Assembly (NCBI GenBank): GCA_964596185.1
Contig: CAZQUE010000020.1
Span: 1 to 58,346 of the forward strand
Direction of reading: 5' to 3'
Length of the DNA: 58,346 nucleotides
Origin: an uncultured bacterium
GTDB lineage: Bacteria; Muiribacteriota; Ozemobacteria; Ozemobacterales; Ozemobacteraceae
How positions within the stretch are numbered: the first letter of the stretch is position 1; the number at the start of each line of letters is the position of its first letter. Shown in pieces: positions 1 to 58,346 of this stretch. Both the position numbers and the translations under genes were made by a program. The notes below the pieces were generated by a model. It was not told where the DNA came from and did not search any database. It was given only the letters and a program-made list of their open reading frames with translations.

Positions 1-432
1 ATTGGGATTCTTGAGGTGTCGCAGGCCAACGACGTTGGCGGCAAAGCTGGATTTGTCAGTGATTTCAAGACTCAGATGGGTAAGCATGCGGCCTTTTTGA
101 TCGCGCAGAACGAGTCTGGTTTTGCCGTTCTTCCAGTTTTCAACTTTGCCGTAGGCATGAGTCATGAAATGGCCTTTGGTATCGCGAACGACCCATTTTG
201 ACTTGCCGCCCCATGATTCGAGCTTGCCATAGTTCCAGGTAACGAATTTTCCCTGGCTATCTCTGACTACGAATTTGATGCCCTGGTTTTTCCATGCTTC
301 ATAGGCCTTGGTTAAATCCTTGACCGGCTTGGTTTCTGCAGGAATAACCGAAGAGGCTGCGAAAAGGCCGGCTACCTGAATGGTGAAAACCAATAACAAA
401 GCTATAAATGTGAAGTTTCTTGCAACTTTCAT
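1..432 (-). CDS. secreted repeat protein, 5'-partial in window (hypothetical)
   Basis: Minus-strand ATG at 432 preceded by GGAGGT. The ORF runs off the window start, so it is absent from the ORF track. N-terminal signal peptide (MKVARNFTFIALLLVFTIQVAGLFAA). Three ~35-aa repeats of the form KFVVRDSQGKF.TW.YGKLE.WGGK. The 16..201 plus-strand ORF lies inside it and was rejected. Confidence 0.4.
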   Translation of the reverse strand, partial: MKVARNFTFIALLLVFTIQVAGLFAASSVIPAETKPVKDLTKAYEAWKNQGIKFVVRDSQGKFVTWNYGKLESWGGKSKWVVRDTKGHFMTHAYGKVENWKNGKTRLVLRDQKGRMLTHLSLEITDKSSFAANVVGLRHLKNPN

Positions 433-517
433 CTCTTACCTCCAGATTTAATGTTACAATTTTAACATATTTTCAAAAAAGCGCAAATCTTTGCTATAAT
501 TCGGCTGATTCAATTCA

Positions 518-3500
518 TTGCACCATACGAGGAAAGTAATGCCAAACGAAGAATTACTGCAGGTCTTTAAAAAATATAAATCGGACAGCGAAATCTTTCA
601 CGATCTGATGCGTTTCAAAGTTCGCGAGCTCTTGCTCGTCGCAACCATTTATGACGCCTATGCCCTGGAACAGGATGGATTGCTCGCAGAAAAGATTTTC
701 GGCGAATATTTTCATTTAAATCTTACCAGTGCCCCACGTATAACCAGCGTAACTTCGACCCAGGAAGCCCTTGAAATGCTTGAAAAAAGGCAGTTTCACA
801 TGGTCGTGGTCTTAAGCCGCCTGAACAAGGTTGATATGATCAAGACCGGTGAAACGGTCAAGGAAAAATATCCGGATCTGCCAGTATTGTTGTTGCTCAA
901 TGACAACAGCGATCTTGAGGGATACGATGCGAGACTCGATATTTGCCGGTTTTATGACAGTGTTTTTGTCTGGAACGGTAATTCAGAAATCTTTCTGGCG
1001 ATGATCAAATACGTTGAAGATCAGAAAAACGCCGATCGCGACACTCAGATTGCCCAGGTGCGCATCATTTTGCTGGTTGAGGATTCGATTCGCTATTATT
1101 CCCGTTATCTGCCACATCTTTATTCTGAGCTGATCAGGCAGACTTCAAAATTGGTAGAAGAAGAAATGCAGGAAGAAACCAAAAAGGTTTTGAAAATGCG
1201 CTGTCGCCCGAAAATCATCCTTGCAACCAATTATGAAGAAGCAATGGAACTGTTTGACTATTATCGTGACTTCCTGCTTTGCGTCATTACCGATGTCAAA
1301 TACCACAAAGACGGAGTTCTCGATGACGAAGCCGGCATCAAGTTGGCTCGTCGGCTTAAAGAACTTCAGCCAGACCTGCCGATTCTTCTGCAATCTTCCG
1401 AGCCAAACATTGAATCGGTCGCCAACCGCATCGGCGCCTCTTTCATTCACAAAGAATCACAGTTCTTGTCAAAAAGACTATCAAAGTTTTTTTATCGCAA
1501 TCTTGGATTTGGCGATTTCGTTTTTCGCAACAGTCGTGGGGAAGAAATCACCCGGGCCAAGACCATGGCCGATTTTCGCAACTGCCTGCGCATCGTGCCG
1601 TCTGAATCGATCGAATATCACGCCAGTCGCAACCATTTTTCCACCTGGCTGCTGGCCCGTGGTGAAGTGCAGACCGCCAAGGTCGTTTCGCGAATTCATG
1701 TAACCGAGTTCGATCGCGTCGAGGCTCTTAGAGACTTTCTCATCAACATGGGAAACTGGGTTTTCCGAATGAAAACTCGCGGCAAGGTCATTTCCTTCGA
1801 CAAATCCTTCATCGGCGAAACCAGACATCACATCAGCAAACTCGCCGAAGGTTCGATCGGCGGCAAAGCACGCGGTATCGCTTTCATGAATTATCTGCTC
1901 TATAATTCGACCATGCTCGAGGCTGTTCCGGATGTGGTAATTCGCATTCCAGAAACATTTATCATCGGTGTTGATGAGTTTACAAACTTTATTGCCATCA
2001 ATGATCTTGCCGAGTTCATCACCTATGAAAGAAATTATGATGTAATCAAAAGGCGTTTCCTTGACAGTCGTCTGTCCGAAAAAATCCTCAATCGCTTGCG
2101 CATTGTTCTTCAGAAAATCAATTATCCGCTTGCGGTGAGATCTAGCGGTGTTCTTGAAGATTCCGTTTCCCATTCGATGTCGGGTCTTTATGAAACCTTC
2201 TTTTTGCCGAACAACCACCCGGATCTTGAAACAAGGCTAAAACAGGTAGAAGACGCCATCAAGCTGGTTTATGCCTCGGTTTATTCAAAAGAGGCCCGCG
2301 AATACTTCGATGCAATTAACTATAATATTGAAGAAGAAAAAATGGCGGTAGTCATTCAGCAGATCGTCGGCAAACAGCATGGCAATCTTTTTTACCCGAT
2401 GATTTCCGGTGTTGGGCAGTCATACAACTATTATCCATTTTCATATATCAAGCCTGAAGATGGCGTGGGAATGCTCGTGCTCGGCCTTGGGCGCCACGTC
2501 GTCGGGGGTGAGCGCTCGTTTCGTTTCTGCCCGAGCTATCCCAAACTTGAAATCCTGACCCCTGAAGAGTTGGTCAAAAATTCACAGAAGCGCTTTTACG
2601 GACTCGATCTTGGGCGAAATACCGTTGATCTTTTTAACGGTGAAGATGCCACCCTGCTAAAATGTGAGATTGGCGATGCCGATCACAGCGTGCTGCGTCA
2701 CATTGCCTCGACCTGGAACCATCTCGACCAGAGACTTGAGGTTGGTGTCGAAACCCGCGGCCCACGGGTGCTCAATTTTGCCAACATTCTGCAGTTCGAA
2801 TCTTTCCCGCTTGCCAAAGCAATGAAGCATATTCTCGATGTTTCAGAAGAAGCTCTTGAAACACCCGTAGAAATCGAATTTGCCGTCGAAATAGACCAGA
2901 CCGAAGACGGTGAAAAGCCGGTTTTCTACCTGCTGCAATTGAAGCACATGCTCCGGGAATCAGATGAGTGCAGCATTGACATCGGCCAGATCGAAAAGGA
3001 AAAGCTGATGCTATATGCTGATGGTGGCATGGGCAACGGCAGAATAGAAGAAATTTCCGATATTATCTGGATCGACCCGAACAGTTTCGATAAGTCTAAA
3101 ACTGAAGAAATGGCTCTGGAAGTCGAAGCTTTTAATCAGAAGTTAAAGGCAGAGGGGCGAAAGTATCTGCTGCTTGGCCCGGGACGCTGGGGTACCCGCG
3201 ATCGCTGGCTTGGCATTCCCATTACCTGGCCTCAGGCATCATTTGCCCGGGTCATTGTTGAATATTCTCTCGAAAACTTTAGGGTTGACGCCTCGATGGG
3301 CTCACATTTCTTTCACAATGTGACGACGATGAACATTGGTTACTTCTCGGTGCGACAGGATTCGGGCGGTGGTTTTATTGCCTGGGACTGGTTGCGCAAT
3401 CAGCCTGTGCTCGAGCAGAAAAGCTTCTTCATTCATTCCCGTCTCGAACATCCGATGGGGGTCGTCATGGACGGTCGCAAGGCAATATTCGTTATTTACA

Positions 3501-3574
3501 AGCATGTCGATGATTCGAAAACCGTTGAAGCGACTGAGGTAGAGATTTCAGAATTTGCCAATATCGTCGATTGA
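518..3574 (+). CDS. response regulator receiver domain(s) fused to a PEP-utilizing / pyruvate-phosphate-dikinase-like PEP/pyruvate-binding (ATP-grasp) domain protein
   Basis: 1018 aa. The N-terminal part resembles CheY-like receiver domains (LLLVATIYD.. and ILLVEDS blocks). A central block SKLAEGSIGGKARGIAFMNYLL is typical of the PPDK_N / PEP-synthase nucleotide-binding domain. The C-terminal region is a mobile-domain-like segment. Confidence 0.6.
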   Translation: MHHTRKVMPNEELLQVFKKYKSDSEIFHDLMRFKVRELLLVATIYDAYALEQDGLLAEKIFGEYFHLNLTSAPRITSVTSTQEALEMLEKRQFHMVVVLSRLNKVDMIKTGETVKEKYPDLPVLLLLNDNSDLEGYDARLDICRFYDSVFVWNGNSEIFLAMIKYVEDQKNADRDTQIAQVRIILLVEDSIRYYSRYLPHLYSELIRQTSKLVEEEMQEETKKVLKMRCRPKIILATNYEEAMELFDYYRDFLLCVITDVKYHKDGVLDDEAGIKLARRLKELQPDLPILLQSSEPNIESVANRIGASFIHKESQFLSKRLSKFFYRNLGFGDFVFRNSRGEEITRAKTMADFRNCLRIVPSESIEYHASRNHFSTWLLARGEVQTAKVVSRIHVTEFDRVEALRDFLINMGNWVFRMKTRGKVISFDKSFIGETRHHISKLAEGSIGGKARGIAFMNYLLYNSTMLEAVPDVVIRIPETFIIGVDEFTNFIAINDLAEFITYERNYDVIKRRFLDSRLSEKILNRLRIVLQKINYPLAVRSSGVLEDSVSHSMSGLYETFFLPNNHPDLETRLKQVEDAIKLVYASVYSKEAREYFDAINYNIEEEKMAVVIQQIVGKQHGNLFYPMISGVGQSYNYYPFSYIKPEDGVGMLVLGLGRHVVGGERSFRFCPSYPKLEILTPEELVKNSQKRFYGLDLGRNTVDLFNGEDATLLKCEIGDADHSVLRHIASTWNHLDQRLEVGVETRGPRVLNFANILQFESFPLAKAMKHILDVSEEALETPVEIEFAVEIDQTEDGEKPVFYLLQLKHMLRESDECSIDIGQIEKEKLMLYADGGMGNGRIEEISDIIWIDPNSFDKSKTEEMALEVEAFNQKLKAEGRKYLLLGPGRWGTRDRWLGIPITWPQASFARVIVEYSLENFRVDASMGSHFFHNVTTMNIGYFSVRQDSGGGFIAWDWLRNQPVLEQKSFFIHSRLEHPMGVVMDGRKAIFVIYKHVDDSKTVEATEVEISEFANIVD

Positions 3575-3741
3575 AAAGGCTGTTTTCTTGTTGAATCTTG
3601 AAGTGATAAGAGTGTGCAAGACTAAGTGCTGCATAACCGGCAACTTAGTTTTGCAATTAACAAATTTGCAAATTTTTCCCGTGGCGTATTGCCGGTATTA
3701 TTAAAAATTCTTATACTTACCGGTACTGGCAGGAGGTTTTT

Positions 3742-4299
3742 ATGAAATTAATGGCAAAAAATCGAGCTTTTTTCAGCTTTGTTTTGATATTTTCGATGTT
3801 GATGGGGTTGCTTTACACTCCGGTTGAGGCGGCGATTACCCGCGAGCAGATGCAAAAAGTAGTCAAATGGGGCACTATCGGCGGAGTTGCAATCAGTGCC
3901 GTTATTGGTGCTGCGACCTTTGGGGTCGGCGGTCTGATTATCGGTGCCGGAATCGGGGCCTTGACTACGACTCTTATCTGTGATCATTTTGGTATAGCAC
4001 CCCGCGACCAATGGAAACAGGTTTTTCCCAATTTTAAACTGCCGTTTAAATACAACCGCCAGAATCAGAGTGGTGGTCTCGGAACCAGCATTCCGGTCAC
4101 CAACGCCGCAGCCGCTCCAGCATTGAACCAGAATCGTTCAAGCAACGTCGATAAATCCCTGGCCGACAAAATTCGCGAAAACTATCAGAAAGCCTATCGT
4201 GAATATACTGATGCCGTTCAGAAAAGCAAAGACTCCGGTTTGATCAAAAAGGCTCTCGACGCATATAAAAAGGCTAAGGCTGAATTCGACAAGCTCTGA
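3742..4299 (+). CDS. hypothetical secreted/membrane protein (Gly-rich TM segment, Lys-rich C-terminus)
   Basis: GGAGG RBS 8 nt upstream. Signal peptide followed by a glycine-zipper-like TM segment (GGVAISAVIGAATFGVGGLIIGAGIGAL). Followed by a clean terminator. Confidence 0.5.
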   Translation: MKLMAKNRAFFSFVLIFSMLMGLLYTPVEAAITREQMQKVVKWGTIGGVAISAVIGAATFGVGGLIIGAGIGALTTTLICDHFGIAPRDQWKQVFPNFKLPFKYNRQNQSGGLGTSIPVTNAAAAPALNQNRSSNVDKSLADKIRENYQKAYREYTDAVQKSKDSGLIKKALDAYKKAKAEFDKL

Positions 4300-4319
4300 A
4301 CTTTTTAAAAAAAATGAAA

Positions 4320-4350
4320 GGCTGCCTTGCTAAAAAGGCAGCTTTTTTAT
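4320..4350 (+). terminator. rho-independent terminator (GGCTGCCTT-loop-AAGGCAGC followed by a 6-T run)
   Basis: Perfect 8-9 bp GC-rich stem plus a 6-T run immediately after the stop of the 3742..4299 gene. Confidence 0.6.
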
Positions 4351-4526
4351 TTGCGCTGATATCTGTCGAGTTTAGGTCGATTTCCGGTAAAAGGTTTATT
4401 TGAGGTTAAGAATGATTCCTGTAAATCTTTGACAGACATTATGGGAAGTTTTCTGAACCATGGCGTCTGGAAATTTTGTGCTGAATATGTTACTTTGTGA
4501 GATCAGAATTTAACGGGAAAGCTTTT

Positions 4527-4892
4527 ATGTTCGATTCACCAGTCACAGTAGTATTAGTCATTTTTGTCGCTTATATCCTGATTAACAAGTTGCTGCAGGT
4601 AAGTGCCCAAAAAGCACGGGAGCTGATCGACCAGGGAGCGATTATCGTCGATGTGCGAACGCCCCAGGAGTTTGCCGGGGGATCAGTTAAAAATGCCATC
4701 AATCTGCCACTTGACAATATTGCCGAGTTGGCTCGCAAGAATATTCCTGAGCAGGAAAAGCCTATTCTGGTATTTTGTCTGAGTGGAACGAGGTCTTCTA
4801 TGGCCAGATCCATTTTGCGCCGGTCAGGCTATAAAAATGTTTTCAATCTGGGTTCTTTTTTACGGGCCCGTTCGATTGCAGGCCAGCAATGA
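4527..4892 (+). CDS. membrane-anchored single-domain rhodanese (sulfurtransferase)
   Basis: N-terminal TM helix, then a rhodanese fold (IIVDVRTPQEFAGGSVKNAINLP) with the active-site loop CLSGTRS (Cx4R-type). The GTG at 4497 is an alternative start. Confidence 0.7.
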   Translation: MFDSPVTVVLVIFVAYILINKLLQVSAQKARELIDQGAIIVDVRTPQEFAGGSVKNAINLPLDNIAELARKNIPEQEKPILVFCLSGTRSSMARSILRRSGYKNVFNLGSFLRARSIAGQQ

Positions 4893-5455
4893 GTATACTG
4901 GAAAACCGCTACGAGTTCACACCCGATGGCAAAGCCATCGTCGATATTACTGTTGAGGCAATCAGTGATCTTTTCAACAGCTTCGACAAAAAAACGACAT
5001 TTTCAAGGCGAGAACTCGATCAGGATTTTGTTGAATATTTGATCGAGTGCGTTAAAGAAATTGGAACCAACGATTTTATCATACGCATTTCAATCGAGCA
5101 TGAGTTCAACAGTTTACAGGAAAACAATCTGCGCAAGGCGATAATGAATTATTTTGCCTATCTTGGCGAAGTCGAGAAATTAAAATTCAAAAGGGAGATG
5201 CGTAAATTTTTCCTGCTGATGCTTCTAGGCATTTCGCTTCTGGCATTGATCAGCGCCAATAAAGTCCCTGATAATGCCAATGTCGAACTTTGGATGAAGA
5301 TGTTACAGGAAGGTCTGATCATCGCATCGTGGGTCGCGATCTGGGAAGCGATGACCGCGATCGTATTCAGCTGGTCGCCTTATCTGGCCAATACCCAGAT
5401 TTATTCCCGTGTCCTCAATACTGAAATAAAGATCATAACCGTGGTCTCCAGATAA
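4889..5455 (+). CDS. hypothetical membrane-associated protein
   Basis: ATGA overlap with the rhodanese stop. C-terminal hydrophobic helices. No recognisable motif. Confidence 0.4.
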   Translation: MSILENRYEFTPDGKAIVDITVEAISDLFNSFDKKTTFSRRELDQDFVEYLIECVKEIGTNDFIIRISIEHEFNSLQENNLRKAIMNYFAYLGEVEKLKFKREMRKFFLLMLLGISLLALISANKVPDNANVELWMKMLQEGLIIASWVAIWEAMTAIVFSWSPYLANTQIYSRVLNTEIKIITVVSR

Positions 5456-5521
5456 AAAAAACAATGATACTTGATTAATCGAAGTCGGCAAAATCAAATA
5501 TAAATTTAAGGTTGAAAAGTT

Positions 5522-6046
5522 ATGGTAGTAAAATGTGCCTGGTGTGATGTAACAATAGACGATGCTGATACTTCTGCCGATGAACGATATCCGGTTTCGC
5601 ACGGAATCTGCCCGCAGTGTGCAGAAAAAATGCTGCGGGATCTGCCAACCACGGCGAAAAACTTTCTCGATTCATTTGAACAGCCGGTGATGTTGGTTGA
5701 TAACGTCAATAACGTCCTGATAACCAATCGTGCCGCCAAGTTGATGGTCTCTGCCGATTTCGATTTTTCTGACCACGCGAGGTGTGGCAAGTTCCTCGGC
5801 TGTGTGCATGCAGATTTGCCCGGTGGCTGTGGCGCTACTGTTCATTGTGAAAGCTGTGTCATTCGTCGCTGCATTTTGCATACGGATAAAACTGGACTGC
5901 CCTGTCAAATGGAGGCCTGCGAGGATTATCGCTTTTTTAGCGGTGAACGTAAGGCAAGCCTGGTAGTAACTACCGAGAAAGTCGGTGACCGGATCTTGCT
6001 GAAGATCGATCCGGTGAAAAATGAAGAAAGCGACAAAGAAGAATGA
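5522..6046 (+). CDS. Cys-rich hypothetical protein (CxxC..CxxC N-terminus, Cys cluster C-terminus)
   Basis: Motifs CAWC...CPQC and CGKFLGCVH..CGATVHCESCVIRRC..C.MEAC. Possible PAS-like middle segment. Translationally coupled to the next gene. Confidence 0.45.
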   Translation: MVVKCAWCDVTIDDADTSADERYPVSHGICPQCAEKMLRDLPTTAKNFLDSFEQPVMLVDNVNNVLITNRAAKLMVSADFDFSDHARCGKFLGCVHADLPGGCGATVHCESCVIRRCILHTDKTGLPCQMEACEDYRFFSGERKASLVVTTEKVGDRILLKIDPVKNEESDKEE

Positions 6047-6606
6047 TTGAAGCCTATGTCGGCCTTGTCAAGGCTTATCCGATTATTACTGCGATGGTTC
6101 AGTTCGCGATTTTGGGTACATTCGGTGATGTTATTGCCAAATGGATCATCGAGCGGCGAGTCAGCCTGCCTTTCGGCGTAAAAATACTTCTGTTGAAGAT
6201 GCTGGAGTGGGCTTTTCTCGCAGTATTGATCAAATATGCCTTCGCCGGCTTCAATGGATTTGTCGACGCTCTGGTTGCCCATGAAATGCTGCCGGAACTA
6301 GGCCGATATTCTCGGGCTTTTGCCATTTCGACCTCGATGAATTTACAGTTTGGGCCATTTCTGGTTCTCATGCATCGTTTGCTCGACAATCTGGTTGCCG
6401 GCCAGAAAAACTGGGCCAATCTCGACAAGGGCTTCATGTCGCTGCTCTGGTTCTGGATTCCTGCCCACACAGTAACTTTTTGTCTAGACAAGCATTACCA
6501 GATAGGCCTTGCAGCCCTATGGTCAGTTGTTTTGGGCATTATTCTCGGGTTTTACAATCGCAAACCTGAGATTAAACCGGTTGAAGCCGAAACAGAGGCA
6601 AGCTGA
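6043..6606 (+). CDS. hypothetical integral membrane protein
   Basis: 4-bp overlap with the upstream gene. Four or more hydrophobic helices. Confidence 0.4.
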   Translation: MIEAYVGLVKAYPIITAMVQFAILGTFGDVIAKWIIERRVSLPFGVKILLLKMLEWAFLAVLIKYAFAGFNGFVDALVAHEMLPELGRYSRAFAISTSMNLQFGPFLVLMHRLLDNLVAGQKNWANLDKGFMSLLWFWIPAHTVTFCLDKHYQIGLAALWSVVLGIILGFYNRKPEIKPVEAETEAS

Positions 6607-6796
6607 AAGATAATCTTTCATTTTTTTGTTTCTTTGAAAGCATTGCTTTTTCCTCAACCACTACCGAACCACCCATGATATTGGCGCTGTTGCCGCCGAA
6701 CATTTTTCCCATCATTTTTGAGCCAGAAAAAAGTGGAAAAATCGCGGCAAAAGCGTTAAATTACAGTAATATTGAATTGCCAGAAAGGAATTGGAT

Positions 6797-7147
6797 ATGA
6801 GCGAAGATAGAATTAAAAAATTTGAAGCTCGCCGCCAGGAGCTGGAGAAGCTAACGGATGAACAACTGAAGGCACGGTTCTGGGAACTTTGCAATAAAGT
6901 CGTTGAACCGATGGTTGAGTATGGTCGAAAATACACCTCACCGTCGATCGAGCGCTCGGTTTTGCTGCGCATGGGCATCGACAGCCAAACCTCGCAGGCA
7001 GTTGTGAGTCGCATAAATGAAGCCGGTTTGCTGGGCAAGGGTGCCGGCCATGTGGTTTTGAAGGTTTCACAAAAAAGAAATACCGATATTCGTCAGGCTG
7101 CCAAGCTGATTGCAGAAGATAAAACTGCCGTCGAAGGCCTTTTTTGA
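6797..7147 (+). CDS. oraS: D-ornithine 4,5-aminomutase subunit alpha (OraS-like)
   Basis: ~116 aa. Blocks TSPSIERSVLLRMG and GKGAGHVV match my recollection of Clostridium sticklandii OraS. AAGGA RBS. Immediately precedes an OraE-sized gene. Confidence 0.6.
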   Translation: MSEDRIKKFEARRQELEKLTDEQLKARFWELCNKVVEPMVEYGRKYTSPSIERSVLLRMGIDSQTSQAVVSRINEAGLLGKGAGHVVLKVSQKRNTDIRQAAKLIAEDKTAVEGLF

Positions 7148-7161
7148 GATAGGAGCCGAAT

Positions 7162-9360
7162 ATGACCAAAATACTTGATCCCAAAACCAAACTTGATATC
7201 GAAGAAATTCTCAACAACCTCGAAGATTACCATCCGCGAAGAAAAGGCTGGACATGGCGCCAGCAGATCGATTATAAGGTCGAGAAATTTCATTTCAAAG
7301 ACATGACTGCCCCCCTGAAAAATTCAGTTCCATTGCCGGCAGCAAAATATTTTAATCATATCGATCCCCAGCCGAAGCCGGTCATCACAACCGAAATCGC
7401 TTCCGGACGATTCGAAGATGATATCCGCAGAATGCGCATGGCAGCATGGCATGGCGCAGACCATATCATGGTCATTAGAACCACTGGACAAAGTCATATC
7501 GACGGCCTGCTCGAAGGAACCCCGGAAGGGGTGGGTGGTGTTCCGATTACCAGAAAACAGATTCGAGCCTCGCGCAAAGCCTGCGATATGATCGAAGATG
7601 AAGTCGGTCGGCCGATTAATTTCCATTCCTACGTTTCCGGCGTAGCCGGCCCCGAAGTAGCGGTGCTTTTTGCAGAAGAAGGCATTAACGGCGCGCATCA
7701 GGATCCGCAGTATAACGTTCTGTATCGCAATGTTAACATGTACCGTTCGTTTGCCGATGCTGCCAGCGCTAAAAAAGTCATGGCCGACGCCGGCATTTTC
7801 CAGATTGACGGCGCCCACAATGCTAACGCCACGGCTAAGGAAGGCTGGTCGGTTATGCCTGAACTACTGGTTCAGCATGGCATCAACTGCGCATTTTCCC
7901 AGGCATGTGGCATGCCAAGAGAACAGATCGGTCTTTCGACTGTGCCCCCGTGTGCGCCGCCTTCACCTAAGCTTTGGTATGACCTTCCTTATGCCGTTGC
8001 TCTGCGCGACTTTTTCAAAGAATTCAAATTCAGAGCTCAGCAGAATACCAGATACATCGAATCCGATATCGAAGAAGCTACGAGAACCCACGTTATCGAT
8101 ACGATGATTTCAGCGTTGACTCATGCTGATATTCAGAGCACCATCACTCCCGACGAAGGCCGAAACGTGCCCTGGCATTACAATAATATTCGCGGCATCG
8201 AAACCGCAAAGCAAACCCTCGTTGCTCTTGACGGTATCAAACAATTGATTAAAATAGATCGCGATGGGCCCTTGGGTGAAATGGTTCGTGACCTTAAAGA
8301 GCGAGCGATTTGCTTCCTTGAAGAAATGATCGAATCTGGTGGCTATTTTGCCGCTGTTGAAAAAGGCTTCTTTGTCGATTCAGCCAGGTATCCCGAAAGA
8401 AATGGCGATGGTATCGCCCGTGACGGAAAGGGTGGGGTCGGTGTCGGCAGTATTGTCGAACGTGATTCCGATTATATGGCGCCAGTTTGCAGTGTCTTCG
8501 GCCATAACCATCTTCCGGCCGGACTTGCCAAACCATGTGATCCTATCGATGGCTGTACTCTCTGTAAGCCTGAAAAGATTCATTATATCGACGAAATCGA
8601 TCCCAATGATAATTGCAATCTTCGCCTTGAAAAAACGGTTGAATTTCGTAAAGGTGATAAAATCAAACCTGAAGTTGAATGGGCCGGTGATGGTACCGTG
8701 CTGATCCAGCTGTTTTTGCCTGAAGAAATAGAGGTTGCAAGGGTTGCAGCTCTTGAAGTTGCCAAGAAAATGGGGCTGCAGGAACCAGAGGTGATCAATG
8801 CCCAGGTTATGCATCCCTCAGAGGGAACATTTCTTGAAGTAAAAGGCAAGGTTGATTTCACCATCGATCGCAAGACTCTGAAAATCCCACCAAAAGAGCA
8901 AATGCTTTCAGAAGAAGAGATTCGGGCCGGAATCAAAAAAGTCGGGCTTAAAGTGGTCGCCGGAACTGTCGGTGAAGATGAGCATTCGGTTGGTCTTCGC
9001 GAAATTCTTGACATCAAACATGGTGGTATTGAAAAATACGGCGTTAAGTATCACTATCTGGGCACTTCGGTTCCAATCGGAAAAATGGTCGATGCAGCAA
9101 TAGAAACCGGAGCTCAGGCCATCCTGATCAGTACCATCATCAGTCATAATGATGTACACCGCAAGAATATGCGCAAACTCGATGAGCTTTGCCGCGAAAA
9201 AGGTATTCGCGACAAGGTTCTGCTGATTTGCGGCGGCACTCAGGTCACTCGTGAGATTGCCCGTGAATGTGGCATGGATGATGGCTTTGGTCGTGGCACC
9301 AAAGGAATTCAGGTTGTGAATTCAATGGTCAAGTCGTTGCAGGAAAAGGGTCAGATCTAA
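7162..9360 (+). CDS. oraE: D-ornithine 4,5-aminomutase subunit beta (OraE-like; PLP- and B12-dependent)
   Basis: 732 aa, the same size as OraE. The C-terminal B12-binding domain carries a DxHxxG-type motif (GEDEHSVG) and a Rossmann-like GGTQVT segment. TAGGAG RBS. Confidence 0.65.
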   Translation: MTKILDPKTKLDIEEILNNLEDYHPRRKGWTWRQQIDYKVEKFHFKDMTAPLKNSVPLPAAKYFNHIDPQPKPVITTEIASGRFEDDIRRMRMAAWHGADHIMVIRTTGQSHIDGLLEGTPEGVGGVPITRKQIRASRKACDMIEDEVGRPINFHSYVSGVAGPEVAVLFAEEGINGAHQDPQYNVLYRNVNMYRSFADAASAKKVMADAGIFQIDGAHNANATAKEGWSVMPELLVQHGINCAFSQACGMPREQIGLSTVPPCAPPSPKLWYDLPYAVALRDFFKEFKFRAQQNTRYIESDIEEATRTHVIDTMISALTHADIQSTITPDEGRNVPWHYNNIRGIETAKQTLVALDGIKQLIKIDRDGPLGEMVRDLKERAICFLEEMIESGGYFAAVEKGFFVDSARYPERNGDGIARDGKGGVGVGSIVERDSDYMAPVCSVFGHNHLPAGLAKPCDPIDGCTLCKPEKIHYIDEIDPNDNCNLRLEKTVEFRKGDKIKPEVEWAGDGTVLIQLFLPEEIEVARVAALEVAKKMGLQEPEVINAQVMHPSEGTFLEVKGKVDFTIDRKTLKIPPKEQMLSEEEIRAGIKKVGLKVVAGTVGEDEHSVGLREILDIKHGGIEKYGVKYHYLGTSVPIGKMVDAAIETGAQAILISTIISHNDVHRKNMRKLDELCREKGIRDKVLLICGGTQVTREIARECGMDDGFGRGTKGIQVVNSMVKSLQEKGQI

Positions 9361-9393
9361 TCCGGCTTTTTTCGATTGATAATGTTACTTTCA

Positions 9394-9420
9394 GGGATCG
9401 CCTCGCAAAAGGGCGATCCC
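9394..9420 (+). terminator. hairpin downstream of oraE (GGGATCGCC-loop-GGCGATCCC), weak U tract
   Basis: Perfect 9-bp stem seen in the sequence. The downstream T tract is interrupted, so this could be an attenuator or processing site rather than a strong terminator. Confidence 0.3.
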
Positions 9421-9511
9421 TTATGCTTTCAGGTATATTATTCATAAAGTTGTTTAAAGCCGGCGGTTGTGCTAAGATTAACGCCTGAATTCAGATTTAC
9501 AAGGTCGTGGC

Positions 9512-19365: not shown

Positions 19366-20082
19366 TCAGGGGGCGGTGATGCCGATTTTTTGCAGAATCT
19401 CGCTGAAGTTTCCGGGAACCGGAGCCTTGATTTCGATGGCTTTGCCGCTGAAAGGGTGGGTGAAGTCCAGTTGCAGTGCGTGTAGCATCAGTCGCTGCAG
19501 CCCGAAATGTTCTTTGAACATGCGGTTGTGTGCGCCGTCGCCATGCTTCGGATCGCCAATGATCGGGTGAAAAATGCTTTTAAGATGGCGGCGTATCTGT
19601 CGTTGCCGGCCGGTGTGGGGCAGCACTTCAATAAGGCTGTAGCGTGCAGAGGGGTGGGGCGGCATGGGAATGTTCAGCTCAATCTTTTCCAGCAGGCGAT
19701 ATTCGGTGATCGCTTCCTGAGCCGGTTTATCCCTGGCCGCATCTGAATCGGTCATTTTGTCCCAGAGTTCTTTGAGGGGCTTATCGATGATGCCGTTGTC
19801 ATTGGTGTAGCCGCGAACCAGGGCCAGGTAACGCTTTTTCACGGTTCTTAGAGAAAATTGCCCCGCCAGAGCAGCGGCAGCTTCACTGCTCAAGCCGAAG
19901 ATGAGAATTCCCGAAGTTGGGCGATCGAGTCGGTGAATGGGATAAACCCATCGACCAATCTGGTCGCGCAAAAGCTTCATTGCGCAGGTTTTTTCGCTTT
20001 TGTCGATCTGGCTCGGATGGACGAGCAGACCTTCAGGTTTGTTTATTGCGACGAAGAATTCATCGAAAAATATTATCGGCAG
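19366..20082 (-). CDS. RluA-family pseudouridine synthase (TruC/RluA-like); start codon uncertain
   Basis: Catalytic HRLDRPTSG motif. A conserved N-terminal block VAINKPEGLLVHPS lies upstream of the first ATG (19980) with no in-frame ATG/GTG/TTG before the stop at 20113-20115. The 5' limit is therefore approximate (CTG at 20082, or an ATA/ATT codon). Confidence 0.65.
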   Translation of the reverse strand: MPIIFFDEFFVAINKPEGLLVHPSQIDKSEKTCAMKLLRDQIGRWVYPIHRLDRPTSGILIFGLSSEAAAALAGQFSLRTVKKRYLALVRGYTNDNGIIDKPLKELWDKMTDSDAARDKPAQEAITEYRLLEKIELNIPMPPHPSARYSLIEVLPHTGRQRQIRRHLKSIFHPIIGDPKHGDGAHNRMFKEHFGLQRLMLHALQLDFTHPFSGKAIEIKAPVPGNFSEILQKIGITAP

Positions 20083-20346
20083 CTGTTTCAGAGGTCTTTC
20101 TCCAGATTTAGGAATTATGCCCTTAGCCGGTCAATTTTACCATTTCTTCGCAGTTTTGCCTTGTTTATGCTGAAATTTTCATGCAAACAGTGAATTGTCG
20201 TGATTTGCCATCGACCGGTTCGGCGAATGCCGCATGAATTAAGAGCGAAAACTTGGGCTCTGTTGTGATAAAGTAAGTAGTCATTTGGATGGTTTAGAAA
20301 AAAAGAAACAATGAATGTGGCATTATGCTATTATATCAACACTTAA

Positions 20347-20886
20347 GTGGAGGAAAAAAATATGCGAATGAAAACTTCGATTTTTACGGTTGGAATTCTT
20401 GCTTCAATGTTGGTTGTTGGCTGCGGCGGATCTGAAAAGGCTCCGGCTGGAGAAACCGCACCGGCCAAGGTAGAATCCAAATCAGGCAATACCAATATGA
20501 AAGTCGGGCCAATCAAGATCAATACTTCTGAAAAGGGCAGTACTGTTACAATGCCGGGAATCAACGTCAGTACCGATGAAAATGGAAACTCAAAGGTGGT
20601 CATGCCCGGGGTTACCGTTGACGGAAACGAAGATGGAACGGCCAAAGTCAATGTGGATGGCCTTGAAGTCGATATCAAGACCGAGGGTGAAAACTCTGAA
20701 GTTGAGGTCGGCGGGATGAAAATCAAAACTGAAGGCGAAGATGCAGACATTGACATGGAAGGTATCAAAATCAAAACCGAGGGCGAAGATGCAGACATCA
20801 ACGTCGGAGGAATAAAGATCGAAAAGAACGGCGGCAAAAGTAAAATTCAGCTGCCGGGCGGATTGAATATTGAAACCGGGGACTGA
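20347..20886 (+). CDS. lipoprotein with tandem Gly/acidic repeats (hypothetical)
   Basis: GGAGG RBS. Lipobox LVVGC. Repeated GIKIKTEGEDADI units. Confidence 0.55.
   Translation: MEEKNMRMKTSIFTVGILASMLVVGCGGSEKAPAGETAPAKVESKSGNTNMKVGPIKINTSEKGSTVTMPGINVSTDENGNSKVVMPGVTVDGNEDGTAKVNVDGLEVDIKTEGENSEVEVGGMKIKTEGEDADIDMEGIKIKTEGEDADINVGGIKIEKNGGKSKIQLPGGLNIETGD
20700..20830 (+). repeat. intragenic ~48-bp tandem repeat (2 near-identical copies plus degenerate flanking copies)
   Basis: ATGAAAATCAAAACTGAAGGCGAAGATGCAGACATTGAC... is repeated as ATCAAAATCAAAACCGAGGGCGAAGATGCAGACATCAAC... Confidence 0.4.
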
Positions 20887-20891
20887 TAAAT

Positions 20892-22127
20892 ATCGGTTAT
20901 GATCTTATAATAATCGGTGCCGGCGCGTCCGGTGCCATGGCCGCAATAACAGCCGCGCGTCAGGGTGCGGCTGTTGTTTTGCTCGAGAAAAATTCCGAAA
21001 TTGCCCGGAAGGTTCTGGCCAGCGGCGGCGGTCGCTGCAATCTTACCAACACGCTCGAGGTGGACCAGTTCATCAAAGGTTTCGGCAGAAACGGGCGGTT
21101 CATGATTCCGGCTATGCAGGCGATGGACTCAAACAAATTGCGGCAATTTTTTGAAACAATTGGGGTAGCCACCCAGGCGCTTGATGGATTCAGGGTTTTT
21201 CCGGTTGGTCATCGCGCAGACACGGTTAAGAACGCTCTTTTAAAAGAGCTTGAGAAAAATAAAATAAAAGTTTTAAACGGGTCTCGTGTGCAAAAATTGC
21301 TTTTTGACGAGCGTGGCATCAGGGGGGTAGCAACCCAAAAAGCTGAAATTCAGGGTGAAAGGGTGGTAATTGCCACCGGCAGCAAGTCTTATTCAGCCCT
21401 TGGCGGCAGCGAAGATGGCTACCGGCTGGCTGCCCAGGCCGGGCATAAAATAGTTCCTTTGTTTCCGGCAATGGTGCCGCTTATCTGCCGCGAAGCCTGG
21501 GTGGCAAGTTGTCGCGCAGATACCATCGGAAAGGCAGAAATAAGGGTAAATCTGCCTGAAGCCAGGAAATTAGGGGCCACAGGTGACCTGATTTTTACGA
21601 ATGATGGAATTCGCGGCCCGGTAGTGCTTGATTTTGCCAGAGAAATCACTCCGCTGCTTGAAAAATATGGCGAAGTGCCTCTGTTGCTTAATTTAACCGG
21701 CGGATTAAATGAAGAACAGATCAGAGAAAAAATCAAAAAAAGAACCGGGCAGTTTCCTGAAGAATCTGTGGTCGAAACCCTTTCTGTTTTAATGCCCCGA
21801 CCACTGGCTAAAGAAATTTGTCTGCAATCTTCTGCGAATCCAGATTCCAGGTATCGGCAACTCGAAGGCTGCATTCGTGAAAAACTGGTTAAAATGCTTG
21901 CGGCAACTCCGTTAACCGTTGTTGGGCACGGCGGTTTTGAGCAGGCGATGGTTACCCGCGGCGGGGTTTCTTTAAAAGAGGTCGATCCGCACACTCTTGC
22001 AAGCAAACTGATCAAAGGACTGTTTTTCTGCGGGGAAGTTCTCGACCTTGATGGGCCATGTGGTGGTTTTAACCTGCAATGGGCTTTTTCAAGCGGTTAT
22101 CTCGCCGCAATTTCGGCCTTGAAGTAG
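20892..22127 (+). CDS. HI0933/BaiN-like NAD(FAD)-utilizing flavoprotein; start codon uncertain
   Basis: The Rossmann motif DLIIIGAGASGAMAA sits upstream of the first canonical ATG (20937). The in-frame region back to the stop at 20871-73 has only ATC/ATA/CTG candidates. The C-terminal GGFNLQWAFSSGYLAG block is typical of the HI0933 family. Confidence 0.6.
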   Translation: MGYDLIIIGAGASGAMAAITAARQGAAVVLLEKNSEIARKVLASGGGRCNLTNTLEVDQFIKGFGRNGRFMIPAMQAMDSNKLRQFFETIGVATQALDGFRVFPVGHRADTVKNALLKELEKNKIKVLNGSRVQKLLFDERGIRGVATQKAEIQGERVVIATGSKSYSALGGSEDGYRLAAQAGHKIVPLFPAMVPLICREAWVASCRADTIGKAEIRVNLPEARKLGATGDLIFTNDGIRGPVVLDFAREITPLLEKYGEVPLLLNLTGGLNEEQIREKIKKRTGQFPEESVVETLSVLMPRPLAKEICLQSSANPDSRYRQLEGCIREKLVKMLAATPLTVVGHGGFEQAMVTRGGVSLKEVDPHTLASKLIKGLFFCGEVLDLDGPCGGFNLQWAFSSGYLAAISALK

Positions 22128-22170
22128 CTAATTGCCTGCTTTGGCGAGAGAAACCTGTTATTTTGGGCCG

Positions 22171-22908
22171 TTATCTGTTTTTCAGCTCGTTCCAGGCCTC
22201 GAAGGTTTCTGGAGCCAGAACCCAGGTGGTTGGACGCTGGGCAGCGATATAGCCTGCCGGCAATTCAAGGTTGCCATGCAGCAATGCTTCAGTCAGGGCT
22301 CTGGTTTTATCGGTTCCGGAAACGAGAAAAATCACCTGGCCTGCACCGAGAATGCGTTCAAGGGTCAGGCTTACCCGCTGTTCAGGTTGTCCCTTCGGGC
22401 TGAACGTGCGATAACCGGTGCGGCTATGACTGTTTTGCCAGTCAACGTCGGGAAAAAGGCTGGCGGTGTGCCCATCGCTGCCCATGCCAAGAATCAGCAT
22501 GTCGATAGGCCGTGGTGGCATAAGGGCCGCCGGCAATCCTGGCAGAACGGCATTGAAGGTGTTTTCGAAGTCGTGATTGCCCGGTCTGATCATACTGAAC
22601 TGTTTCAGGGGCAGGCCGCTTTGATTGAATAGATTGTTTAAAATGGCTCTTTGATTGCTGCGAGGCGAATTGTGGGCAACATTACGCTCATCTACCTGAA
22701 TGAAATAAAAATGTTCTGCAAGAACTGCCCCATGCAAGCGTTCGCCCAATTGGCGGTAAACTGGCAGAGGAGTATTGCCACCGGAAAGCCCTATTGTCGT
22801 AGGGTTGCCGGCGTTTGCCTGAAGTCCGGTCATGATAACAGCAGTGGCGGTCGAGACAAAATCAACATGTGAGAGGACTATTTCAGCCTTATCAATTTGC
22901 ATCAGCAA
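22171..22908 (-). CDS. pgl: 6-phosphogluconolactonase
   Basis: NagB/Pgl fold motifs (IGLSGGNTP, DERNV). Overlaps the zwf stop by 8 bp. Confidence 0.7.
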   Translation of the reverse strand: MLMQIDKAEIVLSHVDFVSTATAVIMTGLQANAGNPTTIGLSGGNTPLPVYRQLGERLHGAVLAEHFYFIQVDERNVAHNSPRSNQRAILNNLFNQSGLPLKQFSMIRPGNHDFENTFNAVLPGLPAALMPPRPIDMLILGMGSDGHTASLFPDVDWQNSHSRTGYRTFSPKGQPEQRVSLTLERILGAGQVIFLVSGTDKTRALTEALLHGNLELPAGYIAAQRPTTWVLAPETFEAWNELKNR

Positions 22909-24392
22909 CCTCCTATTATTGACGGATGCCAGTGATGGCCGTGTTTTGCCAGCAACTGGCAGGCTTCGGCCGGGCCACTTGAGCCGGCGGCATAACTGCA
23001 GATTGGCTGGGCATTGTCGGCTTGCCAGGCCGAAATGATGGGATCTATGAATTTCCAGGACTCTTCAATTTCAGAATTGCTCAAGAACAACGAAGAATCC
23101 GCCTTCAGGGCATCGAGAAGCAGGCGTTCGTAAGCATCGGGACGGTATGAGCCGAATTCTTCCTGATAAGAAAAATTCAGACCGACGTCGCTTACTTTCA
23201 TGTGCATGCCTGGCGGCTTGGAATTCAGGCGCATGGTAATGCCTTCATCGGGTTGAATGCGGATGAATAGTCGATTTGGCATAATGTTCTGGGCGAGGTC
23301 TCTGAAGATCGAGTGAGGTAGAGCCTTGAAACTGATGCAAATTTCAGTCAGGCTGTGTTCAAGCCTTTTTCCGGCCCGCAGGTAAAAGGGAACCCCGCTC
23401 CAGCGCCAGTTGTCGATAAAAAGGCGGCAAGCGGCGTAGGTTTCGGTTTTTGAATTGCCGGGAACATTTGCTTCTTCAAGATAGCCGACCATTTTGCCAT
23501 CGGCGGAAGCAGTATAACGGGCACGAACGGTCTCTTTGGCCACCTCTTCAGAATTGTAACGGCGAATGCCTTTCAAAACCTGGTTTTTTTCAAGATGCAG
23601 GTCTCTGGGTCGGTTGCTCAGCGGCGGTTCCATGGCTACCATGCATAATACCTGCAGCAGATGATTTTGCACCACGTCGCGAAGAATGCCGGTCTGGTCA
23701 AAATAGCCGGCACGACTATTTATGCCAATGTCTTCAGAAAAAGAAATCTGAACATTGTCGATGAAGTGGTTGTTCCAGACCGGTTCGAAGAAAATGTTGG
23801 CAAAACGCATGAATAAAAGGTTTTGCACAGCTTCTTTGCCAAGATAATGATCGATACGCAAAATCTGTTCTTCGCTGAAAGCAGAAAGCAGCTGATTGTT
23901 CAAGGCAACTGAACTGGCCAGATCATGGCCGAAAGGCTTCTCGACGAGCACACGGGCTGGACATCCGGTGGCCGCGTTTTTGTCGGAAAAGGGCTTGATT
24001 AGCTCGATAAAGCTTTGCATGCTGTCGGGCGGCACCGCCAGATAAAAAAGACGCGCGGGAGCAGCTTCCGTCTCAATGCTTGAAAGCCTTTTAAAAAAGT
24101 TTTCAGCTTCGTTTTCAGCCTCAGGGTCGGCCTGAACATAGATGATACGATCCCGAAGCGAGTTGAAACCGTTTCTGAAAGCTTCATCCTTTTGCAATGC
24201 TTTTTCTGAGCGAGCCATGAATTTTTCAACAAATTCACTGCTACCGAGCTTTGAGCGACCGGTGACATAAATATGAAAGCTCTTTATCAACTGTCCGGCC
24301 GACTCAAGGCGGCAAAGAGCCGGAATGAGCTTGCGCGTCGAGAGATCGCCGGTGCCGCCGAAGATGACAATTGATGAAGCACAGAAAAACAT
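22902..24392 (-). CDS. zwf: glucose-6-phosphate 1-dehydrogenase
   Basis: IFGGTGDL NADP-binding motif. RIDHYLGKE active-site signature. 496 aa. Confidence 0.85.
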   Translation of the reverse strand: MFFCASSIVIFGGTGDLSTRKLIPALCRLESAGQLIKSFHIYVTGRSKLGSSEFVEKFMARSEKALQKDEAFRNGFNSLRDRIIYVQADPEAENEAENFFKRLSSIETEAAPARLFYLAVPPDSMQSFIELIKPFSDKNAATGCPARVLVEKPFGHDLASSVALNNQLLSAFSEEQILRIDHYLGKEAVQNLLFMRFANIFFEPVWNNHFIDNVQISFSEDIGINSRAGYFDQTGILRDVVQNHLLQVLCMVAMEPPLSNRPRDLHLEKNQVLKGIRRYNSEEVAKETVRARYTASADGKMVGYLEEANVPGNSKTETYAACRLFIDNWRWSGVPFYLRAGKRLEHSLTEICISFKALPHSIFRDLAQNIMPNRLFIRIQPDEGITMRLNSKPPGMHMKVSDVGLNFSYQEEFGSYRPDAYERLLLDALKADSSLFLSNSEIEESWKFIDPIISAWQADNAQPICSYAAGSSGPAEACQLLAKHGHHWHPSIIGGC

Positions 24393-24467
24393 GCTTTATT
24401 CCTTCCTGTTAACCGGCATTTAAAAAATCATTCGAATAAATGTCAGGCCGGGTTTCTCGATCTTGGC

Positions 24468-24653
24468 TCAACGCTTCTGGTCTCTGATAAAAGCTTCAAT
24501 GCTGCGGTCGTAGGTTTTTTCGCCTTCTTTGCTGAAAAAACAGCCGGGAATCTGGTTCATTCTGCGGTGATAGGCGACGCATTCACAGCATTTGTGGCGC
24601 TTTTCGCAGGAATAGGTGCAGGTGCAGGGCAATTTGTTGTCACAGTTGCTCAT
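24468..24653 (-). CDS. cysteine-rich small domain protein (hypothetical)
   Basis: 61 aa with C.C.Y.C..RH.CC.C..YH spacing. Same strand as zwf-pgl and immediately upstream of them. Confidence 0.35.
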   Translation of the reverse strand: MSNCDNKLPCTCTYSCEKRHKCCECVAYHRRMNQIPGCFFSKEGEKTYDRSIEAFIRDQKR

Positions 24654-24864
24654 GATCGACCTCCGGTTATTTTTTTGCCATTGTAACTTTTTTGAAGAAA
24701 ATCTTCAATCGACAGATGCATTGCCTGACAGCAAGATTCTGCCGGGAAAACGATCTGCGAAATGCAAAAGATTAGATTGTTCTGGACAAAGCCGGATGTT
24801 TGAATAACTTACTGTTCCTGTACAGAAGAATTTTGCAGGAAATAGTCTGAAAACGGTAAAATTT

Positions 24865-26514
24865 ATGACGAATATGAAAAAAAGTAAAACAGGATCTTAT
24901 CGAAACATTTTGTTGCTGGTCGCTATCATGAGCGCTGTCGCCCTGATAAGCTTTCTTGAAGCAGCCAACCCTGATCATGTCGCCTATTTTGGCATGGCCC
25001 CATCGGTAGCCAATATCAAGCCTGATCAGCTCGATGTCGCCTGGACAGTTTTTCCCGATTTCAATGAACGCACTCACTATCAGGTGCAGCTTAATCACAG
25101 CCTTTACGGCTCTTCGCAAAAAACAACCGGCACAACGGTGCGGCGGCTCGAACCAGGCGGAACTTACGATGTGGCGATAGTAACCTACCATGATGGCAAG
25201 GTCGCCGGAGTGTCTAGTGCTACTACTGTTCTGATGGGCCCGCCAGCCCCGGTAGACGTTTATATTTATGATGTCGCCTCGGCCGGTTTTAAAGTTATCT
25301 GGCAGCGAATGAAAACTGCAGAAAAATACCGGGTTTACCGTTTTCCCGACATTCTTCTCGCCCAGGTCGATGACCCGGCCAATAAGGCAACGGTTAACGG
25401 CCTCAATCCCGGTGAAAAATTCAGCATTTTTGTCACTTCAGTAAATTCCAGCGGCGAATCCTACAAGTCCGAAAGCAAAACCGTGCAGCTGCTGCCGCCT
25501 CCGCCGGCGCTGACAATTGTCGAGAATGAAATCGGCCCAACCTGGTTCAGTATGAAATGGAACGCGGTAGAAAATGCCACTGGCTACTCCATCTACATCA
25601 ATGAAGCAGAAGTCGCTCAGGTTGGCTCCGGAACCCTGAGTTACCGGGCGGATAATCTGCCGGTCGGCACTGCCGTGAGTGTTAAGATGAAGGCTGAAAA
25701 CTCTGCCGGAGCTTCAGAGGTTTCCGAAGCGATAATCGTGCAACTGCTGCCGGCAACACCGATTCTTGCCGTTTCCGACGTTTCTTCATTTTCCTGTACT
25801 CTGCAATGGTCTGTCGCTAACGGCGCAACCTACTACAAGGTTTTCGAGAATGACGAGTGGTGCATCTTCAACGTTCCTGCCAGTATTAACCAGGTTGTCG
25901 TTTCTCAGCATGTCACCGCAGGAATGATAGCCACCTATACCGTAAAGGCTGGAAATGGCACCGGCGAATCCGAGCCCTCGCTGCCGGTAATGGTCACCTT
26001 TACCAGCTCGCCGTCCCAGCCCCTTGAGCCTCTTGCCGAAAATTTGTTGCCTAACCTGTTGCAACAAAGCAATGAGCGCCTGAGCACAAATTTGCGCGGC
26101 AAACCGCTGGTTTCGGTCTACTTTCCCGCCGAGCTAGACGGTCCTGAGCTGGCCCTGGAGGCAACCTGGCTGGATAGGCTGGCCTCTGAAGAACGTTTGC
26201 GCAGAGTGAAATTCTTTGGCGTTTTTACCCATGACCGGCCACGCATCAAGACTGCGCGACGCGAGAATATCAACTGGAAAATAGCACGATCTGACTCGTC
26301 CCGCTGGTTTTTGCCGGGAAACTTGCCGCTCGTGCGCTTCTACGACAGCGATGGCTGGTTGCGCAAAGTTGCCCGGGTGTCAATGCTTATTCTTACTCCT
26401 GAAGACGTTTTTAAAGAACTGCCCGAAGCTTTCGAGCAGGACGCCGAACTCATCGAACTTTACCGCGAAGAAAAAGAGAACTTCGAAACCCTCCATCATG
26501 ACACTTCGCCCTGA
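24865..26514 (+). CDS. secreted protein with multiple fibronectin-type-III-like domains and an uncharacterised C-terminal domain
   Basis: Signal peptide. Four or more ~90-aa beta-sandwich-like repeats separated by PPAP / PPPPALT / LLPATP linkers. Confidence 0.5.
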   Translation: MTNMKKSKTGSYRNILLLVAIMSAVALISFLEAANPDHVAYFGMAPSVANIKPDQLDVAWTVFPDFNERTHYQVQLNHSLYGSSQKTTGTTVRRLEPGGTYDVAIVTYHDGKVAGVSSATTVLMGPPAPVDVYIYDVASAGFKVIWQRMKTAEKYRVYRFPDILLAQVDDPANKATVNGLNPGEKFSIFVTSVNSSGESYKSESKTVQLLPPPPALTIVENEIGPTWFSMKWNAVENATGYSIYINEAEVAQVGSGTLSYRADNLPVGTAVSVKMKAENSAGASEVSEAIIVQLLPATPILAVSDVSSFSCTLQWSVANGATYYKVFENDEWCIFNVPASINQVVVSQHVTAGMIATYTVKAGNGTGESEPSLPVMVTFTSSPSQPLEPLAENLLPNLLQQSNERLSTNLRGKPLVSVYFPAELDGPELALEATWLDRLASEERLRRVKFFGVFTHDRPRIKTARRENINWKIARSDSSRWFLPGNLPLVRFYDSDGWLRKVARVSMLILTPEDVFKELPEAFEQDAELIELYREEKENFETLHHDTSP

Positions 26515-26531
26515 CCAGGCGAAAAAAAAAG

Positions 26532-26567
26532 GCTCTGCCGGCCTGGTTGCCGGCAGAGCTTTTTTTT
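26532..26567. terminator. bidirectional rho-independent terminator (GCTCTGCCGGC-CTGGTT-GCCGGCAGAGC) flanked by A9 and T8
   Basis: Perfect 11-bp stem between the convergent genes 24865..26514 (+) and 26576..32578 (-). Confidence 0.65.
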
Positions 26568-26575
26568 CGCTCAGA

Positions 26576-29500
26576 TTATTCCGTCACTTTGATGACGAAA
26601 CTTTCTGAATGACTGTTGAATTCGGGAGCATACATGCATTGAATTTCCGCCATTCCGGACTGATAAACGCCCTGATGCTGCACCCGCAGGTCGTATTCGA
26701 ATACATAGGTGCCTTTGGGCAGGTAGTCGATGTAGAAATGGGTCGCAGTATCCTTGGTCGCTTCGTAATAAGCCAGGCCATCCTGGTATTTATAGCGCGA
26801 AATGACGTTGGTCGGTTCCATGCCGCTGCCGCGCTGGTCTTTCATATGCACGAATTCCATATCCCGATCGGTTCGCAGTTCGATACGCACAACGAGAAGG
26901 TCGCCGACCTGCAGACGGTCTTTGACCGGGGTAATCGTCGGACCTTTGTCGGTATCCTTTTTCACGAACAGCGTCTTTTTCAGCTTGAGATTTGTTTCGT
27001 GCGGAGTTACCTTGCTCATGTCTTCGAGATACTGCCAGTGAACCGCGCCCCAGGCGATGCCTGCGTCTTTTTTGACGAGCTGGATATCGCCCATTTCAGA
27101 TTTAACTTCAGAGCCGGCATAGATCTTCTGATAATAACCGGTACCGGCCTCGACTTTTTCAGGTTCAACCATTTCGCCGCCAAGATAAACTTCGACCAGT
27201 TTGTCTGAAGCGAGCAGGTCAGCACCTCTGAGCAGCAGAGCGTAAACGGCATCGGCAGTGGCTTTGGTTGTTTTCCAGTTCTGGGTCTGCTTTTGTTTCA
27301 GCATCCAGATTTTACAGTTCTCGACAGTGTCGGCATCATTGGCGACTTCATCGAAAAGCTCGATCATGACAGCCTGAGTTTCGATTTCAGCGCGATACCA
27401 CCAGAACGAGATTTCATTTTCGCGCCAGAAAGTTCCCAGTTCTTCATCGGTAACGCTGCGTTCACGAATGCTGTTAACTATATCGGTTGGAACCTTTTTG
27501 TCGCCGAAACGTTTGAGGGCAAGGGCCAGGTGTCCCTGAGCCAGTCTCGAGCCGACCCGGAGCCATTTTTCTCTGGCTTCATCGAGGAAGAACTCGACGG
27601 CGGTTCGACTGCTTGCCGGAATCGGTCGTTCTTTCAGGAAGAAACTTCGGCCATAAAGGTAAAGAGCGTAGGTCGGGTTGATATTGCAGTGCTTCTGATA
27701 GCCCGGGTGGCGAATGATTTCGCGATAGCATTCGTCAATCCAGTTGTCCAGGTAATTCAGCGATTTCAGTGCCATGTCGACGTTGACATCTACGCCAAGG
27801 TGGCGCATGCGTCCGAACCCGGTCATGATGTACAGGGTGATGAACGAATTCGGGCGTCCACCGGGGAACCATGGGAAGCCGCCGTCAGACTGCTGATAGA
27901 CCGAGAGTTTTTTCATGCCCCGGGTCATTTCGCTTTCAATGCGGTTGGTGTCAAAAAGAACGCCGATCTTGTGTTTTTGCTCGGTTTCATTCTTGGCATC
28001 GAGTACCCATGGTGTTTCAAGCAGCGCCACCGATTTTAAATGCTCGTTCTTTTCAAGGTTCGAATAAAGAGCTTTGCCTCCCTGGGCTTCATCGGCTTTC
28101 CAGGTGTCGAAAACTTTTTTGATTTTCTTGTCTGAATTGGCGATGAAGGCAGCGATCTGGTTCGCGTAGATACGGTTGAAAATCTGCTCAGAGCATTCAT
28201 GGGGGTATTCCATCAGGTAAGGCAATGCTTGAACTGCATACCAGGCGGGATTTGAAGTGACCTCAACGGTCAGACCCTGATGGGCGAGAGTCTTCGAATT
28301 TTTTGATTCGAGCAGCTTTTTGAAGGTGAATTTTTTCTTTTCATTGCCTTTGATTGGTAACGGCAAAGATTCAGTCACGAAAATGCGGCTCGAAAGGATG
28401 GGTAGCATGCCTTCTTCACCGTCAGAAAGATTGCTTGTCGCACCAACAACGGTATATTTTACCATGCCCGGAGTGTACGGCACATCGAGAAGCCAGCCGA
28501 ATCCCCGTGATTCCCCCGCAGGAACGCTGAATTCAAAAACATTTTCACTCAATTTGAATTCATCGTTGCGATTTTTGTCGCTGATCGGGTCTTGCAGAGT
28601 CAGGCGAATTTTACCTTTCTGCTCGGTTTCAGAAAGGTTGGTAACTTTGGCGGTGAAGCGCAATTTGTCGCCTTCGCGCAGGAAACGCGGCGGGTTGGGC
28701 TGTACCATCAGGTCTTTCTGAGTAATCGTTTCGCCAATCAGGCCACCGGCCTGAGCATTGTTACCGTGGGCAAAACCCAGAAATTTCCAGGTGGTCAATG
28801 CTTCGGGAATAGTGAATTCGATGGTCACTTTGCCTTCTTCGTCATTGAGCAGATGCGGGAAGAAAAAGGCTGTCTCATTGAGATTGCTGCGGGCACTGAC
28901 CTTGTCAAGGTCGGGTTCAGGGGCAGAATCACCAGCGCCCGGACCCTTGTCAGCAGCGCCGCCTGGGGCATCCTTGCCTTCTTTTTTCTTTGCCGAACTT
29001 TTTTCCATGCTCACTTCATCGTCGGCAAAGTTTTCGGCGCTTTGCGCCATCGGGGCTGCGGCCTCAGAGAGCATCATGCCCTCTTCTCTATCCATCGATG
29101 GCGATGGAGGCGGCATCGCTCCGGCACGCATGACCACAGACTTGCTGCGCATGGCAAAATGATAATTCATAAAGTCATTTTGAATGTTCCAGGGAAGTTG
29201 CGGATAGGTGCGCTGACCAACCCCTGAATAGAGGTTCAGATCATTTCGCCAGCAATATAGGCTGGTATTGAAGTTGGTAAAGGTTGGGCTGATCCAGTTT
29301 GCATCGCGATAGAAAAACGGAAAGCCATTGATCCAGTTGTGCCCGGCAAAGGCATCGAGACTGGCGTCATACATGGCGGCGAGCATTTCGATCGCTCCGG
29401 TTTCGGCTTCTTCACCGGTGATTTCGATTTTCCAGGTGTCTTTCTGACCGGGTTGAAGCTTCGAAGTCATGTGGGCAAACTTGAGATTGAGCTTTTTGTT

Positions 29501-32500
29501 GGTCCATTCGACCGGAACGTATTGAACATGGAAATACTCGCGGTTTTCCTTGATCTGCATGACGCGAATGTTGAAGCCGCCGCGCATGTCTTTGGTGATC
29601 GGCAGTTCAATCTGAACCTTGTTGTCTTTGGGATCGGTCCAGAAAGCTTGCAGCAGTTTGCGGCGATGTTCAACTTCTATGTAGGCTGGGCCCTGGTCAT
29701 AGCCGGTAGCCCAAAAGCCTTTGTAGGTATCGCCCGGTTGCAGACTTCCACTGGTAGTCTGGAAAAAGAACGGTACTTTGATCGTGAAGTTTTTGGCCTG
29801 ATAGTCGACCACCGTCAGATTGAAGATTGCCTTGACCGGGTTGTTGTAACGGTCACGGCTCTGAGCTTTGATTCGGTAAGCTCCTTCCGGCAATTTGACC
29901 GGTGTCGAAAAATAGCCATCGATCGAACTGTTGAATGATTTTTCGAACACTACTTGACCCTCTTCCCAGGTTTGAATGTTCGACTGGTCAGTTTTTCTGG
30001 CAAGGGCGCTTTGGGAATAAGGCCGGCGATGCGCCCGATCAGGCTGTTTAAGCGCATAAATCAGAAACGATCCGGCGCCGGGCAGGCCTTTTCCGTCAAG
30101 GGTCTGCGTTGAAATCGTGACATTGAAGTCCTTATTGGCTTCGGTAATGTTGGGCGAGCTTATGCCGAGAGCCAGGGCAGTATAGCCTATTCTGACGATC
30201 TGCGAACTCGACCTGGTTTCACCGGTGCTGTCGGTTACATCTGCATGAACAGTGTAATGGAACACCGGTTCAGTGTCTTTGGCAATGTTTCGGTCTGGCA
30301 GAGCGTTGAATTTGATGAAAAATTCGCCATTCTTGTCGGTAACCGTCGTGCCGTGGGCGATTTCCTGAGATGAGCTGTTATCCCAGAAATACCACCAGCA
30401 CCAGGGTGGCAGCCGAACTTCACGAACAACCCGGTATTTTACCTGGGCGCCGTCGATTTTTGCGCCGGTGTAAGCCAGGGCGTGACCAGTCATCTGCACA
30501 ACCTGATTCAGCTGGTAACTCTGGGTCGGCGTGTCTATCGCGACTTTGAACTTCGGCCGCTTGTATTCTTCAATCTGGACTCTGGTGCTGCCGCCGTAAC
30601 TTTGGGCCTGAATCGTATACGCGCCGGTGAGGCGGTCAGTCGGAGCAATGAAAGAGCCTGAGAAAGAACCAAATTCGTTGGTTGTGAAGTTTTCAAGCTT
30701 CACTTCCTGGTAATTCGGGTCACGAAAGCTTATCGGAACCTTGGTGTTACGAATCGTCTGGTAATCATTGCGGTTGGTGTCGTAGCGAACGACGATACCT
30801 TTGAAATAGACGGTCTGTCCCGGCCGATAAATTGATCTATCGGTAAACAGGTAGACTTGAGAACTGCTGCTGTAGGGTGAACTGTCCCAGGTATGGAAAT
30901 CATAGTTGCGATAAACTGTGTGGCCTTTGTGCGAGGCGATGAAGAAGCCGCCGCCCTGGGTTGAATTGAACCTGACAATTCCTTCCTTGTTGGTGGTGCC
31001 GGTTAGAACCTGGCGCCAGCCTTTTTTATACTCGTGGGTGTAGCCGCGGACACGAATGCCTTCCATTGGCGCACCTGAGACATTGTTGACGATGAAAACT
31101 TCAGTATAGGGATGGCGCTTGCGCATAACCATTCCGAGCTTGGAAACCATGATCGGTGTGACCAGCAGGCAGTTGCCACTGGTGGCGAAATCCTTGCGCA
31201 CGCTGGCTGCGAGGTAGTAAAGGCCAGGCTCGACTTCGGGCATGTCGACCCAGGCTTCCTGCGATTTGTATTCTTTGCCGGGGTCAAGGTCGGCATCGAA
31301 TTCACTGACATATTTGCCGGAAAAAATTCTTTCGTAATCATCCCAGCGGATGTCTTCAGGTGAATACTGGTCTTTTCTGAAAAGCGTTTCTTCGTCACGG
31401 CTATAAAGGCGAAAATGTGCCTTATCGATGTTTCTGAAGGAAATCTTTATTTTTGAGCCCTTCGGCAGCAGAACCTTTTCTGATTCAACATTCAAGGCGC
31501 GGGTTTTGATTTGATCGATGATGTTCTGGCAGATCGAAGCGCCATGGCTGCCGGGGTGCTTCTGCAACCCTTTTTCAGCATAGCTCAGGGCTTCGACATA
31601 ACGATTCTGGTTGTAAAGTTCCTGGGCGATGTAGCCCAGGGCTATTGCCGAGTGGGCATGGCTTGAATTGCTGTTGGCAAATTCCTCAAGTCTGGCAATG
31701 TATTTCGCCGGAATATCGTCGCCGACGGCTACGCGCCGTACCCAGGCAATGCGCATCAAATCATTGTCAAGCATTGCATCGAGATTGTCGCTGTCGAGAT
31801 TGTGCTGCAACAGCCGCTGCAACAGGCGAACGGCCCGATAGTTGCAGGAATCTTTATCGAAAGCTTCCGGATTCCAGGCAAGAAATTCTTTCATCGTGCC
31901 CATTGCCGATGAATCGATTTCGACTTCGAAAGCTCTTACCGGTTTGGCTGAACTCTGGTCATCGACCATGTAGAAGAAAAGGGCTTCATGAGCAAAGAAA
32001 TCGAAAAGAGTGGGGCGAAAGACCAGTGGCTGGTTACCCATTTCAAGAAAACCTTTGAGTTGATCGATCGGTTCGCTTTTCAGGAATTTTTCTTCCTTAA
32101 GAACGTTTTCGTAGAGGTCTCCGACATGGGCGAAGAGTTTGGGGAGATCCCAGGTGGTGAAGTCCTTTTCTGAAAGACCTTCGGTCCGAGAACGGTTCAA
32201 AAAGCGATAGCGGTTTCGCGAATAATAGTGCCAATACCATTTTGCCAGAACGATCTGAAGTATTGGTTTAACTTTCGGGTCAGCTTTGGCAATTTCTTCT
32301 TCGAGACGGGTTATTTTTTCTTCTGGTTTATTACCCTGAATATTGCCTTCCATGACGATTTTTTCACACATGGCTTTGACCGCGTCGGTCATATCGCCTT
32401 CTTCAACCGCCAGTTGATAAAGCGGTTCAAGATGCTCGATGGCCGTTTTGGGCAGGCCTTTGCTCTTGGCCTCAGCCACTTTTTTCCATAAATCACTTCT

Positions 32501-32578
32501 GCTTTCAGCAGATGCCACAGCCGAACACAAAAGCAAAACGGCAAGCAGCAACAAACAGGTTTGAAAAAATCTCTTCAT
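26576..32578 (-). CDS. alpha-2-macroglobulin family protein (bacterial A2M, thioester-containing)
   Basis: 2000 aa. Signal peptide. CxEQ thioester motif in context LMEYPHECSEQIFNRIYA. Large size and MG-domain-like beta repeats. GGAGG RBS. Confidence 0.7.
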   Translation of the reverse strand: MKRFFQTCLLLLAVLLLCSAVASAESRSDLWKKVAEAKSKGLPKTAIEHLEPLYQLAVEEGDMTDAVKAMCEKIVMEGNIQGNKPEEKITRLEEEIAKADPKVKPILQIVLAKWYWHYYSRNRYRFLNRSRTEGLSEKDFTTWDLPKLFAHVGDLYENVLKEEKFLKSEPIDQLKGFLEMGNQPLVFRPTLFDFFAHEALFFYMVDDQSSAKPVRAFEVEIDSSAMGTMKEFLAWNPEAFDKDSCNYRAVRLLQRLLQHNLDSDNLDAMLDNDLMRIAWVRRVAVGDDIPAKYIARLEEFANSNSSHAHSAIALGYIAQELYNQNRYVEALSYAEKGLQKHPGSHGASICQNIIDQIKTRALNVESEKVLLPKGSKIKISFRNIDKAHFRLYSRDEETLFRKDQYSPEDIRWDDYERIFSGKYVSEFDADLDPGKEYKSQEAWVDMPEVEPGLYYLAASVRKDFATSGNCLLVTPIMVSKLGMVMRKRHPYTEVFIVNNVSGAPMEGIRVRGYTHEYKKGWRQVLTGTTNKEGIVRFNSTQGGGFFIASHKGHTVYRNYDFHTWDSSPYSSSSQVYLFTDRSIYRPGQTVYFKGIVVRYDTNRNDYQTIRNTKVPISFRDPNYQEVKLENFTTNEFGSFSGSFIAPTDRLTGAYTIQAQSYGGSTRVQIEEYKRPKFKVAIDTPTQSYQLNQVVQMTGHALAYTGAKIDGAQVKYRVVREVRLPPWCWWYFWDNSSSQEIAHGTTVTDKNGEFFIKFNALPDRNIAKDTEPVFHYTVHADVTDSTGETRSSSQIVRIGYTALALGISSPNITEANKDFNVTISTQTLDGKGLPGAGSFLIYALKQPDRAHRRPYSQSALARKTDQSNIQTWEEGQVVFEKSFNSSIDGYFSTPVKLPEGAYRIKAQSRDRYNNPVKAIFNLTVVDYQAKNFTIKVPFFFQTTSGSLQPGDTYKGFWATGYDQGPAYIEVEHRRKLLQAFWTDPKDNKVQIELPITKDMRGGFNIRVMQIKENREYFHVQYVPVEWTNKKLNLKFAHMTSKLQPGQKDTWKIEITGEEAETGAIEMLAAMYDASLDAFAGHNWINGFPFFYRDANWISPTFTNFNTSLYCWRNDLNLYSGVGQRTYPQLPWNIQNDFMNYHFAMRSKSVVMRAGAMPPPSPSMDREEGMMLSEAAAPMAQSAENFADDEVSMEKSSAKKKEGKDAPGGAADKGPGAGDSAPEPDLDKVSARSNLNETAFFFPHLLNDEEGKVTIEFTIPEALTTWKFLGFAHGNNAQAGGLIGETITQKDLMVQPNPPRFLREGDKLRFTAKVTNLSETEQKGKIRLTLQDPISDKNRNDEFKLSENVFEFSVPAGESRGFGWLLDVPYTPGMVKYTVVGATSNLSDGEEGMLPILSSRIFVTESLPLPIKGNEKKKFTFKKLLESKNSKTLAHQGLTVEVTSNPAWYAVQALPYLMEYPHECSEQIFNRIYANQIAAFIANSDKKIKKVFDTWKADEAQGGKALYSNLEKNEHLKSVALLETPWVLDAKNETEQKHKIGVLFDTNRIESEMTRGMKKLSVYQQSDGGFPWFPGGRPNSFITLYIMTGFGRMRHLGVDVNVDMALKSLNYLDNWIDECYREIIRHPGYQKHCNINPTYALYLYGRSFFLKERPIPASSRTAVEFFLDEAREKWLRVGSRLAQGHLALALKRFGDKKVPTDIVNSIRERSVTDEELGTFWRENEISFWWYRAEIETQAVMIELFDEVANDADTVENCKIWMLKQKQTQNWKTTKATADAVYALLLRGADLLASDKLVEVYLGGEMVEPEKVEAGTGYYQKIYAGSEVKSEMGDIQLVKKDAGIAWGAVHWQYLEDMSKVTPHETNLKLKKTLFVKKDTDKGPTITPVKDRLQVGDLLVVRIELRTDRDMEFVHMKDQRGSGMEPTNVISRYKYQDGLAYYEATKDTATHFYIDYLPKGTYVFEYDLRVQHQGVYQSGMAEIQCMYAPEFNSHSESFVIKVTE

Positions 32579-32726
32579 TATAAGCCTCCTGCAAGATTCC
32601 TGAATATAGCTCTATTAACGTTTAAATTCAGGTGAGGATTTAGAAAATCTCTCTGTCTTTTACGTTCCCATTTTAACGCGAAAAATCCTGCAAGTAAAAC
32701 AAGTTCGAAAATCCCGCCAAATGAAA

Positions 32727-32749
32727 ATCGCCCGATTCTGTCGGGCGAT
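32727..32749 (-). terminator. hairpin terminator downstream of the TPR gene (ATCGCCCGA-TTCTG-TCGGGCGAT)
   Basis: Perfect 9-bp stem followed by a T-rich stretch on the minus strand. Confidence 0.4.
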
Positions 32750-32778
32750 AAAACTTGCTTTTAAAAGGCTTAGGCGCT

Positions 32779-34080
32779 TTACCAATAACCGTTGATCTTG
32801 TCTTTGGCTTTGATCGCTGCAGCCGAGTTGGGATAAAAATCGATCGTCTGCTGATAGCAATACCTTGCCTGGGAATAATCTCCGAGCAGCTCGTAGCAAT
32901 CGCCGGCCTGCACTAACGCATCGGCGGCATACTGCCCGGCGGGATAATTCTGCTGATACCAGGCGTAATGTGACGCGGCCCGGCTCAGATAACTGCGATT
33001 GGCTGCATTGATGCGGCCATACTCGAATTCGCAGCCGGCCATGGCATAAACTGCCGGGGCATAAAGTTCAGAGCCCGGATACCGGCGCATCAGCGACTCA
33101 AATTCTGGGATCGCCCGCAGATAATTGCGCTGCTGGCGCCAGGCGTCGCCTTTCCAGTAATAGGCGTCGTCGGCATAGGCAGAGGTCGGGTAACGCTTGA
33201 TCAACTCATCGAAGTAGGTCAGCGCGTTTTGGAAATTCCCTGAGATAAGCTCGGAATGGCCGCGCTGATAAAGCTCATAGTCGCTGACGTAGCTGCCATT
33301 GCCCGGATAGGTCGGCGGAATGGGGTTGTTGGGCGGATAAGTCGGCGGGGTCGGGTAAATCACGCCGCCGTTTTGCAGAAAATTCAGGCGTTCCAGCGCC
33401 TGATTGTAAAAATTTGAGTTCGAGTAATTGTAAACGACCTGCTGATAAGCCATGATCGCATTGGCGCGATCATTAACCTGCTCGTAGGTTTTTCCGACGA
33501 CATACCAGGCATCGTCAACGAGTTCGCTGGTCGGAAATCGGCCTATGAAGTTCTTGAATTCGCTTATCGCACCATAGTAATCGGTGATTTTTACCAGACA
33601 GAAACCTACGAAATAGGCTGCTCGATGCGCTTCAGAGAAGTTGGCGAAGTTGGTGCTGACCTTGCGGTAAAAGCTTACCGCATTGTAAAAATCGTTGAGG
33701 CGTCGATAGGCCTCGGCAACCAGGTAATGGGCTTCTGCGGCCCGGTATTCATAGGGGTATCGGTCGATGAAACGGCGCAGATACTGAACCGCGTTATAGA
33801 AGTTGCCTTGTGTAAAAGCGGTTCGACCGGTATTGAAAAGGTAATCAGCCGATTCGTAGTTGCCGTTACCGGGATAGCCAGGATAGCCAGGGTTGCCGGG
33901 AACAGTAGGCGGAATCGGATTCACCGGCGGTAAAGTCGGCTGACCAGGCTGGGTGGGCTGACCCGGCCATGAGTCGACCCGGGCATAGAGATGGTCGACC
34001 AGTGGATTGCCGCTGCTCATCGCTGGTGCTGCCGGCAAAGCCAGAATCAGCATAAGAATTGCAAATAAAGCTCTTTTCAT
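32779..34080 (-). CDS. secreted tetratricopeptide-repeat protein with Pro-rich linkers
   Basis: Signal peptide. Repeated A..Y..G.cy....y..A......fp.s TPR units. PGYPGYPGNG-type linkers. Confidence 0.6.
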   Translation of the reverse strand: MKRALFAILMLILALPAAPAMSSGNPLVDHLYARVDSWPGQPTQPGQPTLPPVNPIPPTVPGNPGYPGYPGNGNYESADYLFNTGRTAFTQGNFYNAVQYLRRFIDRYPYEYRAAEAHYLVAEAYRRLNDFYNAVSFYRKVSTNFANFSEAHRAAYFVGFCLVKITDYYGAISEFKNFIGRFPTSELVDDAWYVVGKTYEQVNDRANAIMAYQQVVYNYSNSNFYNQALERLNFLQNGGVIYPTPPTYPPNNPIPPTYPGNGSYVSDYELYQRGHSELISGNFQNALTYFDELIKRYPTSAYADDAYYWKGDAWRQQRNYLRAIPEFESLMRRYPGSELYAPAVYAMAGCEFEYGRINAANRSYLSRAASHYAWYQQNYPAGQYAADALVQAGDCYELLGDYSQARYCYQQTIDFYPNSAAAIKAKDKINGYW

Positions 34081-34094
34081 GGTTTTAGCTCCAG

Positions 34095-34847
34095 TTAGTT
34101 TCCAAACAGATCATAGGGATCAGTGCCCGTATTGGTGCCGGTTCCGGTGCCGGTAGCATAGGGGTCGGTGCCGTCACTGCTCAGACTTCCCGGAAACATG
34201 ATTTCGAGAGGTACATGAATATTGTAGTTATCGTTCAATTTGTAATCATAGCCTTCGAGGGTTACCCAGAAGCGTATGCCAGGATAGCCGCTCTGGCTCC
34301 ATTGCTTATAGTTTTCCCAGGGGATGAAAATGCCGGTAAAGCCGGCCGGCTTTGTTTGAAAAGCTTTGCCGATCATTGCTGTGGTGCTGAGCGTGCGGCG
34401 TTCGTAAGCCTGCAGGGTGTTGGGCGTCCAGCCCGCAATATTGCTGGAGTTCTGAATGTAAGCGTCGCGAATATTATTGCTCATGGTTCCCTGAACGTCG
34501 AACATGTAACCGTATACGATCGAAGGTCCGGCGTTGTAATAATTGGCGGTTCTGCCGCTGTTATAAGTATCGGCAAAAGTCCGGTAGGTCGACATGCGAT
34601 TGAACTGAATCTCATCGCCACGGGTTTCATAAAAACTTACCGAAACATTGTAAGAAACCCCGGTTTGATAAACATAAGCCGCGCTACTCTGAAAAGAGGT
34701 ATGAACAGGGTCGGTCGTTGTTGGTGGGGTTACGCCACCGCCACCGCCACCACCACCGGATGGGCAGCCGGCCAGACTTATGGCGACCAGGCTCAGAGCC
34801 AGAATGCGTAATGAAACTTTAAAAAATTCGACCAACTTTGCTTTCAT
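34095..34847 (-). CDS. lipoprotein (hypothetical), poly-Gly linker
   Basis: Lipobox LAGC after an MKAKLVEFF... signal peptide (start moved to the ATG at 34847). G8 tract after the Cys. Directly upstream of the TPR gene. Confidence 0.5.
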   Translation of the reverse strand: MKAKLVEFFKVSLRILALSLVAISLAGCPSGGGGGGGGVTPPTTTDPVHTSFQSSAAYVYQTGVSYNVSVSFYETRGDEIQFNRMSTYRTFADTYNSGRTANYYNAGPSIVYGYMFDVQGTMSNNIRDAYIQNSSNIAGWTPNTLQAYERRTLSTTAMIGKAFQTKPAGFTGIFIPWENYKQWSQSGYPGIRFWVTLEGYDYKLNDNYNIHVPLEIMFPGSLSSDGTDPYATGTGTGTNTGTDPYDLFGN

Positions 34848-35025
34848 GTTTTTCTCCCAGGTGACAAAATCAGCAGAATATAACAAGCAAAAATCGTTCC
34901 AGCTAGAATGTAAGCCTGCCGGGCGGTTTTTTACAAAAAAATAAAAAAAAAGGATGAAAAATCAGCAACTTGTGCCGAAAAAGTATCAGAAGGTGAATAC
35001 CTTAAATTACTAACAGGCAGAAAGT

Positions 35026-35976
35026 ATGAAGAAAATTCTGATTCCTTTGTTGATGGGAATGCTCTGTGCCCCTGTAATTGCCGAAGATATACGCGGTATG
35101 ATGCAGGATATGGGGTACACCGATCCCGCGCTCTATAAACACGTTCCGGAGCAGAAATTCGTTCCGCCGCCGCCAAAAAAGACCGAGGTGGTGACGATCG
35201 ATCTCGAAACGCAGATTTCAGCTCCAGCCCTGAAAGCAGAAGACTTTCTGCAACCGCGCGTCTATGCCAAAGCTGAATCGGCGCAAATGATTCCTTATTT
35301 GCTGAAGTTGCAAAAACAGAACCCGACCTCGGCCCAGCTGACGCGAAAGCTGGCGGTAACCTGCCTGAAAAACGGCCAGCCGCGAGAAGCCCTGTATTGG
35401 TATCTACAAACCTATCAGCGCGATCGCTCGGATCTTGAATCGTTGTGGAACATGGCCGCGCTGGCTTACCAGCTTGGCGAGGCCGAGCAAACGCAGAAGT
35501 ATCTTGAAGAATATGCCGCACAGGATCCTAATAGCGCCTGGGGCCGCATGGCAAGAGATTTTCTTGCCGGTCGATTTGGCGGAGCTTCTATGGAAAAAGG
35601 CTTCGCATCAGAATTCTCCCGCTTCGGCAATGTTGAGGGCGGTGGCAAAAAAACGCCGGGACGCGCATCTGCCAAAAAGGGTTCAGAACGAGTGCATGTA
35701 AAAAAAGATCAAACTTCAGATGAGGGAATTCTTGTCGTAGAGGGAAAAAGAACAACCGTAGAAAGATTTGTGGAAAGTTATGAGCCGGAAGAAGCGGTCG
35801 AACCAGTTGCATTAAAAGACACACTGAAAGGGAAGTCAGGGAAACCCGTTAAAGCTACAGAAAAAAAAGAAAATCGCACACTGGAAAAGGTTGCCAACCC
35901 GGTACCGGGAGATGGAGGTAAGGTCGATCTGAATTCGCTTACCACCGTTGCCGAGCCTTTGTCGAAAACTCCTTAA
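35026..35976 (+). CDS. secreted TPR-like / Lys-rich hypothetical protein
   Basis: Signal peptide. TPR-like helices (ALYWYLQTYQRD.., LGEAEQTQKYLEEYAAQDP). Low-complexity Lys/Glu tail. Confidence 0.45.
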   Translation: MKKILIPLLMGMLCAPVIAEDIRGMMQDMGYTDPALYKHVPEQKFVPPPPKKTEVVTIDLETQISAPALKAEDFLQPRVYAKAESAQMIPYLLKLQKQNPTSAQLTRKLAVTCLKNGQPREALYWYLQTYQRDRSDLESLWNMAALAYQLGEAEQTQKYLEEYAAQDPNSAWGRMARDFLAGRFGGASMEKGFASEFSRFGNVEGGGKKTPGRASAKKGSERVHVKKDQTSDEGILVVEGKRTTVERFVESYEPEEAVEPVALKDTLKGKSGKPVKATEKKENRTLEKVANPVPGDGGKVDLNSLTTVAEPLSKTP

Positions 35977-35992
35977 GCTGTAAAAAGAAAGT

Positions 35993-36031
35993 GGCTGTCG
36001 ATGCACGAATGCATCGGCAGCCATTTTTTTT
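35993..36031. terminator. bidirectional rho-independent terminator (13-bp stem with one G.U, loop CGAA, T8)
   Basis: GGCTGTCGATGCA-CGAA-TGCATCGGCAGCC followed by TTTTTTTT, preceded by an AAAAAGAAAG run. Confidence 0.65.
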
Positions 36032-36136
36032 GACTTAAAAAAGCGCCGGGCCTGCTATAAACCAAACTCAGAACCATCTCAAAACCTGCTCCGGGACTTT
36101 TAAGAGCAGGCTCAGAGATATTTGCGACACTTTTAC

Positions 36137-37012
36137 CTAAATGCCAAGCAACTCGGAAATAGTTTTTCCGCTTTTACTGATCGAACTTTTACCCCCTTCA
36201 GGCGGCTGCAAAATGAATTTGAAATAATCGGGAAACCTTACTACCAGATGCTCTTTTACTGTCTTCAGGGCAAAGCCCTCTTTTATGGCCCATTTTTCGA
36301 TCTGCGGCAGATGCATAGCTCCCCAGGGCACGACAATCAGCCTGGTTTTGCCAAGACTGTCCCGAATATGTTCGATCAGGCAGAGATTGCGTCGCGAAAT
36401 CAAATCACCAAGAAAAGCGCGTGAAGTTTCGATATCCGACATTTTAATGTACATCATCAGCAGATTGCTGAAATTGATGCCGTCTTTGGCGTAGACTTTG
36501 CCGATAAAATTGAGAATCTCAATGGTCAGGGGCTTGAAATCTGAAGTGTCGAGATCGGCGCGAATTACTTTTACGTTTTCGGGCATCTCGGCAGGGGAAA
36601 AATGGTCGCGCTGACTGGCCAGTCCGAGATTGCCGGCAATGCCCTCATAGTCGGGCGGCGTTTCAAGCAGGTCTTTCTCATCGGTAACGCCTTCCATCAG
36701 CATTATTGCCTGCCTGCTGCCGAGGCTTTCCTTGATTTTTTTATAGAAGTCCTGGCCGGCGATGTGGGCCATTCCCTGCAGCCTTAGCTCTATTTCGGCC
36801 ATTTCGAAACGCTTTTCCACCGCGCAGATGCCTTCTGCTGTGCGCGTAACGAACCCGCCGGTCAAGGCTTCCAGTTCCGTCATGTCAAAAATCCAGGCCA
36901 CTGCCAGCGCAGCGAGCGGACTCAGGGATTTTTCTTCAGAAGCGGTTGCCTGGCTGGGCCAAACTGCGCTTAGCATTATCAGCAGTGCAAGAATGATTGT
37001 CGGTTTGCGCAT
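36137..37012 (-). CDS. secreted hypothetical protein (possible TraB/GumN-like)
   Basis: Signal peptide. C-terminal PWGAMHLP resembles the GxxHL motif of the TraB/GumN family. The N-terminal GTxH motif was not found, so confidence is low. Confidence 0.35.
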   Translation of the reverse strand: MRKPTIILALLIMLSAVWPSQATASEEKSLSPLAALAVAWIFDMTELEALTGGFVTRTAEGICAVEKRFEMAEIELRLQGMAHIAGQDFYKKIKESLGSRQAIMLMEGVTDEKDLLETPPDYEGIAGNLGLASQRDHFSPAEMPENVKVIRADLDTSDFKPLTIEILNFIGKVYAKDGINFSNLLMMYIKMSDIETSRAFLGDLISRRNLCLIEHIRDSLGKTRLIVVPWGAMHLPQIEKWAIKEGFALKTVKEHLVVRFPDYFKFILQPPEGGKSSISKSGKTISELLGI

Positions 37013-37087
37013 TTTTTTTCTCCGTAAATTATAGCTGCTATTTTTTAGAATACCCGAAATAGTGGCGGCACATTTGCATGATTGGTG

Positions 37088-38257
37088 CTAAGATGTCAGT
37101 TCGTCGTTCCAGAGGGATTTTAAAAAGTCTTTCCATGGCAGTATTTCAATGCCATCTGCAGTTTTTCTTCTTTGTATGTCAAGAGAAACGACAAGGTATC
37201 TTTTATGAATTCCTTCTTCTTTTAGTGCGCGAAGGCCTTTTAAATGCTTATCCTGAACCATGTGCGTGCCTTTGATTTCAATGGCAATCTCCGTTCCAAG
37301 AACCAGATCAACTTCAAACTGCGAGGTTGAACGCCAATAGTGCATATCGAAATCCTTGCGGCTATAGCTAAGATAAGCACGAACTTCAAGAATTATGAAA
37401 TGCTCGAAGGCATTGCCGAACAATTCGCTTCTGTCCATGATCTCACCTCGGCGGCACAACTGATTTGTCACCCCAAGATCAAAAAGATAGTGCTTGGCCC
37501 TTGAAATAGACTTACGTTTTCGGGTTTTTGTAAACCCCTTCAATGTAAAGCCAATTAATGTATCTTCAAGAATTTGAATATAGTTTTTCAGGGTTCCAGG
37601 CGAGACCTGGCAATCATTTGCCAGACTCTCATAATTAAGCTCTTGCCCATTTGCCAGTGCAATTGCATCAAGAAATTCCGAAAATGCCAGAATATTCCTG
37701 GTTATTGCTTCAGCCTGAATTTCCTCTCTCAGGTAAGTGCTTACATAGTATTTTAATTCCTCTTGAAAGTCGGGTGAGCCATATACCTGGGGAAGACCAC
37801 CACGGTTAAGGTATTGCAACAAATCGAAATCAGGAATTTCCAGATACACCAGCGGGAATAATCTTGCTTCCCATGCTCGACCAGCCAGAAGATTGGCTCC
37901 GCCTCTCTTCAGTTTTCTAGCCGAACTTCCTGTGAGCAAAAATCTGATATTCTTTTTCTGAATCAAGCGCTGAACCTCATCAAGGAGTTGAGGAAGTTTT
38001 TGGATTTCATCAATAACTATGATTTGCGCAGGGTCGCTGATTTCTTCTTCAATCAGTCGGGGGCGTTGTACTAACCTTCTAAAAATTTCATAATCCAGAA
38101 GATCGTATACCTTTGCCTTGGGAAGCTGGGTTTCTATAAGGGTGGTTTTCCCCGTAGACCTCGGCCCTAGCAGGAAAAAGGATTTCTTTTGCAATAAAAG
38201 AGTAAGATCCAAAAGCCTTTTATACACTAAAAACCTCTTCCCAAAAAATTGTTTCAT
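37088..38257 (-). CDS. AAA_14/DUF4143-family ATPase
   Basis: Walker A LLGPRSTGKTTL. Walker B IVIDEIQ. C-terminal DUF4143-like region. Low-GC gene. Confidence 0.7.
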   Translation of the reverse strand: MKQFFGKRFLVYKRLLDLTLLLQKKSFFLLGPRSTGKTTLIETQLPKAKVYDLLDYEIFRRLVQRPRLIEEEISDPAQIIVIDEIQKLPQLLDEVQRLIQKKNIRFLLTGSSARKLKRGGANLLAGRAWEARLFPLVYLEIPDFDLLQYLNRGGLPQVYGSPDFQEELKYYVSTYLREEIQAEAITRNILAFSEFLDAIALANGQELNYESLANDCQVSPGTLKNYIQILEDTLIGFTLKGFTKTRKRKSISRAKHYLFDLGVTNQLCRRGEIMDRSELFGNAFEHFIILEVRAYLSYSRKDFDMHYWRSTSQFEVDLVLGTEIAIEIKGTHMVQDKHLKGLRALKEEGIHKRYLVVSLDIQRRKTADGIEILPWKDFLKSLWNDELTS

Positions 38258-38361
38258 GATAATCCATGATGTGGTTGTGGAATCTCATGAAAATCCATAA
38301 TTAAGATATGATTTATCATGAAATTTGTCAATCTTATGGGCTCTAGAGCTACCTGAAAATA

Positions 38362-39069
38362 CTACTTGAGCTGATCCTTGCGGAAAAAGCCGATCAGAGG
38401 TTTTTTCGCCGGGTCGAGAAAGCCGAGCAGGGTTTGCAGGTGCTTTTTCGGCAGACCCAGACAGCCTGAGGTAGAATTGAAGGCCCGACCCCAGAAGTGA
38501 ATGAAAATGGCACTGCCATGACCAGCAACGACGGGTTTGGTGTTGTATTCGACCACCAGACCCTGCCGATAAAGCTCGTCGCGGCGACGCATGAATTCGT
38601 ATGATTTCGCCATGCTGTCGGCGACCTTCGTCAGGCGGTTGTAATCGGCTGCCGCCGGGTCATCGACCCAGATGTCATCGGCAAACATTTGACGATAAGG
38701 CATTTTTGTCGCGCATTCTTCGTCGTAGCCGAAGGCCAAGCCGATGGGAAAAACGCCGGCAGGGCTCATGCCATCCCCTTCGCGCTTCTCTCCGATATCT
38801 GCGATGCCATTGCGCCCGACCGAGGCTGACATGGGAGGCATGGCGAACTGCCAGACTCCGTTGCTTTTTTCCATGCAATGAACTTCTGCCTTGAATTGAC
38901 CGGGCTTGCCGGTTAAAACAAGAACGAACTGGCCGGCATTGGCCTTGTCAGCGGCAGTCAGAATTTTTTGCCATGAACGCGGGATTCCGCCGGCATGGGC
39001 AGGCACCGCCAGAGCAAAAACCAGCGAGAAAAGCAGCAAAATCGGGGCTATCTCAAAATTAAGCGACAT
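38362..39069 (-). CDS. L,D-transpeptidase (YkuD-like) family protein
   Basis: Signal peptide. Catalytic H-x(n)-S.GC motif (GHGSAIFIHFWGRAFNSTSGCLGL). Confidence 0.6.
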   Translation of the reverse strand: MSLNFEIAPILLLFSLVFALAVPAHAGGIPRSWQKILTAADKANAGQFVLVLTGKPGQFKAEVHCMEKSNGVWQFAMPPMSASVGRNGIADIGEKREGDGMSPAGVFPIGLAFGYDEECATKMPYRQMFADDIWVDDPAAADYNRLTKVADSMAKSYEFMRRRDELYRQGLVVEYNTKPVVAGHGSAIFIHFWGRAFNSTSGCLGLPKKHLQTLLGFLDPAKKPLIGFFRKDQLK

Positions 39070-39099
39070 TTTTAGCTCCTGGGCAGTAGAATGCGCTTC

Positions 39100-39321
39100 T
39101 CATGAACCTGAGAAGAACTTTTTAATCCGGGCCGGCGTGTTCATAATATAGTTGCCGAGGCGATCCCAGTGGTAAATGTAGGTGGTTTGCTGCTGCGGCA
39201 TGCCGGTACTGGTGGTGACGAGCTCGGTTTTGGTCTCGATTACCCCGCTTTGGGCAAAGGCATAAGCGAAAACCATCAACAGCACGATGATAATGAGAAC
39301 CGGCTTGAAAAAAGCATGCAT
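39100..39321 (-). CDS. small membrane protein (hypothetical)
   Basis: 73 aa with a single N-terminal TM helix. Fills the gap between the L,D-transpeptidase gene and the EF-G gene. Confidence 0.3.
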   Translation of the reverse strand: MHAFFKPVLIIIVLLMVFAYAFAQSGVIETKTELVTTSTGMPQQQTTYIYHWDRLGNYIMNTPARIKKFFSGS

Positions 39322-39393
39322 AACATTTACCTGCCGACAAAATTTAATATCTCAATACTAAGCTCTGCCGACCATAAATGCAATCTCCGGAAA

Positions 39394-41475
39394 TCAGACC
39401 TTGAAAGAGCGCAGCAGCTCTTCGGCAACACTTTCCGGTACCTCGACATAGTGCAGAACTTCCATCGAGAAGCTGGCACGACCCTGAGAAATCGAGCGTA
39501 AATGAGTTGAATAATTGAACATTCGTGCCAGCGGAACATGGCATTCAACCATGCGCACATCCGCGTTCATCTCCATATTCACGACTTTGCCGCGTCGCGA
39601 ATTGATATTGGCGATGATATCACCGAGGTACTGCTCAGGCGTCTCAATTTTCACCAGCATGCTTGGTTCAAGCAGCACCGGGCCGGCCTTGGGCAAGCCG
39701 CTTTTCATGGCTTCGATCGCCGCGACCTTGAACGCAATAATGCTGCTGTCGACTTCATGAGCCGAACCATCCAGCAGCGTGACCTTAACATCCATGATTG
39801 GATATCCGGCCAGCGGGCCATCCTGCAAGGCATCGCGAACTCCGTCTTCAATCGCGCCATAATAAATTGCCGGCACCGTGCCACCTTTGACGTTGGTTTC
39901 GAAAACGAAACCGCTGCCACGTTCAAGCGGTTCGATTTCCATGATAACGTGCCCGTATTGGCCGCGGCCACCGGTTTGCTTGGCGCATTTGCCTTCGGTC
40001 ATGACTTTTTTACGTATGCCTTCCTTGTAAGCTACCTGCGGAGTGCCGACCAGGGCCTGAACATTGAATTCGCGCAGAATGCGGTCGATGATGATTTCAA
40101 GATGCAGCTCGCCCATTCCCGAAATTAGAGTTTGCCCCGTATCTTCATCGGTAGAGGCTTTGAAAGTCGGGTCTTCTTCCATCAGGGTATGCAGAACCGT
40201 TGACAGTTTGGCAATTTCAGCCTTGCTTTTCGGCTCGATAGACACCGAAATGACGGTTTCAGGGAAGGAAATCTTTTCAAGCACCGGCGCATCCGGGTCT
40301 GTGGCCAGGGTATCGCCGGTCCCGATTTTTTTGGGGCCGATAACCGCAACGATATCGCCGGCTTTGACTTCTTCTTTATCGATGCGTTGATTGGCATGCA
40401 TCTCGAGAATTCGGCCGATACGCTCTTTTCGCCCGCGGGTGACGTTGTAGACCTGACTGCCCGCCGTCAGCGTTCCTGAATAAACGCGCAGATACACGAT
40501 TTTGCCGATGTGGGGCAGGGCGGCGACCTTGAAAGCCATTGCCATGAAAGGGGCGTTGGGGTCGCAATCGATGGCGAACTGCTCGTCGTCGTGCTGGCTA
40601 AAGGCTTTGGCCGGGGGAATTTCTAGGGGAGATGGCAGAAAATGCACGATCGAATCGAGAAGTGCCTGAACCCCCTTGTTTTTAAATGCTGTACCGCAGA
40701 GTACTGGAACAATCTGATTGTTGATCGTTGCCTTGCGAATCGCAGTGCGAATAAGTTCGGGCGCAATTTCCTCTTCGGCAAGAAACTTTTCCATCAGCGC
40801 ATCATCGTAACAGCAAAGGTTTTCGAGCATTTCTTCGCGGGCATTCAGTGCTTTTTCGACCATGTCGGCGGGAATCTCGACGGTGATTACATTTTTCCCG
40901 AGCAGATCTTCTTCAGTCGGCAGACCGACCCGGGCCTGCATCTCGATCAGATCGACGTGACCCTGATATTGGTCTTCGGCCCCGATTGGTAGGGCTATCA
41001 TCAGCGGTGTCGCGTTCAGGCGCTCTTTAATCTGCTCGACGACCCGGTTGAAGTTGGCACCGACCCGATCCATTTTGTTGATAAAGGCTATTCTCGGAAC
41101 TTCATAGCGGTTGGCCTGGCGCCAGACCGTTTCTGACTGGGGCTGCACGCCGGCAACCGCGCAGAAAACCACGACACAGCCATCAAGAACTCTTAATGAT
41201 CTTTCCACCTCGGCGGTAAAATCGACATGGCCGGGGGTATCGATAATGTTGATTTCGGAATCGAGCCAATGACACTTGGTTGCGGCGCTGGTAATGGTAA
41301 TGCCGCGCTCCTGCTCCTGTATCATCCAGTCCATGGTGGCGGCACCGTCGTGAACTTCGCCGATCTTGTAATTGCGCCCGGTATAATAGAGAATTCGTTC
41401 GGTTGTCGTTGTTTTGCCGGCGTCGATATGAGCGATGATGCCGATGTTGCGAACGCACTTGGCTTCCGTGTTCAT
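39394..41475 (-). CDS. fusA: elongation factor G (stand-alone paralog, not in an str operon context)
   Basis: G-domain motifs AHIDAGKTT and DTPGHVDF. 693 aa. Domain IV/V motifs present. No rpsL/rpsG/tuf neighbours. Confidence 0.85.
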
Positions 41476-41743
41476 TTTTAAATCCTTTGACTGAATGTTG
41501 TGACTGAGCTGTTACTTCACGGAATAGGGCAGTGATGCAAAAACCAGTTTTATTTTGAAAACCGGATTCTATAACAAATAATCCCTTTTGCCAAGCATTT
41601 AATAAAGATTATGGGGCATATTTTTCTTTTTTTTTAACTCAAACGAAATTATTGAAATCGGTAGCAGGATACATTTTTTATTCATTTGCTTATTTTGTTG
41701 TGTTACTTTGTTTAAACATCGATATTAAAAATGAGAGTGCTTT

Positions 41744-44700
41744 ATGAATGAATATGAATTTGATCAGGAAACGGGGACTGAACCGAGTAAAGAAAATGAG
41801 CTAATTAAAGCCCATATTTTGCCAAAAATTAATTTTGCGATTCAGCAATCTGATGTGTCACTAATTCAACGCGTTTCTCTTGAGAATCCCAACTCTGAAA
41901 AGTTGGAAAATCTTGTGGTTACAATTGAATCCGAGCCGGAGTTTTTTCCAAGATGGCAAAAGCAGATTCCGGTATTGGAAGGGAAAAGCTCTGTCTGTAT
42001 AAATGAGCCCGATTTGAAGCCTGGTTCGGATTTTATGGTCAGGCTCGCAGAGAGATTAAAGGGCAAGATTAATATCAGTCTCGCCAATGGTTCCATGATT
42101 TCTCAAGTTTCAAATGAATTAGAAATTCTCGCCTATAACGAATGGCCTGGCGCCAGAATTGTTCCTGAATTACTCGCTGCATACATTTTACCCAATTCAT
42201 CGGTTGTCGAAAAAATTCTTATGAATAGCCTCGAAATCCTTAAAGGCTGGGGTGACAATTCAGGCCTGACGGGTTACCAGGAAAAAGACGGGAAAAAGGT
42301 TCTCAGAGTTGCTGCCGCCATCTTCAATTCTGTATGCATGCTTGGACTTAATTATGCTGTTGCCCCGGCAAGTTTTGAAGATCACGGTCAGAAAATTCGT
42401 TTTCCTGAAAAAATTGCTGAAAGTTTGTTAGGAAACTGTCTTGATTTGTCGCTGCTTTTAGCCGGTTGCCTTGAAAGCGCCGGCATCAATCCAATCATCA
42501 TTTTTACTGAAGGGCATGCTTTTGTCGGTTTCTGGCTAAAAGACGAAAGTTTCCCTTTAAGCTGGCTGGATGAAGTTTTACCATTGAAAAAACGAGTTGA
42601 GCTGGGTGAAATATGTGTTTTTGAAACGACCGTTTTAACAGGCCCCGGTGGCGATTTTGATACGGCCAGAAGCATTGCTGAAAACAAACTGTCAGAAAAT
42701 GATTTTGTCGGTTTGCTCGATGTAAAAAGAAGTCGCTCACACAACATCAGACCATTGCCGGTGACCTTTAAAGACGGCAAAGTTCAGTTTAAAGCCGATT
42801 TTGTCGTGTCAAAGGAAACTGAAGCCATTCAGAAATTTTTACCTCCTAAGGAAACTGACATAATTGTTGCCGAGAGCGGGGAAAAAGAAAAAAAGACCGA
42901 AAGCCGCATAGATCAATGGAAAAGGAAACTGCTTGATCTTACCTTGCGCAATCGATTACTAAATTTCAAAGAAACTAAAAAGAGTTTGCGAATTCTTACA
43001 CCCTCATTAGGTAAGCTTGAAGATATGCTTGCCGATGGTAAAGAGATTCAGATCAAGGCAATTCCGGACAACATTCTTGGTGGACGCAGCAGAAGTTTGT
43101 TTCTTGAGAATACCGGCAAAGATCTCATAAGCGAGTTTCTTAACAAAGAGTTTCAACAGCATAGAATTTATTCTGATCAAACAGAAAACGAATTGTCGAA
43201 AGGCCTTACGGAAATTTATCGAGAGGCTAGAAATACACTTCAGGAAGGTGGCGCAAATACCTTATTTTTGGGCGCTGGTTTTTTAAATTGGTATGAATCT
43301 GATACCAGCGATTTAAAGCGCTGTGCGCCAATCATTCTGATTCCGCTGGAAATACGAAGGAATTCCGTTCAGGAAGGTTTTCGTATTTGTCAAAGAGATG
43401 AAGAGGCGCAGATAAATGTAACCCTTCTCGAGCTTCTGAAAACCGACTTTGGCCTTGATATTAAGGGGCTTGATCCGCTGCCGTTAGATGATCACGGCAT
43501 TGACCTGGATAAGATTCTGAACACTTTCAGGCGGGCCATCCTTAACATTAGCCGTTGGGAGGTCACTGAAGATTCTTTTGTCGGTTTGTTTCATTTTCAG
43601 AAATTCCTGATGTGGAAAGATCTTGAAAGTAGAACTGATAAACTTCTTGATAACCCGGTTGTTAATCATCTGGTAAATGGTTCTGATCAAAGCTTTCCCG
43701 TTCAGGGCGATTTTCCGATTGCGCAGGAGCTTGATCAAAAATATTCATTAAAAGAGACATTTTGCCCGCTTAGCGCCGATAGCTCACAATTGGTTGCCGT
43801 TCATTCGGCTGCACTTGGCAGAAGCTTCGTGTTGCACGGGCCACCAGGCACAGGCAAGTCGCAAACCATTACCAATATCATTGCTCACAGTATCGCGACG
43901 GGAAAAACTGTTTTGTTTGTTTCTGAAAAGGCTGCCGCACTGAATGTGGTCTATAAAAGACTGTCGAATATCGGTCTGGCACCATTTTGTCTTGAACTTC
44001 ACTCCAATAAGAGCAGCAAGTCTGAGGTGCTGAAGCAGCTTAGCGATGGTTTGAATGCATCTTTTTCCATAAACGATCAAGAATGGGTAGATCAAGCCAG
44101 GCAGCTTGAACAACTTCGTTCAGAACTTAATCAGGTGGCTGACTTGCTTCACAGGGTTCACCCCCTGGGAATATCTCTTTTTCAGGGGATCGGTAAGGTT
44201 TCCTCTCTTAAGGATATGCCGTCAGTTGAATTGAACTGGAATAATTATCTGGAAATTTCAAAAGAACGATTGGAAAAAGTTCTCGATAATCTGCAGCGCC
44301 TGAAAATAACCGGTAAAGCATTTGCAAGTTCTGAAAACAATCCCTGGCAAGGCACCACTGTCATTGAATGGACAATGTCTCTGAACACTGAAATAGAAAA
44401 ACTTGCCCATTCCCTGGAGGAGCAATCTTCGCAGCTGGAAAGCCTTTTTCAACAATTGTCAAAAGATTTGCCCGGCTTGAAAAGGCCGGAGAATTTAGCC
44501 GAAATCAGTCATATTGGAAATTACTTTGAAAATCTTGTCAAGCTCAAAACTGATTCAACGAAGTTGCTAACCAATACCGATTGGGAACCGGCAAGAAAAA
44601 AGTTAGAAAATCTGATCGAGATTGGTCTGGAGTTTACCAGGCTTAGAGATTTAATTTTTGAAACTTTTTCACCCGAGTTCCTTGGTCAGGATCTTGCTTC

Positions 44701-47638
44701 TTTTCACCGAGACTGGAAGCTTGCTTGTGATAGTTGGTGGCCAAAATCCTGGTTTGCCAAAAGAACCATTTTCAATGAAATTTGCCAATTCCTGAACCAT
44801 GGAAAAAATATCGATAAAGAGCAACTCGACAGTCTTCTTTCGCAGGGTGTTGCTGCTAAAGAGAAACTGGCGGCAATCAAGGATAACGGCGATTTCGCTC
44901 TGGAGTGTATTGGTTCACTCTGGGAAAATGAGAATTCTGATTGGAGCTTAATAAGATCTGAACTAGAATTGATAGACAAGCAAAAATTTTGCTTGAAAAT
45001 TCTCAGTCGCAAGGACGCTGCCGAGTTTAAAAGAATAAATGAAATGGTTTTGCATCATTTCGCGACAGTTAAAGCAATGAAGGCAGTTGATTCAGAAACC
45101 TTGAATGTTTGCTTGAAATTCAAAGTTGCTTCTGCCAATCTGATTAGTAGCGCAGAAACAATTTTTGAAAAATTGAAATTCAGTGCACCAGATACTCATG
45201 AAGATTTTTTCGATTTCTTGAAGAATCTTGGTCGAACCTGGCGCAAAAACACAGATACTTTACGAAGCTGGAGCCTGTTCAATAAAACCATTGCCGAAGC
45301 CGAAGAAAACGGTTTGCCTGAAATAATCAAAGCCCTTGAAGAAAAGGAATTTGGTTTGGATGTTGCTGATAAGGTTTTTGAAAAAAGTTTTTTCAAAAGT
45401 TGGACGGCCGAGTTGATTGATCAACATTCTGAACTTAGAGACTTTTCGGGTGAAATTCATAACAGTAGAGTTGAAAAATTTCAGGAGATCGACGAAAAAT
45501 TTCTGGCTTCGACCCGCAAAGTTCTGGTCAGCAGATTGGCCGAAAAAATACCACAAAATGGGCAAAATGCCGTCGGAAACTCTGAGATGGGCATTCTCAA
45601 CCGCGAAATAAGAAAAAAACGCCAACACAAGCCCCTGAGAATTTTGTTCCAGGAGACCTCCAACCTTTTGCCCAGGCTCAAGCCGTGCTTTTTAATGAGT
45701 CCTCTTTCTGTAGCCCAATATCTTTCGACTGAACAGCCTCTGTTTGATCTGGTAATTTTCGATGAGGCCTCGCAGATGCCGGTATGGGATGCAATCGGTG
45801 CCATTGCCCGTGGGAAAAACCTTATTGTGGTGGGCGACCCCAGGCAATTGCCGCCCACGAGCTTCTTCAGCAAGTCAGAAGGCTCAGACTGGGAAGAGGC
45901 CGAATTTGTCGAAGACCTTGACAGTATTCTTGAAGATTGTCTGGCAGCCGGTTTGCCCAGTCTCTACCTGAACTGGCACTACCGAAGTCTCCACGAATCT
46001 CTAATCGCATTCAGCAACTTTAATTATTATGACAATCGGCTTCACACTTTCCCTTCAGCTTATTTTGAGGGCTTGGGGCTTAACCTTGTCCATGTTAAAG
46101 AAGGTATTTACGACAAAGGCAAATCCAGAACGAATAGAATCGAGGCTGAGCGCATCGTGGCCCATATTGTAAAGCGGTTGAAAGATCCGGCATTGAACGT
46201 TTTTTCAATCGGTGTCGTTACTTTCAATGCCAGTCAGCAAAGTCTCATTGAAGATCTGCTCGACGAAGAAAGAAGAAAGAGCCCGGAGATTGAGCCTTTT
46301 TTCAGCGAAAACAATTCGGAAAGCCTTTTTGTAAAAAATCTTGAAAATGTTCAGGGTGATGAACGTGATGTCATCATATTTTCAATTTGTTATGGCAGAG
46401 ATTTAAATGGCCGAATGAGTATGAATTTTGGTCCTGTAAACAAGGCCGGTGGTGAAAGACGACTTAACGTTGCCGTGACCAGAGCTCGTCGCGAGGTTCT
46501 GGTTTTTTCTTCAATCTTGCCTGATGAAATTGATCTTTCACGAACCAGAGCGATTGGTGTCAAACATCTTAAGTCTTACCTCGATTTTGCCAGAAGAGGC
46601 GAACAGGCAATTAAAGAAACCATCTCCGAATTTAATCAGGAGCTTTATGATTCGCCATTTGAAAAAGAAGTTGCAGAGGCATTGAGGCAAAAAGGTTTTG
46701 AAGTTCACACCCAAATTGGTTGCTCTGGTTATAAAATTGATCTTGCGGTTGTTCACCCGGAATACCCCGGCAGATACCTTCTCGGCATAGAATGTGACGG
46801 TGCGGCCTATCATTCCGCTAAATGTGCCCGCGAAAGAGACAAATTGCGTCAATCTGTTTTAGAAAGCCTGGGCTGGAAATTGCATCGGGTCTGGTCGACT
46901 GACTGGTGGCATGATTCTTCAAGAGAGGTTGAAAAAACGATAAAAAAGATCGAAGATGTTTCGAAAGAGCCACTTGCCGAGTTTGCGTCGATCAGTCCGG
47001 TAGCAGAAAAAGAGCGGGTTGTTGATTTTTCTGCACCATTCGAAAGTAGCTATTTGAATAACCAACCAACTAATCCCTTTGAAAAGTCATACACTGAATG
47101 GCGACCTTCTGAAAGTTTATTCAACTCCGATCAATTCTATTCCTCAGTTTATGACTACAGAATCAAAAAACTGATTTCAGAGATTGTCAATTTTGAAGGT
47201 CCGATAACCTTAACAAATCTTACCAGAAAGGTTTGTACGCAATTTCAAATCAGTCGGGCCACACAAAAGGCTCAGCATAGAATCGAGACTTTAGCCAGGG
47301 GCTGCGGCGGAATTTCTCAAGAAATATACAATAACCAGCTTTCATACTGGCCGGAAACCCTGACAATTTCAGATTACAGAGAGTTTCGAAAAAATACCGA
47401 CACGGCTTCAAGAAAAGCAGAAGATATACCGCATCAGGAAGTGGCTGTTGCGGCATTCTCTGTTCTAAGTGAAAATATAAGCATTGAAATTCCTGATCTG
47501 GTAAGGGCTACCGCAAATTGCTTCGGCTTTTCAAGAGTAGGCCAGAATGTTGAAGGCTCAATGCTTGTTGGCATTGAATACATGATCCAAAACTTTCCGG
47601 TGAATAAAGAAGGCGAAAGAGTTGTCTGCACCCAATAG
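41744..47638 (+). CDS. giant DNA-helicase-related protein: transglutaminase-like N-domain + DUF4011 + SF1 (Upf1-like AAA_11/AAA_12) helicase + DUF3320 + DUF559/REase_MTES_1575 endonuclease-like C-terminus
   Basis: 1964 aa. Cys/His/Asp transglutaminase-like core (GNCLDLS...EGHAFVGF). Walker A GPPGTGKSQT. Motif II/III region VVGDPRQLPP. Motif V/VI NVQGDERDVIIFS..NVAVTRAR. C-terminal GIECDGAAYHS...RD..R...L...GW...RVWSTDW. Confidence 0.75.
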   Translation: MNEYEFDQETGTEPSKENELIKAHILPKINFAIQQSDVSLIQRVSLENPNSEKLENLVVTIESEPEFFPRWQKQIPVLEGKSSVCINEPDLKPGSDFMVRLAERLKGKINISLANGSMISQVSNELEILAYNEWPGARIVPELLAAYILPNSSVVEKILMNSLEILKGWGDNSGLTGYQEKDGKKVLRVAAAIFNSVCMLGLNYAVAPASFEDHGQKIRFPEKIAESLLGNCLDLSLLLAGCLESAGINPIIIFTEGHAFVGFWLKDESFPLSWLDEVLPLKKRVELGEICVFETTVLTGPGGDFDTARSIAENKLSENDFVGLLDVKRSRSHNIRPLPVTFKDGKVQFKADFVVSKETEAIQKFLPPKETDIIVAESGEKEKKTESRIDQWKRKLLDLTLRNRLLNFKETKKSLRILTPSLGKLEDMLADGKEIQIKAIPDNILGGRSRSLFLENTGKDLISEFLNKEFQQHRIYSDQTENELSKGLTEIYREARNTLQEGGANTLFLGAGFLNWYESDTSDLKRCAPIILIPLEIRRNSVQEGFRICQRDEEAQINVTLLELLKTDFGLDIKGLDPLPLDDHGIDLDKILNTFRRAILNISRWEVTEDSFVGLFHFQKFLMWKDLESRTDKLLDNPVVNHLVNGSDQSFPVQGDFPIAQELDQKYSLKETFCPLSADSSQLVAVHSAALGRSFVLHGPPGTGKSQTITNIIAHSIATGKTVLFVSEKAAALNVVYKRLSNIGLAPFCLELHSNKSSKSEVLKQLSDGLNASFSINDQEWVDQARQLEQLRSELNQVADLLHRVHPLGISLFQGIGKVSSLKDMPSVELNWNNYLEISKERLEKVLDNLQRLKITGKAFASSENNPWQGTTVIEWTMSLNTEIEKLAHSLEEQSSQLESLFQQLSKDLPGLKRPENLAEISHIGNYFENLVKLKTDSTKLLTNTDWEPARKKLENLIEIGLEFTRLRDLIFETFSPEFLGQDLASFHRDWKLACDSWWPKSWFAKRTIFNEICQFLNHGKNIDKEQLDSLLSQGVAAKEKLAAIKDNGDFALECIGSLWENENSDWSLIRSELELIDKQKFCLKILSRKDAAEFKRINEMVLHHFATVKAMKAVDSETLNVCLKFKVASANLISSAETIFEKLKFSAPDTHEDFFDFLKNLGRTWRKNTDTLRSWSLFNKTIAEAEENGLPEIIKALEEKEFGLDVADKVFEKSFFKSWTAELIDQHSELRDFSGEIHNSRVEKFQEIDEKFLASTRKVLVSRLAEKIPQNGQNAVGNSEMGILNREIRKKRQHKPLRILFQETSNLLPRLKPCFLMSPLSVAQYLSTEQPLFDLVIFDEASQMPVWDAIGAIARGKNLIVVGDPRQLPPTSFFSKSEGSDWEEAEFVEDLDSILEDCLAAGLPSLYLNWHYRSLHESLIAFSNFNYYDNRLHTFPSAYFEGLGLNLVHVKEGIYDKGKSRTNRIEAERIVAHIVKRLKDPALNVFSIGVVTFNASQQSLIEDLLDEERRKSPEIEPFFSENNSESLFVKNLENVQGDERDVIIFSICYGRDLNGRMSMNFGPVNKAGGERRLNVAVTRARREVLVFSSILPDEIDLSRTRAIGVKHLKSYLDFARRGEQAIKETISEFNQELYDSPFEKEVAEALRQKGFEVHTQIGCSGYKIDLAVVHPEYPGRYLLGIECDGAAYHSAKCARERDKLRQSVLESLGWKLHRVWSTDWWHDSSREVEKTIKKIEDVSKEPLAEFASISPVAEKERVVDFSAPFESSYLNNQPTNPFEKSYTEWRPSESLFNSDQFYSSVYDYRIKKLISEIVNFEGPITLTNLTRKVCTQFQISRATQKAQHRIETLARGCGGISQEIYNNQLSYWPETLTISDYREFRKNTDTASRKAEDIPHQEVAVAAFSVLSENISIEIPDLVRATANCFGFSRVGQNVEGSMLVGIEYMIQNFPVNKEGERVVCTQ

Positions 47639-47705
47639 GCCTGGACATTTTATTATTACAATAAACTGTATTATACAAAGTCATTTGACAATTCTTTTCG
47701 AAAAA

Positions 47706-47764
47706 TTGCAAAAATGTTATTTTTGCAAAAAAGCTTGACTCTTTATCTCTAAATTTGCTAAAAA
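47706..47764 (+). promoter_or_regulatory. perfect inverted repeat TTGCAAAAA-TGTTA-TTTTTGCAA next to a sigma70-like -35 TTGACT / -10 TAAAAT upstream of the hsd operon
   Basis: Palindrome at 47706-47728. TTGACT at 47735-40. 18-nt spacer. TAAAAT at about 47759-64. Lies in the AT-rich 160-bp leader before the first hsdS. Confidence 0.3.
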
Positions 47765-47809
47765 TGTAGTAACGACATTTTTGTAAATTTAAGTTGAGTG
47801 ATTCGGTTA

Positions 47810-48400
47810 ATGAAAATCAAGCTGAAAAAGATGGCAGATGTCCAGACCGGCTATTCGTTTCGGGGTCGAATCGAGCCCGATTCTGCCGGCGGCTTGGCGG
47901 TCATTCAAATGAAAGACCTGCAGGCTGATAACACCGTAGATTTTTCGAGCCTGACGATGGTCGATATGTCTGACGTAAAGTCTCATCACCTTGTTGAATC
48001 GGGTGACCTTGTCTTTAGATCGCGTGGTCTGGAAACTTCGGCCGCAATTGTTTTAGCAAGCCCAGGCCAGGCGATAGTTTCGGCCCCGCTATTGAGAATC
48101 AGGGTTAAGAAAACTGCAAAAATTTTGCCCGAATATCTGAACTGGTATTTGGCTCAGACCCTGGCGCAGGCCTATTTCAACAGTTACGCGATCGGTACTG
48201 CTCAGAAAATCATTAACAAAGAAGTCCTTGAAGAACTTGAAGTCTTCGTCCCGCCTTTGAAATTGCAGAAAAAAATCGTTGAACTGGCTGCTTTGGCTGA
48301 ATCAGAAAAAATGCTCGTCGAGGCAATAACCCGAAAAAGAAAACAATACGTTGCAGCGCTGCTGATGCGTGCTGTAAAAGGAGAAGCAGATGAACGCTAA
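47810..48400 (+). CDS. hsdS: type I restriction-modification specificity subunit, half-size (single TRD plus central conserved helix)
   Basis: Begins like an HsdS TRD (MADVQTGYSFRG). Ends with the conserved VFVPPLKLQKKIVE...LV block. ~197 aa. Stop overlaps the hsdM start. The GTG at 47798 or the ATG at 47831 are alternative starts. Confidence 0.6.
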   Translation: MKIKLKKMADVQTGYSFRGRIEPDSAGGLAVIQMKDLQADNTVDFSSLTMVDMSDVKSHHLVESGDLVFRSRGLETSAAIVLASPGQAIVSAPLLRIRVKKTAKILPEYLNWYLAQTLAQAYFNSYAIGTAQKIINKEVLEELEVFVPPLKLQKKIVELAALAESEKMLVEAITRKRKQYVAALLMRAVKGEADER

Positions 48401-49958
48401 AATTGATCAAAAAGACATAAACAACGCCGCCTGGGCCGCTTGCGACACTTTTCGCGGCGTGGTCGATCCGGCACAGTACAAAGACTACATTCTAGTCATG
48501 CTTTTTCTTAAGTATATTTCCGATGTCTGGCAGGACCACTATGAAACCTACCGTCAACAATACGGTGAAGATGATGTAAGAATCAGGCGCAAGCTTGAGC
48601 GCGAGCGTTTTGTGCTGCCGAATATCAAACTAACCGAAAAGAATGAAAAAACAGGTGAAGAAGCTGTTCTAGATGAGTTTCCGGCAACTTTTTATGCGCT
48701 TTACGAACGTCGTTCCGAGCCTAACATCGGCGAGCTGATCAATATCGTTCTCGATCATATTGAAGAAGCCAACAAAAGCAAGCTTGAGGGCGTTTTTAGA
48801 AATATTGACTTCAACAGCGAGGGCAATCTTGGCAAGACCAAAGACCGAAATCGTCGCCTCAAACAATTGCTTGAAGATTTCCACAAACCCCAGCTCGATA
48901 TGAAACCGAGTCTGGTTGCCGAAGACGTTATCGGCAATACCTATATCTACCTAATCGAAAGATTTGCTTCTGATTCGGGAAAAAAGGCTGGCGAATTCTT
49001 TACGCCGCTCAAGGTTACTGAGCTTGTCGCCATGCTTGCTGCGCCGAAAACGGGCGATCGAATCTGCGATCCGGCCTGCGGCTCGGGCGGGCTTTTGATT
49101 CAGGCTGCTCGGCAGGTCGGCGACCGGGATTTCGCTCTTTTCGGTCAGGAATCAAATGGCAGCACCTGGGCCCTTTGCCGCATGAACATGTTTCTTCACA
49201 GTTTTGACAGTGCCAGGGTCGAATGGTGCGACACTCTCAACAGTCCGTTGCTGGTTGAAAATGATCGATTGATGAAATTCAATTGCGTTGTTGCAAATCC
49301 GCCTTTTTCGCTTGATAAATGGGGGGCTGAAAACGCCGAAAGCGACCAGTATAATCGCTTCTGGCGTGGTGTGCCGCCGAAGAGTAAGGGTGACTGGGCT
49401 TTTATCAGTCACATGGTTGAGGTCGCCATTGAAAAAGCCGGTCGGGTGGCAGTGGTAGTGCCGCATGGGGTGCTGTTCAGAGGAGCCGCCGAAGGGCGAA
49501 TTCGTCGCAAAATGATTGAAGAAAACCTGCTCGATGCCGTCATCGGTTTGCCCGGCAATCTGTTTCCGACAACTAATATTCCCGTGGCTATCCTGGTATT
49601 CGATCGGGCCCGCGAAAAAGGCGGCGCACGAGAATCCTGCAAAGATGTTATTTTTATCGACGCCAGCTCTGAATTTACCCCCGGCAAAAATCAGAACACC
49701 CTGTCTGATGAGAACCTCGAAAAGATCATGACCACTTTCAAAGCTCGCAGGGAGGTCGAAAAATATGCCCATCTGGCAACGTTTGAAGAAATTAAAGAGA
49801 ATGACTTCAATCTTAATATTCCGCGTTATGTTGACACCTTTGAAGAAGAAGAAGAGATCGATATCGACGCGGTTCAGCTTGAAATAGAACAGCTCGAGAA
49901 AGAGCTGGCCGAAGTGCGTCTGCAGATGGCTGAAAAAATCGCTCAGATCGAGCGGTAG
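48390..49958 (+). CDS. hsdM: type I restriction-modification DNA methyltransferase subunit (N6-adenine)
   Basis: HsdM N-domain. AdoMet motif I DPACGSGG. Motif IV NPPFS. C-terminal acidic coiled coil. Confidence 0.85.
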   Translation: MNAKIDQKDINNAAWAACDTFRGVVDPAQYKDYILVMLFLKYISDVWQDHYETYRQQYGEDDVRIRRKLERERFVLPNIKLTEKNEKTGEEAVLDEFPATFYALYERRSEPNIGELINIVLDHIEEANKSKLEGVFRNIDFNSEGNLGKTKDRNRRLKQLLEDFHKPQLDMKPSLVAEDVIGNTYIYLIERFASDSGKKAGEFFTPLKVTELVAMLAAPKTGDRICDPACGSGGLLIQAARQVGDRDFALFGQESNGSTWALCRMNMFLHSFDSARVEWCDTLNSPLLVENDRLMKFNCVVANPPFSLDKWGAENAESDQYNRFWRGVPPKSKGDWAFISHMVEVAIEKAGRVAVVVPHGVLFRGAAEGRIRRKMIEENLLDAVIGLPGNLFPTTNIPVAILVFDRAREKGGARESCKDVIFIDASSEFTPGKNQNTLSDENLEKIMTTFKARREVEKYAHLATFEEIKENDFNLNIPRYVDTFEEEEEIDIDAVQLEIEQLEKELAEVRLQMAEKIAQIER

Positions 49959-49975
49959 ATTCCGGGAGGTATTAC

Positions 49976-50860
49976 GTGAACAGGAAACTAATAAACAATC
50001 ACTATCAGACATTTGAGGATATAAAACAAACCAACGGCCAGGGTGAAGAATTCTGGCTGGCAAGGCCACTGGCAAGGATTCTTGAATACTCTGATTTTCG
50101 AAATTTCCTTCTCGTTATCGAAAAAGCACAGCAGGCGTGCAAAAACAGTGGCCAGGCGGTTAAGAACCATTTCGTTGAAATCACCGAAATGGTCAATCTC
50201 GGTTCAGGAGCTGAACGCGAAGTTAAATCTTTTGCATTGTCGCGCTATGCCTGTTATCTGATCGTTCAGAACGGCGACCCGACCAAGCCGGTCATTGCTA
50301 ACGGGCAGACATATTTTGCCATTCAGACCCGCCGCCAGGAGCTCGCCGACAACGAAGCTTTTCAGCGCCTCAAAGAAGATGAAAAGCGGCTTTTTCTGCG
50401 TAATGAAATGCGCGAGCATAACAAGCAGCTGGTTGAAGCCGCTCAGCAGGCCGGCGTAAAAAGCAATCTCGATTTTGCCGTCTTTCAGAATCATGGTTAT
50501 AAAGGGCTTTACGGCGGCCTCGATGCCAAAGGCATTCATGCCAGAAAAGGGTTGAAAAAGAGTCAGAGCATTCTCGACAACATGGGCAGCACCGAACTTG
50601 CCGCCAATCTTTTCCGCGCCACGCAGACCGAAGAAAAACTGCGCCGTGAAAACGTTCAAGGCAAATTGCAGGCCAACCAGACCCACTATGCAGTCGGCAA
50701 AAAGGTTCGCCAGACCATCGAAGAATTAGGTGGCACCATGCCCGAAGACCTGCCAACCCCCGAAGAAGACCTGAAAAAACTCGAACGCCGCACCAGATCT
50801 TCAGATAAAAAGCTGACCAGTTCTGGAAATGCCCCAGAAACCCCGGAGAATGAAGAATGA
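49976..50860 (+). CDS. DinD-like (DNA-damage-inducible protein D family) protein inserted in the hsd operon
   Basis: GGGAGG RBS and GTG start. N-terminal TFEDIKQTNGQGEEFWLARPLARILEYSDFRNF...KAQQACKNSG matches my recollection of the E. coli DinD N-terminus. This family is commonly found between hsdM and hsdS. Confidence 0.5.
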   Translation: MNRKLINNHYQTFEDIKQTNGQGEEFWLARPLARILEYSDFRNFLLVIEKAQQACKNSGQAVKNHFVEITEMVNLGSGAEREVKSFALSRYACYLIVQNGDPTKPVIANGQTYFAIQTRRQELADNEAFQRLKEDEKRLFLRNEMREHNKQLVEAAQQAGVKSNLDFAVFQNHGYKGLYGGLDAKGIHARKGLKKSQSILDNMGSTELAANLFRATQTEEKLRRENVQGKLQANQTHYAVGKKVRQTIEELGGTMPEDLPTPEEDLKKLERRTRSSDKKLTSSGNAPETPENEE

Positions 50861-52020
50861 AAGAAAGTCTTCAGAATTTAAAAACAGTGCTAGGAAAAAT
50901 TGCAGAAATTTCTTCTGGAGGGACACCAGCAAGGGGTGTTCCTGAGTATTGGAATGGCAACATTCCATGGGTTAAAACTACTCAAATTCAAAATTGCCAA
51001 ATTTTTCTGGAGAGCGTTGATGAGTGGATTACTCAGAACGGTTTGAAGAATTCATCGGCAAAAATAATACCAGCAGGCACAATTCTTATGGCTATGTATG
51101 GCCAGGGAAAAACCAGAGGCCAAGTAGGTATACTGGCTTTTGATGCTGCTATAAACCAAGCTTGTGCCGCAATAGAGTTAAAGGGCAATGTTGATCGAGA
51201 TTTTATTTTTCAATCATTATTAGCAAATTATAAAAAAATACGAGCTATAAGCAATGTTGGTGGGCAAGAAAATTTGAGTGCAGGCTTGATAAAAGAGATT
51301 CCGATCTATCTTCCAAAACTTACAGAACAAAAAGCCATTGCCGATCTCCTTTCAACCTGGGACAAAGCCATCGAAAAAACCGAACGCCTGATCCAGGCAA
51401 AAGAAAAGCGTTTTAAGTGGTTGTTACGAGAGTTGATTTTCGAAGCTCAGAAGGTCCAGAAAAACACAGAATGGAAAAAGTTGAAATTGGGGGAAATTTG
51501 TAAGTTATATCAACCCCAAACTATCTCCAAAGAGGATATGTGCCAAACAGGGCCCTTCAAAGTGTTTGGAGCCAATGGCGTAATTGGTTTTTATGAAAAG
51601 TATAATCATGAAGAACCAGAAATTGCTATTACCTGCCGAGGAGCAACATGCGGAACTATAAATATAACAGAACCTAAAAGTTGGATTACAGGAAACGCGA
51701 TGATTGCCCAACCAAATGAAAAGAAAATGCTGAAGAATTTTCTTTATTACTCACTTTTGGTTGCCAATATGAAATCAGTAATCTCTGGTGCTGCACAACC
51801 GCAGATAACGAGGCAAGATTTAGCCCCTTTAAATGTCTTGGTTCCTCCTTTGGAGAGCCAAAAACAAATTGCTGAAACATTGTCTTTTTCTCAAAATGAA
51901 ATCGATCTGCTGAAACAGCTGGCAGAAAAATACAAAACACAAAAGCGCGGGCTAATGCAAAAGCTACTAACCGGCCAATGGCGGCTTAAGTCCGAAATTA
52001 TTAATAGATTCAAGGAGTAG
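50857..52020 (+). CDS. hsdS: type I restriction-modification specificity subunit (full length, two TRDs), low-GC
   Basis: Two TRDs. Each is followed by a conserved block (IPIYLPKLTEQKAIADLL and NVLVPPLESQKQIAETL). ATGA overlap with the dinD-like stop. ~38% GC versus ~50% for hsdM. Confidence 0.8.
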   Translation: MKESLQNLKTVLGKIAEISSGGTPARGVPEYWNGNIPWVKTTQIQNCQIFLESVDEWITQNGLKNSSAKIIPAGTILMAMYGQGKTRGQVGILAFDAAINQACAAIELKGNVDRDFIFQSLLANYKKIRAISNVGGQENLSAGLIKEIPIYLPKLTEQKAIADLLSTWDKAIEKTERLIQAKEKRFKWLLRELIFEAQKVQKNTEWKKLKLGEICKLYQPQTISKEDMCQTGPFKVFGANGVIGFYEKYNHEEPEIAITCRGATCGTINITEPKSWITGNAMIAQPNEKKMLKNFLYYSLLVANMKSVISGAAQPQITRQDLAPLNVLVPPLESQKQIAETLSFSQNEIDLLKQLAEKYKTQKRGLMQKLLTGQWRLKSEIINRFKE

Positions 52021-52117
52021 TTGTTTGGCAAAAGATGCTCTGATTATGGCCAGTTTTTTCATCAATGGTAATAGATTATAGTTTAATCCTTAAGATAACG
52101 AAATTGAAGAGGGCAAA

Positions 52118-55100
52118 ATGAAAATAAAAAATGGATCATCTGATACAAAACTTCTTGCAAGCGGTGGTGGAGATGGAACAGCAATAGGGGTTAAGTTTCA
52201 GTCTGAGATTGGTGCAGTATTTCTTACCAATCTTTTGGCAGAAGTTTCTTTGGATAGAAGATTATTTTTGAAAGAAACTAAAGCGCTGATTCTACGCTTT
52301 GAAACTGAAGCTCCAATAGATGATATTCTTGTAGAGACCGATGAAGGTGGCTTTATTGCAATTCAAGCTAAGGCAAATTTGAACTCTTCAAAAAATATTG
52401 ACAGTGAGTTTGGAAAAACTATTAAGCAAATTGCCCGACATTACTTTGCTTGCAAACAAGACACTAATGTATATGGTTGGGATCGAACAAATGATTTAAA
52501 TAAAGACAGATTTCTTATTGCTGTTGGTGAAAAAACCTCGGGGATGATTCGGCATCATTTGCGCGAGGGTTTAAATGCCAGGAGGCAAACTCTAATTGGC
52601 GAAAAAGCGAAATTTACCAAAAAACAAAAAGAAGCTTTAAGTAATTTTGATTGCTGTTTAAAAAAAGCGTGGGAGTCAATTACTTCAGATCCTTTCAATG
52701 ATCAAGTTAAAAAGGAAATTTCTTGCCTTACTGTAATAATTTCTTATGACATTGAGGGTAGTGAGAGAGCAGCCTTAATTCAGCTACTGAAACCGTTAAT
52801 TTTAGATAGAACAAAGCCGGAGATTGTTCTGGAACTTTTGGCTGGTTTTTCCATTGATATGATGGCAGCAAGGTCTAGTATAAACAATCAGTTTTTAAGG
52901 AGATTTCTTTCTCAAAAAGGCATTTCTGTAGATGCTTTAGAAAAATTTAGAGAAGACATTAAATCTCTAAAAAAATATTCAGATAAAGTGCAGCATATTC
53001 TTTCAAGATATGAATCAATCGAAAATACCGAGAATGAAATGGTAAAAATTTCAAGGACTTGTCAGAAGAATTTGATTGAATCGATTCTTAACGGTTCATT
53101 GCTCATTATTGGTGAGCCTGGTTCTGGCAAGAGTGCGGCAATAAATGTAGCTAGTCGAGAGCTTAAAGAGCTGGGGCACGATGTTGTTGAGCTTGCTGTT
53201 GATCAACTTCCAGTAAATTCTTTAGAAGGGTTGGCATATGAATTAGCTATAGACAATTCATTTGTTGAAGTGCTTAACAATTGGGAAGGTGAGAAACCAG
53301 GTTTTGTGATGATAGATGCTCTTGATGCTACTAGGGGTGGATCTAATGAAGCTGTTTTTCGAACCTTGATTTCAAATGTGATTTTATCTAATTCTCGCTG
53401 GCGTATTGTTGCGTCAATACGAGTTTTTGACTTAAAACTTGGACAGCAATTTCAAAGCTTATTCAAAGGGGAACCTCCAGATAAATTATTGCAAGATCCT
53501 TTATTCCCAAGAGTTCGCCATGTAAAAATTCCTATTTGGCAAAAGGAAGAGATGCAGGAATTACTTGCAAAGTTTCCTGCCCTTAAGCTGGCCTTAGAAA
53601 ATGTACCCGAAAGGGTTCGAGAGCTGGCAACAGTGCCTTTTAATACTAAATTATTTGCCGATCTGCTTTCAAGCGGAATAGAGTCAGATGAGTTTGTTAA
53701 GATTTATACTCAAGCGGAGTTATTGCAACTTTATTGGAATTGTAAAATTTCTTCCTTGGGCGAAGCTGGGAATGTACAGCTTCGAAAAATTGTTTCAGTT
53801 ATGGTGAATGAAAGAACCTTGAGGGTTTCAAAGCAAAAAGTGATTGATCATGATCCATCAATTTTACAAGCCTTGTTCCAAAAAGGTGTACTAGCTTCAA
53901 TTGGAAATGATAGATATTTAAGTTTCAGACACCACATTCTTTTTGATTTTGTTGCGAGCAAGGTTTATCTGGATTTAGATGATATTAAATCTGGAAAAGC
54001 TATTTTTTACAAAAAAGATGCTTTAGGCTTAATGTTAGGGCCAGCTTTTTCATTCCTTTTGGAAGAACTTTGGTTGTTAGATGATTCTCGCGATGATTTT
54101 TGGAAAGCGGCGTTTTTTATTCTTGGGCAAGATCTTTATGATCCTGTAATAAAAAGTTTGATTTCTAGATTGGCTTCCGAGTTATCACAAAACTATTCAG
54201 ATTTAGAATTCTTGGCAAAATCTATTAAAGAGGGGAATGAAAAATCTAAGGAAGTATTAAAGCAGATAATTGGTTCCCTTATAGTGAAGCTCGAAGATCA
54301 ACAAGCAAATAGCGTGTCGCATTGGACAAAATTTTTAGCCAACATTGTAGAAGCGACCGATTTTGTTTTTTGGGAAATGAAAAATCTGTCATATCTATTA
54401 ATTGATAGGGTAAATTGCCAAAAAGATCTTGAAAATATTGGAATTGCAGCTCGGGCCCTTTTAAATTTTTCCTTTTCAAAAAATCAAATGATTCCAGAGT
54501 TAATAGCATCTTCAATAGAACTCGTAGCCAAAACTTATTCTACAGACGAAAGGGCATCTAGAAGACTTTTAGAAAAAATTTTTGCAGAAAGTAGATTTCA
54601 AGAATTTGGACCGATTGAAGTGCCTGCTTTAACTGAAAATATAAGTTCTGTGGCTAAAACGGATATCGATTTTGTAGTTGAAATTTTTAGAAACGTTTTT
54701 CGATTAGAAATACAAAATGATAAACCAACTCCTATGGGGAGCAGCCAAATTTTGCCCCTGGTTTCAAATACTCGACAGGATTTTGAGATGGCTCGTTATT
54801 CTCTTGAGGTTTTTTTTCCATCTTTTTTAGAATCTTACCCGGAAGAAGCGACTAAAGCATTAATTCACTCAATTGAGGGCTTTTTTTTGCGGAAGCATAG
54901 TGAGTTAAATGGTGGAAAGACGGTCGGGATTAAAACACCAAGTGGAAATGTTACATTAAAAGAAGATATGAGCTGCTATTGGGCACCAGATCCATATGAT
55001 AATTATAATATGGATGCTATGACTCTATTAAAAGAGTTTACAGATAAATTGGAAACATTGCCGGCAAATAAGTGTATGCAAATTGTACAGATGGTAATTT

Positions 55101-57010
55101 CTTCAAATAAGTTAGCAATAGTTTGGGCAAGATTATTAATGGCCGCTGTAAAAAGGACTGAGATTTTGGGTGACCTTTTATTTCCTATTGCTTGCTCAGA
55201 ACCATTTTTGGTTTCGCCTGATACAAGAAAAGATTCAATTGATCTTTTGGCAAAGCTTTATTCAAAAAAAACTGTAGAAGAAAAAGAGGCTTTTGAAAAT
55301 AAGGTATTAAAGTTTGATTTTTCAAGATTTGAATCCCCAGATCAGGCCAAAGAAAGGTTTTTACTGACCATATTTAATGCAATTGGCACGAAATTACTTG
55401 TGACAGACAGCGCAAAATCATTTCTCGACAAAACTGAAGTAAGAGAAATTCAGAATGAAAGGCCTGTAAGAGTTGGTTCTGGTTGGGTTGAAAAAGAAGA
55501 AAAATATTGGTGGTTGAGGGAGTGTGGAGTAGAGGTAGATTCTTCCGAAAATAAAAATTTGATCGCCGCTGTTGAAATGGCTCAACAAAAAATTGAAATC
55601 TCCGACGGCCAAGGAGAATTTGAAATTGGGTTTAAGGAAAAAATTAAAAGGCTGGAAGGGTTATTTTTTGAAATTGAAAAAAGTTTTGAAAAAAAATTAA
55701 ATGAAAAGCTCATTTTGTTCGCCGAAGGGGTATTAGGGGAAGAAATTGAAAAACTGTCTGCCAGCAAGGAATTATTTGATTTTTCACACCGGGTTTCTGC
55801 TTTAAAAGTTACAGATTGGGTCGTCCGGCTTTCTGAATCAAAATCCCCCCAAACAGAAGAGCATACAGAGGAAAAATTTGAGACCAACCCCTCATGGAGT
55901 TCTCCAGCAACTAGGATTAGTGTTGCTAAATCAGCTTTTAACCTTTGCTTGATTGAAAACGAAATTTTCCAAAAATTAAAACCAGTAATTGAAAATACCT
56001 TAGTGGATTCACATCCAGCAGTAAGAATGAGCGCTGCAATTTCATTAGGGATTTTGGGGAGACTGGATTTAAAATGGATATGGGAATTAGGCGAAAAATT
56101 TATTTACCGAGAAAAAAATCAGGCAGTATTAAAATTTTTTGTAAACTCCTTCTTAAATCAGTTCCTACACCATGATCCCGAAAAAGTTGAGCTTCTAACT
56201 TTAAAATTGCTAGATAAAATAACTAAATCTGATGACAAGCTTAATCGTGGAACCATGGAAGCACTTGGGAGATTGATTACATTGCTTTGGGCCTCGCATG
56301 GCCGAGAAAAGTCGAAGGAAGTGCTTCTTGATTGGAATAAAAACTTTTTTGATTTTTTTGATGGCCTCTCGTATTCAATTTTCACCTTAAGAGATGGTTT
56401 GGTCCTAGGATATGAAGATGAAAATTCAGAAGATGCACTTGTTAGGGCTCGGTGCTTTGAAATTCAACTTCTATTAACTAAGAATTGTATTGGCATACTA
56501 AAAAAGCTATTACAGGAATCAAAGCAAGTATCTAATATTCAAAATTGCTATAAATTCATTGATGGGTCTTTGATGCAGGTATTTTTTGCTTCAGGAGCCT
56601 TTAATAGTAATAAAGACCAAAAGGATGGGCTTTCATCAATCTCTGCAAAAAAGAAGTTTCTTGATGATGTAGAAGTTTTTTTAAAAGATGTGGGGGCTGT
56701 TGGTTCTCCTCGCACAATCTACCACCTTCTTCAACTTTTAGAATTCTTGTTACCAGCAAACCCTTCAAAAGTGTTTGAAATAATGAGTGCTTCCATTTTG
56801 TTAGGTGGGCGCGAGCGTGGTTTTCAATTCGAGTCTTTAGGTGCAAACTTAACCGTTAAAATAGTTGGCATATTTCTAGCAGACCATCGAGAGATTTTTG
56901 AAGAAAAAGGCAATAGAGAAAAACTTGTTGAATGTTTAGAGCTATTCCAATCGGCGGGCTGGCCATCATCTCGGCGATTGCTTTACCGCCTTCCGGAGTT
57001 GTTGCAATGA
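52118..57010 (+). CDS. giant NTPase: Mrr-like PD-(D/E)xK N-domain + P-loop (STAND/NACHT-like) NTPase + long HEAT/ARM-like helical repeat region (candidate antiviral STAND-like protein)
   Basis: 1630 aa. GAGGG RBS. N-terminus has G..FQ....a.LL ... D-ILVETDEGGFIAIQAK, i.e. the Mrr_cat-like order G.FE / D / (E/Q)xK. Walker A LLIIGEPGSGKSAA (about aa 330) and Walker B GFVMIDALDATRG. The C-terminal ~1000 aa is all-helical with HEAT-like signatures (DSHPAVRMSAAISLGILG). Very low GC. Confidence 0.55.
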   Translation: MKIKNGSSDTKLLASGGGDGTAIGVKFQSEIGAVFLTNLLAEVSLDRRLFLKETKALILRFETEAPIDDILVETDEGGFIAIQAKANLNSSKNIDSEFGKTIKQIARHYFACKQDTNVYGWDRTNDLNKDRFLIAVGEKTSGMIRHHLREGLNARRQTLIGEKAKFTKKQKEALSNFDCCLKKAWESITSDPFNDQVKKEISCLTVIISYDIEGSERAALIQLLKPLILDRTKPEIVLELLAGFSIDMMAARSSINNQFLRRFLSQKGISVDALEKFREDIKSLKKYSDKVQHILSRYESIENTENEMVKISRTCQKNLIESILNGSLLIIGEPGSGKSAAINVASRELKELGHDVVELAVDQLPVNSLEGLAYELAIDNSFVEVLNNWEGEKPGFVMIDALDATRGGSNEAVFRTLISNVILSNSRWRIVASIRVFDLKLGQQFQSLFKGEPPDKLLQDPLFPRVRHVKIPIWQKEEMQELLAKFPALKLALENVPERVRELATVPFNTKLFADLLSSGIESDEFVKIYTQAELLQLYWNCKISSLGEAGNVQLRKIVSVMVNERTLRVSKQKVIDHDPSILQALFQKGVLASIGNDRYLSFRHHILFDFVASKVYLDLDDIKSGKAIFYKKDALGLMLGPAFSFLLEELWLLDDSRDDFWKAAFFILGQDLYDPVIKSLISRLASELSQNYSDLEFLAKSIKEGNEKSKEVLKQIIGSLIVKLEDQQANSVSHWTKFLANIVEATDFVFWEMKNLSYLLIDRVNCQKDLENIGIAARALLNFSFSKNQMIPELIASSIELVAKTYSTDERASRRLLEKIFAESRFQEFGPIEVPALTENISSVAKTDIDFVVEIFRNVFRLEIQNDKPTPMGSSQILPLVSNTRQDFEMARYSLEVFFPSFLESYPEEATKALIHSIEGFFLRKHSELNGGKTVGIKTPSGNVTLKEDMSCYWAPDPYDNYNMDAMTLLKEFTDKLETLPANKCMQIVQMVISSNKLAIVWARLLMAAVKRTEILGDLLFPIACSEPFLVSPDTRKDSIDLLAKLYSKKTVEEKEAFENKVLKFDFSRFESPDQAKERFLLTIFNAIGTKLLVTDSAKSFLDKTEVREIQNERPVRVGSGWVEKEEKYWWLRECGVEVDSSENKNLIAAVEMAQQKIEISDGQGEFEIGFKEKIKRLEGLFFEIEKSFEKKLNEKLILFAEGVLGEEIEKLSASKELFDFSHRVSALKVTDWVVRLSESKSPQTEEHTEEKFETNPSWSSPATRISVAKSAFNLCLIENEIFQKLKPVIENTLVDSHPAVRMSAAISLGILGRLDLKWIWELGEKFIYREKNQAVLKFFVNSFLNQFLHHDPEKVELLTLKLLDKITKSDDKLNRGTMEALGRLITLLWASHGREKSKEVLLDWNKNFFDFFDGLSYSIFTLRDGLVLGYEDENSEDALVRARCFEIQLLLTKNCIGILKKLLQESKQVSNIQNCYKFIDGSLMQVFFASGAFNSNKDQKDGLSSISAKKKFLDDVEVFLKDVGAVGSPRTIYHLLQLLEFLLPANPSKVFEIMSASILLGGRERGFQFESLGANLTVKIVGIFLADHREIFEEKGNREKLVECLELFQSAGWPSSRRLLYRLPELLQ

Positions 57011-58346
57011 GCGATTCCGGAGAGAAATATCGATTTAAAGAAAAATTACATGAGACAATTTCTAGATTTGCTACCAATGAAAAAAAACGAAATAGGACTT
57101 TTTCTGGGGCTGAGGCGAAAGAGCCTTTAGAACACACTACTAGAATTTATTTGTTGGATGAAATTGTAAAAGCTCTAGGATGGAACCTTTCTCTGGGTGG
57201 TGACATTCTTGAAGAGGCTCGAATTAAAGATGATACAACTAACTATGTTGATTATCTTGGCATTGATCCTGATAAAGGCATTCCCTTAATGATTATTGAG
57301 GCTAAAGCATGGAATCGGCCATTTATTCGCGGAAAGACCGGGAATTCTCCGTCTAGCCCAGATGAGCTTTTGTTTAAGGCTATAGAGCATATCAAGGCAG
57401 AAGGTAAAGAAAATGAATCTCCTGTGATTAAAGACTGGCATGATTGGTTGGTTCAAGTTAGAGGGTATGTTTGCGATTTGTACAATAACTTTAATCATTC
57501 CGTCGCTAAATTAGTTTTAACATCAGGAAAATGGCTGGTAATTTTTCGAAAACCATTAGAAACATTTGGTGGTAGAGCTCCTTTGGAAAAGAGTGATTGG
57601 GTAATTCTTCAATTAGATGATTTTGTAAGAAGATCAGATGAAATTTTTGCTGAAATAGCGAGAAAAAACCTTGTTGAATCTATTCCTGCTAGGATTTGGG
57701 AAAGTCAAGTCAGAGCTTTTTTCTGTATTGAGGATTTGCAGGGAGTTTATAATACAGTTTTAGTAAAATACGAGAAATCTGGTCATTGTGATGTTGAAAT
57801 TTTTCCAAGAATACTTTTATATCCGGCAGTTACATTGGTTAGAAGAGATCGCAAATCTACTACTGTTATAAATAAAGAATATCTAATCCTTCCATTCTCA
57901 GATAACCCTCGGGAGCTGTTAAGTCATTTTGATGAATTTGCCAAAATCTCACAGAGATTGTTGGATAAGATTTCAGATGAATTGAGAAGAGAGTTAAAGC
58001 CTTCAGGGTTAGCTTCTTATCCTTTTGACAATTTCGTTCAAATGTGCGACTTTGGCGTTGGCTCTGGAAGCGTAATTACAGGTGAATTAACACATTTTCT
58101 TTTGAAAGCCCCCCCCCTAAAATGCAAATACCATTGTTGGAAAAACTGCAGAAATGATGGCGTTGAAATAAATCAAAACTCAATTGAAAGACGGTCAATA
58201 GAACCAAGATCCTATTTTAAGAGTGGTGAAATCTATCATTGTGCAAATTTAAATATGCATAACAAAAGAAAAAGTCGCTGCAAAATTGGCCCAATAGATG
58301 AATATCTTTGTTGTAAAGCCTGTGTGCTTTTCCAGATTTGTTGGCC
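57007..58346 (+). CDS. HsdR-N-terminal-like PD-(D/E)xK nuclease-domain protein with Cys-rich (zinc-finger-like) region; 3'-partial (runs off window)
   Basis: ATGA-coupled to the upstream giant gene. Absent from the ORF track because no stop occurs in the window. Motif VDYLGIDPDKGIPLMIIEAKAW matches the nuclease core of type I R-subunit N-domains / HSDR_N_2. No helicase Walker A in the 446 visible aa. C-terminal Cys cluster C.YHCWKNC...YHCANLNMHNKRKSRCK..CCKAC. Confidence 0.5.
   Translation, partial: MSDSGEKYRFKEKLHETISRFATNEKKRNRTFSGAEAKEPLEHTTRIYLLDEIVKALGWNLSLGGDILEEARIKDDTTNYVDYLGIDPDKGIPLMIIEAKAWNRPFIRGKTGNSPSSPDELLFKAIEHIKAEGKENESPVIKDWHDWLVQVRGYVCDLYNNFNHSVAKLVLTSGKWLVIFRKPLETFGGRAPLEKSDWVILQLDDFVRRSDEIFAEIARKNLVESIPARIWESQVRAFFCIEDLQGVYNTVLVKYEKSGHCDVEIFPRILLYPAVTLVRRDRKSTTVINKEYLILPFSDNPRELLSHFDEFAKISQRLLDKISDELRRELKPSGLASYPFDNFVQMCDFGVGSGSVITGELTHFLLKAPPLKCKYHCWKNCRNDGVEINQNSIERRSIEPRSYFKSGEIYHCANLNMHNKRKSRCKIGPIDEYLCCKACVLFQICW

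Follow-up and report, generated by a model that had tools for sequence, protein, structure and literature searches.

The open reading frame at positions 41744..47638 (+) raises the question of whether it encodes an unusual new fusion of protease-like, helicase and nuclease domains or a protein of a kind already known, and how such a protein would act. The frame lies in a stretch of 58,346 nucleotides from an uncultured bacterium of the Ozemobacteraceae (the window), and the ORF call on the window showed it to be intact over 1,964 codons. Its product is an ordinary full-length member of a catalogued single-gene anti-virus family, the NCBI "anti-phage protein ProA", and no unusual new fusion. 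The reading preferred here, to which a probability of about 80% was assigned, is that the gene product is a stand-alone, single-polypeptide ProA-family anti-phage protein related to Hhe, in which an N-terminal module is joined to a PDC-S37 core.

Family membership and relatives

The 1,964-aa frame and the domain content given in the preliminary description were borne out: the frame is open, and Pfam DUF4011, AAA_11, AAA_12, MTES_1575 and DUF3320 were all matched. The motifs quoted at that time, GNCLDLSLLLAGC...EGHAFVGF and GIECDG..YHS, were found in the translation. The whole gene was assigned to the ProA family from its matches to NCBIfam NF058533 and PADLOC PDC-S37. The score against NF058533, the equivalog "anti-phage protein ProA", was 2,135.3 bits compared with a cutoff of 1,500, and residues 30-1931 were aligned with profile positions 1-1903 of 1903. 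Relatives with the N-terminal domain scored 2,156-2,223 bits, whereas those without it scored 1,512-1,638 bits and matched only profile positions 351-1903. The far lower scores of the latter indicate that the profile includes the N-terminal domain and that the protein is a mainstream member. The match from position 1 shows that the N-terminal module (NF058533 positions 1 to about 355) is present. Whole architecture and length are like those of NF058533 ProA; there is no structural difference and only the sequence is new. The family had been regarded as uncharacterised, a description overtaken by the curated anti-phage name of NF058533.

The N-terminal and nuclease domains had been taken for extra parts of this particular protein. 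Both are standard in the family: the form of about 1,950 aa with the same layout was found at 56 of the 80 related genome loci and is the commonest, and the N-terminal domain is present in 3,724 cluster representatives. A form of about 1,400-1,680 aa that starts at DUF4011 was found at 21 of the 80 loci. [quoted passage not shown] Those giants have a HEPN RNase domain at the N-terminus in addition, whereas neither Pfam nor the N-terminal model showed a HEPN domain in the present protein.

PDC-S37 was matched with 1,402.9 bits (aa 383-1958, profile positions 4-1542 of 1550). The two share the DUF4011-helicase-MTES_1575-DUF3320 core, but the PDC-S37 profile omits the N-terminal beta-sandwich and transglutaminase-like module. 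PDC-S37 is a PADLOC candidate for a single-gene system; its profile was matched over the full length here, and the neighbours are not conserved. The other PADLOC matches were to Hhe (623 bits, partial) and, more weakly, to MkoA/MkoC. Hhe (Gao et al. 2020) is likewise a single-gene DUF4011 SF1 helicase with a Vsr-like nuclease, and alignment to it covered the nuclease and the latter half of the helicase. Membership in Hhe itself was rejected, the score against NCBIfam NF042953 being 871.9 bits compared with a cutoff of 2,000, with good alignment at aa 1157-1752 only. The N-terminal parts differ: that of the Hhe/MTES_1575 type is HEPN, while a beta-sandwich and a transglutaminase-like core are found here.

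Hhe confers resistance to lambda, T3, T7 and PhiV-1, and the mutation E1731A in its Vsr domain abolishes defence (bioRxiv 10.1101/2022.06.16.496414). An anti-phage function of the ProA family is probable from the curated database label and by analogy with the related Hhe. In the literature searched, no original publication that introduced the name ProA was found. The DefenseFinder system "Prometheus", which is reported to be common in Pseudomonas, may be linked to ProA through its name, and P. aeruginosa has a large DUF4011 gene among its core genes; no description of its gene content was found in the same literature.

Full-length identity to the closest database protein was 74%, and a partial Candidatus Riflebacteria protein reached 84%. 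The contig index searched contained no identical protein, and no DNA-level similarity to the gene was found in E. coli genomes. The present instance is one more divergent sequence, probably of a Riflebacteria-like organism, in a very large, already named single-gene family of anti-phage helicase-nucleases. The ProA family is of general interest because a single protein, with no methyltransferase or partner gene, combines a motor and a nuclease with predicted DNA-binding winged helices and a conserved module of the cysteine-enzyme type.

Domain layout

The features, all on the + strand, follow in the order beta-sandwich, transglutaminase-like core, DUF4011, Upf1-like SF1 helicase with an insert, Vsr-like nuclease and two winged helices. 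The protein begins with an Ig-like beta-sandwich (aa 21-128, 41804..42127) and a transglutaminase-like core of the papain-like Cys-His-acid type (aa ~135-350, 42146..42793). Residues 1-390 of the protein alone gave no Pfam match at E<=1, and a profile of the N-terminal domain built from 13 sequences matched nothing at E<=10 among PDB sequences. Homologues gave weak but recurrent Pfam matches to Transglut_core and DUF553, with 17-20 bits compared with cutoffs of 20.5-23. The AF2 model of the domain had a pLDDT of 89, and its fold matches were transglutaminase-fold proteins.

The proposed catalytic triad is encoded at 42437-42439 (Cys232), 42515-42517 (His258) and 42623-42625 (Glu294). Cys232-His258-Glu/Asp294 is invariant; position 294 was E or D in 105 of 105 sequences, Glu in most. 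In the model C232 lies at the N-terminal end of helix 232-245, strand 258-264 opens with H258, and E294 follows strand 290-293 directly. Judged from the model and the alignment, this Cys-His-acid order and these secondary-structure positions are canonical for the transglutaminase-like superfamily. PNGase, TglA, PeiW and animal transglutaminases have the same fold, with the Cys at a helix N-terminus and the His and acid on the following strands, and in the animal enzymes a beta-sandwich precedes the core, as it does here. However, sequence similarity to transglutaminase-fold enzymes is marginal, and the third residue of the triad is here mostly Glu. The transglutaminase-like fold of the N-terminal core is thus supported by the model, and the Cys/His/Asp core proposed in the preliminary description was upheld, with Glu or Asp as the acid, by the fold matches, the weak Pfam matches of homologues and the invariant triad.

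A linker (aa ~351-390, 42794..42913) that is poorly conserved (0.35) and modelled with low confidence (pLDDT <50 at aa 353-385) leads to DUF4011 (aa 395-565, 42926..43438), which was matched by Pfam PF13195 over the full profile (161.4 bits, positions 1-158 of 158). RecA-like domain 1 of the SF1 helicase starts at aa 679-809 (43778..44170; Pfam AAA_11, AAA_19 and AAA_30) and includes the Walker A motif GPPGTGKS (aa 699-706, 43838-43861). G699-S706, K705 among them, are invariant in 49-105 homologues. The AAA_11 match is partial, aa 679-907, and extends into a long, weakly conserved insertion of about 480 aa (aa ~810-1290, 44171..45613), in which no Pfam match was found beyond residue 907. Mean column conservation is 0.35-0.47 in the insertion compared with 0.7-0.8 in the motor. 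The motor resumes at aa 1291-1589 (45614..46510), where AAA_12 was matched with 69.9 bits (aa 1394-1589). This segment contains the Walker B motif DEASQ (aa 1340-1344, 45761-45775) and the helicase motif VGDxxQLPP (aa 1363-1371). D1340, E1341, A1342, S1343 and Q1344, together with G1538-R1541 and R1573/R1580, are invariant among homologues. Both AAA_11 and AAA_12 and motifs I, II, III and VI of an SF1 Upf1-like helicase were therefore present. PDB sequence matches of the full protein were generic SF1 helicases only, including IGHMBP2, Sen1 and Upf1. By its sequence motifs the motor is an Upf1/Dna2-like SF1 enzyme whose ATPase/helicase motifs are intact.

The helicase is followed by a Vsr-like PD-(D/E)xK nuclease (aa 1639-1736, 46658..46951), recognised by the restriction-endonuclease-like Pfam domain MTES_1575 (130.6 bits compared with a cutoff of 38.2). 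Its fold matches were the structures of Vsr, I-Bth0305I and DUF559, and its catalytic residues D1666, E1683 and D1685 are all in place and are conserved among homologues. The nuclease domain is followed by a further stretch of about 230 aa that includes two winged helices; the winged-helix-like domains themselves span aa ~1794-1964 (47123..47635), and the match to Pfam DUF3320 (aa 1796-1842) overlaps with the first of them. A C-terminal nuclease of the Vsr/DUF559 type had been proposed. The Vsr-like domain was confirmed by MTES_1575 and by fold, but it is not C-terminal, as DUF3320 comes after it, and Pfam DUF559 stayed below threshold (18.1 compared with 20.6 bits).

Proposed mode of action

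The protein is proposed to act independently of DNA modification. Invading or aberrant DNA would be bound by the winged helices, and perhaps by DUF4011 also, ATP hydrolysis would power translocation or unwinding, and the Vsr-like domain would then nick or cut nucleic acid, by which phage replication would be stopped. Upf1-like motors have both DNA and RNA as substrates. The same logic had been proposed on computational grounds in 2013, with wHTH recognition, a helicase, a Vsr DNase and, as an additional line of defence, a transglutaminase peptidase (PMC3710099).

The invariance of the Cys-His-acid triad indicates that selection maintains the N-terminal module as an enzyme. The module is predicted, most likely, to be an active enzyme of the cysteine peptidase or isopeptidase kind. 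It may serve as a regulatory or sensing arm, which would either process itself or license the nuclease by cutting a phage protein, or else as a second effector directed at protein. The more specific suggestion that the module is an active protein-directed enzyme working as an infection sensor or licensing switch for the helicase-nuclease is tentative and on balance doubtful. Such a switch would operate by cleavage or modification of a phage protein, or by self-processing within the disordered linker at aa ~351-390. If this were true, protein recognition would be coupled to nucleic-acid destruction within one polypeptide; if, in addition, the matter is not settled by the ProA literature, the family would be a compact model for protease-gated restriction.

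The possibility was considered that the protein acts by abortive infection or toxicity, in which the peptidase or an indiscriminate nuclease would harm host proteins or nucleic acids after sensing, with no selective destruction of phage DNA. The selection of the module as an enzyme would fit such a role, as would self DNA that is left without a marking methyltransferase partner, and the 2013 analysis of HEPN-bearing relatives suggested a suicidal back-up role for accessory domains (PMC3710099). However, defence by Hhe needs a residue of the Vsr nuclease, the arrangement of helicase, nuclease and wHTH is like that of DNA-targeting restriction-like enzymes, and a toxicity or immunity partner gene is not conserved at the 80 loci. 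Abortive infection was accordingly judged unlikely, and the stand-alone anti-phage helicase-nuclease continues to be preferred.

Local context and neighbours across the family

The ProA-family gene stands at the start of a defence island, other members of which are a type I R-M system and PDC-M54A/B. To its left is a housekeeping-type EF-G gene (39394..41475, -) in DNA with a GC content of about 0.50-0.52; the ProA-family gene itself has a GC content of 0.42 compared with about 0.50 upstream, and lower-GC defence genes continue to the right as far as the window end. The placement of the gene at an island boundary was therefore roughly right. Downstream, the type I R-M genes with an embedded dinD are followed by PDC-M54A/B, and PDC-S01 lies upstream of the gene. 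The type I R-M genes, hsdS'/hsdM/dinD/hsdS, are on the same strand as the ProA-family gene and 159 bp downstream of it; no hsdR was found for them within the window, and it could lie past the window end. The upstream gap is 268 bp and AT-rich. A promoter and terminator scan gave a site count no higher than in shuffled sequence. The defence role suggested earlier was strengthened by the NF058533 score above cutoff, the PDC-S37 match, the partial match to Hhe and the position beside type I R-M and PDC-M54A/B.

No conserved partner gene was found at the 80 related loci, the largest neighbour cluster (ABC ATPase) occurring at 8 of them. The recurrent neighbours of relatives belong to housekeeping families: ABC ATPase, trp genes, ComEC, HolA, IMPDH and Dus. 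Methyltransferases are absent from the recurrent neighbour families at the 80 loci, and the dedicated conserved methyltransferase partner that marks an R-M system is thus lacking in the ProA family. The ProA-family gene is a stand-alone single-gene unit, and the adjacent type I R-M is a separate unit. A PADLOC scan of 123 near neighbours, which had no baseline, gave scattered genuine defence matches, namely reverse transcriptases, PycC, GajA/AriA/Old-type ATPases, PDC-S06 and HEC-01A; the same scan also gave likely false matches, "mad3" probably representing ABC ATPases. Across the family, association with defence islands looks only moderate, and the genes next to many relatives are housekeeping ones. 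In P. aeruginosa, where the comparison is by domain only, a DUF4011 gene is core in every isolate and flanks a defence hotspot (PMC10250203). Core status of this kind is atypical for a mobile defence gene.

These neighbours bear on the view that the protein is a housekeeping helicase-nuclease of DNA repair or genome maintenance, with a Dna2-like or AddAB-like role, that stands beside defence genes by chance. The recurrent housekeeping families are in keeping with it, as is the presence of the large DUF4011 gene beside a defence hotspot in all P. aeruginosa isolates (PMC10250203), and Vsr itself is a repair enzyme. Nevertheless, this view was considered highly improbable. The curated anti-phage equivalog cutoff is passed and PADLOC defence-candidate models match, GC differs from that of the upstream housekeeping region, and R-M and PDC-M54 genes adjoin. 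Moreover, the N-terminal modules of relatives are swappable (transglutaminase-like, none, HEPN in Hhe, TerD, VRR-NUC), a trait of conflict systems. That the gene supplies the missing motor and nuclease subunit (HsdR) of the adjacent type I R-M operon would suit its strand, the 159-bp spacing and the lack of HsdR in the window, but was rejected as scarcely credible because type I HsdR belongs to SF2 (ResIII/DEAD) and not to the Upf1-like SF1 enzymes and because the linkage is not conserved, R-M families not being conserved neighbours at the 80 related loci; furthermore, a long AT-rich region of its own precedes the gene, and hsdR may be encoded beyond the window end.

The dinD gene within the type I R-M system and the PDC-M54A/B pair are arguably less understood than the ProA-family gene itself. 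PDC-M54A is a protein of 1,630 aa without a recognised domain, and its partner is PDC-M54B.

Domain layout and family membership

The gene at 41744-47638 on the forward strand is a single uninterrupted ORF of 1,964 codons, as the preliminary description had it, and the motifs quoted there were found in its protein. Pfam placed DUF4011 at residues 395-565, the first and second halves of an SF1 helicase at residues 679-907 (AAA_11) and 1394-1589 (AAA_12), the Vsr-like restriction-endonuclease domain MTES_1575 at residues 1639-1736 (130.6 bits, cutoff 38.2) and DUF3320 at residues 1796-1842. Residues 1-390 matched no Pfam model. The proposed set of domains was recovered, but not their order, since the nuclease precedes DUF3320 and so is not C-terminal. 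The nuclease is indeed Vsr-like, but the DUF559 assignment failed, with a Pfam score of 18.1 bits, under the threshold of 20.6; the significant match was to MTES_1575, a related model.

With 2,135 bits, the protein clearly passed the curated cutoff (1,500 bits) of the NCBIfam equivalog NF058533, "anti-phage protein ProA", and its residues 30-1931 spanned all 1,903 profile positions. The PADLOC candidate PDC-S37 gave a full-length match over residues 383-1958 (1,403 bits). The possibility was considered that the protein is Hhe, a related single-gene anti-phage helicase-nuclease. This identity was rejected because the score on the Hhe equivalog was 872 bits, where 2,000 are required; the PADLOC match to Hhe was only partial. 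The boundary of the ProA family was located by scanning five relatives from other genomes against NF058533. Two relatives bearing the N-terminal domain scored 2,156 and 2,223 bits, starting at profile position 1, while a third, more divergent one covered positions 1-1708 only and fell slightly under the cutoff (1,426 bits). Two relatives that start at DUF4011 covered only positions ~351-1903 and passed narrowly (1,512-1,638 bits), indicating that the N-terminal module is part of the ProA profile. Judged by these profiles, the protein is a complete, mainstream ProA member.

The gene thus belongs, as an ordinary representative, to a family that is already catalogued and whose architecture was published more than 10 years ago. 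Anantharaman et al. 2013 (PMC3710099) reported very large proteins in which HEPN is joined to a transglutaminase-like peptidase, an SF1 helicase, a Vsr-family REase and a pair of wHTH domains that overlap DUF3320, without modification subunits. A literature search for the publication that named ProA found none. "Prometheus" exists as a DefenseFinder system name, frequent in Pseudomonas, and our guess is that it is the same as ProA.

The N-terminal module and the active sites

An AlphaFold2 model of the N-terminal module, built with 58 sequences, was confident (mean pLDDT 89.4, pTM 0.85) and comprised a beta-sandwich (residues 21-128), an alpha/beta domain (residues ~135-350) and a disordered linker. 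Foldseek matched the model to TG2 and FXIII at E ~3e-4, although such ~100-residue matches to animal transglutaminases may stem partly from the beta-sandwich domains of those proteins; for the modelled transglutaminase-like core, the single-domain matches are the cleaner evidence. When 13 N-domain sequences were compared with Pfam, DUF553 ("transglutaminase-like domain") was matched by 7 and Transglut_core by 5, all under the gathering score and all over the stretch with the conserved Cys and His. The sequence profiles therefore agree with the fold, weakly but consistently.

Across an alignment of 105 sequences, neither C232 nor H258 varies, and position 294 has only acidic residues (E in 79, D in 26). 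The model places C232 at a helix N-terminus, H258 at the beginning of the second strand that follows and the acid after a later strand. This order and these positions are canonical for papain-like and transglutaminase folds, so the similarity to a transglutaminase fold was present. The proposed N-terminal domain is thus transglutaminase-like, by its modelled fold, its Foldseek and weak Pfam matches and its Cys-His-acid triad, and it is probably catalytic.

In the helicase, no variation was seen among 49-105 relatives in Walker A (GPPGTGKS, residues 699-706), Walker B (DEASQ, residues 1340-1344) or the SF1 motifs that follow, and the nearest solved structures by sequence are IGHMBP2, Sen1 and Upf1. 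A stretch of ~480 residues that separates the first motifs from Walker B shows low conservation and carries no annotation. A second model, of residues 1595-1964, had a pLDDT of 87. Among the nuclease residues, D1666 and D1685 never vary, and 96 of 105 sequences have E1683. The protein has intact ATPase, nuclease and Cys-His-acid sites and two winged helices.

Distribution and neighbours of the family

A word-indexed protein search returned 918 relatives at E<=1e-50; among the matches listed, nearly all were 1,950-2,050 aa long with 97-100% query coverage and came from many phyla, the closest being a full-length metagenomic protein (74% identity) and a partial Candidatus Riflebacteria protein (84%). 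When residues 1-385 alone were used in an exhaustive HMMER search, the N-domain was found in 3,724 cluster representatives (50% identity), of which 823 matched at E<=1e-30, the majority being ~1,950-2,050-aa proteins. Among the best 80 genome loci, 56 have the N-domain form and 21 a ~1,400-1,680-aa form starting at DUF4011. The domains that had been called "extra" are, given this frequency, the normal state of the family. Furthermore, proteins encoded on 62 plasmid records cover at least 80% of the query. Some members (relatives P0112, P0131 and P0054) carry further N-terminal additions, TerD (PF02342) and VRR-NUC (PF08774), and two are much longer, at 2,669 aa (locus L003, 5749-13758) and 2,387 aa (L063, 9260-16423), suggesting that the helicase-nuclease part stays constant and that the N-terminus is a slot for exchangeable modules.

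The 942 ORFs neighbouring the 80 loci were clustered all-against-all. Any one family was shared by at most 8 of these loci, and the recurrent neighbours were housekeeping genes (ABC ATPase, tryptophan genes, ComEC, HolA, DisA, IMPDH, Dus and histidine kinase), indicating that the ProA-family gene has neither a conserved partner nor a dedicated methyltransferase and is a single-gene unit. When 123 near neighbours from 32 loci were scanned with PADLOC, without a baseline, scattered defence genes were found, including reverse transcriptases, PycC, GajA/AriA/Old-type ATPases, PDC-S06 and HEC-01A, along with likely false positives. Defence-neighbour counts from PADLOC matches alone are probably inflated, because the "mad3" matches are presumably ABC ATPases and the largest neighbour cluster (for example, L005:8160-9377) is of the ABC_tran family. 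In the window itself, "mad3" scored strongly (177 bits) on an ORF at 17659-19284 (minus strand) that was taken as a generic ABC-type ATPase. The association of the family with defence islands looks moderate rather than strict. For P. aeruginosa, it has been reported that a large DUF4011 gene belongs to the core genome and borders a defence hotspot in all isolates (PMC10250203). At the locus of a 46%-identical relative in Candidatus Riflebacteria (JAAYYO010000063.1), a two-component system lies upstream and a small ORF and a gene combining HTH_3 with Peptidase_M78 (ImmA/IrrE-like) lie downstream (15971-17395); this neighbourhood has nothing in common with that in the window.

Proposed function and the island in the window

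The defence role suggested in the preliminary description was supported. The protein would act as a modification-independent, ATP-driven helicase-nuclease, in which the winged helices may bind foreign or aberrant nucleic acid and the Vsr-like domain would cut it, with the transglutaminase-like module as a putative peptidase-type sensor, regulator or second effector. In the proposal of PMC3710099, the wHTH domains recognise invading DNA, there is a DNase activity, and protein cleavage by the transglutaminase domain adds another layer of defence. The related Hhe makes E. coli resistant to lambda, T3, T7 and PhiV-1, and mutation of a Vsr-domain glutamate abolishes its activity (10.1101/2022.06.16.496414). 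An abortive-infection mode of action is unlikely, and a housekeeping role in repair is more doubtful still.

The gene opens a defence island, as its proposed boundary position implied: GC is ~0.50 on the upstream side, drops to 0.42 within the gene and reaches 0.36 where the window ends, and R-M and PDC-M54 genes lie downstream. An AT-rich gap of 268 bp separates it from the divergently oriented EF-G gene that forms the left border (39394-41475, minus strand; TIGR00484, 980 bits). Beyond EF-G lie an L,D-transpeptidase-like gene (38362-39069) and, across EF-G from the island, a DUF4143/AAA_14 ATPase matching the PADLOC candidate PDC-S01 (37088-38257, minus strand). A second giant ORF (26576-32578, minus strand; 2,000 aa) had no PADLOC match.

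On the 3' side, a gap of 159 bp leads to a type I R-M operon (47798-52020, plus strand) of unusual layout, in which a half-size hsdS (200 aa) comes first and a dinD-like gene (NCBIfam DinD, 484 bits; PADLOC PDC-S13, 412 bits) is embedded between hsdM and a full hsdS. No hsdR was visible within the window, and it is highly improbable that the ProA-family protein serves as the motor of this adjacent system. The operon is followed by a 1,630-aa protein (52118-57010, plus strand) that matched no Pfam or NCBIfam model but, from end to end, the PADLOC candidate PDC-M54A (1,760 bits). It is overlapped by a partial PDC-M54B (57007-58346, plus strand; 455 bits) running off the window end, and the two form a two-gene defence candidate with a GC of only 0.35-0.36.

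Follow-up and report, generated by a model that had tools for sequence, protein, structure and literature searches.

Type I restriction-modification operons that carry a short S gene have already been published for staphylococci (hsdRSMS, 2023) and for Bacillus licheniformis (BlihIA, 2025). The staphylococcal type I variant, described in S. xylosus TMW 2.1023 and 2.1324 and in S. equorum pC2014-2 (Schiffer et al. 2023, PMC10030836), has a single-TRD hsdS_short of ~191 aa directly 5' of hsdM and a two-TRD hsdS_long 3' of it. In S. xylosus only the motif of the long S was methylated, and its proper methylation depended on co-expression of the conserved 191-aa short S; complementation with hsdS_short in trans failed (PMC10030836). 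BlihIA from B. licheniformis DSM13 also combines a complete HsdS and a one-TRD HsdS in one operon; both S proteins co-purify with the complex, and the single motif detected is asymmetric (PMC12429846). Truncated type IC HsdS proteins (NgoAV, the EcoDXXI and EcoR124I deletions, the lactococcal single-TRD S) consist of a single TRD and one conserved helix, are derived from ordinary variable S proteins, and provide a sole or additional specificity for palindromic targets. Finally, Esub1 of Streptococcus pyogenes (PDB 8VSQ, 8VSR) is a 196-aa protein that joins a TRD-like head to a C-terminal helix for dimerisation; it is homodimeric in the crystal and in solution, and phage paratox binds to its extra insertion helix (PMC11754733).

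The window analysed here is a stretch of 58,346 nt, contig CAZQUE010000020.1 of assembly GCA_964596185.1, from an uncultured Ozemobacteraceae bacterium. An earlier note on this DNA had given the gene order as half-size S, hsdM, dinD-like gene and full hsdS, and all four open reading frames were found in this order on the + strand, among the following features.

47639..47809, + strand: AT-rich spacer (24.5% GC), 5' of the short S gene
47798..48400, + strand: short (half-size) HsdS-like gene, Pfam Methylase_S in one stretch
48390..49958, + strand: hsdM, type I m6A methyltransferase subunit, HsdM_N and N6_Mtase, TIGR00497
49976..50860, + strand: dinD-like gene, NF008573, PDC-S13, Bro-N
50857..52020, + strand: full-length hsdS with two TRDs, Pfam Methylase_S in two stretches
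52118..57010, + strand: PDC-M54A, 1630 aa, PADLOC PDLC04702
57007..58346, + strand: PDC-M54B, leaving the window at its 3' side, PADLOC PDLC04706

The locus shares with staphylococcal hsdRSMS the placement of the short and long S genes around hsdM, a short S conserved over its whole length across differing specificities and never part of a long S, a type IC-like HsdM and a mobile DNA setting. It differs in the position of hsdR, which lies upstream under its own promoter in staphylococci (R-S-M-S) and downstream in the class of the window (S-M-S-R-peptidase), and in its embedded cargo, which the staphylococcal operon lacks. BlihIA, for which embedded genes are not reported, resembles it in having a complete and a one-TRD HsdS. 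As in the truncated type IC proteins, a type IC-like HsdM is present and dimerisation through the helix is expected for the short S; unlike them, the short S of the window belongs to a separate conserved family that accompanies a full S. Esub1 is 18% identical to the short S, and its gene, unlike that of the short S, lies apart from any hsd genes.

The best overall explanation, to which we give a probability of roughly 70%, is a complete type IC-like operon of a short-S class in which the short S is an accessory. The window would then hold the 5' two-thirds of the restriction-modification operon. By analogy with published systems we propose, with moderate confidence, that the long S would direct the M2S methylase and R2M2S nuclease to an asymmetric bipartite target, while the short S would dimerise through its C-terminal helix, bind HsdM and help the methylase with its correct assembly, its activity or its fidelity, adding no second, diversifying specificity.

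The hsdM product (522 aa) contains HsdM_N and N6_Mtase domains with DPACGSGG and NPPF motifs, scored 295 bits against TIGR00497 (cutoff 243), and had 3lkd, 7vru and EcoR124 7bst as its nearest solved chains; its lineage is type IC-like. The short S gene overlaps the start of hsdM by 11 nt. Its product is 200 aa from the GTG at 47798 and 196 aa from the ATG at 47810, where the homologues begin and which is likely the true start; P0021 is 98% identical to it. A single Pfam Methylase_S domain was detected (E=1.4e-10), and the AF2 model (pLDDT 88) showed one TRD-like globular domain (1-146) followed by a C-terminal helix of ~40 aa (150-189), so that the single TRD plus helix of about 200 aa overlapping hsdM, as first noted, was borne out. 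The best PDB match of the model was the homodimeric, half-S-like Esub1 (TM 0.72), with HsdS chains next. No second TRD was recoverable around the gene, where hsdM overlaps the 3' end and a 160-nt spacer lies upstream, which rules out a frameshifted fragment. The AT-rich spacer contains a 16-nt inverted repeat (47702-47717 / 47775-47790), gave no match in a consensus sigma-70 scan, and is presumed from its position to be the promoter/operator region of the operon.

To place the operon we compared 80 loci, one archaeal and the others from many bacterial phyla, with HsdM proteins 66-92% identical to that of the window, counting a short-S family ORF where it lay upstream of hsdM and scored at least 80 bits. 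A short S was observed directly 5' of hsdM in 74 of the 80 loci; four loci were cut at that end and two were without it, leaving 74 of 76 informative loci with the gene. The common order was S(short)-M-[cargo]-S(long)-[cargo]-R-peptidase, with -36 to +5766 nt between the long S and hsdR and a YgjP-like peptidase usually next, and the PGAP-annotated plasmids pZN5-103kb and pGOX1 carry S(198 aa)-M-S-R-SprT. The operon, earlier described as atypical, is on these counts typical of a class of type I operons that is widespread and horizontally mobile, and whose core order is short S, hsdM, [cargo], long hsdS, [cargo], hsdR and a YgjP/SprT-like peptidase.

The short S orthologues were 190-232 aa long (~192 aa) and conserved throughout, 35 residues being invariant among 65 sequences. 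Their pairwise identities followed those of HsdM (Spearman 0.82), whereas those of the long S did so only at 0.43; the long S proteins of the relatives had the classic profile of variable TRDs and conserved CRs. A profile search with the short S returned 387 clusters at E<=1e-30, of which the best 150 were all 111-327 aa and included no two-TRD S, and the family HMM gave ordinary TRD halves at most 62 bits compared with 137-139 bits for the plasmid short S proteins. The short S is thus a paralogue of HsdS with a single TRD, conserved and stand-alone, that is co-inherited with HsdM. Because of its whole-length conservation, its co-divergence with HsdM and its absence from two-TRD S proteins, it is neither a shufflon cassette nor the remnant of S-gene shuffling that had been suggested for it.

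Another account of the short S, possible but in our view unlikely, is that its homodimer mimics a symmetric S and, with the shared HsdM and HsdR, forms a second enzyme for a palindromic bipartite site. Half-S proteins are known to dimerise and specify palindromic targets (EcoDXXI and EcoR124I truncations, NgoAV, S. aureus half-S; PMC3874165, PMC6158711), and a truncated ordinary S beside a complete lactococcal system added a palindromic specificity, with TTAAN5TTAA methylated and phage resistance increased, which speaks against a solely accessory role (PMC12418389). The CR-like 40-aa helix of the model follows the usual PPL..QK motif, its nearest structure is a homodimer, and the TRD-like head has many conserved basic residues, all in keeping with a second specificity. 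However, TRD exchange, which diversifies the long S, would also be expected in a second specificity subunit, while the short S is conserved and tracks HsdM, and none of the best 150 of the 387 clusters held a two-TRD S. Nor did the short S serve as the only intact S at any of the 50 loci in which the M-to-R interval was complete: 46 kept a full-length S, and the other four carried S fragments. In addition, the conserved staphylococcal short S gave no palindromic motif (PMC10030836), and BlihIA yielded a single motif (PMC12429846).

The accessory role is proposed by analogy with the staphylococcal and BlihIA findings. The HsdM proteins of the window and of the staphylococcal system share 37% identity and their short S proteins 21% (pairwise E=0.003); the short S HMM scored the staphylococcal short S at 41.5 bits, inside the range of ordinary TRDs; since orthology of the short S is not demonstrable at these values, the functional analogy may not transfer. 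Changes of specificity are also possible within the short S family, as identity across it falls to 22-30%.

The full hsdS encodes 387 aa with central and C-terminal conserved helices, and its start is overlapped by 4 nt by the stop of the dinD-like gene. Its GC content is 38.9%, compared with 46.8% for the short S, 48.6% for hsdM and 49.2% for dinD; the drop below hsdM reported earlier was confirmed, although at 9.7 points rather than ~12%. The low-GC block runs on past the gene, with 35.9% in the next two genes. Within the full hsdS, alignment to the sister contig L088 (98% identical) was confined to 51325-51415 (98.9% identity) and 51898-52012 (80%), so that both TRDs differ around a 91-nt central conserved region that is nearly identical. 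The full hsdS has acquired foreign TRDs by recent exchange, as the earlier note had proposed.

With two S-family genes in one operon, a phase-variable system whose S genes swap TRDs by site-specific or homologous recombination may be imagined, and duplicated, potentially switching hsdS genes are put at ~4% of type I loci in a figure cited in PMC12429846 (PMC7394358). We find this hardly credible here. The longest inverted repeats in a scan of 47600-52200 were at most 25 nt with 72-76% complementarity, and none was common to both S genes, in agreement with the earlier absence of shufflon repeats; no direct repeats above chance were shared either. The two proteins were 26% identical in an alignment restricted to the TRD end and helix, both genes lie on the same strand, the operon has no recombinase gene, and no long S containing a short S occurred among the best 150 of 387 clusters.

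No HsdR was found in the window, where 52118-57010 and 57007-58346 encode PDC-M54A/B and the other large ORFs scanned were not HsdR. This absence, the low-GC foreign DNA 3' of hsdS and the fragmented hsdS or hsdM of a few relatives (L004, L008, L021, L029, L041) would suit a degenerate or orphan system, that is, a decaying M-S methylase with insertions, a lost hsdR and a remnant short S. We consider such decay very unlikely. None of the four translationally coupled ORFs is broken, hundreds of homologues have the short S at full length, and synonymous exceeded nonsynonymous codon changes relative to L088 (short S 8/4, hsdM 20/4, dinD 15/3). Moreover, contig L085 agreed with window 56690-58346 at every one of 1657 nt and, past the window end, entered a Fic gene with 90% and 85% identity to those adjoining hsdR in L001 and L005; in each of 8 relatives, a gene of this Fic cluster lay directly 5' of hsdR. 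L088, 98.0% identical to window 45300-50861 and 99.0% to the Fic region, reads ProA-S(short)-M-DinD-S-Fic-HsdR, with Fic overlapping an HsdR that has HSDR_N, SWI2_SNF2 and T1R_D3 domains. The extension ended inside Fic, short of the hsdR of the source genome, and an exact search of JGI metagenomes for the M54B-Fic junction returned nothing. Judged from these sequences, Fic very probably lies ~0.1 kb beyond the window end, hsdR ~0.9-1.6 kb and the peptidase ~4 kb. The reported lack of hsdR therefore holds for the window and very probably not for the operon; the earlier note had itself named an hsdR just past the window as the finding that would count against it, and L085, L088 and the eight Fic-hsdR loci essentially indicate this.

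Both known insertion slots of the class are filled with embedded cargo, the M-S slot by the dinD-like gene and the S-R slot by the PDC-M54A/B pair. The dinD-like product (294 aa) scored 484 bits against NCBIfam DinD NF008573 (cutoff 242) and 412 bits against PADLOC PDC-S13, with an N-terminal Pfam Bro-N domain. A gene of the DinD cluster lay between hsdM and the full hsdS in ~20 of 80 loci, and RhuM (PDC-S05) or KilA-N (PDC-S22) occupied the M-S slot of other relatives. The 6.4-kb PDC-M54 cassette fills the last 6 kb of the window and is absent from L088, a natural empty site that bounds the insertion to within a few bases. PDC-M54A, a P-loop (STAND-like) protein, matched PDLC04702 across its full length (1760 bits), with weak AAA and nSTAND3 matches at residues ~316-417. 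PDC-M54B matched PDLC04706 at 455 bits; completed from L085 it is 460 aa, ending at window-equivalent 58389, and is 100% identical to the 460-aa P0001. It has an N-terminal PD-(D/E)xK-like motif, a Cys-rich C-terminus and sub-threshold similarity to HSDR_N at residues 67-101. The PDC families were set up for genes that lie embedded within BREX, DISARM or type I systems (bioRxiv 10.1101/2024.01.29.577857), and the placement of these genes between core hsd genes resembles that of PrrC, the rlo genes and the 'guilt-by-embedding' PDC candidates; compared with established embedded defence genes, PDC-S13 and PDC-M54 are candidates for defence. Matching slots in relatives held RhuM, KilA-N, Fic, SIR2-HerA or CBASS-like genes, such as SIR2-HerA and Fic in the S-R slot of L001.

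The type I restriction-modification (R-M) operon of the window is very probably complete and is typical of its class, and what appeared odd about it comes down to a fourth gene that is conserved, to cargo genes embedded in the operon and to the boundary of the window. Together with the ProA gene directly 5' of it, an adjacency also observed in two other contigs (L088, L090), the operon forms a defence island that begins right after the EF-G gene (39394-41475). The features of the island and its surroundings are listed below.

Features of the defence island and of the region upstream
37088-38257, minus strand: ATPase with AAA_14 and DUF4143 domains, surrounded by housekeeping genes, a few kb before the island begins
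41744-47638, plus strand: ProA/Hhe-like helicase-nuclease, 1964 aa (NCBIfam 'anti-phage protein ProA', 2135 bits, cutoff 1500)
47639-47809: spacer upstream of the short S gene, 24.5% GC, with a 16-nt inverted repeat (47702-47717 / 47775-47790, 88% complementary)
47798-48400, plus strand: short S gene, half-size and HsdS-like, with a single Methylase_S domain (Pfam)
48390-49958, plus strand: hsdM, HsdM_N and N6_Mtase domains (TIGR00497, 295 bits, cutoff 243)
49976-50860, plus strand: dinD-like gene (NCBIfam DinD, 484 bits; Bro-N; PADLOC PDC-S13, 412 bits)
50857-52020, plus strand: full (long) hsdS, 387 aa, two Methylase_S stretches
52118-57010, plus strand: PDC-M54A (PADLOC, 1760 bits)
57007 to the window end, plus strand: PDC-M54B (PADLOC, 455 bits)

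The HsdM protein matched PF12161 and PF02384 (E=2.9e-101), and the catalytic motifs DPACGSGG and NPPF were found in its translation. Its nearest solved chains were 3lkd and 7vru (295-299 bits), followed at a lower score by the HsdM of EcoR124 (7bst, 224 bits), and from these matches the system probably works as a type IC-like R-M enzyme. The dinD-like gene and the full hsdS overlap, stop to start. The window DinD also matches residues 5-272 of PDLC03083 with 393 bits, a 'Specificity_I' profile of 717 aa; since DinD corresponds to part of such a profile, there must be DinD-HsdS fusion proteins, and DinD-like proteins may therefore be functionally connected with S subunits.

No hsdR was found within the window, where the other large ORFs scanned were housekeeping genes, and the earlier note had likewise seen none in the 6 kb downstream. 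Exact-protein look-ups of the window M54A, HsdM and short S (GTG start) returned no match, and links to other contigs were made through two homologues, one of M54B (P0001) and one of the short S (P0021). The full-length M54B (100% identical, 460 aa) is carried by the Logan contig L085, which overlaps window positions 56690-58346 with 0 mismatches and runs 723 nt past the window end. In window-equivalent coordinates M54B ends at 58389 and a Fic gene starts at 58468. This Fic shares 90% and 85% identity with its counterparts in two relative loci (L001 and L005, respectively), and its cluster lies directly upstream of hsdR in 8 of the 8 loci having it, mostly with a 4-nt overlap. The short S homologue, 98% identical, led to the JGI sister contig L088, with the order ProA (3' end), short S, HsdM, DinD, HsdS (407 aa), Fic and HsdR. 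Identity between this contig and the window was 98.0% over 45300-50861 and 99.0% over the Fic region (58449-59069), and its HsdR contains the HSDR_N, SWI2_SNF2 and T1R_D3 domains and shares 87% identity with the L001 HsdR. An exact search of JGI metagenomes for the M54B-Fic junction gave 0 hits; short of the source genome's own hsdR, which was not recovered, the two contigs make it very likely that hsdR lies just past the window end, and they count against the view of the operon as one without it. An orphan methylase that had lost its hsdR was rejected on the same evidence, namely the Fic gene of L085 and the Fic-HsdR order of L088.

The sister contig also bears on the history of the full hsdS. 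Relative to L088 both TRDs have been exchanged in the window, in agreement with the TRD replacement proposed earlier from base composition. The full hsdS is indeed lower in GC than hsdM, by 9.7 points and not by the approximately 12 first stated (short S 46.8%, hsdM 48.6%, dinD 49.2%, full hsdS 38.9%, next two genes 35.9%). The two S proteins of the window are 26% identical, with the similarity confined to a TRD end and the helix. A phase-variable multi-hsdS system (shufflon) was also considered and rejected: the two S genes have no repeats in common above chance, and no recombinase gene was found within 47.6-58.3 kb.

To place the operon among its relatives, the HsdM protein was scanned against one genome per species, giving 80 loci with HsdM 66-92% identical. 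These span Riflebacteria, Chlorobi, Desulfobacterota, Spirochaetes, Fibrobacter, Nitrospirae, Proteobacteria, Planctomycetes, Dehalococcoidia and one Methanolobus archaeon. Gene order was determined from ORF maps with clustering, and cluster representatives were named by Pfam and PADLOC scans. The recurrent order was short S, hsdM, 0-3 cargo genes, long hsdS, 0-5 cargo genes, hsdR (approximately 1066 aa; HSDR_N, SWI2_SNF2, T1R_D3) and a YgjP-like peptidase. A member of the short-S family (>=80 bits, HMM scan over all ORFs) was observed upstream of hsdM in 74 of the 80 loci, with four loci cut at that point and two without it, so that 74 of 76 informative relatives carry the gene, one archaeon among them. 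Greedy ORF maps gave a lower count (54/69) because over-extended hsdM ORFs mask the short S in GC-rich loci. Of 50 loci with a complete M-to-R interval, 46 retain a full-length S and four carry only fragments of it. The same arrangement, S (198 aa)-M-S-R-SprT, occurs on the PGAP-annotated plasmids pZN5-103kb (Proteus) and pGOX1 (G. oxydans 621H), with HsdM 52-55% and short S 30-31% identical to those of the window. Chlorobium limicola Frasassi, Desulfobacter latus AcRS2 and Acidithiobacillus ferrivorans DSM 22755 are further sequenced carriers. The window operon, which the earlier note had called atypical, is an ordinary instance of its class, and with this the apparent anomaly is removed. Interest centres on what the conserved short S does.

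The end of the short S gene and the beginning of hsdM share 11 nt, and the long S lies 0.9 kb downstream, beyond the embedded dinD. Homologues use the ATG at 47810 as the start, giving 196 aa (200 aa from the GTG). The gene is flanked by the hsdM overlap on its 3' side and the AT-rich spacer on its 5' side, with a TRD2 remnant in no frame, and its codon changes against the 98% identical sister contig are 8 synonymous and 4 nonsynonymous. An AF2 model (pLDDT 88) has a globular TRD (residues 1-146) and a 40-residue helix (150-189). Among solved structures this model comes closest to S. pyogenes Esub1, which resembles a half-S and forms a homodimer through its C-terminal helices; HsdS chains come next. 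The mean net charge of the short-S head (+2.5, against +3.7 to +4.2 for ordinary TRDs) has a wide spread and does not discriminate DNA binding.

Across 65 sequences, 35 positions of the short S are invariant, and the protein is conserved from end to end, including the TRD-like head, at 0.40-0.68 in every 20-aa bin. In the long-S family alignment the central and C-terminal regions are conserved (top-residue frequency 0.81) and the TRDs variable (0.23-0.38). Over 40 loci, pairwise identity of the short S followed that of HsdM (Spearman 0.82), and the correlation for the long S was weak (0.43); in the window and L088, short S proteins 98% identical accompany long S proteins with different TRDs. 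A short-S HMM scored ordinary TRD halves at 14-62 bits and the plasmid short S proteins at 137-139 bits. A word-index search returned 1082 homologues, the best 120 of which were all 190-232 aa, and a profile search of 1.84 billion representatives returned 387 clusters at E<=1e-30, the best 150 of which were all 111-327 aa and included no two-TRD S. The short S is thus a fourth core gene of this HsdM clade. Because it is conserved over its full length, co-diverges with HsdM and is uniformly half-size, it is not a fragment, remnant or cassette, and the suggestion that it might be a frameshifted piece or a product of S-gene shuffling was abandoned. A truncated HsdS of the NgoAV kind was likewise rejected from the TRD2 frames, the half-size orthologues and the retention of a full S in most loci.

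Type I enzymes methylate as M2S and translocate and cut as R2M2S, with an asymmetric bipartite target set by the two TRDs of the long S (PMC3874165). We propose that the short S would dimerise via its helix and interact with HsdM, acting as an accessory in assembly or fidelity and not as a second specificity. The main rival is a short-S homodimer that gives a second, palindromic specificity, as truncated ordinary S subunits do even beside a full system (PMC6158711, PMC12418389). Such a role sits poorly with a family that does not diversify and that co-diverges with HsdM, and the short S is the sole intact S in no locus. Precedents from two other systems also bear on this choice. In the hsdRSMS system of S. 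xylosus a conserved 191-aa hsdS_short precedes hsdM; expressed in E. coli, the long-S motif alone was methylated, properly only with hsdS_short, and no palindromic motif was seen (PMC10030836). In BlihIA a one-TRD S co-purifies with the complex and a single motif was found (PMC12429846). By analogy with these systems, the accessory role of the short S is moderately favoured. A literature search on methylomes of hosts with the short-S family (Gluconobacter, Acetobacter) gave nothing usable.

The window operon resembles the staphylococcal one in having a single-TRD S of approximately 190 aa directly upstream of hsdM and a long S downstream, and in a short S that is conserved throughout despite differing long-S TRDs and is never half of a long S. 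In contrast to the staphylococcal R-S-M-S order, hsdR comes after the long S in the relatives, and very probably here too, with a peptidase gene behind it; the trailing peptidase gene, the downstream hsdR and the embedded cargo distinguish the class from both the staphylococcal and the Bacillus short-S systems. The HsdM proteins of the window and the staphylococcal system are 37% identical. Their short S proteins are 21% identical (pairwise E=0.003), with an HMM score of 41.5 bits that falls inside the range of ordinary TRDs. This 21% agrees, by extrapolation only, with the way short-S identity declines as HsdM identity drops, and the staphylococcal analogy is a lead, not proof. New relative to the staphylococcal and Bacillus papers is how widespread and how tightly linked the short S is: a gene previously reported only in those bacteria has a near-universal counterpart in a highly mobile HsdM clade of many phyla.

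The boldest reading of these data, to which we give a little less than an even chance (roughly 0.45), is that the short S defines a large cross-phylum type IC-like class (at least 387 clusters at 50% identity) as its fourth core subunit. Its TRD-like head would not diversify specificity and would instead be an assembly, fidelity or regulatory factor for M2S/R2M2S, or a fixed-target module. The short S matters when the number of methylation motifs of a system, one or two, is to be predicted from sequence, and when type I enzymes are reconstituted in a heterologous host. If the fourth-subunit reading is true, the textbook three-subunit picture is incomplete for a major share of these enzymes.

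Cargo was observed at defined points between the core genes. In the window, PDC matches lie between the type I genes, with dinD in the M-S slot and the M54 cassette in the S-R slot. Relatives have DinD/PDC-S13, RhuM/PDC-S05 or KilA-N/PDC-S22 in the M-S slot and Fic, SIR2-HerA, SMODS, Schlafen-like or DUF1016 genes in the S-R slot; the closest relative, L001, carries SIR2-HerA and Fic in the latter. M54A is a 1630-aa P-loop/STAND-like protein, and its 460-aa partner M54B has a D...EAK (PD-(D/E)xK-like) motif, a sub-threshold HSDR_N match and a Cys-rich C-terminus. Compared with the empty site of L088, the 6.4-kb PDC-M54A/B cassette entered cleanly after the hsdS stop and ahead of the ribosome-binding site of Fic. 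A PDC family is defined as a candidate that lies embedded in a BREX, DISARM or type I R-M system (bioRxiv 10.1101/2024.01.29.577857), so that a dinD-like insert and an M54 pair are no surprise in such operons, and PDC-S13 and PDC-M54 are putative defence genes by sequence match. The window and L088 form a natural before/after pair, with TRD exchange and a candidate defence cassette acquired at a precise S-R point, and the pair supports embedding as a route to new defence genes (guilt-by-embedding). A more distant M54B homologue (P0003, 41% identical), found on two contigs (L086, L087), adjoins M54A-sized genes; in L086 it lies near transposase and integrase genes and not within an R-M operon.

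Upstream of the operon, the ProA-like protein contains DUF4011, SF1 helicase (AAA_11/AAA_12), REase_MTES_1575 and DUF3320 domains and also matched PADLOC PDC-S37 and Hhe; a literature search on ProA gave nothing usable. The spacer at 47639-47809 has repeated TTGCAAAAA-like words and may be an operator or promoter. A promoter/terminator scan of 47.4-52.4 kb was uninformative, with fewer promoter-like sites than in shuffles and none in the spacer. Aligning the window with L088 shows a shift of 1 nt that originates somewhere between ProA and the short S. The AAA_14/DUF4143 family is frequent in mobile or defence settings.

A third insertion slot was observed at the short S-hsdM junction, where approximately ten loci carry one or two small genes (80-430 aa), among them one recurrent gene cluster of 124-168 aa; the slot is filled upstream of hsdM in L013, L014, L015, L020, L024, L040, L044 and L054. 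The Methanolobus sp. MAG locus (L006, 10001-11566) has an HsdM 86% identical to that of the window and the same short S-M-...-S-...-R layout, which from sequence would point either to a recent transfer of this class of operon between domains or to an artefact of binning. In a Dehalococcoidia MAG (L073), tandem hsdM copies of 522 and 506 aa, each followed by a DinD-like fragment, lie behind one short S, and these could represent a duplication or two stacked systems.

Follow-up and report, generated by a model that had tools for sequence, protein, structure and literature searches.

Toward the end of the 58,346-nt window (the whole stretch of DNA that was analysed), a type I restriction-modification (R-M) locus runs into two genes, here termed A and B, which the first-pass annotation described as an undescribed, unnamed two-gene combination in the hsdR position. 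We asked what these genes encode, whether the combination is new, and whether it stands in for HsdR.

The A-B gene pair and its locus

The host locus (48390..52020, + strand), identified by Pfam and PADLOC matches, comprises hsdM (48390-49958), hsdS (50857-52020; two domains) and, embedded between them, a Bro-N gene assigned to PDC-S13 (49976-50860). Gene A (52118..57010, +, stop codon included) begins 97 nt past the end of hsdS with an ATG start and encodes a 1630-aa nuclease-STAND-helical-repeat protein. Gene B (57007..58346, +) is cut by the contig end after residue 446 of 460, and an ATGA start/stop overlap (57007..57010, +; read in the sequence as ...TTGCAATGAGCG...) couples the two genes. 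Both open reading frames (the second with 446 visible codons) and their overlap had been called from the sequence in the first pass, together with the A motifs GVKFQ, PIDDILVET...IQAK, GEPGSGKS and MIDALDATRGG and, in B, the motif DYLGIDPDKGIPLMIIEAKAW and a Cys-rich C terminus; all of these were found. The AT-richness claimed for the pair was also evident, with a GC content of 0.34-0.38 over genes A and B vs 0.50 for hsdM and 0.52 for flanking chromosomal DNA. On sequence comparison, we take A and B to be genuine genes and not chance ORFs because both have full-length HMM matches and large sets of homologues (368 clusters for A, ~1610-1650 aa long, and 549 representatives at 50% identity for B).

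An identical Logan contig (L006, 2.4 kb) places the stop codon of B 43 nt beyond the window end and carries the identical, full-length protein (P0121) of 460 aa. The second gene had been described as a cut-off ORF, and the contig end does truncate it, but it is nearly complete in the window (446/460 aa); the extension also settled negatively whether it would turn out to be a full-length HsdR. L006 lengthens the contig by ~720 nt, into a Fic gene directly after B, and is the only sequence to do so; two exact-pattern scans of metagenome contigs for further extension gave no match, and an exact-protein look-up of A returned no entry on record. No hsdR was found within the window, and the contig ends before any downstream hsdR could show. 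The final ~17 kb of the contig constitutes a stacked defence island, consisting of PDC-S37, the type I R-M genes with embedded PDC-S13 and PDC-M54 (the A-B pair, see below), and Fic; the practical outcome for the window is its annotation as such an island and not as a novel hsdR replacement.

Domain architecture of proteins A and B

The N terminus of A (residues 18-136; 52169..52525, +) is predicted by its AF2 model to be a PD-(D/E)xK nuclease fold. The model (pLDDT >90) contains the alpha-beta-beta-beta-alpha-beta core, formed by helix 18-41, strands 55-61, 70-74 and 79-85, helix 97-114 and strand 131-136, with D68/D69 just before beta2 and Q83-x-K85 in beta3. A GGx5G(F/Y)Q motif and E62 complete the motif set; E62 and D69 show no variation across phyla, and conservation of D68 and K85 is at least 90%. 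This domain had been labelled Mrr-like, a label we dropped because hhalign against a genuine Mrr_cat protein was negative (0.1% probability); Mrr_cat (PF04471) gave no Pfam match in 38 family members even at E<=1, and the two have in common only the generic D...QxK motif. Pfam scans of the homologues were run on separate N-terminal and C-terminal alignments, and A passed none of the Pfam nuclease thresholds. The leads towards a Cap4/HamA-type nuclease are weak: Cap4 nuclease (PF14130/DUF4297) matched 3/38 members (best E=0.083), the GGxAxxxGxxFQ motif matched AbpA/HamA (8zue) at E=0.14, and the core nuclease motif gave a 6-bit alignment with the Cap4 domain of SeAvs7. Together these motif matches suggest a nuclease that is more Cap4-like than Mrr-like. 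An all-helical linker (residues 137-310; 52526..53047, +; helices 142-299 in the AF2 model), for which a search gave no family match, connects the nuclease to the NTPase.

The middle of A (residues 311-620; 53048..53977, +) is, as judged from the modelled fold and its motifs, a STAND NTPase with an NLR/Avs-like arrangement of NBD, helical domain and winged helix. Walker A (GEPGSGKS, G332-S339; 53111-53134, +) and the Walker B stretch hhhhDALD (396-403, with D400/D403) are invariant among 44-58 homologues, as is the winged-helix motif FRHH603-606; R435 is a further motif residue. When the model of residues 1-720 (pLDDT 90.4) was searched with Foldseek, the top matches were Avs4 (8dgf, 8e-13) and Avs3 (8dgc, 6e-9), followed by NLRC4, NLRP3, NLRP9 and EfAvs5, with a Foldseek probability of 1.00 for Avs4, Avs3, NLRC4, NLRP3 and NLRP9. 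At the sequence level, residues 311-518 are 51% identical (E=5e-70) to seed 418 (WP_140197987.1) of the 2026 STAND census, a member of a published defence-STAND set. A met none of the curated STAND/NACHT Pfam thresholds, the only signals being sub-threshold ones to nSTAND3 (16 bits) and NPHP3_N (18 bits). A housekeeping AAA+ identity was considered and rejected.

The remainder of A (residues 637-1630; 54026..57007, +) is a helical-repeat region, HEAT-like at least over residues ~1230-1320 and helical in the AF2 model at residues 637-719. Via a DPhPAVR motif, the C-terminal profile matched SeAvs7 (5e-5) and, at 0.002-0.4, the HEAT proteins PP2A-A, INTS4, PDS5 and Raptor; the sensor match to SeAvs7 is only one ~85-aa stretch with a stretch E-value of 0.001. 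One homologue (P0002) has a precomputed Pfam HEAT match, and no Dsr1 signal was found in 35 family members. We presume the tail to be the sensor, by analogy, because the structure model covers residues 1-720 only. AF2, Foldseek and profile matches bear out the order proposed in the first pass, in which an effector nuclease is followed by a STAND-type NTPase and a helical-repeat tail.

Protein B carries a restriction-endonuclease-like PD-(D/E)xK domain (residues 42-180; 57130..57546, +) with invariant E42, R46, E70, D82 and E98-x-K100; E42, D82, E98 and K100 are invariant in 134 diverse family members. Its C terminus holds a Cys/His cluster (residues 373-446; 58123..58346, +) made up of C373, H376, H411, C412, C425, C435, C436, C439 and C445 and, beyond the window, C456 (8 Cys + 2 His in total), whose positions are 95-99% conserved in the same 134 members. 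B proteins always stand alone and range from 440 to 560 aa. The HsdR-N-like core, the zinc-finger-like region and the lack of a helicase noted in the first pass were all recovered: no helicase family match was found in B, and an SF2 motor has no counterpart in its 460 aa. A truncated HsdR was rejected, as B is complete at this length. Foldseek of the B model against the PDB gave nothing below E=0.1, a profile of B had no match among PDB sequences, and no structural match was found for the Cys/His cluster. We conclude that the nuclease domain is probably HsdR-N/type IIG-like and that B is not HsdR.

In Cas4/AddB-type iron-staple nucleases, a CX2CX5C motif and a distal Cys flank the nuclease core and bind a [4Fe-4S] cluster. 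C436-x2-C439-x5-C445, which is invariant in the B family, resembles this pattern but stands 270 residues away from the B nuclease core; we take it as a lead only, and neither a structural nor a sequence match was found.

PDC-M54: assignment, distribution and loss of B

PADLOC was run on the contig, as the first pass had proposed, and matched both proteins full length. A matched PDLC04702 (PDC-M54A; E=0, 1760 bits) over model positions 8-1621 of 1621, and B, which adjoins A on the same strand as the PDC-M54 model calls for, matched PDLC04706 (PDC-M54B; E=9e-137) over positions 1-463 of 475. PDC-M54 is one of 145 "guilt-by-embedding" candidates (Payne, Hughes, Fineran & Jackson 2024, bioRxiv 10.1101/2024.01.29.577857) and is contained in PADLOC-DB v2.0.0; its listing reads only 'Assign as candidate'. 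By these profile matches, A-B is a divergent copy of a catalogued phage-defence candidate; the pair is not undescribed, as the first pass had it, because PDC-M54 is already among these predictions, and the NTPase of A also matches the STAND census seed. We found no experimental tests of PDC-M54 in the searchable literature, where no paper text names it, and no accessions of family homologues in the accessible parts of the supplements of Payne 2024 and Lee 2026. The PADLOC Avs, Dsr1 and PD-lambda-4 models were unmatched by A.

The family extends over Proteobacteria, Bacteroidota, Acidobacteriota, Chloroflexota, Planctomycetota and one archaeon, and a third search round, seeded with the B alignment, contributed just five more. 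Members lie on 13 plasmids (7 conjugative) and near integrases, IS elements and T6SS cargo. No match came from phage genomes in a protein search, from complete E. coli genomes in a near-DNA search with the region, or from a distant search with the Atlantibacter homologue. The neighbours of the family are defence or mobile-element genes, namely toxin-antitoxin pairs, PLD-helicase, Mrr, integrases, IS66, plasmids, PDC-S37, PDC-S13 and Fic; with the PADLOC matches they support the defence context claimed in the first pass. Type I genes were detected next to A in only three of 72 species-level loci (L022, L033 and L075). In L033 (Blastocatellia), hsdM and hsdS flank A-B and a conventional, intact hsdR follows farther downstream, and in L022 a complete hsdR-M-S precedes A.

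B is present in 38/56 cross-species loci, and the 4-nt overlap ([AGT]TGA) is kept in ~31 of these 38. In the remaining 18/56 loci, A occurs without B, which implies at least eight losses of B, a count based on a crude NJ tree. No substitute partner was found within 10 kb of a B-less A, and the catalytic residues E62, D68, D69 and K85 of A are conserved with or without B. In the fetched loci, B was found only beside A and never elsewhere.

Proposed function and comparison with known systems

We consider it probable that A-B is a horizontally mobile anti-phage PDC-M54 cassette, carried as a passenger within, or at the end of, a type I R-M operon, with A an Avs-type sensor-nuclease and B an accessory. 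By analogy with characterised systems, A is most likely an Avs-type STAND pattern-recognition nuclease and B its accessory, as in Avs8. From SeAvs7, SeAvs3 and EcAvs4 we infer a defence activity in which resting A would be an autoinhibited, ADP-bound monomer, triggered by a conserved phage protein to which its HEAT-like C-terminal solenoid (~1000 residues) binds. Nucleotide exchange would then allow A to oligomerise via its NTPase, uniting the N-terminal Cap4-like PD-(D/E)xK domains into an active, non-specific DNase whose DNA cleavage would abort the infection. B, translationally coupled to A, would contribute a second PD-(D/E)xK nuclease together with a Cys/His domain for metal binding; its part is most likely accessory, that of a co-effector or a modulator, rather than indispensable to the core. 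Should a defence role of PDC-M54 be confirmed, the bacterial pattern-recognition receptors would gain a further widespread STAND family, and the occurrence of A with and without a conserved metal-cluster nuclease would offer a natural comparison for what accessory genes contribute to Avs proteins.

The invariance of the catalytic residues and metal ligands of B and its tightly conserved coupling to A argue that, where present, B may be more than a dispensable add-on. B could be a dedicated trans-acting partner of an Avs-type receptor, namely an Fe-S or multi-zinc nuclease that the activated STAND oligomer recruits or licenses, or that senses a DNA state; we regard this as unlikely. If true, such a two-enzyme output would be undescribed for any characterised Avs, and a family that also fell outside Avs1-24 would have a new trigger as well. 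An arrangement in which the true effector nuclease is B, with A licensing it and the A N terminus serving mainly as scaffold or docking site in an obligate two-component system, is distinctly unlikely: the conserved overlap, the conserved nuclease and cluster residues, and the recovery of stand-alone B proteins (~460-540 aa) only beside A agree with it, but A stands alone, with no substitute partner, in a third of species-level loci, retains its own catalytic residues regardless of B, and has in Avs8 a counterpart whose partner is dispensable.

The plasmids, integrases, IS elements and T6SS cargo around the family, and a defence role that is itself a prediction, would also fit a STAND-regulated module of mobile elements, for DNA processing or addiction, that acts in plasmid or inter-element competition and not against phage. 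We give this little credence, as the architecture and fold of A are those of proven antiviral STANDs, and the family, which had no match in the phage genomes searched, was picked as a seed of the defence-associated STANDs and recurs inside or beside defence genes, R-M among them. We reject as highly improbable a hybrid restriction system in which HsdM/HsdS recognise the sequence and A-B cleaves, and see no support for any functional meaning of the hsdR position: although A closely follows hsdS, the gap holding neither a promoter nor a terminator consensus on the + strand, no hsdR is visible before the contig end, and the B nuclease resembles the HsdR N-terminal domain, type I genes were seldom detected beside A, L033 and L022 keep their own hsdR, B has no motor domain, and the next gene, Fic, is another embedded defence candidate, so that the defence island simply continues.

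Among known systems, PDC-M54 itself has the same A-B order and orientation, full-length model matches and type I R-M context; there is no difference in kind, but the window copy is divergent (A at most 45% and B 47-48% identical to any other sequence found). B lacks an SF2 motor, a methyltransferase and a TRD, which sets it apart from EcoR124I HsdR, DrdV and BpuSI, and it is 460 aa long, whereas the HsdR motor protein has ~800-1100 aa. Relative to HsdR and type IIG/IIL enzymes, it adds a unique beta-rich middle domain and the Cys/His C terminus, neither with a structural match.

SeAvs7 (PDB 9N00/9N01/9YIX), which like A combines a Cap4-type PD-(D/E)xK domain, a STAND NTPase and a long helical sensor, is the only protein of solved structure with a significant sequence match to A (E=1.4e-5, a marginal similarity). 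The matches are collinear and take in the NTPase, the DPHPAVR stretch, the vDDxv...QxK nuclease motif and the winged-helix His, where H545 pairs with H605 of A. SeAvs7 acts by a ligand-triggered oligomerisation-nuclease mechanism of the kind proposed for A, but it is a single-gene system that employs EF-Tu and detects the major capsid protein (Lee et al. 2026, Nature). A is ~100 aa longer, and PADLOC gave no Dsr1/Avs7-type sensor signal.

EcAvs4 (8DGF) and SeAvs3 (8DGC) have the nuclease-STAND-repeat architecture in common with A and resemble its residues 1-720 in fold, the Avs4 match extending over 693 columns. They are only 13-14% identical to A with no sequence-level match, and their domains are arranged differently, which keeps TM-scores low. 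Both were described as single-protein systems, whereas PDC-M54 is two-gene where B is present. Avs8/PD-lambda-4 is likewise a two-gene operon of a nuclease-STAND protein and an uncharacterised partner, in which Avs8A suffices for defence and Avs8B is dispensable (bioRxiv 10.1101/2025.07.02.662641), paralleling the repeated loss of B. Avs8 is a separate family, whose PADLOC model A-B does not match, and its partner is not reported as a nuclease, whereas B has a conserved PD-(D/E)xK domain and a metal cluster.

Gene content of the A-B island

Protein A, a 1630-aa nuclease-STAND-helical-repeat protein, is encoded from an ATG start at 52118-57010 (+), and its partner B starts at 57007 (+) within an ATGA start/stop overlap and runs off the contig end after 446 visible codons. 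These two ORFs, their overlap and every motif quoted in the first-pass annotation were found in the window sequence. To follow B, we used the Logan contig L006, which matches the final 1657 nt of the window at 100% identity and places the B stop codon 43 nt past the window end, giving a protein of 460 aa. The earlier proposal that B might prove to be a full HsdR once the contig was extended was therefore rejected; the listed relatives of B are likewise all shorter than 550 aa. An exhaustive HMMER search returned 549 B-family representatives, and all 150 of those listed are stand-alone proteins (<550 aa), with no fusion of B to a larger protein found among them. On L006, B is followed after a 78-nt gap by a Fic/DOC gene (L006 1779-2378, ∼120 nt past the window end; PADLOC PDC-S04/SoFic-like, E=4e-36), and the defence island thus goes on past the contig end. 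No hsdR was found anywhere within the window, and the hsdR of this locus, if there is any, must lie beyond the Fic gene.

Upstream of A are hsdM (48390-49958) and a two-domain hsdS (50857-52020), and embedded between them is a Bro-N gene (49976-50860, +; PADLOC PDC-S13, E=2e-124) which has a 4-nt stop/start overlap with hsdS, making it a second embedded candidate within the same R-M operon as A-B. A half-size hsdS (47798-48400, +; 200 aa, one target-recognition domain) overlaps the hsdM start by 11 nt and could be either an hsdS remnant or a spare specificity half. A and B have a GC content of 0.34-0.38, below that of hsdM (0.50) and of the chromosomal part (0.52). The boundary of the island is seen as a sharp drop in GC from 0.52 to ∼0.39-0.43 at 41000-42000, beside an EF-G-like gene (39394-41475, -). 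Directly after this gene, the first gene of the AT-rich island (41744-47638, +) encodes a 1964-aa helicase-nuclease (PADLOC PDC-S37, E=0; Hhe, E=2e-187) with DUF4011, SF1 helicase (AAA_11/AAA_12), MTES_1575 endonuclease and DUF3320 domains. GC skew is strongly positive over 52000-58346 (sustained at 0.13-0.22) and 0.02-0.13 in the remainder of the island. No tRNA was found in the whole window, and no integrase among the ORFs scanned. Outside the island, a 465-aa protein (15275-16672, -) matches Band_7/SPFH, Vault_3 (the Major Vault Protein repeat) and the MVP shoulder, an unusual mix for a bacterium.

Domain architecture of A and B

The first-pass annotation had read the architecture largely correctly. 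An AF2 model of A residues 1-720 (pLDDT 90.4, pTM 0.80) contains a canonical alpha-beta-beta-beta-alpha-beta PD-(D/E)xK core (residues 18-136), an all-helical stretch (142-299), and a P-loop NBD, helical domain and winged helix (311-620). In the core, D68/D69 stand just before beta2 and Q83-x-K85 lies within beta3. Across alignments of 44-58 homologues, the invariant N-terminal positions are G18, G24, F27, R60, E62, E64, D68, D69 and Q83; K85 shows no variation in the 44-sequence alignment and is conserved to at least 90% in wider ones. The same alignments hold invariant Walker A G332-S339, Walker B D400/D403 followed by R406-G407, S433-I-R435, and F603-R-H-H606 along with F609 and D610. No Pfam STAND model scored above threshold on A; Foldseek against the PDB ranked Avs4 first (8dgf, E=8e-13, 693 columns), then Avs3 (8dgc, E=6e-9), followed by NLRC4, NLRP3, NLRP9 and EfAvs5, and the assignment of A as a STAND protein is supported by this predicted fold.

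The "Mrr-like" label on the N terminus was not borne out: none of 38 N-terminal segments of the A family matched Mrr_cat at E<=1, and hhalign of the A N terminus with a genuine Mrr_cat protein returned a probability of 0.1%. Weak leads point instead to a Cap4/HamA-type nuclease. These are weak Cap4_nuclease matches in 3 of the 38 segments, a weak match of the GGxAxxxGxxFQ motif to AbpA/HamA 8zue, and a weak alignment of the vDDxv...QxK core with the Cap4 domain of the characterised antiviral STAND protein SeAvs7.

As for the C-terminal tail, described earlier as HEAT-like, helical repeats begin at residue 637 of the model (which extends to residue 720), and a profile built from the C-terminal 990 residues matched SeAvs7 at 5e-5 and, with E-values of 0.002-0.4, the HEAT proteins PP2A-A, INTS4, PDS5 and Raptor. 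The HEAT-protein matches all run through one HEAT-type motif region (residues ∼1230-1320), and the PADLOC Dsr1 and Avs models matched the tail in none of 35 members, so the description is partly supported.

For B, the description as an HsdR-N-like PD-(D/E)xK core plus a Cys-rich region holds. Among 134 diverse members, E42, R46, W59, E70, D82, Y83, G85, E98, K100, W144, Y154 and W176 are invariant, and candidate metal ligands C373, H376, H411, C412, C425, C435, C436, C439, C445 and C456 are 95-99% conserved. The listed nuclease matches are DrdV (9.7), BpuSI (7.1), the HsdR fragment 3h1t (7.0) and EcoR124I HsdR (5.6), with PspGI, BbvCI and NgoMIV lower, and 11 of 22 members give a below-threshold match to Pfam HSDR_N. 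Neither structure nor sequence searches found a match for the beta-rich middle domain or the Cys/His C terminus; the invariant C436-x2-C439-x5-C445 spacing may resemble the Cas4/AddB/Dna2 Fe-S motif. Within B, a nine-C run (58109-58117, +) that encodes A-P-P immediately precedes the Cys/His cluster. The independent Logan contig has an identical run, the NCBI contig ends ∼230 nt after it, and it could be a slippage/phase-variation site or an assembly-fragile spot.

Distribution of the A family and its relation to type I R-M

The A-B pair had been called undescribed; we found that it belongs, as a divergent member, to PDC-M54, a catalogued candidate, with full-length PADLOC-DB v2 matches of A to PDC-M54A (PDLC04702; E=0, 1760 bits, model positions 8-1621 of 1621) and of B to PDC-M54B (PDLC04706; E=9e-137, positions 1-463 of 475). 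The PDC systems comprise 145 "phage defence candidates" that were derived from Hma, BREX, DISARM and type I R-M loci through "guilt-by-embedding" (Payne, Hughes, Fineran and Jackson; bioRxiv 10.1101/2024.01.29.577857), and the supplementary table of that study marks cassette CAS_00172 "Assign as candidate PDC-M54". The reasoning of the first-pass annotation was in effect the same as that behind PDC-M54. No mention of PDC-M54 in paper texts was found in the literature searched, so the pair is catalogued but, as far as we found, a candidate only.

Among GTDB species representatives, 72 A-family loci were found, spread over Alpha-, Beta-, Gamma- and Deltaproteobacteria, Bacteroidota, Acidobacteriota, Chloroflexota, Planctomycetota and Verrucomicrobiota, together with one MAG of the Heliobacteriaceae and one archaeon of the Methanotrichaceae. 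The archaeal MAG locus (L042, 9956-14944) carries a full-length A homologue at 27% identity and no B, which indicates cross-domain transfer of the A family. The family was found on 13 plasmids and in no phage genomes.

In phmmer searches of the 72 loci, seeded with the window HsdM and HsdS, type I genes were detected next to A in only three (L022, L033 and L075). In L033 (Blastocatellia), hsdM and then a Schlafen/AlbA_2 gene precede A and B, hsdS comes next, and a CBS-domain gene and an unidentified ORF separate hsdS from a conventional hsdR (HSDR_N, SWI2_SNF2, ResIII, T1R_D3); in L022 a complete hsdR-hsdM-hsdS is followed by A with no B. Elsewhere A was seen in islands with toxin-antitoxin or PLD-helicase genes, in islands flanked by integrases and in IS66/T6SS regions. 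Given these results, we rejected A-B as an hsdR substitute and conclude that the cassette is a passenger embedded in or adjoining R-M loci. In two Binatia MAGs, a 730-aa HmaB/PglX-like DNA methyltransferase lies ∼100 nt after a B-less A (L009 14933-17125; L038 14918-17110), and A there may lie within or beside an Hma/BREX-type system.

B lies immediately downstream of A in 38 of the 56 loci with full-length A and at least 1.5 kb of downstream sequence, ∼31 of the 38 with a 4-nt [AGT]TGA overlap; in the remaining 18, neither B nor a conserved substitute for it was found, with 10 kb covered for B. A quick NJ tree of 35 taxa reconstructs B as ancestral with at least eight losses, and the putative catalytic residues of A are retained both with and without B. 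These sequence patterns suggest that A is self-sufficient and that B is accessory.

Proposed mechanism and comparison with Avs systems

We think it fairly likely that A works as an Avs-type receptor, in which binding of a phage protein to the C-terminal solenoid would relieve autoinhibition, NTP-dependent oligomerisation would bring the nuclease domains at the N terminus together as an active DNase, and this activity would lead to abortive infection. Translational coupling would make B in a fixed ratio with A. Much less surely, B, as a metal-cluster PD-(D/E)xK nuclease, probably augments or modulates the response; this conserved partner is part of what gives the PDC-M54 family its remaining value as a candidate system.

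The A-B system is of the well-understood Avs/STAND kind. Among solved structures, SeAvs7 (9N00, E=1.4e-5) alone has significant sequence similarity to A, collinear over the NTPase, the winged helix and a DPHPAVR-containing segment; the SeAvs7 winged-helix FGHQ aligns with FRHH of A, placing H605 opposite the functionally noted H545. SeAvs7 is a Cap4-nuclease, STAND, TPR protein that senses major capsid protein, forms a tetramer and cleaves DNA (Lee et al. 2026, Nature 657:735). In Supplementary Table S1 of that study, seed 418 (WP_140197987.1, Salmonella enterica) has an NTPase (residues 302-518) 51% identical to A residues 311-518 (E=5e-70), indicating that the A family was already recognised there as defence-related STAND. 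A precedent for an accessory B is Avs8/PD-lambda-4, in which the nuclease-STAND protein Avs8A alone suffices for defence and its operon partner Avs8B is dispensable (bioRxiv 10.1101/2025.07.02.662641).
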